31,385 nt of DNA from an uncultured Eubacteriales bacterium (GCA_964587625.1 CAZPLU010000030.1:1-31385); one strand, 5' to 3'. Positions 1 to 31,385 are shown, numbered from the stretch's first letter. Numbers and translations: made by a program. The notes: generated by a model not told the origin, from the letters alone.

Positions 1-613
1 CGACATTATTCGACATCGTCTCTTCGTTTTCGCGCTCCGCCGCTGCCTTCGCGTCTTGCTTTCCAGCGTCGTACATCGCCCAGAGTTGGTCAATATAAAG
101 CCCCGCCGCGGCATCGTCCTTTGTTTTTCGGGATAAGTCCACGCCGTTCAGACCGGCGTTGTACGCGTCGGTCAGGTTCTGTCTGCGCTGCTCTTTGTAA
201 TTGTCCGAAACATTGACCAAAAACCCTGCCAGCGCCTTTGATCCCGCCTCCCCCAACGCCGAAGCGGTTTGGGCTTGATTATTTGCACTCCCGCTCGCCG
301 TATTCGCAGCCGGAATGGCGGCGATGTTCAACACGTCCTCCTCCGGCCTATAGATCGGCTGCATTTCGGGCGGCTCGGGGACTCTCGGCTCGGGAATTGA
401 CGGCTCGACAATTTCCCGGGTGACGGTCGGCTCGGAGGATGTCAATCCGGGGGGCATTGTACCGGAAGACGTTGCGCCGAGAGACGTTGCGCCTTGATTC
501 ATCGGCTCATACGGATCCCATATGTTCGGCAGTTCCGGCGCGGTGTAGTTTTTCACCAAAAGCCCCTTTTCTTCCATTTCCCTCCATAGTTTTCTCAATT
601 GCTCAATACTCAT
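1..613 (-). CDS. hypothetical protein, N-terminal ~204 codons (gene runs off the left edge)
   Basis: Hand translation of the minus strand. ATG at 613-611 is preceded by AGGAGG (628-623, 9-nt spacer). I checked every codon and the frame stays open down to position 2. It is absent from the ORF track because no stop lies in the window. The product starts MSIEQLRKLWREMEEKGLLVKNY, followed by a Pro/Ser/Thr/Glu-rich linker (PPGLTSSEPTVTREIVEPSIPEPRVPEPPEMQP) and then an Ala/Gly/Asn-rich part. No family recognised. Confidence 0.6.
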   Translation of the reverse strand, partial: MSIEQLRKLWREMEEKGLLVKNYTAPELPNIWDPYEPMNQGATSLGATSSGTMPPGLTSSEPTVTREIVEPSIPEPRVPEPPEMQPIYRPEEDVLNIAAIPAANTASGSANNQAQTASALGEAGSKALAGFLVNVSDNYKEQRRQNLTDAYNAGLNGVDLSRKTKDDAAAGLYIDQLWAMYDAGKQDAKAAAERENEETMSNNV

Positions 614-655
614 TTTCATTGACCTCCTGTAAATTGAAATCAGTACGCGACAGTG

Positions 656-786
656 ATGGTGAAGCCGCTTGAAAAATCAAGGTGGAGAAGCCGCTTGAAA
701 ATCAAGATGGTAAAACCGCTTGAAAAATCAAGGTGGAGAAGCCGCTTGAAAAATCACACTGGTAAAACCGCTTGAAAACCAAGATG
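656..786. repeat. five tandem iteron-like direct repeats (period 25-26 bp)
   Basis: The core CCGCTTGAAAA starts at 665, 691, 716, 742 and 768. Units alternate between GGTGGAGAAGCCGCTTGAAAAATCA and GGTAAAACCGCTTGAAAAATCAA variants, giving a ~51-bp super-period. Each unit carries the inverted repeat CTTGA-N3/4-TCAAG. A partial inverted copy (TCAGCGGT) lies at 791-798. The array sits 45-175 bp upstream of the minus-strand gene that starts at 613. Confidence 0.85.
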
Positions 787-1159
787 AGAATCAGCGGTCA
801 TCGGCTTCGCGATACACGCGCTTCCATCTAAAGCATAACATATTTAAAACTTATATTTCGACCCCACGAGGCATTTTGTTCTTTTGGTTGAAATTCCGCA
901 TAACGGCCGGATTTTTACTTCGCTCACTTTGTATCCTCACAATCCGAATCCGGTGCCGTTCATGCGCCGATCGTTCATTATGAATGATGCGTTCAACGCC
1001 GCAGAACCGCCATATGTGCTTTTCACGAAATCCGACCGCGTTCCGTTCAATTTTTTATCTAACTTCCCGATATTGAAAATATTAGAACTATGTATTACTA
1101 TTATTACAGCAAAAACCCGTGGTTTCCATCCCAATGCGTATAAGGCGGAATTAAAAAGT

Positions 1160-1188
1160 TTGACAAAACACCGACAATCGTTTAAAAT
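1160..1188 (+). promoter_or_regulatory. sigma-A type promoter for the 1240 gene
   Basis: TTGACA (1160-1165), 17-nt spacer, TAAAAT (1183-1188). GGAGG at 1224-1228 lies ahead of the ATG at 1240. Confidence 0.6.
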
Positions 1189-1239
1189 AACTACTTAATT
1201 TCATCTTTCCAAAATCGTTCAAAGGAGGCGTACATCATT

Positions 1240-2685
1240 ATGGCATACAACCCCAGGCCCGACCGCACCGAGGAAGATAAAAAAACCGTGTATTTTTCCG
1301 ACAACACCAATGTACTGGAACAATCGGTCTATGAATATCAACTTCAGGAGCGCGAGAAACCGAATCTTTACCGCAATCTGTTCGATTACGAAAGCGTGCC
1401 GAAAATCGCGTTTAACCACCGCGTTGTGCCGATGAAAACGCCGAAAGAGCTGTGGATTACCGACACCACCTTCCGCGACGGGCAGCAATCCACCTCGCCG
1501 TTCACGGTCAAGCAGATCGTCGACCTGTATCAGATGATGCACCGTCTCGGCGGTAAAAAGGGCTTGATTCGGCAGAGTGAGTTTTTTGTCTATACCCAAA
1601 AAGACCGAGAAGCGGTCGACAAATGCCTGTCCCTCGGTTATCAATTCCCCGAGGTCACCAGCTGGATCCGCGCCAGTGAAAACGATTTCAAACTGGTGAA
1701 AGAAATCGGTATCAAAGAGACGGGCATCTTGGTCAGCTGCTCTGATTACCACATCTACAACAAGATGGGTCTGACACGCAAACAGGCGCTCGACAAATAT
1801 TTAGGCGTGGTCAAATCGGTGCTGGGTTACGGCATCCGCCCGCGCTGCCATTTCGAGGATATCACACGCGCCGATTTTTACGGATTCGTCGTGCCGCTTG
1901 CAAGAGCGCTACACGATCTCTCGCTCGAAAGCGGCATCCCGATCAAAGTCCGCGCCTGCGATACCATGGGCTACGGCGTCTCCTTCCCGGGCGTTGCGCT
2001 GCCCCGAAGCGTACCCGGCATTGTCTACGGTTTGATGCATTATGCCCAAATCCCGAGCGGCATGCTCGAATGGCACGGACACAACGATTTTTATAAAGTT
2101 GTCACCAACTCTACGACCGCTTGGCTTTACGGCAGCAGCAGCGTCAACTGCGCGTTGCTGGGCATCGGCGAGCGCACGGGCAACTGTCCGCTTGAGGCGA
2201 TGGTTGTCGAATATTGTTCTCTGCACGGTACCAATGACGGTATGAACCTGCCTGTGATCACCGAAATCGCCCGTTACTTCGAGGATGAAATCGGTTATGA
2301 AATTCCGCCGCGCACCCCGTTTGTCGGCCGCAGCTTCAATGTCACCCGCGCAGGTATCCATGCCGACGGCCTGCTCAAGGATGAGGAGATTTATAACATT
2401 TTTAACACCCAAAAGCTGCTGCACCGCCCGCCGACGGTCTCGGTCGATTCCCACAGCGGTCTCGCCGGCATCGCGCTTTGGATGAACCGCTTTTTCCGTC
2501 TTGAGGAAGGCAAGTGCGTCGATAAAAAGAGCGATTTGGTCGCCAAGGTCAAGGAACAGGTCGACCTCGAATATGCCGAAGGCCGCAATACCGTGATGGG
2601 TGACGGCGAATTGGAACGAATCATCAAACGCATCGACCCCGCGGCTTATAAAGAACTCACCCGCGCCCATCTGAAAGACAAGTAA
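1240..2685 (+). CDS. HMGL-like Claisen-condensing enzyme of the LeuA/NifV (isopropylmalate/homocitrate synthase) family, possibly a Re-citrate synthase type
   Basis: 481-aa ORF with the hallmark DTTFRDGQQ motif (ITDTTFRDGQQS). It also has the HxH metal site (WHGHND) and the TIM-barrel aldolase pattern (CHFEDITRAD, RACDTMG). It lacks the long LeuA C-terminal regulatory domain. Assignment to the Re-citrate synthase subgroup is an inference from size and layout. Confidence 0.8.
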   Translation: MAYNPRPDRTEEDKKTVYFSDNTNVLEQSVYEYQLQEREKPNLYRNLFDYESVPKIAFNHRVVPMKTPKELWITDTTFRDGQQSTSPFTVKQIVDLYQMMHRLGGKKGLIRQSEFFVYTQKDREAVDKCLSLGYQFPEVTSWIRASENDFKLVKEIGIKETGILVSCSDYHIYNKMGLTRKQALDKYLGVVKSVLGYGIRPRCHFEDITRADFYGFVVPLARALHDLSLESGIPIKVRACDTMGYGVSFPGVALPRSVPGIVYGLMHYAQIPSGMLEWHGHNDFYKVVTNSTTAWLYGSSSVNCALLGIGERTGNCPLEAMVVEYCSLHGTNDGMNLPVITEIARYFEDEIGYEIPPRTPFVGRSFNVTRAGIHADGLLKDEEIYNIFNTQKLLHRPPTVSVDSHSGLAGIALWMNRFFRLEEGKCVDKKSDLVAKVKEQVDLEYAEGRNTVMGDGELERIIKRIDPAAYKELTRAHLKDK

Positions 2686-2690
2686 ACTAA

Positions 2691-2724
2691 AAAAAACGCC
2701 GTTTTTATGCGGCGTTTTCTTTTT
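2691..2724. terminator. bidirectional intrinsic terminator between convergent genes
   Basis: Stem AAAACGCCG (2693-2701) pairs with CGGCGTTTT (2710-2718), with an 8-nt loop. An A-run lies on the left and a T-run (TTTTCTTTTT) on the right. It sits between the stops at 2685 (+) and 2773 (-). Confidence 0.8.
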
Positions 2725-2772
2725 AGTGTGGGGCTCGTTGGTAAAAGACCTCTGATCAAATTGCAACACATT

Positions 2773-3984
2773 CTAAATACCGCTCCGAAAATACGACCCG
2801 ACCGTCTCCTGTGCAAAGCGGATCCCATCGGCGCTTTGGCAGAAATGCACCGAAAATTTCCCTCGCTGCTCCGGAAATTGTTTTAAATATTCCTGTGTGA
2901 CCGATTGATTAATGGTCTCACGAAACGAGGGATCTGATAACGCCATACAGCTACCTCTGAATCCGAAGCCGGAAAATCGGCCGCCGTAAATGCCGTCGGT
3001 CTTGCGCATGATGTGAAACAGCGCAATCAACTCAGCGCAGCCGGTTTCATAGTTTTTGATTGAGCTGAGACAGCTGTCAAAACAACACTGTCCGAATTGA
3101 GCCAAATCACCGTTTTTCCAGGCCGCAATCCCCTGTTCTACCCGCGCAAACTCCGTGTAAAAATGCTCTGCCCGCTTGCGCCAATTTATCGGCAGCTTGC
3201 CTTTATGCCGCTCAAAATCCGCATATGGGACGTCACGCAGCCGGGCATCGAAAAATTTTTCGTATTCCCGACCGCTGTAGGCAAGCAACGCATAGGCCGC
3301 GGCCTTGCACTCATCGACCCGCATATTGTATGCGGAACCCACCAAGGTCCGCTCGAGGCCGCTGAAAAAGATTGCGACCTCAAATTCCGGCATGTTCGGA
3401 TTTCGGGGGATCAGCGCGTGACTGCCGTCTTGGACATCCAAACACAGCAAACGATCTTTTTTTCCGTACACCTCGCAATAGGGATCGAATTTTCCGCTGG
3501 AAATACCGACATATTTGTTTTCGGCATTTTGTGTGAAGTCGACAAGTTCTTCGGGCTTCAATGCGATCCCGTTCACATGACCGAGCGCGATCAAGAATGC
3601 GATGATCACCGCCGAAGAGGAGGAGAGCCCGCCGATGGGCAGGTCTCCCGCTATTAAACCGGTAATTCCGTTTTTAATTTTATATTTTTCCCCGAGAATC
3701 AAAGCCGCGCCGCGCAAGTGATCGGCCCAATCGTTTTGCCGTTCTTTTGGGATTTTACAGACATGGAAACGAACCCGTTTTTCGAAATTGAGCGAACACA
3801 ATTCGATTTCACCGTTTGTTTCCCGCCTATAAGCGATGTAAACGCCTTTATTCAAAGAAAAACCCGTGATTTTTCCGGACTGGTGATCCGAGTGGGCGCC
3901 TATGGGGCTGACGCGATACGGACAAAAGGCAACTGCTTGGGGTTCTTGTAAATAAATGCGGTTGAATTCTTCTGCGCATTTCAC
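2773..3984 (-). CDS. GHMP-family sugar kinase (galactokinase-like)
   Basis: 403 aa. It has a GalK-like N-terminal signature (PYRVSPIGAHSDHQSG, compare PGRVNLIGEHTDY) and the GHMP motif II PIGGLSSSSA. The start is GTG at 3984, 4 nt after the upstream stop. It is the last gene of the glycan operon. Confidence 0.8.
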   Translation of the reverse strand: MKCAEEFNRIYLQEPQAVAFCPYRVSPIGAHSDHQSGKITGFSLNKGVYIAYRRETNGEIELCSLNFEKRVRFHVCKIPKERQNDWADHLRGAALILGEKYKIKNGITGLIAGDLPIGGLSSSSAVIIAFLIALGHVNGIALKPEELVDFTQNAENKYVGISSGKFDPYCEVYGKKDRLLCLDVQDGSHALIPRNPNMPEFEVAIFFSGLERTLVGSAYNMRVDECKAAAYALLAYSGREYEKFFDARLRDVPYADFERHKGKLPINWRKRAEHFYTEFARVEQGIAAWKNGDLAQFGQCCFDSCLSSIKNYETGCAELIALFHIMRKTDGIYGGRFSGFGFRGSCMALSDPSFRETINQSVTQEYLKQFPEQRGKFSVHFCQSADGIRFAQETVGSYFRSGI

Positions 3985-3988
3985 TTTT

Positions 3989-4870
3989 TTACCGCCCTTT
4001 CTGCCTTCGATTCGGTAAAGTCAGCCAACTCCCGATCAACCGGTCCCAATCCTCGTTTTCAAATCTTTTAATCCCCGAATCGGGATAAAACGTCATTTCC
4101 CCCATATACAACTTGCCTTGGACTTCATAAAAATCCAGTCGGATAAACGGGAATCCCTCGGCCAAAATTTTACCGACGCGAACCATTTCGTCCAAAGCCG
4201 CCGGGCGTTCGACCGGCCCTCCCCGCTGCGTATGAATTTTTCGAAACGGCAGGGAGTTCCATTGCATATCATAATAATTTAACAACAATCCGCCGTCTCC
4301 GAATCTGTTCCGGCACACACATACCATGCGGGGCATTCCGTTGAAGCAATATAATTTGAAATCCGCCACCGCGTTCCCGTCGTTGTCGGTCAAAAGTTCT
4401 TCCGCCAAAATGCGCGGCCGGATGTTCCGGTATTCCGGTTCGCGCCCCTGGTGGTAAAAATTGCGCCGCATCCAGCGGTCGGCCTCTTTTTTTAACAATG
4501 CCCGGTCGAGTTTTGACCGATCCGTGCAAATCACGACATTGCCGGACACGTGATTGGGCTTTAATACGAACCGCTCCGGCAGTTCGTCAAACGGGATGTC
4601 CTCGAAACGATCCCAAACCCCAAGTGTTTTTACGAGATATTCGGAGCCGATCCGATCCGCGATGTGTTGTTTGGCAAGGACTTTGTCAACCAGCGCACCC
4701 CGTTCGGCGTTTCCGTGATGAATTTTCATCCAGCAGAGTTTATCGTTGAATGTCTCCGGATTTTTGAGATTGCACTTTTTCCCCATATGATATCGATAAT
4801 CAATTTTAACCCATAATTTCATCGGCAAAAGCCGCATCACGGTTTGTTTCAAAAAAGTCGCCGTTTTCAA
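3989..4870 (-). CDS. TupA-like ATP-grasp protein (polysaccharide/teichuronopeptide-type biosynthesis)
   Basis: 293 aa with the pattern typical of the ATPgrasp_TupA family: KKCNLKNPETFNDKLCWMKI near the N-terminus, VLKPNHVSG, and IRLDFYEVQGKLYMGEMTFYP. TTG start at 4870 with GGGAG 9 nt upstream. Confidence 0.75.
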   Translation of the reverse strand: MKTATFLKQTVMRLLPMKLWVKIDYRYHMGKKCNLKNPETFNDKLCWMKIHHGNAERGALVDKVLAKQHIADRIGSEYLVKTLGVWDRFEDIPFDELPERFVLKPNHVSGNVVICTDRSKLDRALLKKEADRWMRRNFYHQGREPEYRNIRPRILAEELLTDNDGNAVADFKLYCFNGMPRMVCVCRNRFGDGGLLLNYYDMQWNSLPFRKIHTQRGGPVERPAALDEMVRVGKILAEGFPFIRLDFYEVQGKLYMGEMTFYPDSGIKRFENEDWDRLIGSWLTLPNRRQKGR

Positions 4871-4896
4871 ACGTCTTCACTCCCGTTCAATGGTGG

Positions 4897-5949
4897 TCAG
4901 CCGCCAAGCACTTCGCTCCATTTTTTAATAATCCTCTCTGCGCGAAACTGCTCACAGTCCGTTGCTCCCTGTTCGCCCATCCTCTCTCTCAGGTCGCCGT
5001 CACCGAGCGCTTTAATCATGGCTTTTGCCATGGCGTCGATATTGCCGACCGGTACCATGAGACCGTTTTCACCGTCTTTGATGAATTCGTTCGAGCCCGC
5101 GCAGTCGGTTGATACCACCGGCAGACCCATCATCATGGCCTCTAACATCGCGTTGGAAAATCCCTCGTAATCCGACGAGAGCACGAACAGCTCGGCATCG
5201 GCAATGCACGCGTGGATGTTCGGCATGTTCCCGGGCAAAAAGATGAACTCCTCCAAACCCAGCGATTGGATCTGTTTTTCAAGCGCCTCCCGCAAGTACC
5301 CTTCGCCGTAAATGACCAGCCGACGGTCGGGAAAACGCTCATGCACCTGCGCGAAGGCCTCGATCAGCGCCTTGTGGTTTTTTTGCGGCATCAACCGTCC
5401 GGCGGTCACAATCTTTTTTTGCTTTTCGGAGGAGACCGGCACGGCGGCACGGATCGGATTGGGGATCACAACGCCCTTTTGCGCGATCCGCCCTTTAAAG
5501 CAGCGCATCGCGTATTTTGTTTGAAACACAATGCGGTCCGCTTTGGGATACAGCAGCTTGACGCCGACTCTGACGGCTATCCCCCTTCCGTCCCGGGCGG
5601 GGTCGTTTCGTTCCGAGATGATGATTTTTTGCTTCAGCCCCCGGGCCGCGAGCAGCACGAGGATGTTGATCCGAGCCACGAACGAGAGCACAACATCGGG
5701 CTTTTCACGGCGGATCAGCGCTCTGATTTCACGCAACCAAAACGGAATCCGCAAAACACGGTTGTCGATGTTGCCGGAAAGGTCTATCAATCGGACCGAG
5801 GGATTCAAGGGATATCCGCATCGGTTTTTCAACAGCATCACGATGCCGACGTCCCACCCTTTGGATGCATAACGGTCAGATATAATGGAGATCACCCGCT
5901 CTGCGCCGCCCCGTTCCATGCTGCCCAAAAAAATCAAAATTTTTTTCAA
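4897..5949 (-). CDS. GT4-family (GT-B) glycosyltransferase
   Basis: 350 aa. N-terminus is GSMERGGAERV. The EX7E region is SDYEGFSNAMLEAMMMGLPVVSTD, followed by FIKDGENGLMVP. The TTG start lies 1 nt after the upstream stop, with GGGAG 7 nt upstream. Confidence 0.85.
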   Translation of the reverse strand: MKKILIFLGSMERGGAERVISIISDRYASKGWDVGIVMLLKNRCGYPLNPSVRLIDLSGNIDNRVLRIPFWLREIRALIRREKPDVVLSFVARINILVLLAARGLKQKIIISERNDPARDGRGIAVRVGVKLLYPKADRIVFQTKYAMRCFKGRIAQKGVVIPNPIRAAVPVSSEKQKKIVTAGRLMPQKNHKALIEAFAQVHERFPDRRLVIYGEGYLREALEKQIQSLGLEEFIFLPGNMPNIHACIADAELFVLSSDYEGFSNAMLEAMMMGLPVVSTDCAGSNEFIKDGENGLMVPVGNIDAMAKAMIKALGDGDLRERMGEQGATDCEQFRAERIIKKWSEVLGG

Positions 5950-5950
5950 T

Positions 5951-7162
5951 TCAACACTCCCTGCCGGCTGTCATTAATTCATTTTTTTCTTTTTTTACCC
6001 CGGCGCCATAAAGCTCCCGCATCCGTTCCGCGACCGCTTCGGACGAAAATCCCCCGACCCGCGCGGCGTTGAATGCGCCGAAATCCCGACGCAGCGCGGC
6101 ATCGTCCATCAGTTCTTTCAACCCTTTTGCGAATCCGGATACATCCCGGGGAGCGTACAAAAAACCGCCCTTTCGGCTGACAATCAAATCCCTGTTGCCC
6201 CGGATATCGGAACACAACGCCGGCAGTCCGGCTGCCATCGCCTCCATCAGCGACAAGGGCAGCCCCTCTTGGAATGAGGATAAACACAACACATCGGCGC
6301 AGTGATAGAGGGCGGAAACATCACTGCGGTAACCCAAAAAATACACCCGTTCGGCAATGCCGAGTCGCTCGGCCAGCCGCCGCAGTTTTTGTTCTTCTCG
6401 ACCGAATCCCGCCAATATGTAGTGAATTGTGCTTGTCCGGGCGATCGCCTTTAATATGGTTTTTTGGTTCTTTCTCGCAGACAATTCGCCCACGGTGATT
6501 GCCGTAAACGCATCATGGCGTATGCAGAGCTTGTCCCGCAACGCTTCTCTGCTGACCGTCTCCGCTTGAAAGCGCGGCAGATCGACGCCGACTCCCTGTA
6601 CATAGACGGTATTCACGGCATACAGACGCCTTTTTGCAAATGTAAAATCCTCTTGGTTGATGGTGATCAAAAGATCGGTAAAACGCGAACAATACCGCTC
6701 GATGGGATAATAGACAAGCCAATTCAAAAGTGGCGCGCCCTTGTAAAAATGAAAGCCGTGCGCCGTGTAGATCATTTTTGCGCCGGCCGGCTTTCCGGCT
6801 TTTCGGGCACACAGCCGCGCCAAAACACCGCCGATCGGCGAATGGCAATGGACGATCCGGTATTGATTTTCCCGATAAATTTTTTGGAACATCCGTACCG
6901 AAGCGGCGATCTTTTTTAACGCGAGGATGTTTCTCGGGATGGGTATGTCGAATACTTGAATCCTGCGTTCTTGCAACTCCGCTTTGAATTCATCGACGCG
7001 TGCCCGGTCGGTGATGTTGCCGATCCGGAAATTAGCGGCCACATGGATCTCATACCCCAAGGATTGCAATATTTCGATGTTCCCCATGTTGAACAGATCG
7101 ATCATGGAGGCGACGGAAGCCGTCATCAGCGCTTTGGGTTTACCTTCAACGGCCGGCTTCAT
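5951..7162 (-). CDS. GT4-family (GT-B) glycosyltransferase
   Basis: EX7E region SSFQEGLPLSLMEAMAAGLPALCSD. The ORF track begins at GTG 7171. The ATG at 7162 (MKPAVEG...) has better spacing to the AAAGGGGTG RBS. First gene of the operon. Confidence 0.85.
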   Translation of the reverse strand: MKPAVEGKPKALMTASVASMIDLFNMGNIEILQSLGYEIHVAANFRIGNITDRARVDEFKAELQERRIQVFDIPIPRNILALKKIAASVRMFQKIYRENQYRIVHCHSPIGGVLARLCARKAGKPAGAKMIYTAHGFHFYKGAPLLNWLVYYPIERYCSRFTDLLITINQEDFTFAKRRLYAVNTVYVQGVGVDLPRFQAETVSREALRDKLCIRHDAFTAITVGELSARKNQKTILKAIARTSTIHYILAGFGREEQKLRRLAERLGIAERVYFLGYRSDVSALYHCADVLCLSSFQEGLPLSLMEAMAAGLPALCSDIRGNRDLIVSRKGGFLYAPRDVSGFAKGLKELMDDAALRRDFGAFNAARVGGFSSEAVAERMRELYGAGVKKEKNELMTAGREC

Positions 7163-7267
7163 AAACGTCACCCCTTTTCAAAGCCGTTCTTTTTACCGCA
7201 GAGTATCAAAACAGGATGTTCTTTTTATAGGAACGCAAGCTCCGGCGCCGTGTAGATTCTAAACGGA

Positions 7268-7296
7268 ATTATACGCTTTATCGACTGATATGTCTA
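7268..7296 (-). promoter_or_regulatory. candidate promoter of the GT4-GT4-ATP-grasp-kinase operon
   Basis: Read on the minus strand: TAGACA (7296-7291), 17 nt, TATAAT (7273-7268). It lies ~100 nt upstream of the start in an AT-rich spacer. Confidence 0.5.
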
Positions 7297-7378
7297 TATT
7301 TTTCGATGTAAAATTTAAATTTTTTATCGATTGGCAAGGCAACCGAAAGGAAAGGTTCCTTTCACCGTGTGGCGGGAG

Positions 7379-8329
7379 CTATTTCACCAAATCGCTCAAA
7401 TACCCGTACCCCTCGTTTTCCATGTCCTCTTTGGGGACAAACCGCAGCGCCGCGCTGTTGATGCAGTAGCGCAGTCCGCCCTTTTCCTTCGGTCCGTCGT
7501 TGAACACATGCCCCAGATGCGCGTCGCCGACCCGGCTGCGCACCTCGGTGCGGATCCTGCCGAACGACAGATCGGATTTTTCATGCACCACCGACGGGTC
7601 GATCGGCTTTGAAAACGCGGGCCAGCCGCAGCCCGATTCAAATTTATCGCTTGAAGAAAACAGCGGCTCTCCGCTGGTAATATCGACATAAATACCCTCA
7701 CGGTAGTGGTCGAAGAATTCATTTTGAAACGGCGGTTCGGTGGCGCTGTTTTGCGTGACCGCAAATTGCATCTCGCTTAGGTTTTTTTGCAACGCCTCGG
7801 CGTCCTGCGGCGTATAACCCGCCGGATTCACCACGGCTTTCGCGGCCTTTTCAAACTTCTCGGGTTTGATGTGACAGTACCCGCCCGGATTCTTGTCGAG
7901 ATATTTTTGGTGATATTCCTCGGCGGGATAAAAGTTTTCAAGCGGCTTGACTTCGATGGCGACCGGCTTTTCCAGACGCTTTTGCAAGTTCATAACCGAC
8001 TGTTTGATGATCGGAAAATCGGCCTCGTCGATATAATAGATCCCCGTGCGATATTGCGTTCCGGCGTCCCCGCCCTGCCTGTTCATTGAAGTCGGATCAA
8101 CGGCCGAATAGTAGAGTTCCAGCAAAAAGTCCGGCGGGACGATTTTCGGATCATATTCCACTTTTACCGTCTCGGCGTGACCGGTATCGTTGTCGCAGAC
8201 CTCCCGATAAGTCGGGTTCGCGGTTTTGCCGTTGGCATAGCCGACCTCGGTCGCCTTCACCCCGCGCACCGACGCAATATATTTTTCCATGCCCCAAAAG
8301 CAGCCGCCCGCCAAATAAATCTCCGCCAT
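7379..8329 (-). CDS. msrAB: bifunctional peptide-methionine (S)/(R)-S-oxide reductase MsrA-MsrB fusion
   Basis: The MsrA active site GGCFWG sits at the N-terminus. The MsrB domain carries GCGWPAF and the catalytic RYCINS. The ATG at 8329 is preceded by GAGGAGG (8341-8335). The track start at 8344 is a TTG inside that RBS. Confidence 0.93.
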
Positions 8330-8400
8330 AATGATCCTCCTCAAAAAACATATTTATTATATCCCATCGCAGCCGATACCATGATAAATATTGCGTCGGT

Positions 8401-10446
8401 TCATTTTTTATACTCCGCGAAAATAAAAGTCGCGGGTTTTTCCAGTTTCACTTTGATGCCCCCGTCGGCTTTTTCAACCGTGCCGCCGCCGTTGGTGTAA
8501 AGCGTTTGAAATTCCGTCCCCGCGCTCTCCATCGGGTAAAAATGCGTATCTTTGGGCGAGAACTCGCGGAACAGCAGCAGATACCCGCCGTCTGTGCAGT
8601 CGATGTCAAAGCCGGTATAACTCACGCCGTCGGGCAAGCCGCCGATCGGGCTGACGTTTCCGACTGCCATCCGCCCGCGGTGCCGCTTATAAACGCGCAC
8701 GATTCCGGCCAGCAGCGCAATATCTTCTTCGGCCAAATGGCTCAATTCCATCCAAAACAGCGGGCAGGCCGTCATCGCGCAGGCAAAGACCGTGTCCGCC
8801 GGCCACAGCGCCGGGCGCAGCGGGTCGGGTTCTCCGTACCGCCCGTTATATAACCCGTCGTTGCGGCGCACGTTCAATAATTCAAACTGGCATTTTCCAA
8901 CCGGAATGTATTTCGAGAGCTCCCAGACATTTTTCAGCGTGTAATGCGGATAATAATTCGCCGAATCGGTGTAGCGGTTCTCGATGAACAAGCTGCCGTA
9001 CTCCTTCTGATACAGATGCCCCAGCCGCACCTGCGCGGTGATGTCCATGTTGAACCATACCCTGCCGCCGCTCTCCGCCGTCACCCTGCGCCTCATCTTG
9101 AGCAGGTTGATCTCGCCCCGCTTGCTCCTTAAAATGATGCCGTCCAGCTTGAAAAACCGGGCGTCGTATTTCCGGTGCAGCGCCAATAACGTCTCCGTGT
9201 CCCGCTCCCACAACTCGTAGTCGTTCGCGAGGTCGGGCGAGAACCATAAGCCCAATTGTAAATCCTTCTCCCTGACCGCTTTGGCGACGACCTCCAGCCC
9301 GCCGGGGAATTTTTCGAGATCCGGCTCCCAAAACTCCGGGTCGCTGTCGTAATACCCCCCGCTCCAGAGCTTGTTTTTCACCAAAATCGAGTTGGCCGTC
9401 CTGCCCTTCTGCCAGCCGTCGTCGACCTGCACCGCGTCGATGCCGATCCGCGCCGCGCGCTCGATCTCTTTGAGCATGAACGATTCGCAGACCGCCGCGT
9501 CCTGGCTGCGGTCGCCCCAGGTATTGCTCATCATATAGAGTCCGCGGGTCTCAAGCCCCCGGTATTGCGCCCGGTAGTGTCTTTTGTATTCGTCGTTCAG
9601 CGCCTTTGACTCTCCGACACCCACACAGGCCTGATATAATGGAATCTCGTCGCCCTCCGGCAGATTGGCGTAATCGGCGCCGCTTCCCATCAAAAAGGCG
9701 TAATGGGCGTTATAGGTGCGCAAATCCTCCTTGGTTTTAACCAGATGCCCGGCCGGACAGGGCGCTTCTTTCACCATCATCAGTCCGTGATGGTGAATAT
9801 AGTCGTCGAACAGAAAGAAATGGCCGTCAAAACGCTGTTCCCACATCAGATAAGGGATTTCGGTGCGTTCCTCGACAAAATTGTTGTGGTGGTCGGAGAC
9901 ATCGATCAACCGCGTGCGGGTCAGGCGGGTGTGCCGGCTGTTCAGGCGGACGGCCTCGATGGTGTCGGGCGGCGGGATCAGAACACCTCCGCTAGTCGCC
10001 GCATCTTTACCGAGCGTGGCGTTCTCAATCCCCTCGCTGACCGTGACCTTATCCTCCGTCTTCCCCAACTTGACTTTTCCGCTGACGGCAATAGATAATC
10101 TCGTCGTGATAAAGGCGACGCCGGGAAAAATCACGTTCCGCCATTTGACCGTGACGTTTTCCCCCTCGAAAACCGTCTCCATCACCAACCCGGTATGCGA
10201 AAGCCCTAAACAATCGTCGGTGAAGCAGTCGAATGATACCTTGCACTTATCAAAATCCAGCACCGGCAGGCAAAACGCCGCAGTCGGCTGCGCCGGGGAG
10301 CGCCATTGATATCCGCTCCGCTTGTCCTCGATGTATTCAGTCACGGGCACGTTTCCGTAAAAAACGACCCTGCGCGCAATTTTATCGTTTTCGATCACAA
10401 ACCCGTCGTCCGTTTCCGTCACTTTACAGTCCTGATATTCCCGCAT
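8401..10446 (-). CDS. GH36-like glycoside hydrolase (alpha-galactosidase family)
   Basis: About 680 aa, with IDAVQVDDGWQ and FFKLDGI motifs in the positions expected for the GH36 catalytic barrel. The ATG at 10446 (MREYQD...) has GGCGAGG upstream, whereas the track start at 10485 has no RBS. Confidence 0.65.
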   Translation of the reverse strand: MREYQDCKVTETDDGFVIENDKIARRVVFYGNVPVTEYIEDKRSGYQWRSPAQPTAAFCLPVLDFDKCKVSFDCFTDDCLGLSHTGLVMETVFEGENVTVKWRNVIFPGVAFITTRLSIAVSGKVKLGKTEDKVTVSEGIENATLGKDAATSGGVLIPPPDTIEAVRLNSRHTRLTRTRLIDVSDHHNNFVEERTEIPYLMWEQRFDGHFFLFDDYIHHHGLMMVKEAPCPAGHLVKTKEDLRTYNAHYAFLMGSGADYANLPEGDEIPLYQACVGVGESKALNDEYKRHYRAQYRGLETRGLYMMSNTWGDRSQDAAVCESFMLKEIERAARIGIDAVQVDDGWQKGRTANSILVKNKLWSGGYYDSDPEFWEPDLEKFPGGLEVVAKAVREKDLQLGLWFSPDLANDYELWERDTETLLALHRKYDARFFKLDGIILRSKRGEINLLKMRRRVTAESGGRVWFNMDITAQVRLGHLYQKEYGSLFIENRYTDSANYYPHYTLKNVWELSKYIPVGKCQFELLNVRRNDGLYNGRYGEPDPLRPALWPADTVFACAMTACPLFWMELSHLAEEDIALLAGIVRVYKRHRGRMAVGNVSPIGGLPDGVSYTGFDIDCTDGGYLLLFREFSPKDTHFYPMESAGTEFQTLYTNGGGTVEKADGGIKVKLEKPATFIFAEYKK

Positions 10447-10606
10447 ATACGCCTCGCCTTTCGATAGTTGTAATAGAACAATCATATCACAAATATCTTT
10501 GTTTTTTCAATAAACAGATCATGTTTTACCCAAACGGATTTACAACGGGGCTTCTCCGGTGCAAAATAGAAATCGGCCCTTCGGTATATTCATAGGGATA
10601 AACACG

Positions 10607-11167
10607 ATGATAAAGACGACGGCGTCCGGGCTTGCCGTATTCATCAAGCCGGAAACGCCGGATGAGCATGAGCAGGTCAACCAACTGATATACACAGCTT
10701 TTTCCGAGAGCTACGGCGTCAAAACGGGGACGTTTATGCGCGGGCATATAGAAGAAGAACGAAAAAAAGATACGTTTATCTCCGGACTTTCGCTTGTCGC
10801 TCTGCTCGAAAACGGGAAAATTGCCGGGCAGGTGACGCTGTATGAAACCGACATCATCACCGACACGGGAAGCATTACACAGCTTGTGCTCTCGCAAAGC
10901 GCCGTGCTGCCCGAATACCAAAAGCGCGGCATCATGAGGGAACTGGTCACGACCGCGTTGGGCAAAGCAAAGGAAATGGGTTATCAGGCCGTGTTTTTGG
11001 GCGGGAACCCCGCACTTTACGGCAGATTCGGGTTTGAGCCGTCATACAAGTACGGCATTTATCATGAAAACCGAAAGCAATGGGGGGACGAGGGGTTTTT
11101 GATCTGTAAATTGGTCCCCGACGCGCTGGAGGGTATCACCGGCACGACCTCCTATTACGGCGGTTGA
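10607..11167 (+). CDS. GNAT-family N-acetyltransferase (YhbS-like)
   Basis: 186 aa. The acetyl-CoA motif is VLPEYQKRGIMRELV and the C-terminal part is YGRFGFEPS. Start ATG at 10607 after AGGGA. Confidence 0.75.
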   Translation: MIKTTASGLAVFIKPETPDEHEQVNQLIYTAFSESYGVKTGTFMRGHIEEERKKDTFISGLSLVALLENGKIAGQVTLYETDIITDTGSITQLVLSQSAVLPEYQKRGIMRELVTTALGKAKEMGYQAVFLGGNPALYGRFGFEPSYKYGIYHENRKQWGDEGFLICKLVPDALEGITGTTSYYGG

Positions 11168-11274
11168 ATTTCATTTTTGTATATCGTTTCGCCGGTACTG
11201 ACATTATCGTGCACCAAATGCAAGGCAACATTCTGATAAAATTGCTATCATTCATTTCGAAGGGAGGGGCTTCG

Positions 11275-11486
11275 ATGGACTGGCTTGACAGCATGAACCG
11301 CGTGATGGACTAATCGAAGCAAACCTGTCGGACGAAATCTCGTATGATAAAGCCGCGCAAATCGCCTGCTGCTCCACCTATCACTTTCAACGGATGTTTT
11401 CGCTTTTGCAAGAGGTGGAAAAGCAGCCGGGCGATCTGATCGATTACGGCGTAACTTATGCCCACAACCCGAACGGTCGCTCATGA
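11275..11486 (+). pseudogene. decayed AraC-family (GyrI-effector type) transcriptional regulator
   Basis: AGGGAGGGG RBS plus ATG 11275 gives MDWLDSMNRVMD, then TAA at 11311. The -1 frame from 11313 continues IEANLSDEISYDKAAQIACCSTYHFQRMFSLL, which is the classic first HTH of MarA/AraC-type proteins. It then reads QEVEKQPGDLIDYGVTYAHNPNGRS and stops at 11486. That is one frameshift plus loss of most of a ~290-aa gene. Confidence 0.7.
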
Positions 11487-11498
11487 ACGACAACAAGC

Positions 11499-11530
11499 CC
11501 CCGCAGGTTTTCTGCGAGGGTTTGGTTTTT
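11499..11530 (+). terminator. intrinsic terminator
   Basis: CCCCGCAG (11499-11506) pairs with CTGCG(A)GGG (11512-11520), an 8-bp stem with one bulge and a 5-nt loop, followed by TTTGGTTTTT. Confidence 0.6.
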
Positions 11531-11542
11531 ATGAATGGCTGT

Positions 11543-12118
11543 TTATGCGGTTTTGATAAAAGAAAATCCCGACAACATATTTTCGAATAATTCATCGTTT
11601 GGCAAAACAAATTTATACAATTGACGGAATTTACCCTGCATTTGCGTGCTCCAACAGTAATAGATGGTATGCGAGCCGTCTTGGGAAGGCGTTAAAATAT
11701 ACCCATACTTGACATCCTCGATTAGTATATACTCAACAAACCCGAAATTGGAGTCCCGCTCTTTCAAAGAGATCATCTTCTTGACTTGTTCGTCGCTGGT
11801 ACCTTTCGGGAATAATTTGCTGTAGGATATCGAGATGTAGTACGCCTCGTTTTCGGTTTTCACGATCAAGACATCTTCAAATTCGCTGTCGAATTCGGCC
11901 AATTCTTCGTTGGTCGGCAACGAATAATAGAATCTCTCCTTGTATTCCTCATCCGTGAGCGCCCGCCAGCCCTCCGGAATCGTATAGGACAGCTCGAAGA
12001 ATTCGTTTTTATAGATCCCGTCTGTTACAGCGCCTCTTTTGGGCGACGCCGTGGTACAGCCGAACATCGAAAAAGCCAAAACGAGCAACAGAGACAACGC
12101 AATCAATTTTTTAAACAT
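11543..12118 (-). CDS. putative lipoprotein, function unknown
   Basis: MFKKLIALSLLLVLAFSMFGC is a signal peptide ending in a lipobox-like FGC. ATG at 12118 lies 9 nt from AAAGGA. The mature part has no recognisable family. Confidence 0.65.
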   Translation of the reverse strand: MFKKLIALSLLLVLAFSMFGCTTASPKRGAVTDGIYKNEFFELSYTIPEGWRALTDEEYKERFYYSLPTNEELAEFDSEFEDVLIVKTENEAYYISISYSKLFPKGTSDEQVKKMISLKERDSNFGFVEYILIEDVKYGYILTPSQDGSHTIYYCWSTQMQGKFRQLYKFVLPNDELFENMLSGFSFIKTA

Positions 12119-12368
12119 TGAAATCATCCTTTCGGTACGGAGCGTTTTCCGCGTTGTCATAATCTTATGACAGCGAACATGAAAACTTGCTCCTCAAAAC
12201 ATAAAGTTTGAATCATTATACCATCTTCCATTTGCACCTGTCAACTCGAAAATTGATGTAACTCTAAAAATGAAACGGCAAAAATGTCTTTTCCCATCTG
12301 CCGCATCACGGGCGTTTTGCAACGTTTGACATCACGGGTTCCCCTATCAATCGAAATCTCAGCTTCAA

Positions 12369-12410
12369 TGTGAGTTCATCACAGAAAACGATCCGGCGGC
12401 GGATTATAAT
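12369..12410 (+). promoter_or_regulatory. CRP-type box plus -10 element upstream of the ferredoxin-trxA pair
   Basis: TGTGA-GTTCA-TCACA at 12369-12383. TATAAT at 12405-12410 has no good -35. The palindrome centre is ~41 nt upstream of the expected start site, which is class II activator geometry. Confidence 0.45.
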
Positions 12411-12443
12411 ACAGCCATAACCAAGAAGGAGCCGTGTTTCAAT

Positions 12444-12674
12444 ATGCCTTTCGGATGGTGTGACAAGCAAAAAATCGCCGTTTCCAACGACAAAAAACTT
12501 ATGGTCAACAAGCGCCGCTGCTCCCAAAACCACCCCTGTCCCGCTGTCTGGGCCTGCCCGACAAAAGCGCTTTCGCAAATGAATTACGAGGCACCCGTTG
12601 TCGACGTTCAAAAATGCACCGGCTGCGGACATTGTATCAGTGCCTGTCCGCTTGGTGCGCTGTCGCTATTATAA
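12444..12674 (+). CDS. small 4Fe-4S ferredoxin-domain protein
   Basis: 76 aa. It has a canonical CTGCGHCISACP motif plus a second, non-canonical Cys set (C-x5-CP-x4-CP). GGAG lies 12 nt upstream of the ATG. Confidence 0.7.
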   Translation: MPFGWCDKQKIAVSNDKKLMVNKRRCSQNHPCPAVWACPTKALSQMNYEAPVVDVQKCTGCGHCISACPLGALSLL

Positions 12675-12713
12675 CCGAGAATCATAAAACATAACCGATA
12701 AGGAGGCATCCCC

Positions 12714-13022
12714 ATGTCAGTCATTCACATCACAAAAGATAATTTCCAGACCGAGGTCATGGAAAGCACCGTCCCTGTTCTGCTCGATTTTTGGGCGTCC
12801 TGGTGCGGCCCGTGCCGTATGGTCTCACCGGTTATCGGCGAGATTGCCCAAGAGACCCCGACGATCAAAGTCGGAAAGATCAATGTCGACGAACAGCGGG
12901 AGCTCGCCACCGCGTTCAACATCATGAGCATCCCCACGCTGGTCGTAATGAAGAACGGTAAAATCACCAATCAGGCACTCGGCGTCCGCCCCAAACAGCA
13001 AATCCTCTCCATGCTCAACTGA
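12714..13022 (+). CDS. trxA: thioredoxin
   Basis: 102 aa with the WCGPC active site (FWASWCGPCRM). The classic thioredoxin fold pattern is visible (KINVDE..., IPTLVVMKNG). AAGGAGG RBS. Confidence 0.93.
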   Translation: MSVIHITKDNFQTEVMESTVPVLLDFWASWCGPCRMVSPVIGEIAQETPTIKVGKINVDEQRELATAFNIMSIPTLVVMKNGKITNQALGVRPKQQILSMLN

Positions 13023-13041
13023 TCAACCGTTTTGCACCAAT

Positions 13042-13080
13042 AAACCCGCCGCTCGGCATTGATCGGGCGGCGGGTTTTTA
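13042..13080 (+). terminator. intrinsic terminator after trxA
   Basis: AAACCCGCCGC (13042-13052) pairs with GCGGCGGGTTT (13067-13077), followed by a T-run. Confidence 0.8.
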
Positions 13081-13177
13081 TTGGCGTGTTTCGTATGCAA
13101 GGGTATGGAAAAACCAATCGCCGCTTTTTCATATTGATTTTCAAACGGCTCGCTGTATATTTCATTCCGCAGGGAAT

Positions 13178-13831
13178 TTATATCATTGCCTCCAGCTTTT
13201 TGCGGTTTCTGATCTCTACCCCGCCGCGCGTCAAAATGATCATATCTTCGGTCTGGAAATAATTCAACATTCTCGTCACGACCTCACGCGCCGTTCCAAG
13301 GTGGTTTGCGATTATTTCGTGCGTGATTTTGAGCGCATGCGTCCCTTCCAAGTTGCTCTCATCAAGCAAAAACGCGGCAAGGCGCTTGTCGAAGCTCTTC
13401 CACATGATCTGTTCTATCAACCACATGACCTCCGAAAACCGCGAGGCCATGATTTCGTTGGTGTAATTTGCGATCACGGCGGAACGCTCCATCAGGTCTT
13501 TATAAATCGTCGTTGGAATCACCCATAATTCCGTGTCCTTCTCGGCCTCAATCGCGATCTCAAACTGGATACTCGACATCATGCATGAGGCGGAAAACAG
13601 ACAGATGTCCCGCTCAAACAGGCGGTAGATCGTGACCTCCCTGCCCTCATCTGATAATATGTATGCCCGCAGCTGACCCGAACGGATCAAAAAAAGGCCG
13701 ATGCAATCGGCGGAACCGCTGTAGACCATCGTCCCCTTTTTGACAAAACGGGGCTGTGCGGCTTGTGTAATTGTCGCTTTTTCGGCGGTGTTCAGCTTCT
13801 CCCAAATCGGGAAATATTCGGATATATCCAC
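13178..13831 (-). CDS. Crp/Fnr-family transcriptional regulator
   Basis: It has a cNMP-binding-like beta-roll and a C-terminal HTH, ITHEIIANHLGTAREVVTRMLNYFQTEDMI. This aligns without gaps to E. coli CRP [30 protein letters not shown], with the R-E-x3-R recognition residues conserved. The best start is GTG 13831, 5 nt after GAGGAGGGG. The ATG at 13855 lies inside the -10 box. There is no FNR-type N-terminal Cys cluster. Confidence 0.85.
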   Translation of the reverse strand: MDISEYFPIWEKLNTAEKATITQAAQPRFVKKGTMVYSGSADCIGLFLIRSGQLRAYILSDEGREVTIYRLFERDICLFSASCMMSSIQFEIAIEAEKDTELWVIPTTIYKDLMERSAVIANYTNEIMASRFSEVMWLIEQIMWKSFDKRLAAFLLDESNLEGTHALKITHEIIANHLGTAREVVTRMLNYFQTEDMIILTRGGVEIRNRKKLEAMI

Positions 13832-13853
13832 GATCTCCCCTCCTCTTTGCTTC

Positions 13854-13882
13854 ATTATAAAAACAATTTAAAAAAATGTCAA
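13854..13882 (-). promoter_or_regulatory. consensus sigma-A promoter of the Crp-family regulator
   Basis: Read on the minus strand: TTGACA (13882-13877), exactly 17 nt, TATAAT (13859-13854). Confidence 0.7.
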
Positions 13883-13890
13883 GAATGTTA

Positions 13891-13919
13891 TTGACATATG
13901 TCATATATAAGGGTATAAT
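13891..13919 (+). promoter_or_regulatory. consensus sigma-A promoter of the DUF5320/NifX/MinD-Fd operon
   Basis: TTGACA (13891-13896), exactly 17 nt, TATAAT (13914-13919). It lies back-to-back with the regulator promoter, with 8 bp between the two -35 boxes. Confidence 0.7.
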
Positions 13920-13942
13920 ATGTTTGTAAATGACATATGTCG
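13892..13942. promoter_or_regulatory. pair of TGACATATGTCA palindromic operator candidates
   Basis: A perfect 12-bp palindrome, TGACATATGTCA, sits at 13892-13903 and overlaps the -35. An 11/12 copy, TGACATATGTCg, sits at 13931-13942 just downstream of the predicted start site. Centres are 39 bp apart. Confidence 0.55.
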
Positions 13943-13963
13943 CTTAAGAAGGAGGTGAAACAT

Positions 13964-14215
13964 ATGCCGGGAATGAATGGAACAGGTCCGCTCGGCCTTG
14001 GATCGAGAACCGGGCGGGCATTGGGTCTTTGCGGCGAAAATCGGTCTATGGGCAGGTCTTCGAGATTTTTTCGGTGTGGTTGCAACCGTTATTATGGTTT
14101 TGGCAACAATCACAGCGATCCTGATGCGAATTCGAGAAAAGCCCTGAACGCGCGTAAAATCTTGCTGCAGGAACAACTCTCTGCCGTCAATGAACAACTG
14201 GAACGGCAAGAATGA
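13964..14215 (+). CDS. DUF5320-family protein
   Basis: 83 aa from the ATG at 13964, which lies 7 nt after AAGGAGGTG. The N-terminus MPGMNGTGPLGLGSRTGRALGLCG, the Gly/Arg/Cys-rich middle and the C-terminal coiled coil (LLQEQLSAVNEQLERQE) match the family pattern as I remember it. Confidence 0.7.
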   Translation: MPGMNGTGPLGLGSRTGRALGLCGENRSMGRSSRFFRCGCNRYYGFGNNHSDPDANSRKALNARKILLQEQLSAVNEQLERQE

Positions 14216-14222
14216 AACAAAC

Positions 14223-14254
14223 GCCGCCCTCCGAACAATCATTCGGAGGGCGGC
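14223..14254 (+). promoter_or_regulatory. GC-rich intra-operon stem-loop (no U-tract)
   Basis: GCCGCCCTCCGAA (14223-14235) pairs perfectly with TTCGGAGGGCGGC (14242-14254), a 13-bp stem with a 6-nt loop. It is followed directly by AAAAGGAG, the RBS of the next gene, rather than by a T-run. Confidence 0.7.
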
Positions 14255-14269
14255 AAAAGGAGAATGAAT

Positions 14270-14632
14270 ATGATGATCGCGATTCCGGTCAACGAGGCCG
14301 GTGAGCAAGCCGAAATTTGCGTCTCTTTCGGCAGATCGCCGTTTTTTCTGTTTCACGATACCGAGACGGGAAAAAATATCACCGAAGTCAATTCAGCGGC
14401 AACCGCACAGGGCGGTGCAGGTATCAAAGCGGCTCAATTTATCGTCGATAAAGGGGCAAAAGCACTAATCACGCCGCGTTGCGGTGAAAATGCCGCACAA
14501 GTGCTTAAATCCGCCGGTGTCGCAATTCATCAATGCGCAGGCATGAACACAACGCGAAACATTGCCGACTTCAAAGCCGGAAAGCTCGGGTTGCTCGGCG
14601 GCTTTCACGCCGGTTTTCACGGCGGACAGTAA
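14270..14632 (+). CDS. NifX/NifB-C-terminal-like Fe-Mo-cluster-binding-domain protein (COG1433 type)
   Basis: MMIAIPVNE...FGRSPFFLFHD...GAGIKAAQFIVDKGAKALITPRCGENAAQVLKSAGVAI fits the dinitrogenase FeMo-cofactor-binding fold family. The tail is His-rich (GGFHAGFHGGQ). ATG 14270 is 7 nt from GGAG, whereas the track start at 14264 is only 1 nt from it. Confidence 0.8.
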   Translation: MMIAIPVNEAGEQAEICVSFGRSPFFLFHDTETGKNITEVNSAATAQGGAGIKAAQFIVDKGAKALITPRCGENAAQVLKSAGVAIHQCAGMNTTRNIADFKAGKLGLLGGFHAGFHGGQ

Positions 14633-14643
14633 ATCAATAAACA

Positions 14644-15480
14644 ATGAAAGTCGCAGTACTCAGCGGAAAAGGCGGCACCGGCAAGACCTTCGTCAGCGTC
14701 AATCTCGCCGCTGCCGCCGACCGCGCCGTCTATGTCGATTGTGATGTTGAGGAACCAAACGGGCGATTATTTTTCAAGCCGGTAACCCCCGCCAAAGCGC
14801 CTGTCTATACCCCGCTGCCGACCTTTGACGCGCAAAAATGCACCGGCTGCCGAACATGCGTAAACTTCTGCAGGTTCAACGCATTGGCGTTTACTCGGGA
14901 AAAGCCGGTCGTGTTCGCGGGGATTTGCCACGGCTGCGGTGGATGCAAATGGGTCTGTCCGAACGGCGCGGTCGGCGAACAAAAACGTCGGGTCGGCGTT
15001 GTCGAAACCGGTCTAAGCGGCCATGTGCGCGTCGTGACCGGAATTCTCAATCCCGGCGAACCCTCGGGCGTTCCGGTCGTTAAAGCCGCGCTGAAAAACG
15101 TAAAACCCGATCCGCTTATCGTCATTGATTGCCCGCCGGGCAGTTCCTGTTCGGTCATGGAGAGCGTGGCGGATGCTGATTTCTGTCTCCTTGTTGCCGA
15201 ACCCACGGTCTTCGGATTGCACAATCTCAAAATGGTCGCTGCGCTTGTCCGTCTGTTTCGAAAACCGTTTGGCGTTGTCATCAATAAAATATGGGGGAGT
15301 TTTGAACCGCTCGAATCATTTTGCGAACAAAACGGCATCCCGATACTATGCCGAATCACTTACAGCGTGAACCTCGCGCAGTGCTGCGCGAAAGCTCAAA
15401 TCGCCGTTTTCGAAGACGACGGAATGAAAAATCTGTTTTCTCGGCTGCTTGATTCCATACAAAAGGAACTTTCGCCATGA
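14644..15480 (+). CDS. MinD/ParA-superfamily P-loop ATPase with inserted 2x[4Fe-4S] ferredoxin domain (COG1149 type)
   Basis: It has a deviant Walker A (SGKGGTGKT) and a DCDVEEPN motif. The two cluster motifs are CTGCRTCVNFC and CHGCGGCKWVCP. DCPPGSSCSV is also present. Confidence 0.88.
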   Translation: MKVAVLSGKGGTGKTFVSVNLAAAADRAVYVDCDVEEPNGRLFFKPVTPAKAPVYTPLPTFDAQKCTGCRTCVNFCRFNALAFTREKPVVFAGICHGCGGCKWVCPNGAVGEQKRRVGVVETGLSGHVRVVTGILNPGEPSGVPVVKAALKNVKPDPLIVIDCPPGSSCSVMESVADADFCLLVAEPTVFGLHNLKMVAALVRLFRKPFGVVINKIWGSFEPLESFCEQNGIPILCRITYSVNLAQCCAKAQIAVFEDDGMKNLFSRLLDSIQKELSP

Positions 15481-16364
15481 AAAAACTTCTGATCCTCAGC
15501 GGCAAAGGCGGCACCGGCAAAACCACGGCGGCAGCGGCATTCATCGCTTTTACCCAAGCTCGCGCTTTCGCCGATTGTGACGTCGACGCGCCCAATCTGC
15601 ATCTTATCACAAAATTGAATACGATTCCGAAGCGCGATGACTTTTACGGCTCCCAAAAAGCCGTGATCGACGCCGAGCAATGTACCGGCTGCGGATTGTG
15701 TACGGAGCGCTGCCGTTTTGGCGCGATCCGTCCGGCAGGTCGGAAGTATGTCGTCGGGGAATACGAATGCGAGGGCTGCGGCGTTTGTGAATTTGTCTGC
15801 CCCGCCGGGGCGATCACCCTCAACGACGATGTCTCCGGACAACTCGAGCTGTATCGCGGAGCGCGCGTCTTCTCGACGGCAACGCTCAAGATGGGACGCG
15901 GGAACTCCGGAAAACTTGTATCGCAAGTCAAATCGGCGCTGACTGACGCCCTGCCCGAGACCGAACTCCAAATCATCGACGGCTCGCCCGGCATCGGCTG
16001 TCCGGTCATCGCCTCAATAAGCGGGGTCGATCTTGTGCTCGTGGTCGCAGAACCGTCCCTCTCGGGGCGCAGCGATCTGCGGCGCATCCTCGAAACCGCC
16101 GCAATTCTCGGCGTAAAGACCGCCGTCTGCGTCAATAAATTCGATATCTGCCCCGAAAACACCGGAGCCATCAAAGCCCTTTGCGAATCCGAAAATATCC
16201 CTTTCGCCGGACAAATTCCCTACGACCGGCATGTGCCAAAAGCCATTAACGCCGGACGCAGCATCGCGGATATCGATTGTCCGGCCAGAGACGCTCTTTA
16301 TGCGGTTTTCGAGCGTGTATCGGCTCTTCTTGACGAGAGTAAAAAGAACGGCTCGATAGAATGA
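15477..16364 (+). CDS. second MinD/ParA-superfamily ATPase with inserted 2x[4Fe-4S] ferredoxin domain (paralogue)
   Basis: Motifs are SGKGGTGKT, DCDVDAPN, CTGCGLCTERC, CEGCGVCEFVCP and DGSPGIGCPV. Its start overlaps the upstream stop (ATGA at 15477-15480), which indicates translational coupling. Confidence 0.88.
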   Translation: MKKLLILSGKGGTGKTTAAAAFIAFTQARAFADCDVDAPNLHLITKLNTIPKRDDFYGSQKAVIDAEQCTGCGLCTERCRFGAIRPAGRKYVVGEYECEGCGVCEFVCPAGAITLNDDVSGQLELYRGARVFSTATLKMGRGNSGKLVSQVKSALTDALPETELQIIDGSPGIGCPVIASISGVDLVLVVAEPSLSGRSDLRRILETAAILGVKTAVCVNKFDICPENTGAIKALCESENIPFAGQIPYDRHVPKAINAGRSIADIDCPARDALYAVFERVSALLDESKKNGSIE

Positions 16365-16407
16365 ACCGATCCCGTATCAAAAAATGAATGATTTGGAGGA
16401 AAACAAT

Positions 16408-16764
16408 ATGAAAATTGCGGTTGCAAGCACGGGTCTGCAAATTTCCGAACACTTCGGGCATTGCGATAATTTCAACATCTATGAGACGGTGAGCGGAACG
16501 ATCCAAGGCAAGACCGTCATTCCGAATCCCGGTCATAAGCCCGGATTTTTACCCAATTTCTTAGGTGATTTGGGGGTTGAAGTGATCATCGCGGGCGGCA
16601 TGGGCGGCGGCGCGGTCGAAATCTTCAACAGCAGAAATATCGAGGTTGTTGTCGGCGCGCGCGGCAGCGCGCGAGAAGCGGTCGAGCACTATCTCAAAGG
16701 CAACCTCACCACCGGCGGCTCTGTCTGTCATAAACACGAGCACGCCGGAAACTGTGAAAAGTGA
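16408..16764 (+). CDS. NifX/NifB-C-terminal-like Fe-Mo-cluster-binding-domain protein (COG1433 type)
   Basis: MKIAVASTGLQISEHFGHCDNFNIYE...HKPGFLPNFLGDLGVEVIIAGGMGGGAVEIF is very typical of the family. ATG 16408 lies 8 nt after GGAGG. The tail is Cys/His-rich (SVCHKHEHAGNCEK). Confidence 0.85.
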   Translation: MKIAVASTGLQISEHFGHCDNFNIYETVSGTIQGKTVIPNPGHKPGFLPNFLGDLGVEVIIAGGMGGGAVEIFNSRNIEVVVGARGSAREAVEHYLKGNLTTGGSVCHKHEHAGNCEK

Positions 16765-16769
16765 ATTGA

Positions 16770-17591
16770 TCAATAAACCAGCAGGCACATCTCCGACTGC
16801 GAACGCTTGGCAGTGACCATCCCGCTGTCATGCGCCGCGCAGGCGTCGTACGCGGTTATCCGAATCCGAAATTCCGGTCCGTTTTTCGTGTTTACAGCCA
16901 GTGTAAAAGCGGCTCTGCCGGCATATTCGGGCAAGTGCGGCCGCCGGATGCGCACAAACCCCTGCCCGCTGAGCACCAACCCGTTTTTACTGACATCGGA
17001 ACGCGCCACGTTGGCTCGCGGTCCGATGTCTGCTTGGTTTGCGATATGCCGTCCCGCCGCGTAAAAATGAATTCCGCTGTCGGCTCCGTCGACCGTATAA
17101 CGAATTGTGCGGTTTCCGACATTTCCACATGGGATGTAGGCGCGTAAAGCAGCCGTTTGATTGAAAAATTCGTCCTGAGGATTGGTGATATTGCCCTTGG
17201 CGAACCCCGTCAAGCCGAACCGATCGGCGAGCGGTGTAGACGGTTCGGAGGGTTTGGAAATTTCGGGGAAATTGGGTGGCTCGGGGGCGGGTAGCGTCGG
17301 CAGCTCGTTCAACGGTTCCGTCCGCTCCGTTCTGAATTGCAAAATCACCTGCAGTTTCCCAATCGTCCTCAAAACCTCATCGACGCTCTGCTCCGCGGCC
17401 TTTGTCATGGAGTTGTTATTGACATCTTCTTCACAGCGCTTGAGTATATATGTAACCTTTTTCCGCTCGACATCCGTCAAGCGGGACAAACTCTCTTCCT
17501 GCGCAGCCGCCGAGGCCTTCAGCAGCGCGACAATTTCGTTAAAACTGAACTCCGCTTCCGGGCTCAGTTCAAAAGTCATCGGAAATGACAT
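16770..17591 (-). CDS. hypothetical protein (helical N-domain, Pro-rich linker, C-terminal domain); no signal peptide
   Basis: The ATG at 17591 (MSFPMTFELSPEAEF...) lies 8 nt after GAGAGGG. The 86 codons upstream in the track ORF are Arg-rich junk that overlaps the neighbouring GT gene. The linker is LPTLPAPEPPNFPEISKPSEPSTP. The C-terminal ~150 aa match no family I recognise. Confidence 0.6.
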   Translation of the reverse strand: MSFPMTFELSPEAEFSFNEIVALLKASAAAQEESLSRLTDVERKKVTYILKRCEEDVNNNSMTKAAEQSVDEVLRTIGKLQVILQFRTERTEPLNELPTLPAPEPPNFPEISKPSEPSTPLADRFGLTGFAKGNITNPQDEFFNQTAALRAYIPCGNVGNRTIRYTVDGADSGIHFYAAGRHIANQADIGPRANVARSDVSKNGLVLSGQGFVRIRRPHLPEYAGRAAFTLAVNTKNGPEFRIRITAYDACAAHDSGMVTAKRSQSEMCLLVY

Positions 17592-17764
17592 TGCGGTACC
17601 CTCTCTTTTTTCGTGCAGTGGGCGTCGCTCATAACGCCGTATCCCATTATATAGCGGCCGGTTCCGGTCTGTGAGCGTTTTCAAACCCATGTTTCGGATT
17701 TCAGCGGCTTTTTGGCAAGAACGCTCTTTATCCGGACCAACACGCGGCTGCTTTTCGGCGCGGT

Positions 17765-19051
17765 CTAAAACCCTTCCAAGACGGGCTGCAGTTGTTCTTC
17801 CCAGATTCGGCGCGGATTGAAGTCGCGCCGGAGCATTGTTTTTGCCCACAATACGGGGTTGTTTCGCATCCGATTGACGATTTTTGCCGCGTGTTCCTCG
17901 AGATACGCCTCCTCTGACGGGGTGTAATTCTCCTTGGTGTCAAAGCCGAAATTGCGGGCGTCCCACCGCATAAAATACGCGCCGAAGCGCCGCCCGAGTT
18001 CTTCAAGTCCCGGAACGGCCTGATTGAGCACCAAAAAATTCCCCCTGCTTGCGGCCTCGAGCACCGTGAGATCGGACGGCTCGGAATAGGACGGGCAGAC
18101 AAACAGATTCGAAAGCGTGAACAGTTCCAAGACGCTTTTTTTCGGAAACCCCCTCGGCCAGCCCAAGTCGCTTGTGAATACCACTTGCTCCTTCTCAAGA
18201 CCTTTTTGAACGCCCGCCGCGCGCACGGTTCCCTTATAATGCGAATTGTCCGTGTCCGAGCACGGAAAATCACAGAAGATGACTTTGACCGTCAGTTCCG
18301 TCTTTTTTCGGATTGCACCCGCCAGCGAAGCCGCTTTTTCAAATTGTTTTTCGGGGGAGAGCCGCCCGGGACAGACCATCAGGATGTCCGGCGTCAGCAG
18401 ATCCGTTTGGAGCTGCAATTGTTTTATTTCATCACTCACAAAGGCAATGGGATCCAAACAATTGCCGACCACCCGACAACGCCCTTCCGGGATGCCGTAT
18501 TGTTGTGCCAACGCCGATATTCCCGCCTGCGCGGGATAGACATAAACGGTATTCGGCATCGGCGTATAACGGCACGAAAACGGATATTTTAAGACCGGAG
18601 GCCTGTTGGTCGGAGCCGAATGCGTAAAAGCGGTAAACCGAACTTTCGGAAGGTGTTCTTGCGCTTTTCGCACGGCGACATTGTGCACAAGATACCGGCC
18701 TTGAGCGTGGATATCGTGCATCGCGCAGATATTCACATCCGAGAGCGCGTTTTTTAAATCTGCGGCTATGACCTCTGCTTCGGCGAAAAAGGTCGTATGT
18801 AAATTGCCGTTCGGACGGCAATAGTCGCGCCATTGGATCCGCCTGCCGTCCAGTCGGTTTGTGATCTTGACCCACTCGAGCCGGTTGTCGGCAAAAACGC
18901 CTTTTCGGTCCCCGTCAGGGCAATCCTGGCTGACCAGGACCCTCGTCGGAACACCGGCGTCGAGCAACATTTTCAAGTGCTCCGCCACAATGCCGACCGT
19001 TAGATCATGGCTGTCAAGCCCGTTGAACATGGTTAAAACCGCGATTTTCAT
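17765..19051 (-). CDS. GT-B fold glycosyltransferase (GT4-like, divergent N-domain)
   Basis: 428 aa with the EX7E-type signature CPSYSEPSDLTVLEAASRG and GRLSPEKQFEKA. ATG 19051 lies 9 nt after GGGAGG. Confidence 0.7.
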   Translation of the reverse strand: MKIAVLTMFNGLDSHDLTVGIVAEHLKMLLDAGVPTRVLVSQDCPDGDRKGVFADNRLEWVKITNRLDGRRIQWRDYCRPNGNLHTTFFAEAEVIAADLKNALSDVNICAMHDIHAQGRYLVHNVAVRKAQEHLPKVRFTAFTHSAPTNRPPVLKYPFSCRYTPMPNTVYVYPAQAGISALAQQYGIPEGRCRVVGNCLDPIAFVSDEIKQLQLQTDLLTPDILMVCPGRLSPEKQFEKAASLAGAIRKKTELTVKVIFCDFPCSDTDNSHYKGTVRAAGVQKGLEKEQVVFTSDLGWPRGFPKKSVLELFTLSNLFVCPSYSEPSDLTVLEAASRGNFLVLNQAVPGLEELGRRFGAYFMRWDARNFGFDTKENYTPSEEAYLEEHAAKIVNRMRNNPVLWAKTMLRRDFNPRRIWEEQLQPVLEGF

Positions 19052-19169
19052 TGCTCCGAACCTCCCATCATGTCATGTTATGCATGGGGGACGGCAGCCA
19101 TAACCAAAATCTACGCTTCCGTTTTGTTGCAAGCGTTTTCAACGATATCGAATTGACTCTGTCTCCGAT

Positions 19170-19194
19170 AAAAAAGCCGCCGGTTTCCCGGCGG
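19170..19194 (-). terminator. intrinsic terminator after the solute-binding protein gene
   Basis: The minus-strand RNA reads CCGCCGG-GAAA-CCGGCGG, then C and six U. On the plus strand this is the A-run at 19170-19175 and the stem at 19177-19194. Confidence 0.8.
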
Positions 19195-19221
19195 TCATTT
19201 ATTGAAAAGAATATAATCGGT

Positions 19222-20877
19222 TTAATAGCGTTGCGTCGCCGTCTTTCCGATGGCGGCGTTGGACTCGACCAGCACCTGCTGGGCGCCGAGTTGTTCCATT
19301 GCGATGGCGTATTCGTTGAGGGCCTGCCCGACGGTGTAGTCCTCGTTGCTGATCGCATTTACAAAACAGGTGTGAAACGCCGTCAAAATGGCGTTGACAT
19401 TCGACGTGAGGGTTTTGGAAACGGGGAACGAATACGGCAGACCGCGCTTGATCGCAGTATTGGAATTCAATGCGGCGGTTACCGCCTGTTTTTCATATTC
19501 CATGATTTCCCGCGCGTGGATTCGCGCGTTCTCTTTGTCGCTGGTGATGATTTCGAGATTTTCGGAGTTGTACATCCCTTCGATGACACCCGCAAGGTTG
19601 GCCGTGTGGCGCTGTACATACACCCCTTCTCCCGCTTCCTCGGAGGCGTCCTCATCCAGCATTTTTTTAAGGGTGATCGAACCGTCGGAATTTCGGATAT
19701 AGTTTGCCGGCAGACCGACTCTGGCTTCCAGATAATTCGCCTGTGACCCGTAAAGCAGATCGACGAAAAAGTTGGCTGTCTCCGCCGGCTGTGCCGTGCC
19801 GTTGATCAGCACAAAAGCGCCTCCTTGCGGAAACAGCATCTGGGGCACTTCGAAATCGTTGTTCGCCAATGCCGGAATCTCGGTGTAAAAAGAGGTGAGT
19901 TCGTTCCATTTCGTATCCGTAGTAGGCCATTCCGCGGTCTGTTCGTAGATTGCATTTGCGGCGGCATAAAGACCGTAACCGTACTTGCCGTCTCCGGCGG
20001 TGGAATAATAGCTGCCATAATTGCCGTTTTCAAGTGAATTTCTGACATCTTCGGGCATCGTATCCCAGATATTCACATCGAGTGCTCCGGCTTGATACAG
20101 GTCGCGCAGATATTGCAGCGCCTCCACCGCCTCGGGCTGTAAAAACCCGTCGATGAAGGTGTCCGTCTCGGGGTCATAGGCATATCCGAGCTGGCCGGAG
20201 GTGTCAATACGCACGCCGAACGCATTTAAAATATCGATCGCCCAGGAGAGATCGGAGCCGCCGCCGATTGCGGTGCCTGCGATGTCGGAGTCGGTGACCG
20301 CGAGCGCATATTCCCTCAGCGACTGCAGATCGGTCGGAACTTCAAGGCCGAGCCGCTGCAGCCAGTCGTTACGGAAAGAACGGGTTTTCACCGCGTAATA
20401 GTAACTGCTCGGGATCGCCCAGATATGGCCGTCGATCATATACATGTTGCGCATTTCTTCGGGCAGCGAGAGCCATGCGGGGTTATTGGCCAAATAGTCC
20501 TCCAGCGGCAATATCGCACCCTCATCCTTGTAAAACTGCACCACATCGAGCGCGCCGTCACCCGCCACGTTGAAGACGCCGTGGATGTCCTGGGTTTTGA
20601 CCTGCTTCAACATGTCCGAATAGGTCGCGTCAACCGGTACGGTCACAGTGATATAGACCCCGTACCGCTCGGACATCGCATCGGTCCACTCCTTGCGCTC
20701 TTCGACCGTCAGGGTCTCGTCTCCGTAGTTATAAAAGAAACCCGGCGCTGTAATTTCGAGATCGGTCGGCAGCGCGAGATTTTCATATTTCGGCGCGGAG
20801 GGTGTCGAGCCGCTCGGCACGCAACCGCAGATGAAAACCGCCGCGACCAAAATGCCGGCAAATATGCGTTTTTTCAT
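19222..20877 (-). CDS. extracellular solute-binding lipoprotein (large family-1 ABC sugar-binding type)
   Basis: MKKRIFAGILVAAVFICGC is a signal/lipobox. The ~550-aa mature part has the composition typical of LplA-like sugar-binding proteins. ATG 20877 lies 8 nt after AAAGGA. No permease or ATPase genes lie beside it. Confidence 0.65.
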   Translation of the reverse strand: MKKRIFAGILVAAVFICGCVPSGSTPSAPKYENLALPTDLEITAPGFFYNYGDETLTVEERKEWTDAMSERYGVYITVTVPVDATYSDMLKQVKTQDIHGVFNVAGDGALDVVQFYKDEGAILPLEDYLANNPAWLSLPEEMRNMYMIDGHIWAIPSSYYYAVKTRSFRNDWLQRLGLEVPTDLQSLREYALAVTDSDIAGTAIGGGSDLSWAIDILNAFGVRIDTSGQLGYAYDPETDTFIDGFLQPEAVEALQYLRDLYQAGALDVNIWDTMPEDVRNSLENGNYGSYYSTAGDGKYGYGLYAAANAIYEQTAEWPTTDTKWNELTSFYTEIPALANNDFEVPQMLFPQGGAFVLINGTAQPAETANFFVDLLYGSQANYLEARVGLPANYIRNSDGSITLKKMLDEDASEEAGEGVYVQRHTANLAGVIEGMYNSENLEIITSDKENARIHAREIMEYEKQAVTAALNSNTAIKRGLPYSFPVSKTLTSNVNAILTAFHTCFVNAISNEDYTVGQALNEYAIAMEQLGAQQVLVESNAAIGKTATQRY

Positions 20878-20942
20878 ATCATCTGTCCTTTCGAATGGAA
20901 TCCTGCGTTTGTACATCTGTACGATTGTAATCTACCAAACCA

Positions 20943-22079
20943 TTATGAGTTTATCTGTTTGATTTCGTGAGGAACATTTGAGAAACAACCCCGTTTTTCC
21001 GACAACAATTTTTTAATGCGCGCCGCCGGATCGATTAAATCGCTGAGCGACTTGTCGTAATTGAGCGTGTCGATGAGCAGGGCGATGTATTTGGACATGT
21101 CCACTTCCTCATACCAACAACGCGATTTCAATTCATCGGTGCGGTAGTTGAGATTGGTTGTAAAGACCTTTGTGATCTGTTTGGCGGCGAAGGCCTCGTC
21201 AAACCGCGAAAGCCCCTCGCAAAACAGCCCGAAGGTGGCAAAGATGAAGATGCGCTGCGCGCCCATCTCCTTAAGGTGCCGGGTGATGTCGAGAATGGAA
21301 TCGCCGGAGGAGATCATATCGTCGACGATGACGATGTCTTTTCCCGTTACATTATTGCCCAAATATTCATGCGCGATGATCGGATTTCGCCCGTTTTCAA
21401 TGCGCGAATAGTCGCGGCGTTTATAATATATGCCCAAATCGAGCGATAAAATCGAGGAATAATACATACAGCGATCAATGCTGCCGGCATCCGGCGAGAC
21501 GATCAGCGTGTGATCCTTGTCCAATTTGACGTCGGGAACCGCGCGGTAGATGGCCTTAATCATCTGGTAATAGGGTTTGATGTTTTCAAATCCGCAAAAC
21601 GGAACGGCGTTTTGAACCCGTGAATCGTGGGCGTCGAAGGTGATGATGTTTACGGCGCCGATGTTTTGAAGTTCCTGGAGCATGATGGCGCAGTCGAGCG
21701 ATTCCCGCGCGGTTCTGCGGTGCTGGCGTCCGCCGTAGAGCATCGGCATGATCACATTGATTCGCCTTGCTTTGCCGCCTGCGGCGGCGATGATGCGTTT
21801 GAGATCGCCGTAGTGGTCATCCGGGCTCATCCGGTTGTCGATGCCGTACATGTTGTAAGTGGTGCCGTAATCGAAGATATCGCACAAAATAAAAAGGTCG
21901 TCCCCGCGCACCGACTGGTTGATCATTCCCTTGCTCTCACCGGTGCCGAACCGCGGACAACATATGTTTACGAGGAAACTCTGTCCGCTGCCGCGCCATT
22001 CCTTGATATAGCCGTCGGCCCGGGTGGCGATCTCGCTGCAGCCCTGCAGCGGGATGATTCCCAGTTTACCGACGGGCAT
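20943..22079 (-). CDS. prs: ribose-phosphate pyrophosphokinase (PRPP synthetase)-like protein, long form
   Basis: MPVGKLGIIPLQGCSEIA resembles Prs N-termini. RRINVIMPMLYGGRQHRR and ITFDAHD match the Prs catalytic/flexible-loop regions. The PRPP loop is IVIVDDMISSGDSILD. ATG is at 22079, with an alternative GTG at 22106 after GGAG. The track ORF extends upstream into the GT2 gene, and that extension is not credible. Confidence 0.75.
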   Translation of the reverse strand: MPVGKLGIIPLQGCSEIATRADGYIKEWRGSGQSFLVNICCPRFGTGESKGMINQSVRGDDLFILCDIFDYGTTYNMYGIDNRMSPDDHYGDLKRIIAAAGGKARRINVIMPMLYGGRQHRRTARESLDCAIMLQELQNIGAVNIITFDAHDSRVQNAVPFCGFENIKPYYQMIKAIYRAVPDVKLDKDHTLIVSPDAGSIDRCMYYSSILSLDLGIYYKRRDYSRIENGRNPIIAHEYLGNNVTGKDIVIVDDMISSGDSILDITRHLKEMGAQRIFIFATFGLFCEGLSRFDEAFAAKQITKVFTTNLNYRTDELKSRCWYEEVDMSKYIALLIDTLNYDKSLSDLIDPAARIKKLLSEKRGCFSNVPHEIKQINS

Positions 22080-22137
22080 CAGATTGTCTTCGATCGCACT
22101 GCTCACAAATACCACGCTCCATACTTTTTTCAATGAT

Positions 22138-22166
22138 ATTATACCCTTTAAACCCGGTTTTGTCAA
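22138..22166 (-). promoter_or_regulatory. consensus sigma-A promoter for prs, embedded in the 3' end of the GT2 gene
   Basis: Read on the minus strand: TTGACA (22166-22161, overlapping the GT2 stop codon), exactly 17 nt (AAACCGGGTTTAAAGGG), TATAAT (22143-22138). Confidence 0.7.
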
Positions 22167-23146
22167 TGTCCCGCCGCGGCTTGCTTTTGCCATCTCGGGG
22201 CAATGATCCGTTTGCAAACCCATCGAAAAAGAGGGTAACAGACGCCGGCAGAAACCAGTTGAATTTTTTCCCTTGAAGAGTATACATCCGTGGTAAAAAT
22301 GCCGCGTATATGCGCTCTCAGGTATTTGCTCCACTTTTTCCTGATTGTCGGAAATGCTCTTTGTGTTTGCGTTGAAGTGAATCCGCATATAACGGCTCTC
22401 TTCATATAATTGCACATGTCCAAATACGTCAGCACCATGGCATCCGGATAGGCCGGCGGAAATTCCATTTTGCAAAGCTTTGCAACTCTGACGCTTTGCA
22501 ACTCGAATGAATCAATTTTCGCTTTTGATAAACCCAACCCGGTCCTGTAAAAATACAGCTCATTGTCACAGGAGACATAACACCTGCATTTTGAAAAAAA
22601 CTGATAACATGCAATCACATCTTCATGTTTCAAGCCCACCTCAAATGCAAATCCATCGACAATTGTTCTGCGATAAATCCGACCCCAAACCCCCGTTTTA
22701 TTGGTCCGAAAATAGGCGCTCAGGATATTTTCATGACGCACAACGACCGCTCCCGGCTCCGATCCGTGAAACAGTGTGTTAGGGTCTCGCGTAAAACCGC
22801 ATTCCGCAATATCGGCTTCGTGTTTTTTCGCCAATTGATACAGGATTTTAAACATATATTCACTGACCGTATCGTCACTGTCGACAAATCCGACATACTC
22901 GCCGACGGCTATTTTCATACCGGCGTTACGCGCATCCGACACACCGCCATTGGACTTATGGATCACCTTGATCCGTTTATCCTCACATGCCATGCGGTCA
23001 CAGATATCCCCGCACCGATCAGGGCTCCCGTCATCCACAAGGATGATTTCGATTTCTCTTAAAGCTTGACGCTGCACGCCGGCAACACATTCTTCCAAAT
23101 AGGCCTCGGTCTTGTAAACCGGGATAATAACGCTGACTTTAACCAT
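22163..23146 (-). CDS. GT2-family (GT-A) glycosyltransferase
   Basis: Motifs are VSVIIPVYKTEAYLEECV, ILVDDGSPD and the DxD motif VDSDD. ATG 23146 lies 6 nt after GGGGGA. Confidence 0.88.
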   Translation of the reverse strand: MVKVSVIIPVYKTEAYLEECVAGVQRQALREIEIILVDDGSPDRCGDICDRMACEDKRIKVIHKSNGGVSDARNAGMKIAVGEYVGFVDSDDTVSEYMFKILYQLAKKHEADIAECGFTRDPNTLFHGSEPGAVVVRHENILSAYFRTNKTGVWGRIYRRTIVDGFAFEVGLKHEDVIACYQFFSKCRCYVSCDNELYFYRTGLGLSKAKIDSFELQSVRVAKLCKMEFPPAYPDAMVLTYLDMCNYMKRAVICGFTSTQTQRAFPTIRKKWSKYLRAHIRGIFTTDVYSSREKIQLVSAGVCYPLFRWVCKRIIAPRWQKQAAAGH

Positions 23147-23159
23147 CGGGTTTCCCCCT

Positions 23160-24365
23160 TTATACGACTGCATGCGTGCGGCTCTCTGTCCCGAGTATCC
23201 GCATCACATGCTCGATCTCCGCCCTGTCATGCGGAGCTTTTTTCAAATTTTCGCTGTAAAGCCGCCGTAATTGCGGATCTCCCAATAATTCGGCGACTGC
23301 CTCAGTCAGTGCTTTTTCCTCAAACGGGACGATCGTTCCCGTTTTATGATCGACGATCTGCTCCCTCGCTCCCGCAAAGTCCGTGCAGATGATCGGCTTA
23401 TAAAGCACGCGCGCCTCGGCGACCGCGATGCCGTATCCCTCGTGCCGGGACGGCTGCACATAAATATCGCACCGGTCGATATAGGGATAGGGATTCAGGC
23501 GCGTTCCGAGCATAACAAAGACCTCTTCCAACCCGCGCTCGGCAATCATTTTCCGCAGCGTGTCCTCCTCTTTTCCGGAACCCATCGCAAACCATTGAAA
23601 GCGGTACCCCCGTTTCTTCAAGCGTTCACATACCCGTATCGCCAGATCATAACCCTTTTCCGGGCTCAACCGTCCAACGGTCAATATTTTTAATGTACCG
23701 TCTTTTCGATACTCCGGCGCCTCACCGCCGTCGAGCGCGTTCCGGATTGCCCGCTCGCTGACGATATTGTGTGCCACCGAAGTTTTTTCGCGAAATTGCG
23801 GTGCCAGTTGAGTGAATTGCTCATAAAGCTGTTCCGAGACCGCAAAAAAATGGTCATACGGCGCCAGCCAGGGAATCAAGGGCTTCAGCCGGAAACCGCT
23901 GGCGGTAAAATCGTTATGTATCCATGCGATTTTTTGTTTCGCGTTTACTTTTTCCGAAACATAACGAACAAGGAACGATATATGCATATGATAACAAACC
24001 GCGATATCATATTGGCCCGGCAGTTCCTCGAGCCGTTTAAACGGGATGGTGAGCACTGCAGCCGGATCGTTCCGCATGATTTTCCATGCCAATAAAAACA
24101 CTTTTCCGAAATGTCCGTGCCTGAGGTGATATTTAAGTGTCGCGCGGATCCCGCCCCGTCCCAAGTCCTCGCGCACCCGAGGGCTCATTTTTAACTCTCC
24201 CCCGAAATTTTTCGCGGGAAGCATCGGTAAAAAAGCGCCCTTTGCGTCGATGAAATAAACTTTAATGCGGTATTCGTCTCCCGGAAGCGCCGCGATCAAA
24301 GCCAATAATGACTTTTCCAATCCGCCGCACGGCATACCGGGAAGGATAAATACAACGTTTTTCAT
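23160..24365 (-). CDS. GT4-family (GT-B) glycosyltransferase
   Basis: 401 aa with the N-terminal GMPCGGLEKS. The EX7E region is SRHEGYGIAVAEARVLYKPIICTD, followed by IVDHKTGTIVP. Confidence 0.85.
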   Translation of the reverse strand: MKNVVFILPGMPCGGLEKSLLALIAALPGDEYRIKVYFIDAKGAFLPMLPAKNFGGELKMSPRVREDLGRGGIRATLKYHLRHGHFGKVFLLAWKIMRNDPAAVLTIPFKRLEELPGQYDIAVCYHMHISFLVRYVSEKVNAKQKIAWIHNDFTASGFRLKPLIPWLAPYDHFFAVSEQLYEQFTQLAPQFREKTSVAHNIVSERAIRNALDGGEAPEYRKDGTLKILTVGRLSPEKGYDLAIRVCERLKKRGYRFQWFAMGSGKEEDTLRKMIAERGLEEVFVMLGTRLNPYPYIDRCDIYVQPSRHEGYGIAVAEARVLYKPIICTDFAGAREQIVDHKTGTIVPFEEKALTEAVAELLGDPQLRRLYSENLKKAPHDRAEIEHVMRILGTESRTHAVV

Positions 24366-24510
24366 ACTTTCACCTTTTCCGCAAAGTCATCGTTTGTTTT
24401 TATTTGCGTCCGCCCGGGACCTTGACCTCATAATCGTTCAACCGCCGCATCCGCTCGATGCCCGCCGGAATCCCATCGCGCACACAAAGCATGCAAACCG
24501 GGTTGAACAT

Positions 24511-24541
24511 CATAAAGCAAACAGGGGCAAAAACTTGCCCC
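24511..24541 (-). terminator. intrinsic terminator after jag
   Basis: The minus-strand RNA reads GGGGCAA-GUUU-UUGCCCC followed by UGUUUGCUUU. Confidence 0.65.
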
Positions 24542-24587
24542 CGATTGATTGACAATCGAAATTTTCATTGCCGAAACACCGTTTCCG

Positions 24588-25550
24588 TTATTCTCCCGAT
24601 TCGCCGGGTTTTTCCTGTGACGGGTGCTCGACTTCGATTTTGGAATAAAGTCCGCCCGCGAAATCGTTCCTGACAGGTCTGCCGACCGTGATCTTATCGC
24701 CCGTGCTGATGGGTTTCGCCGGCGGCCGCTGCGCATTGTCTCTTGGGTTTCCGTTGCCGTTGCCGCGGTTGTTCTGGTTTCCGCGGTCATTCCGGTCGTT
24801 CCGATCATCGCGATTGTAACCGCGATTGTTTTTTGAAAAAACGGTCGGACGCCTGTCGTCGCGTCTGCGGAAGTCGTCCCTTTTGTCGATTCGCTCGTAT
24901 TTGTCGCCGACCTTTTTTACTTTCGAAAGCGGCGCGATGATGACGCGGCGGCGGGGCTCCTCGCCCTCCGACCACGACACCACATCGGCGCTCTCTTGAA
25001 CAACGGTGTGCAAAATCATCCGCTCAAACGGTTTCATCGGGTTTGCAACCGTGACGTAACCGCTCGAGTCCGCTTTTTCTATCGCGCGTCCGGCATATTC
25101 TTTCAGGGATTCGATCCGTTTTTCACGATAGCCGTTGAGATCGACATTGACATGATAACGGAAATCCGCGTCCCGGTTGACCGCCAACGAAATAACCGCC
25201 GAAAGCGCATCCAATACATCGCCGTGATAACCGATCACAAAACCGACATCGCTTTCGGAGGTGATATGATAAGTGACGCTGTCGGCGTCTTTGATGATAT
25301 CGACGTCATAGTCCTCAACGTTCATCGCATTCAAAATCTCACACAGATACTGTTCGCCGAACGCCACGGAATCATCCTTTTTGACCAGTTTTACTTTCAC
25401 TTGCGCCTCGGCGGAACCGATCCCCAAAACGCCTTTGCTGCCGCGGGCTATAATCTCGATCTCAACCTGATCTTGAGTCGCATTCAACTGCTTCAATGCG
25501 CTTGCAACCGCATCATTCACGGTCTTACCCGTCGCGGTAATCTCTTTCAT
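24588..25550 (-). CDS. jag: Jag/KhpB (SpoIIIJ-associated, KH + R3H RNA-binding protein) with a long low-complexity C-terminal extension
   Basis: MKEITATGKTVNDAVASALKQL is the Jag_N signature. The KH-like segment is GFVIGYHGDVLDAL and the R3H region is ANPMKPFERMILHTVV. It sits directly downstream of yidC. The last ~110 aa are Arg/Asp/Asn/Gly-rich. Confidence 0.88.
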   Translation of the reverse strand: MKEITATGKTVNDAVASALKQLNATQDQVEIEIIARGSKGVLGIGSAEAQVKVKLVKKDDSVAFGEQYLCEILNAMNVEDYDVDIIKDADSVTYHITSESDVGFVIGYHGDVLDALSAVISLAVNRDADFRYHVNVDLNGYREKRIESLKEYAGRAIEKADSSGYVTVANPMKPFERMILHTVVQESADVVSWSEGEEPRRRVIIAPLSKVKKVGDKYERIDKRDDFRRRDDRRPTVFSKNNRGYNRDDRNDRNDRGNQNNRGNGNGNPRDNAQRPPAKPISTGDKITVGRPVRNDFAGGLYSKIEVEHPSQEKPGESGE

Positions 25551-25602
25551 CAGTATAACCATCCTTTCGCAGAAGAGTGAAAACGAACCCTTCTGCCGTC
25601 GT

Positions 25603-26955
25603 TTACTTTCCGCCCCTCTTTTTTTTGCTCTCCATCAATTTGATATAGGCGGCGCGTGCCTCGGCATTGTGCAGAGAGGGCTCTTTTTGTCTCTCTTTTT
25701 CCGCCTTTTGGCGGTCTTTTTCCATCTGTTTTTCCATCAGATCCCGCGCCTTGGGGTTGATATCCGCCTCATACACCTCGCCCTGCTTGGCGAGTTCCTC
25801 TTCGCGCGCTTTGGCGATCAACCGGCGTTCCAGTTCTTTTTTTCGGGATTTTGATTGTTCCTGATACTCGCTGTATTGGGTTGTTTTTGCTTCGTTGTCT
25901 TTTTGCGCCTGTGCAAGCCGCTCCCGAAATTTCGAGTTTTTCGAGACGGGCTTTCCGCTGAGGCGCATTTTTTCGAGTTTCGCCTCATATTCGGCGACCA
26001 TCCGGCTCATCGGCCAGAATTTATTCAAAATCAATGTGGCGCCGAGCATCAACAAGCTGTTGTAGATCCAGTAAAGCAAAACGCAGGCCGGGAATTTATA
26101 GGTGATAAACCCGGTCAGCAGCGGCATTCCGATGGTCATCAGGGGATTTGATGCCGCGTTTGCGCCCGCCATGCCCTCGTTATTTCGTTTGTTGATTTGT
26201 CCCATGAAATAAGTGCTTGCCACACTTGCGAGTACGGTTAGGATCGGGAAAATCCAGTAAATCCAATCGGCGCCTTCCTGCCCCACACCCAAGCTCAGGT
26301 CGAAGTTTTTGAACAGACCGAACAGCGACATATCCAAATCGGAGGCGGGTTGGATCAATGAAGAGCCGTTAAACCATTCGGGGTTGCTTTTCAAAAACCG
26401 GAATAAATAGAGCTCTTGATTGTAGGGTGAAATCCCGGCGATCTGGACATTTTCATTCAATTTGACAACATCCACCGCGACCTGAGCCGCGCGTTCGCCG
26501 ATCTGTGTCAAAGAGCCGGCGAGAAACGTCAGCGGACGGACGATGACGCGGTAAAGACCGAGGAAAATCGGAAGCGGAAGCAGCGACGGCAGACAACCGC
26601 CCATCGGATTGTAGCCCTCTTCGGTATAGAGCTTTTGAATCTCCTCGTTTTGACGCTGCTTGTCATTGGCAAACTTCTTTTGGATGGCGCTGATTTTCGG
26701 CTGAAACCGAACCATTTTTGCCTGAGAACGCTGCCGTTTGACGTCGAGCGGGAACAATACGGCTTTGAAGATAATCGCAAACAACAATACCGCCAAACTG
26801 AAATTGGGCAATACGGTGTAACAAAATTTAAAAATTGCGCCCAGCGGAAGAACGATATAATCCCAAAAGGTCATGGCTCCCGCGCCGGAGACCGCCTCCG
26901 CCATAAATCCTGTCACACCGGATATCACCGCTGTAACCGCCGTTGTCAATTCCAT
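25603..26955 (-). CDS. yidC: membrane protein insertase YidC/SpoIIIJ family, long form
   Basis: LAVLLFAIIFKAVLFPLDVKRQRSQAKMVRFQPKISAIQKKF...YTEEGYNPMGGCLPSLLPLPIFLGLY is the conserved YidC core. The protein is 450 aa and has a ~125-aa Lys/Glu/Arg-rich C-terminal tail. Confidence 0.9.
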   Translation of the reverse strand: MELTTAVTAVISGVTGFMAEAVSGAGAMTFWDYIVLPLGAIFKFCYTVLPNFSLAVLLFAIIFKAVLFPLDVKRQRSQAKMVRFQPKISAIQKKFANDKQRQNEEIQKLYTEEGYNPMGGCLPSLLPLPIFLGLYRVIVRPLTFLAGSLTQIGERAAQVAVDVVKLNENVQIAGISPYNQELYLFRFLKSNPEWFNGSSLIQPASDLDMSLFGLFKNFDLSLGVGQEGADWIYWIFPILTVLASVASTYFMGQINKRNNEGMAGANAASNPLMTIGMPLLTGFITYKFPACVLLYWIYNSLLMLGATLILNKFWPMSRMVAEYEAKLEKMRLSGKPVSKNSKFRERLAQAQKDNEAKTTQYSEYQEQSKSRKKELERRLIAKAREEELAKQGEVYEADINPKARDLMEKQMEKDRQKAEKERQKEPSLHNAEARAAYIKLMESKKKRGGK

Positions 26956-26976
26956 CTCATCTCTTGCCTTTCACAT

Positions 26977-27228
26977 TCATGCTTGCGGGGTTTTTCGGTT
27001 TTTGAAAAACCAAAACCGTTCCGGTACGGGGTCGACTCCGCCTTTTGAAAACGGATTGCACCTGAGGAGGCGCCATACCGCAAGCAAACCGCCGCCGACA
27101 GTGCCGTACGCCTCATAGGCCTCGATGGCGTAATTCGAACAGGTGGGGTAATACCGACAGTTGGCTTTCGACCACGGCGGGCGGATCCGCTGATACCCGC
27201 GAATCAACACGATAAAGATTTTTTTCAC
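26977..27228 (-). CDS. yidD: membrane protein insertion efficiency factor YidD
   Basis: LIRGYQRIRPP...CRYYPTCSNYAIEAYEAYG...RLLRCNPFSKGGVDPVP is the YidD signature. The GTG start overlaps the rnpA stop (GTGA). Confidence 0.92.
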   Translation of the reverse strand: MKKIFIVLIRGYQRIRPPWSKANCRYYPTCSNYAIEAYEAYGTVGGGLLAVWRLLRCNPFSKGGVDPVPERFWFFKNRKTPQA

Positions 27229-27566
27229 ATGAGCACACCGGCTTTTTTTAATTGCGCCCGCATCACGGCGGCGATCTCAGTGCTCTTCTTTTTACCGGTA
27301 CCCTCCCGGGCAACGAACACCAGATCCCAGCCCTCACCGATTTGAGGACAAAGGCAGCGATATGCCTCCTTGATGACCCGCCGAGCGCGATTACGCTCCA
27401 CAGCGCAGCCGATCTTTTTTGCGGTTGTGATGCCGACACGGGTGCGTCTGCCTTTCCCTTTAAAGCAATAACAGATTAAAACAGGCCCGGCAACGCATTT
27501 TCCGCGTCTGTATGCACGGTGGAACTCCCAATTTTTGCGCAGCGCAGTCGCGTTACCGATCCGCAT
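27225..27566 (-). CDS. rnpA: ribonuclease P protein component
   Basis: 113 aa and basic, with the RNR motif region AVERNRARRVIKEAYR. It lies 2 nt downstream of rpmH. Confidence 0.92.
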   Translation of the reverse strand: MRIGNATALRKNWEFHRAYRRGKCVAGPVLICYCFKGKGRRTRVGITTAKKIGCAVERNRARRVIKEAYRCLCPQIGEGWDLVFVAREGTGKKKSTEIAAVMRAQLKKAGVLM

Positions 27567-27568
27567 CT

Positions 27569-27703
27569 TTAATAAGACAGGACGTGTCTGCCCTTGGCTC
27601 TGCGGCGGGCAAGGATTTTTCTTCCGTTGGCGGTGCTCATGCGTTTACGGAAACCGTGTTCCTTCTGCCGCTGCCGTTTTTTCGGCTGGTATGTCCTAAG
27701 CAT
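27569..27703 (-). CDS. rpmH: 50S ribosomal protein L34
   Basis: This gene is below the ORF-track length cutoff. Hand translation gives [44 protein letters not shown] (44 aa). GGAGGGAAGAG RBS lies upstream. Confidence 0.95.
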
Positions 27704-27750
27704 ACTCTTCCCTCCTTTGTGTAACAAACGGGCATAAACCCATAAAGTAC

Positions 27751-27779
27751 ATTATATCTAAATAACCCATGCTTGTCAA
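27751..27779 (-). promoter_or_regulatory. consensus sigma-A promoter of the rpmH-rnpA-yidD-yidC-jag operon
   Basis: Read on the minus strand: TTGACA (27779-27774), exactly 17 nt, TATAAT (27756-27751). Confidence 0.75.
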
Positions 27780-27784
27780 TTGCT

Positions 27785-27850
27785 TTATCATGTTTGTTAA
27801 GGAACTCTTTTATCATGTTTGTTAAGAAACCCTTATCATGTTTGTTATGA
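27785..27850. repeat. three tandem direct repeats TTATCATGTTTGTTA(A/T)G(G/A)
   Basis: Copies start at 27785, 27810 and 27833 (period 25 and 23 bp) and share 16-17 of 18 positions. A degenerate fourth copy (CTCATGTTTTTAAATG) lies near 27913. The related perfect palindrome TTGTTAACAA is at 27902-27911. Confidence 0.85.
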
Positions 27851-27870
27851 ATCCCTTTTTAATTATTTTT

Positions 27871-27878
27871 TGTATAAT
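27871..27878 (+). promoter_or_regulatory. extended -10 element (TGTATAAT), candidate mazF promoter
   Basis: TGnTATAAT at 27871-27878 in an AT-rich region, with no good -35. It would give a leader of ~230 nt before mazF. Confidence 0.4.
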
Positions 27879-28118
27879 ATAACAAAATACACTGTTGATA
27901 ATTGTTAACAATGCTCATGTTTTTAAATGTATCTGTAAGTTTTTACTCGTTTGTCAACCCGAGGCGCAAAAGCGATCCTTTTCCAATATACTATGACAGC
28001 CCCCATATTTTTTCCGGCAAAGGTATACAACGCCAAAATCGAGGCAAAAATAGTCGTGTGATGAGTATTGGCATATGCACTTGTCCGGAAGATTATCCTG
28101 TTGGGAGCGTGAAATTCA

Positions 28119-28508
28119 ATGAGCGTCAAAAGAGGGGACATCTACTACGCCGATTTGAGTCCGGTCGTGGGATCGGAACAGGGCGGGATCCGTCCGGTGT
28201 TGATCGTACAAAACGACGTCGGAAACCGATTTTCCCCGACCGTTATCGCCGCGGCGATCACCAGTCAGCGCACCAAGGCCAAACTGCCTACGCACATCGA
28301 GCTGGACGCCGAGGACTGCGGACTTTCAAAAAATTCGATCATCCTGTTGGAGCAGATCCGCACCATCGACAAACAGCGGCTGCGCGAACGCATGGGCCGT
28401 CTGAACGACTTCTCGATGCAGAGAGTCGACCACGCGCTGAGCATCAGTTTCGGGCTCGCCGACACCCCGGAGACCGACGACGACCGTTTAAACGACGTAG
28501 CGCTATAA
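28119..28508 (+). CDS. mazF: MazF/PemK-family endoribonuclease toxin (EndoA/NdoA-like)
   Basis: [50 protein letters not shown]...LPTHIEL...[14 protein letters not shown] is near-collinear with B. subtilis EndoA as I remember it. It carries ~14 extra acidic C-terminal residues. Confidence 0.9.
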
Positions 28509-28560
28509 TATCGGTTTTAAAAAGATCGGACCCGTTCTTTTCATCAAAACCGTATCGCAA

Positions 28561-28609
28561 ATCAGGTCATCCCCGGATTAAACCCCGTGCGGATGACCTG
28601 ATGTTTTTA
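28561..28609. terminator. terminator hairpin shared by convergent mazF and the MetRS-like gene
   Basis: ATCAGGTCATCC (28561-28572) pairs perfectly with GGATGACCTGAT (28591-28602), followed by GTTTTTA on the plus strand. The minus-strand gene's stop codon (28607-28609) abuts the hairpin. Confidence 0.75.
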
Positions 28610-30529
28610 TATCTGAGACGGATGCTTTTTGAAGAAGTCCACCCTCGGCTCGAGGAAAAGAAATTGATGGCCGGGTTTTATCAAAAAATCCAAGGGTTTG
28701 AAAATATGCTCCCAATCCCAAATTTGATCGTCGACTTTCAGATATTCGCGCAGCATCTCACAGCCGGACGGCGCGATGGGATGCAGCAATGCGGCCATCA
28801 CCCGGACGATGTGGAACGAATCGAGCAAGAGCTGCTCGATATCCGCCGGATTCTCGCTTTTGCAGCGCACCGACCAGTCCTTGTTGGCGTCGCGCACATA
28901 GATGTTCAACAGCTCGAAAATCTTATCAAAACCGAGTTCGGACATAAATTTTTCGTATTGTAAAATAACCTCGTCGGATTTTTGCTTGATTTCCTTGCAA
29001 ACAGTACCCGGCGGATACTTGCCCCCGCAATATTTTTGAACCGTGTAAAAACAGGAACGCACCAGACGGTTGAATACATTGGTCAGCAAATTCCCCTCGT
29101 TTAACACCGTGTCATAGCCCTCCCGATCGGGGAATAAGAACGGTTTCGGCTCGAATCCGATGCTGCGTTCGGATAAACTCGCGTTCATAAAATGTATGCG
29201 CAATTGCTCGGCGGTATAAAAGTCCAACAGCTGCGACGCCATCGGGGGTTTGAGCACCCCGCTGCTCGACGCTTTGGTCTTCCCGTACAGCAAATGGTGG
29301 TTCGGCACGATGACGGGCAGGCGGAAGGAATTTCCCAGCAAATAAAACAGGATGATTTCGGCGATGCCGTAAAAATAGATATTGTCTTCGCCGATGAACT
29401 GATACACCCGCGCGTCGTCGGACTTCCACCATCTTTCCCATTCCCTGCCCTCGATTCCGTCGCCGAGCACCGCTTTGGTGAACGAAATCGGCGCCCACAG
29501 GGATTCCGGCCACACCCAAAATGTCAAACCGGAGGTCTCTTTGACGTCGGGGACGGGCACGCCCCATTTGACATTGCCCGACAGGCGGAACGGTACAAGG
29601 GTCTTTCCCGTGCGATAGCGGATGCCGTTTCCGGACAAGGCCGCGACCGCCTTGTCCCTGCTCTCCAAATCGTCAAAGACCAAGGCGACGGAGGTCTTTT
29701 GCGCCTCTTCCAGCAATTCAAAAAGCGGCATATCCGCGAGCGTTTTGATGGGTTCGACCAGTTCTTTTTTGACATAGATACAGGGCTTTTTCAAAAACTC
29801 GCCGATGACGTCCGTCAAGACCTTGCGGCTGCAGGGCATTTTTGACCAGTCCTCCACCGCCTGCTCCATCACCTTTTGATGAGCGGGGAGGTCGATGAAC
29901 CAGTTGCTGACCGGAACCCGCACCGGGGGTTTATTCGATAAAACGCTGATGGGCGCGATCAACTCAGAAGGGCTGTACTGATGCCCCAACGCGCACTCAT
30001 CGGCATAGGCGATCTCGGATTTGCACCCTTGGATCGGGCAGCGTCCGGTGACCTGCCTGCCGTTTAAAAACACCTGCTTTTCTCCGTCGAAAAACTGGAG
30101 CGTCGATTCGAGTTTCAGCTTGTTTTCGCGATATAATTGATTGAAGATTTCGGCGGAGAGCGCGGCGTGAATTTTGCCTCCCTCTCCGAGCGCAGACGCG
30201 CCGAAAAGATTCAATGAAATTTGAAAATCGGATAAGGTCTGCGCCTGATTATCGTGATTTTTGGCGACGTAATCCTCAATCGCGCCGGTGAATCCTTTGT
30301 TTTTTTCCGCCTCATATCCGACCTCGATCAATGCGCCGTAACAGTCCGTGCCCGAGACGAAGAGCACGTTCTCCGCGCCGAGCCGATCCCTTAAAAAGCG
30401 CGCGAACACGTCGGCATGGACGAACACGCCGCCCACATGGCCAAAGTGCAGTTCCTTGTTGCCGTACGGCATTCCCGCGGTGATGACCGCCCTTTTCGGG
30501 AACGAGGGTCTTTCTAAATTGTTTTCCAT
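28607..30529 (-). CDS. metG: methionyl-tRNA synthetase-like class I aminoacyl-tRNA ligase (atypical)
   Basis: The HIGH motif is HFGH (MPYGNKELHFGHVGG). A MetRS-type zinc knuckle is present (GRCPIQGCKSEIAYADECALGHQY). A MetRS-like anticodon-domain segment is present (NLLTNVFNRLVRSCFYTVQKYCGGKYP). The KMSKS position reads KASSS. There is no C-terminal tRNA-binding appendix. Confidence 0.7.
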   Translation of the reverse strand: MENNLERPSFPKRAVITAGMPYGNKELHFGHVGGVFVHADVFARFLRDRLGAENVLFVSGTDCYGALIEVGYEAEKNKGFTGAIEDYVAKNHDNQAQTLSDFQISLNLFGASALGEGGKIHAALSAEIFNQLYRENKLKLESTLQFFDGEKQVFLNGRQVTGRCPIQGCKSEIAYADECALGHQYSPSELIAPISVLSNKPPVRVPVSNWFIDLPAHQKVMEQAVEDWSKMPCSRKVLTDVIGEFLKKPCIYVKKELVEPIKTLADMPLFELLEEAQKTSVALVFDDLESRDKAVAALSGNGIRYRTGKTLVPFRLSGNVKWGVPVPDVKETSGLTFWVWPESLWAPISFTKAVLGDGIEGREWERWWKSDDARVYQFIGEDNIYFYGIAEIILFYLLGNSFRLPVIVPNHHLLYGKTKASSSGVLKPPMASQLLDFYTAEQLRIHFMNASLSERSIGFEPKPFLFPDREGYDTVLNEGNLLTNVFNRLVRSCFYTVQKYCGGKYPPGTVCKEIKQKSDEVILQYEKFMSELGFDKIFELLNIYVRDANKDWSVRCKSENPADIEQLLLDSFHIVRVMAALLHPIAPSGCEMLREYLKVDDQIWDWEHIFKPLDFLIKPGHQFLFLEPRVDFFKKHPSQI

Positions 30530-30642
30530 TTTTTTCTCCTGTTATCCACTGTTGTCAGTTTTATTCAAAACGGGGCGATCCGGGTTTGGCTTTTGGTATT
30601 TGTCATTGACAATTTGAGCGTCGGACAATTGTCCGTTGCGAT

Positions 30643-30651
30643 ATTATAGCA
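30643..30651 (-). promoter_or_regulatory. extended -10 (TGCTATAAT) upstream of the MetRS-like gene
   Basis: The minus strand reads TGCTATAAT, ~115 nt upstream of the ATG at 30529. The -35 is weak. Confidence 0.5.
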
Positions 30652-30815
30652 TACCATGCCGTAAAAGGAAACATTTCCGGTTGAGATCTCGCAAATCTTG
30701 CAATAATCAACTGAATTATAATTCGCCGAATCCGCACAGATCACATGATACCATTTTCCGCTTTATAACACAATCATTTGCTAATCACCATTTTGCTAAT
30801 CATTTCAAAAAACCA

Positions 30816-30844
30816 TTGACAAACCGACGCGACTGTGGTATTTT
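30816..30844 (+). promoter_or_regulatory. promoter of the 30-codon leader ORF
   Basis: TTGACA (30816-30821), 17 nt, TATTTT (30839-30844), with TG at 30836-30837 giving an extended -10. Confidence 0.6.
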
Positions 30845-30874
30845 TTATAAAATCTCTCCGGAGGAGGTCCCGGC

Positions 30875-30967
30875 ATGAAGCGTTATTATCAATTTGAAAA
30901 TTCCGCGAAATCCGCGTTCGGTATGAACCCGGATCGTTTTGCCGTACCTCCGTTTTCCAAAGCGTAG
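30875..30967 (+). CDS. 30-codon leader-type small ORF
   Basis: GGAGGAGG (30860-30867) lies 7 nt upstream of ATG 30875. Hand translation gives MKRYYQFENSAKSAFGMNPDRFAVPPFSKA, with stop TAG at 30965-30967. It is below the ORF-track cutoff. Confidence 0.5.
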   Translation: MKRYYQFENSAKSAFGMNPDRFAVPPFSKA

Positions 30968-30985
30968 ACCCAATCGGGAATTTCG

Positions 30986-31017
30986 GCGGTACGGACATCG
31001 AATCCGTACCGCTTTTT
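30986..31017 (+). terminator. intrinsic terminator / attenuator between the leader ORF and the methyltransferase gene
   Basis: GCGGTACGGA (30986-30995) pairs perfectly with TCCGTACCGC (31003-31012), with a 7-nt loop, followed by TTTTTGATTTTT. The hairpin ends 30 nt before the methyltransferase ATG. Confidence 0.8.
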
Positions 31018-31046
31018 GATTTTTAATTCGGAAAGGATTGAGCATC

Positions 31047-31385
31047 ATGAGCAAAGAGAACATCGAGACCGTGCGCGCCTATTACAACGAGGGCTGCGAA
31101 AGCGAATGGCGGCGCATTGACGGGAGGCCGGAGTTTATGCTAACTTGCCGCTTTTTGGACCGCTATATCAAGCCCGGCGACCGGGTGCTCGACGTCGGCG
31201 GAGGGCCGGGGCGGTATGCGCTCTATCTGGCGCAAAAGGGTTGTAAGGTCACATTGGTCGACTTGTCAGAAGAAAACGTCTGTTTCGCGTTGCAAAAAGC
31301 CAAAGAGGCGGATTTAAAAGTCAACGGGCTGGCCTGCGACGCGCTGGAGCTCGACAAACTGATCAGCGAACAATACGACCATGTG
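31047..31385 (+). CDS. class I SAM-dependent methyltransferase (5' part; runs off the right edge)
   Basis: AAAGGA lies 9 nt before ATG 31047. The product starts MSKENIETVRAYYNEGCESEWRRIDGRPEF and has SAM motif I, VLDVGGGPGRYALYLAQKGCKVTLVDLS. The frame is open to the end of the window. Confidence 0.85.
   Translation, partial: MSKENIETVRAYYNEGCESEWRRIDGRPEFMLTCRFLDRYIKPGDRVLDVGGGPGRYALYLAQKGCKVTLVDLSEENVCFALQKAKEADLKVNGLACDALELDKLISEQYDHV

Follow-up and report, generated by a model that had tools for sequence, protein, structure and literature searches.

A Bacillota-type orange protein (ORP) operon in an uncultured Eubacteriales bacterium, with a putative role in iron-sulfur cluster handling

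Results

Analysis of a 31,385-nucleotide stretch of DNA from an uncultured Eubacteriales bacterium (herein the window) identified, with high confidence, positions 13964-16764 as a Bacillota-type operon for orange protein (ORP). Its five packed genes are an ordinary, clostridial copy of the ORP cluster known from sulfate reducers and encode a DUF5320 protein, two NifX-like carriers (N1 and N2), and two ATPases (A1 and A2); with high confidence, the latter constitute a heterodimeric MinD-fold ATPase working with both carriers. Comparison of about 170 related loci yielded new testable clues on this type of cluster, which is found across anaerobes: DUF5320 as a putative carrier tail, a conserved 12-bp operator, an invariant switch-II Cys, and neighbours of Fe-S type.

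An earlier note, made from the sequence alone, had described eight adjacent genes as a single redox island, several of whose families had no experimentally assigned role. All eight open reading frames (ORFs) were recovered where it had placed them (Table 1), and every family assignment was backed by Pfam (7 of the 8 top matches passed the gathering cut-off) and, for thioredoxin, TIGR01068. Four start codons (DUF5320, Crp-like, N1, and N2) needed correction: ATG 13964 is most likely for DUF5320 (GGAGG ribosome-binding site; the public collection calls the same start), about 14270/14273 for N1, and ATG 16408 most likely for N2 (118 aa, GGAGG at 16394; the ORF reaches upstream to 16384), while the corrected GTG 13831 of the Crp-like gene lies downstream of its own -10 box. 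The interpretation placed on these genes was only partly supported, as the operon is not an uncharacterised novelty. The ORP complex has been purified from Desulfovibrio vulgaris, where Orp3/Orp4 (the ATPases), Orp8 (ORP), and Orp9 (MrpORP) co-purify, the proteins of the complex bind Fe-S clusters, MrpORP donates clusters to them in vitro, and the system is switched off upon a rise in redox potential (PMC6345978, PMC8359166). The cluster has thus been studied as ORP but not assigned a defined biochemical function; the role of its proteins is "still unclear" in the authors' own words (PMC8359166).

Table 1. Features of the ORP operon and the adjoining redox module, in window coordinates
Feature	Position	Strand	Assignment and remarks
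Small ferredoxin (Fd), 76 aa	12444..12674	+	Pfam Fer4, 38 bits
Thioredoxin TrxA, 102 aa	12714..13022	+	WCGPC motif; Pfam 103.9 bits; TIGR01068 118 bits (cut-off 96.8)
GC-rich hairpin, then T-run	13042..13082	.	Read from the sequence; common to convergent trx and crp-like genes
Crp/Fnr-family regulator, 217 aa from GTG 13831	13178..13831	-	Pfam HTH_Crp_2 and cNMP_binding
Promoter of crp-like gene	13854..13882	-	Sigma-70 consensus TTGACA-17-TATAAT, 12/12
Operon promoter	13891..13919	+	Sigma-70 consensus, 12/12; drives the five-gene operon
Operator copy O1	13892..13903	.	TGACATATGTCA, palindrome; overlaps -35 box
Operator copy O2	13931..13942	.	TGACATATGTCG, near-copy of O1; directly 3' of -10 box, about +5 to +17
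DUF5320 protein, 83 aa	13964..14215	+	Pfam 55.6 bits (cut-off 27); first gene of the operon
Hairpin between DUF5320 and N1 genes	14223..14254	+	dG -28.8 kcal/mol, z = -6.8; without U-tract
NifX-like 1 (N1)	14273..14632	+	ORP/MTH1175-type Nitro_FeMo-Co carrier; Pfam 60.4 bits
ATPase A1	14644..15480	+	MinD/SIMIBI fold, inserted 2x[4Fe-4S] ferredoxin domain; Pfam CbiA and Fer4
ATPase A2	15477..16364	+	A1 paralogue, ATGA-joined to A1; Pfam CbiA and Fer4
NifX-like 2 (N2)	16408..16764	+	TM1816/MrpORP-C-terminal-type carrier; Pfam Nitro_FeMo-Co 75.3 bits

We assign the operon to the ORP cluster because its four-gene core is co-linear, gene for gene, with two Desulfobacterota ORP loci (L009 and L010; order ORP-A1-A2-N2), the best match of each window protein within these loci is its positional counterpart, N2 matches the MrpORP C-terminus (108 bits against positions 261-365, the C-terminal domain, of NCBIfam MrpORP), and the published make-up is the same. 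The crystallised ORP of D. gigas shares 69-75% identity with the first gene product of both reference clusters, and N1 is 34-40% identical to these same-position orthologues; A1 shares 36-37% identity with the first ATPase of the Desulfobacterota loci and 29-31% with the second. These comparisons used L009/L010 and D. gigas ORP, with D. vulgaris compared by published description (PMC6345978). The families co-occur across anaerobes, as the earlier note had held, and the gene order is kept far beyond the source genome, which speaks against chance adjacency: across 80 genomes, sampled from over 15 phyla, the ATPase genes stood in the order A1-A2 in all and adjoined Nitro_FeMo-Co carrier genes in 73, and full cluster orthologues were 60-70% identical between bacterial orders.

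N1 is a Cys-containing variant with an FHxGFHG tail at its C-terminus. Its sequence is nearer MTH1175 than D. gigas ORP (PDB matches to MTH1175, 1.8e-14; TM1290, 1.9e-12; D. gigas ORP 2WFB, 1.6e-7), and it has two Cys, plus His residues, that ORP lacks. N2 has an HFGHC motif and, at its C-terminus, a cluster of Cys and His; it matches PDB 1T3V/1O13 at 1e-13 and keeps H23, H26, C27, and H51 in common with 30-33 of 35 orthologues.

Both ATPases contain SGKGGTGKT, DCDV(E/D)xPN, and two CxxCxxCxxxC motifs, and their genes overlap by ATGA at 15477-15480, all as first described. Across the alignment, the deviant Walker A, switch I, and all eight ferredoxin Cys were invariant or nearly so, and a switch-II Cys (Cys175 in A2) was invariant in 167/167 sequences. 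A1 and A2, already proposed to be paired, almost certainly work together, since their genes are always adjacent in A1-A2 order and one locus (L074) joins them into a single 610-aa protein; this natural fusion and four contig-end truncations are the only exceptions to the two-gene order, which was seen in 81 of 86 loci. The AF2 model of A2 (pLDDT 93) gave MinD, FlhG/FleN, HypB-ATPase, Cfd1, CooC1, and NifH as top Foldseek matches, and the modelled fold lies nearest to ATPases that deliver cofactors or dimerise (MinD, HypB, Cfd1, CooC, and NifH). A bridging site at the switch-II Cys of an A1/A2 dimer is our conjecture.

MinD and FlhG being the best structural matches would also suit the role first proposed for the Desulfovibrio ORP proteins, in which MinD-like ATPases place the septum or a polar complex, and in D. 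vulgaris the loss of OrpR leads to morphological defects and MrpORP is found at the cell pole (PMC8359166, PMC6345978). The similarity is, however, at the fold level only (15-21% identity), the variable ATPase C-terminus shows no MinD-like amphipathic tail in the alignment, Min/Fts families are not among the most frequent neighbour families, and neither the eight invariant ferredoxin Cys nor the carrier genes have a role in Min systems. With the proponents themselves regarding the role as unclear (PMC8359166), we consider a division function very improbable.

The DUF5320 protein opens with an N-terminal motif that is invariant in the alignment (MPGxDGTGPxGxGxxTGRGxGxC), continues as a disordered stretch rich in Gly, Arg, and Cys, and ends in a coiled-coil helix; its AF2 model lacks secondary structure over residues 1-57 (pLDDT about 50-55) and forms a helix at 58-82 (pLDDT 82-96). 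It looks like a detached, IssA-type cationic tail of the carrier, because of its Gly/Arg composition (24% Gly, 10% Arg, one conserved Cys), its predicted disorder and helix, and the occurrence of fusions with the carrier domain. One protein (L075) combines Nitro_FeMo-Co, DUF5320 (40.8 bits, cut-off 27), and Fer4, four others (L044, L046, L062, and L072) have a Gly/Arg stretch and coiled coil attached to the carrier, and L041 fuses the carrier to the zinc-ribbon form. DUF5320 was found in only 33 of the 80 sampled loci and is therefore not essential to the core. The hairpin that follows its gene has counterparts of different sequence in the same position at two other loci (L005 and L007), and may set the ratio of DUF5320 to downstream expression or stabilise the transcript.

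The perfect consensus promoter and the two palindromes reported earlier are present, and conditional control of the operon is supported. The palindromes are not confined to the source genome; both are copies of an operator kept at related promoters in many genomes. The 12-bp motif TGRCATATGYCA occurred in the promoter window of 28/73 genome loci (0.043 matches expected per window) and is kept at ORP-type promoters throughout Bacillota; it also occurs in some Synergistota and at a single Spirochaetota locus. O1 and O2 lie 39 bp apart in the source genome; of the 16 genome loci that carry pairs, 13 had a spacing of 36-40 bp and three one of 23 bp. The promoter layout is also kept (L005, L007, L008, L012, L018, L023, L024, L028, and L039, among others). 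Two conserved operator copies flanking a strong sigma-70 promoter suggest repression, and the best candidate for binding them is a DUF134-family protein whose gene would lie elsewhere in the source genome, DUF134 being absent from the window. The crp-like promoter and the operon -35 box together form TGTCAA-N8-TTGACA (13877-13896), and the core GTCAA-N8-TTGAC recurred upstream of Crp orthologues (31 of 65 distinct regions). The divergent Crp-like gene may tie expression to redox state, by analogy with OrpR in Desulfovibrio, which offers an earlier example of orp genes under redox control (PMC8359166).

This regulation bears on a different reading, in which the operon supplies no clusters and mainly regulates, the carriers reporting Fe-S/redox status to transcription factors and the ATPases resetting them. 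DUF134::N1 fusion proteins exist that put a DNA-binding domain on the N1 carrier, several Crp-centred loci have this fusion alone without ATPase genes, and the operator stands upstream of DUF134 or DUF5320 genes, as in an autoregulated operon. A metabolic machine fits better, since the complete cluster is of large size and high conservation between orders, lies behind a consensus promoter, and often includes scaffold/carrier genes (IscU-like and Mrp-like); we regard a mainly sensory or regulatory role as improbable.

The eight genes form two modules rather than one island. Separate from the machine and not among its core parts, Fd, Trx, and the Crp-like gene make up a neighbouring redox module of oxidative-stress flavour, and this set recurs beside superoxide-reductase/rubrerythrin genes, mostly with no ORP genes nearby. 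Of the two Cys motifs in the ferredoxin, one is a canonical CxxCxxCxxxCP and the other is atypical; 18/80 metagenome loci had a small Fd-like ORF no further than 3.5 kb from the Crp-like gene, and trx was convergent with it in 19 of the 60 loci with enough flank. The hairpin between these two convergent genes is probably a bidirectional terminator, which the terminator scan missed due to its loop of more than 8 bases. The Crp-like protein lacks an FNR-type N-terminal Cys cluster and matches PDB 3DV8 (E = 1.5e-93), deposited merely as a Crp/Fnr-family transcriptional regulator; its orthologues (63-84% identity) occur beside Trx, desulfoferrodoxin, rubrerythrin, or ORP-type genes.

Whether this oxidative-stress/thiol-redox module merely sits beside the ORP operon in the source lineage is finely balanced, and we lean slightly towards mere adjacency. 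No ORP-type gene lay within 3 kb upstream in 33/53 Crp-orthologue loci, whose divergent neighbours included desulfoferrodoxin (8), rubrerythrin/ferritin-like, rubredoxin, and Trx; the operator is absent upstream of Fd-Trx, the hairpin with its T-run sets trx apart, and only 2-4 of 80 ATPase-centred genome loci had a Trx-like or Fd-like ORF nearby. A functional link is nevertheless plausible, because 20 of the 53 Crp loci had a divergent ORP-type gene (14 directly adjacent), at L016 an ORP cluster independently has Trx and Fd upstream, and L075 fuses a ferredoxin domain to carrier and DUF5320.

Discussion

We infer that the operon is best read as encoding a machine, powered by ATP and electrons, for moving or mobilising Fe-S clusters. 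N1 would hold an anionic iron-sulfur species, and DUF5320, which is cationic, disordered, and putatively dimerising, would assist it in trans in the manner of an IssA-like tail that has become detached. The A1/A2 dimer would close on ATP as low-potential electrons enter through the ferredoxin inserts, together converting or releasing the N1-held species as a [4Fe-4S]-type cluster, which N2 would hand onward; in other genomes, Mrp/NBP35 and IscU-like proteins may share this step. Neither an Mrp nor an IscU-like partner is encoded in the window. The explanation as a whole (ORP-type operon, mechanism, regulation, and module boundary) stands, in our judgement, at about even chances. As proposed at the outset, the data fit a role in handling metal-sulfur clusters and not one in making the nitrogenase cofactor, and Pfam scans of the window's other large ORFs confirmed the stated absence of nifHDK, nifEN, and nifB.

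According to work cited in PMC6345978, no native cofactor other than a Mo-Cu-S cluster has been reported for an ORP, and the founding ORP was isolated with such a cluster, [S2MoS2CuS2MoS2]. N1 is homologous to D. gigas ORP, and the Nitro_FeMo-Co fold also binds FeMo-co, so the carriers might instead bind thiomolybdate- or thiotungstate-type Mo/W-Cu-S clusters, which the ATPases would load, reduce, or detoxify in sulfide-rich habitats. The neighbouring genes, as judged from their sequences, point to Fe-S handling and not Mo or W: of the 178 neighbouring ORFs, 13 had NifU_N, 2 had FUR, and another family, rhodanese, was also present in 2, with Mrp-like ATPases in 30/80 loci, whereas Mo/W-transport or Moco families were not among the 25 most frequent neighbour families listed in either scan, nor was TOBE among the most frequent families. 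The same fold binds plain Fe-S species in the MrpORP Di-Nase domain (PMC6345978) and IssA (PMC5524996), and N1 has the Cys and His residues missing from ORP. We therefore view the heterometal alternative as unlikely.

Among known systems, the ORP system of D. vulgaris Hildenborough (Orp3, Orp4, Orp5, Orp8, and Orp9/MrpORP; regulator OrpR) is alike in having two paralogous MinD-like ATPases with two [4Fe-4S] motifs each, an ORP-type Nitro_FeMo-Co protein, and a second module of MrpORP C-terminal type, as well as in its restriction to anaerobes and signs of redox-linked control. In contrast, the window operon lacks the Mrp/NBP35 domain, hence its stand-alone N2, and the small Zn-ribbon/Cys-rich protein, and it opens with DUF5320. 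It is controlled by a sigma-70 consensus promoter, an operator, and a Crp-like neighbour rather than sigma-54/OrpR/IHF, and its N1 contains a pair of Cys and a tail rich in His, in contrast to the non-covalent cluster binding of ORP.

IssA of Pyrococcus furiosus, a thioferrate Fe-S storage nanoparticle, shares the Nitro_FeMo-Co domain (IPR003731), and MTH1175, the best solved match of N1, is placed in the IssA clade (PMC5524996). The cationic Gly/Arg/aromatic tail of IssA is proposed to bind thioferrate, and IssA with DTT can rebuild a ferredoxin [4Fe-4S] cluster (PMC5524996; PMC13066941). DUF5320 appears to bear the same chemical signature (Gly/Arg/aromatic-rich, cationic, disordered, single Cys), but IssA unites domain and tail in one protein where the window has two, and DUF5320 adds the invariant N-terminal motif and coiled coil. 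IssA is not described with partner ATPases, whereas the window carriers have A1/A2.

Both the window and the NifH system pair a SIMIBI ATPase that has Fe-S and a switch-II Cys with carriers of the Nitro_FeMo-Co fold. In the NifH system, which serves FeMo-cofactor assembly, the ATPase is dimeric and carriers of the NifX/NafY/NifB-C-terminus type shuttle a complex metal-sulfur cluster. A2 D168 and C175 have the spacing of NifH D125 and C132. The window differs in lacking nifHDK, nifEN, and nifB, identity to NifH is only 12-15% (Foldseek), and electrons would enter through inserted ferredoxin domains rather than a single bridging cluster.

By structure, Foldseek matched the positioning ATPases MinD/FlhG/ParA best (TM-score 0.57-0.71, E about 1e-11 to 1e-12), but the window ATPases have neither a membrane-targeting helix nor a MinC/MinE partner, and their ferredoxin insert and metal-carrier gene context are foreign to Min systems. 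Mrp/NBP35-Cfd1, CooC, and ATPase-type HypB share the fold and deviant Walker A, but the COG1149 proteins have only the one invariant switch-II Cys in place of a CxxC/CxC interface motif, and their two-cluster ferredoxin insert is absent from all solved relatives. By analogy, all of these ATPases may dimerise in response to a nucleotide and thereby build or release a metal site where the subunits meet.

Gene content and families

All eight open reading frames (ORFs) that an earlier note had described as a redox and metallocluster island were present, and Pfam and NCBIfam searches confirmed its family assignments, with Pfam backing each of the eight; the ORFs themselves stood, and four start codons had to be corrected. 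The two NifX-like carriers of the Nitro_FeMo-Co family (PF02579 / IPR003731) scored 60.4 and 75.3 bits against a gathering cut-off of 26.3. The motifs noted for the two ATPases were found (SGKGGTGKT, DCDV(E/D)xPN, and two CxxCxxCxxxC per ATPase), and the ATGA overlap of their genes was real. Also as noted, a Pfam scan of the window's large ORFs returned no nitrogenase genes (nifHDK), nifEN, or radical-SAM nifB, and the nifB model TIGR01290 reached 18 bits in the window proteins (cut-off 344). Neither the Rfam nor the tRNA scan gave a hit in the window. Close matches came from uncultured Oscillospiraceae and Eubacteriales MAGs, which makes this group the probable origin of the window.

TABLE Features of the window and of comparison loci (positions preceded by an L-number refer to a comparison locus)
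Feature	Position	Strand	Description
Glycosyltransferase gene runs	2773-7171, 17765-24365	-	With TupA-like ATP-grasp, galactokinase-like, and PRPP-synthetase-like genes
MsrA-MsrB	7379-8344	-	Fused methionine sulfoxide reductase, 4 kb from the thioredoxin gene
205-aa protein	11543-12160	-	Lipoprotein-like N-terminus; no Pfam match
Promoter of 205-aa gene	12244..12215		Perfect extended -10 consensus
TGTCAA-N8-TTGATG	12239-12258		Weak; overlaps -35 of the 205-aa gene's promoter
Fd			76 aa; Fer4 (Pfam)
Thioredoxin			Pfam match; also above NCBIfam equivalog cut-off
Crp/Fnr-type regulator	start GTG 13831	-	Corrected start
GTCAA-N8-TTGAC	13877-13896		Centred near -41.5 of both promoters
Operator copies O1, O2	13892-13903, 13931-13942		At the operon promoter
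DUF5320 protein	start 13964		Corrected start; 83 aa; Pfam 55.6 bits, cut-off 27
N1	start ~14270/14273		Corrected start; Nitro_FeMo-Co
ATP1 (A1), ATP2 (A2)			CbiA/ParA-type P-loop proteins with Fer4 inserts (Pfam)
N2	start 16408		Corrected start; Nitro_FeMo-Co
359-aa ORF	16770-17849	-	Convergent with the operon; no Pfam match
Jag/KhpB + YidC gene pair	24588-26955	-	
A1::A2 fusion	L074:7053-8885		Natural fusion, one 610-aa protein
Carrier::DUF5320::Fd fusion	L075:5112-5987		One 291-aa chain: Nitro_FeMo-Co, DUF5320 (40.8 bits, above Pfam cut-off), two-[4Fe-4S] ferredoxin
DUF134::N1 fusions	L013:6446-7171, L016:6458-7180, L017:6386-7174, L019:6431-7171		Cys-rich linker (CGCGGCRxH); gene directly behind conserved operator
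Zinc-ribbon DUF5320-like form	L071:5035-5265		The one protein of this form tested; no Pfam DUF5320 match

Elsewhere in the window, the two glycosyltransferase runs probably serve cell-envelope polysaccharide synthesis. In two syntenic relatives (L005, L006), the area of the 359-aa ORF is occupied by A_ENA (endospore appendage) genes and by ORFs without annotation. The Jag/KhpB-YidC arrangement often lies near the replication origin; the cumulative GC skew fell almost steadily across the window with no clear switch.

Identity of the operon

The first lead to the orange protein (ORP) came from N2, because NCBIfam matched it to the C-terminal domain (positions 261-365) of the MrpORP model NF041136, an "iron-sulfur cluster carrier protein," at 108 bits (cut-off 450). 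For Desulfovibrio vulgaris, Orp3 and Orp4 are described as paralogous ATPases with two [4Fe-4S] motifs apiece, Orp8 as the orange protein, a Nitro_FeMo-Co family member known for a Mo-Cu-S cluster, and Orp5 as a further complex member, with [2Fe-2S] binding reported for its homologue; Orp3, Orp4, and Orp8 purify together, and MrpORP transfers Fe-S clusters to them in vitro (PMC6345978). Orp9 (MrpORP) itself joins an Mrp/NBP35 domain to a Nitro_FeMo-Co domain (PMC6345978). The premise that these families lacked an experimental history therefore does not hold, as the D. vulgaris ORP complex has already been purified and studied (PMC6345978).

With the D. gigas ORP sequence (PDB 2WFB) as query, orthologues were found at 69-75% identity and their loci compared. 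Both loci (L009 and L010, from Desulfobacterota) had the order ORP, ATPase, ATPase, Nitro_FeMo-Co protein, and small Zn-ribbon protein, and the best match of each window protein within them was its positional counterpart. N1 shared 34-40% identity with the ORP orthologues and N2 35-36% with the downstream carrier, while ATP1 was closer to the first ATPase (36-37%) than to the second (29-31%) and ATP2 closer to the second (40-42%) than to the first (31-33%). Because the proteins match their positional counterparts best, the window's four-gene core is, by sequence, an ORP core operon.

The carriers had conserved features of their own. In Bacillota-type N1 there are two Cys, each of which occurs in roughly half of 48 N1 orthologues, as well as an FHxGFHG tail; D. 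gigas ORP lacks the cysteines and the tail. N1 matched D. gigas ORP (2WFB) at E = 1.6e-7, was nearer to MTH1175, its best solved match, and contains Cys; MTH1175 has been assigned to the IssA clade (PMC5524996). Conserved residues of N2 were His23, His26, Cys27, and His51.

Distribution and conservation

A homology search with ATP2 gave at least 8000 matches, and among the matches listed identity was 60-70% between clostridial orders, as it was with a homologue from Synergistota. A look-up of contigs by the exact ATP2 sequence came back without a hit. The distribution scan used one genome per species and local HMM annotation, and covered 80 loci from Bacillota, Synergistota, Spirochaetota, Chloroflexota, Thermodesulfobacteriota, Planctomycetota, Verrucomicrobiota, Armatimonadota, Aminicenantes, Omnitrophota, and several archaeal lineages. 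The tandem ATPase pair was present in 75 of the 80 loci, being fused or cut at a contig end in the others; at least one Nitro_FeMo-Co gene occurred in 73, two or more in 50, DUF134 in 30, and an MrpORP-like fusion of ~400 aa in eight. Counts for a DUF5320-motif ORF (33/80), an Mrp-like ATPase (30/80), and a Zn-ribbon protein (16/80) are approximate, as gene calls were naive longest ORFs and the HMMs were built on few seeds. The order A1-A2 was kept in 81 of 86 loci, a set that adds six further loci, the window among them, to the 80; the exceptions were the L074 fusion and four loci cut at a contig end. The gene-neighborhood comparison proposed earlier thus bore out conservation, with the ATPase pair and carriers recurring in loci of more than 15 phyla.

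The paired ATPases

Both ATPases have a deviant Walker A (KGGxGKT), a switch I DxDV followed by a two-cluster ferredoxin insert, and a Walker B DxPPG; close homologues carry the JGI name "MinD superfamily P-loop ATPase" (COG1149-type). Across 167 ATPase sequences, Walker A, switch I, and the eight ferredoxin cysteines were invariant or nearly so, and a Cys three residues past the Walker B DxPPG (C175 in ATP2, switch II) was found in all 167. No solved structure of the family turned up. The AF2 model of ATP2 was confident (pLDDT 93), and its nearest solved structures were MinD, FlhG/FleN, ATPase-type HypB, Cfd1, CooC1, and NifH/BchL, all of which lack the ferredoxin insert.

A role in cell division was first proposed for the Desulfovibrio system, and MinD is among those nearest structures. 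We consider this role very improbable for the ORP-type operon: the window ATPases scored 28-43 bits on the minD models TIGR01968/TIGR01969 (cut-offs 202-213), the C-terminal membrane-targeting helix of MinD contrasts with an unconserved C-terminus here, and no Min genes were among the most frequent neighbor families.

DUF5320 and a possible IssA-type tail

DUF5320 (PF17253) begins with a motif invariant across phyla, MP-x-x-DGTGP-x-G-x-GP-x-TGRG-x-G-x-C, and motif and Cys23 were invariant in the alignment. A stretch of 24% Gly and 10% Arg follows, in many cases rich in aromatic residues, and the C-terminal element is either a coiled coil or a C4 zinc ribbon; AF2 left residues 1-57 of the window protein unstructured and placed a confident helix at 58-82. 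A word-index homologue search recovered the query alone, comparison with PDB sequences gave no match, and literature searches on DUF5320, COG1149/COG1433, DUF134/UPF0251, and expression found nothing relevant. We also observed a second, DUF5320-like form in seven loci (L070, L071, L072, L075, L084, L087, L091), in which DGTGP is kept and a C4 zinc ribbon (CVCPxCG...CPxCG) replaces the coiled coil; several such paralogues can occur per cluster.

In IssA, a Nitro_FeMo-Co domain and a long cationic tail share one polypeptide, whereas in the window DUF5320 is separate and the N1 tail is ~17 residues long. The IssA tail is rich in Gly, Arg, and aromatic residues, bears the sole Cys, and has been suggested to wrap around anionic thioferrate (PMC5524996); IssA with DTT rebuilt the [4Fe-4S] cluster of ferredoxin (PMC13066941). 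Fusions of a carrier to a Gly/Arg tail in other loci have this same architecture: the carrier was joined to a Gly/Arg stretch plus coiled coil in L044, L046, L062, and L072, to a Gly/Arg stretch plus zinc ribbon in L041, and to a Gly/Arg tail in L050, L055, L078, and L089. Because carrier-DUF5320 module fusions share the IssA architecture, DUF5320 looks, from its sequence, like a detached IssA-type tail. The single chain of L075 unites three gene products that are separate in the window, and together with the L074 fusion it indirectly backs physical association of the components.

A strong hairpin 3' of the DUF5320 gene (dG -28.8 kcal/mol, z -6.8) lacks a U-tract, and L005 and L007 have hairpins of other sequence in the corresponding position. 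Such a hairpin would be consistent with more DUF5320 being produced than of the proteins encoded downstream.

Promoter, operator, and DUF134

The operon promoter, described earlier as perfect, matched the sigma-70 consensus at 12 of 12 positions, and the opposite-facing promoter of the Crp-like gene was equally perfect. Of the two palindromes said to guard it, the second is a near-copy of the first, and both are copies of one operator, consensus TGRCATATGYCA, one lying on the -35 box and the other just past the -10 box. Of 73 genome loci, at least 28 had this promoter-operator layout ahead of an ORP-type operon (expectation, 0.043 matches per promoter window); 16 loci had two or more copies, spaced mostly 36-40 bp apart and 23 bp in three. 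It was independent of whether DUF5320, DUF134, or N1 came first, and was seen in Clostridia, Negativicutes, Erysipelotrichaceae, Synergistaceae, and Sphaerochaeta. The operator was rejected as an FNR/CRP box (TTGA-N6-TCAA), as the conserved part is the inner RCATATGY core while the outer bases vary, those of O1 simply coinciding with the -35 hexamer.

DUF5320 is disfavored as an operator-binding autoregulator because the operator is also present without a nearby DUF5320 (L013, L017, L019, L020, L034). DUF134, a predicted HTH protein with a weak match to DeoR-type HTH, is fused to N1 in several loci, and from its sequence the fusion looks like a cluster-sensing transcription factor. The operator layout, these fusions, and the HTH match thus make DUF134 the best candidate for the repressor; no DUF134 was found in the window or in its closest relatives' operons, though the operator is kept there. 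That the operon as a whole is a sensor or regulatory device, an idea that such fusions favor, seems to us improbable given the conserved ATPase and carrier core.

The Crp-like regulator and its neighbors

The Crp-like protein combines a cNMP-binding-like sensor (PF00027, 34.9 bits) with a C-terminal Crp-type HTH (PF13545, 57.7 bits) and matched PDB 3DV8 at 1.5e-93, an entry whose deposited annotation goes no further than Crp/Fnr-family transcriptional regulator. It scored 46.7 bits on the Fnr model NF008365 (cut-off 228), and an FNR-type N-terminal Cys cluster was absent, its only cysteines being C43, C76, and C81. We compared 80 metagenome loci with orthologues, of which 53 or 60 had enough flank, depending on the count. 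A divergent ORP-type gene was found in 20 of 53 (14 adjoining), a convergent thioredoxin in 19 of 60, and a small ferredoxin nearby in 18 of 80; divergent neighbors in the remaining loci included desulfoferrodoxin (eight), rubrerythrin or ferritin-like, rubredoxin, and thioredoxin-system genes. These neighbors suggest a redox or oxidative-stress regulator. This survey makes a neighboring module the best description of Fd, thioredoxin, and the Crp-like gene, rather than part of a single eight-gene island. The nearby MsrA-MsrB fusion adds to the thiol/oxidative-repair flavor of the region.

The palindrome ATGTCAA...TTGACAT, considered as a separate regulatory site, is made up of the two back-to-back -35 hexamers. 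Its core spacing, GTCAA-N8-TTGAC, was found again in 31 of the 65 distinct regions upstream of Crp orthologues (L092-L171), even with superoxide reductase as the divergent gene, and may thus also serve as the site bound by the Crp-like protein. A second Crp-type site upstream of Fd (12239-12258, two mismatches) was discarded as not significant, 14 of 100 shuffles being as good. In Desulfovibrio, orp expression is limited to low redox potential via the Fe-S-containing activator OrpR (PMC6345978, PMC8359166), which is said to be restricted to Deltaproteobacteria (PMC8359166). By analogy, the Crp-like protein may be functionally parallel to OrpR.

Proposed function

Among 178 unassigned ORFs inside or directly flanking ORP-type clusters, the commonest families were further copies of DUF5320 (14), NifU_N (IscU-like scaffold; 13), metallo-beta-lactamase fold (nine), and radical SAM (nine); OrpR-type PAS/sigma-54 activators occurred in three to four loci, and FUR and rhodanese in two each. 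Handling of Mo/W-Cu-S species would accord with the Mo-Cu-S cluster of the orange protein, and we hold it to be unlikely because no Mo/W-transport or molybdopterin families were among the most frequent neighbor families listed for these ORFs.

We infer instead, with confidence approaching an even chance, that the ORP-type operon carries out ATP- and electron-driven Fe-S handling, on the basis of homology, pairing, invariant residues, gene fusions, neighbor families, and the operator. ATP binding would close an A1/A2 heterodimer, at whose interface the switch-II cysteines and ferredoxin inserts would make up a site supplied with electrons. There, an Fe-S species carried by N1, with DUF5320, would be reductively converted or released; N2, and in other genomes Mrp- or IscU-like proteins, would then receive and deliver it.

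A bolder version, which we think rather unlikely, is that DUF5320, the carriers, and the ATPase pair are a widespread Fe-S store with a release engine under DUF134 repressors, a sulfide-world counterpart of ferritin in anaerobes, both bacterial and archaeal. In this view, DUF5320 would be an RGG-type disordered scaffold wrapping or condensing an anionic thioferrate-type Fe-S polymer, the ATPase pair would mobilize the polymer as [4Fe-4S] clusters using ATP and low-potential electrons, and DUF134 would be a new cluster-sensing repressor family acting on the operator.

Few gene sets of strict anaerobes are as widely conserved as the ORP/COG1149/COG1433 cluster, which spans more than 15 phyla and is without an assigned biochemical function ~25 years after the orange protein's discovery. 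If it moves or mobilizes Fe-S, it would fill a gap in the supply of the very large Fe-S proteomes of anaerobes, gut clostridia and methanogens included, and join three lines of work: ORP, IssA/thioferrate, and Mrp/NBP35. The role of ORP becomes more open to direct test through the link between DUF5320 and the IssA tail, the carrier and A1::A2 fusions, the invariant Cys, and the operator.

Comparison with the ORP complex

The window shares with the ORP complex the tandem MinD-like ATPases with two [4Fe-4S] motifs each (Orp3/Orp4 type) and, in N1, a single-domain ORP-type Nitro_FeMo-Co protein alongside them. The complex has an Mrp/NBP35::Di-Nase fusion (Orp9/MrpORP), whereas the window has the Di-Nase part alone, as free-standing N2, and the Pfam scan found no Mrp-type ATPase among its large ORFs. 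The orp operons use sigma-54 promoters, OrpR, and IHF, in contrast to the perfect sigma-70 consensus promoter of the window operon; no sigma-54 activator genes were found in the window by the Pfam scan. The operon is a further member of a known, named system, not new in kind, and will be no surprise to a specialist.
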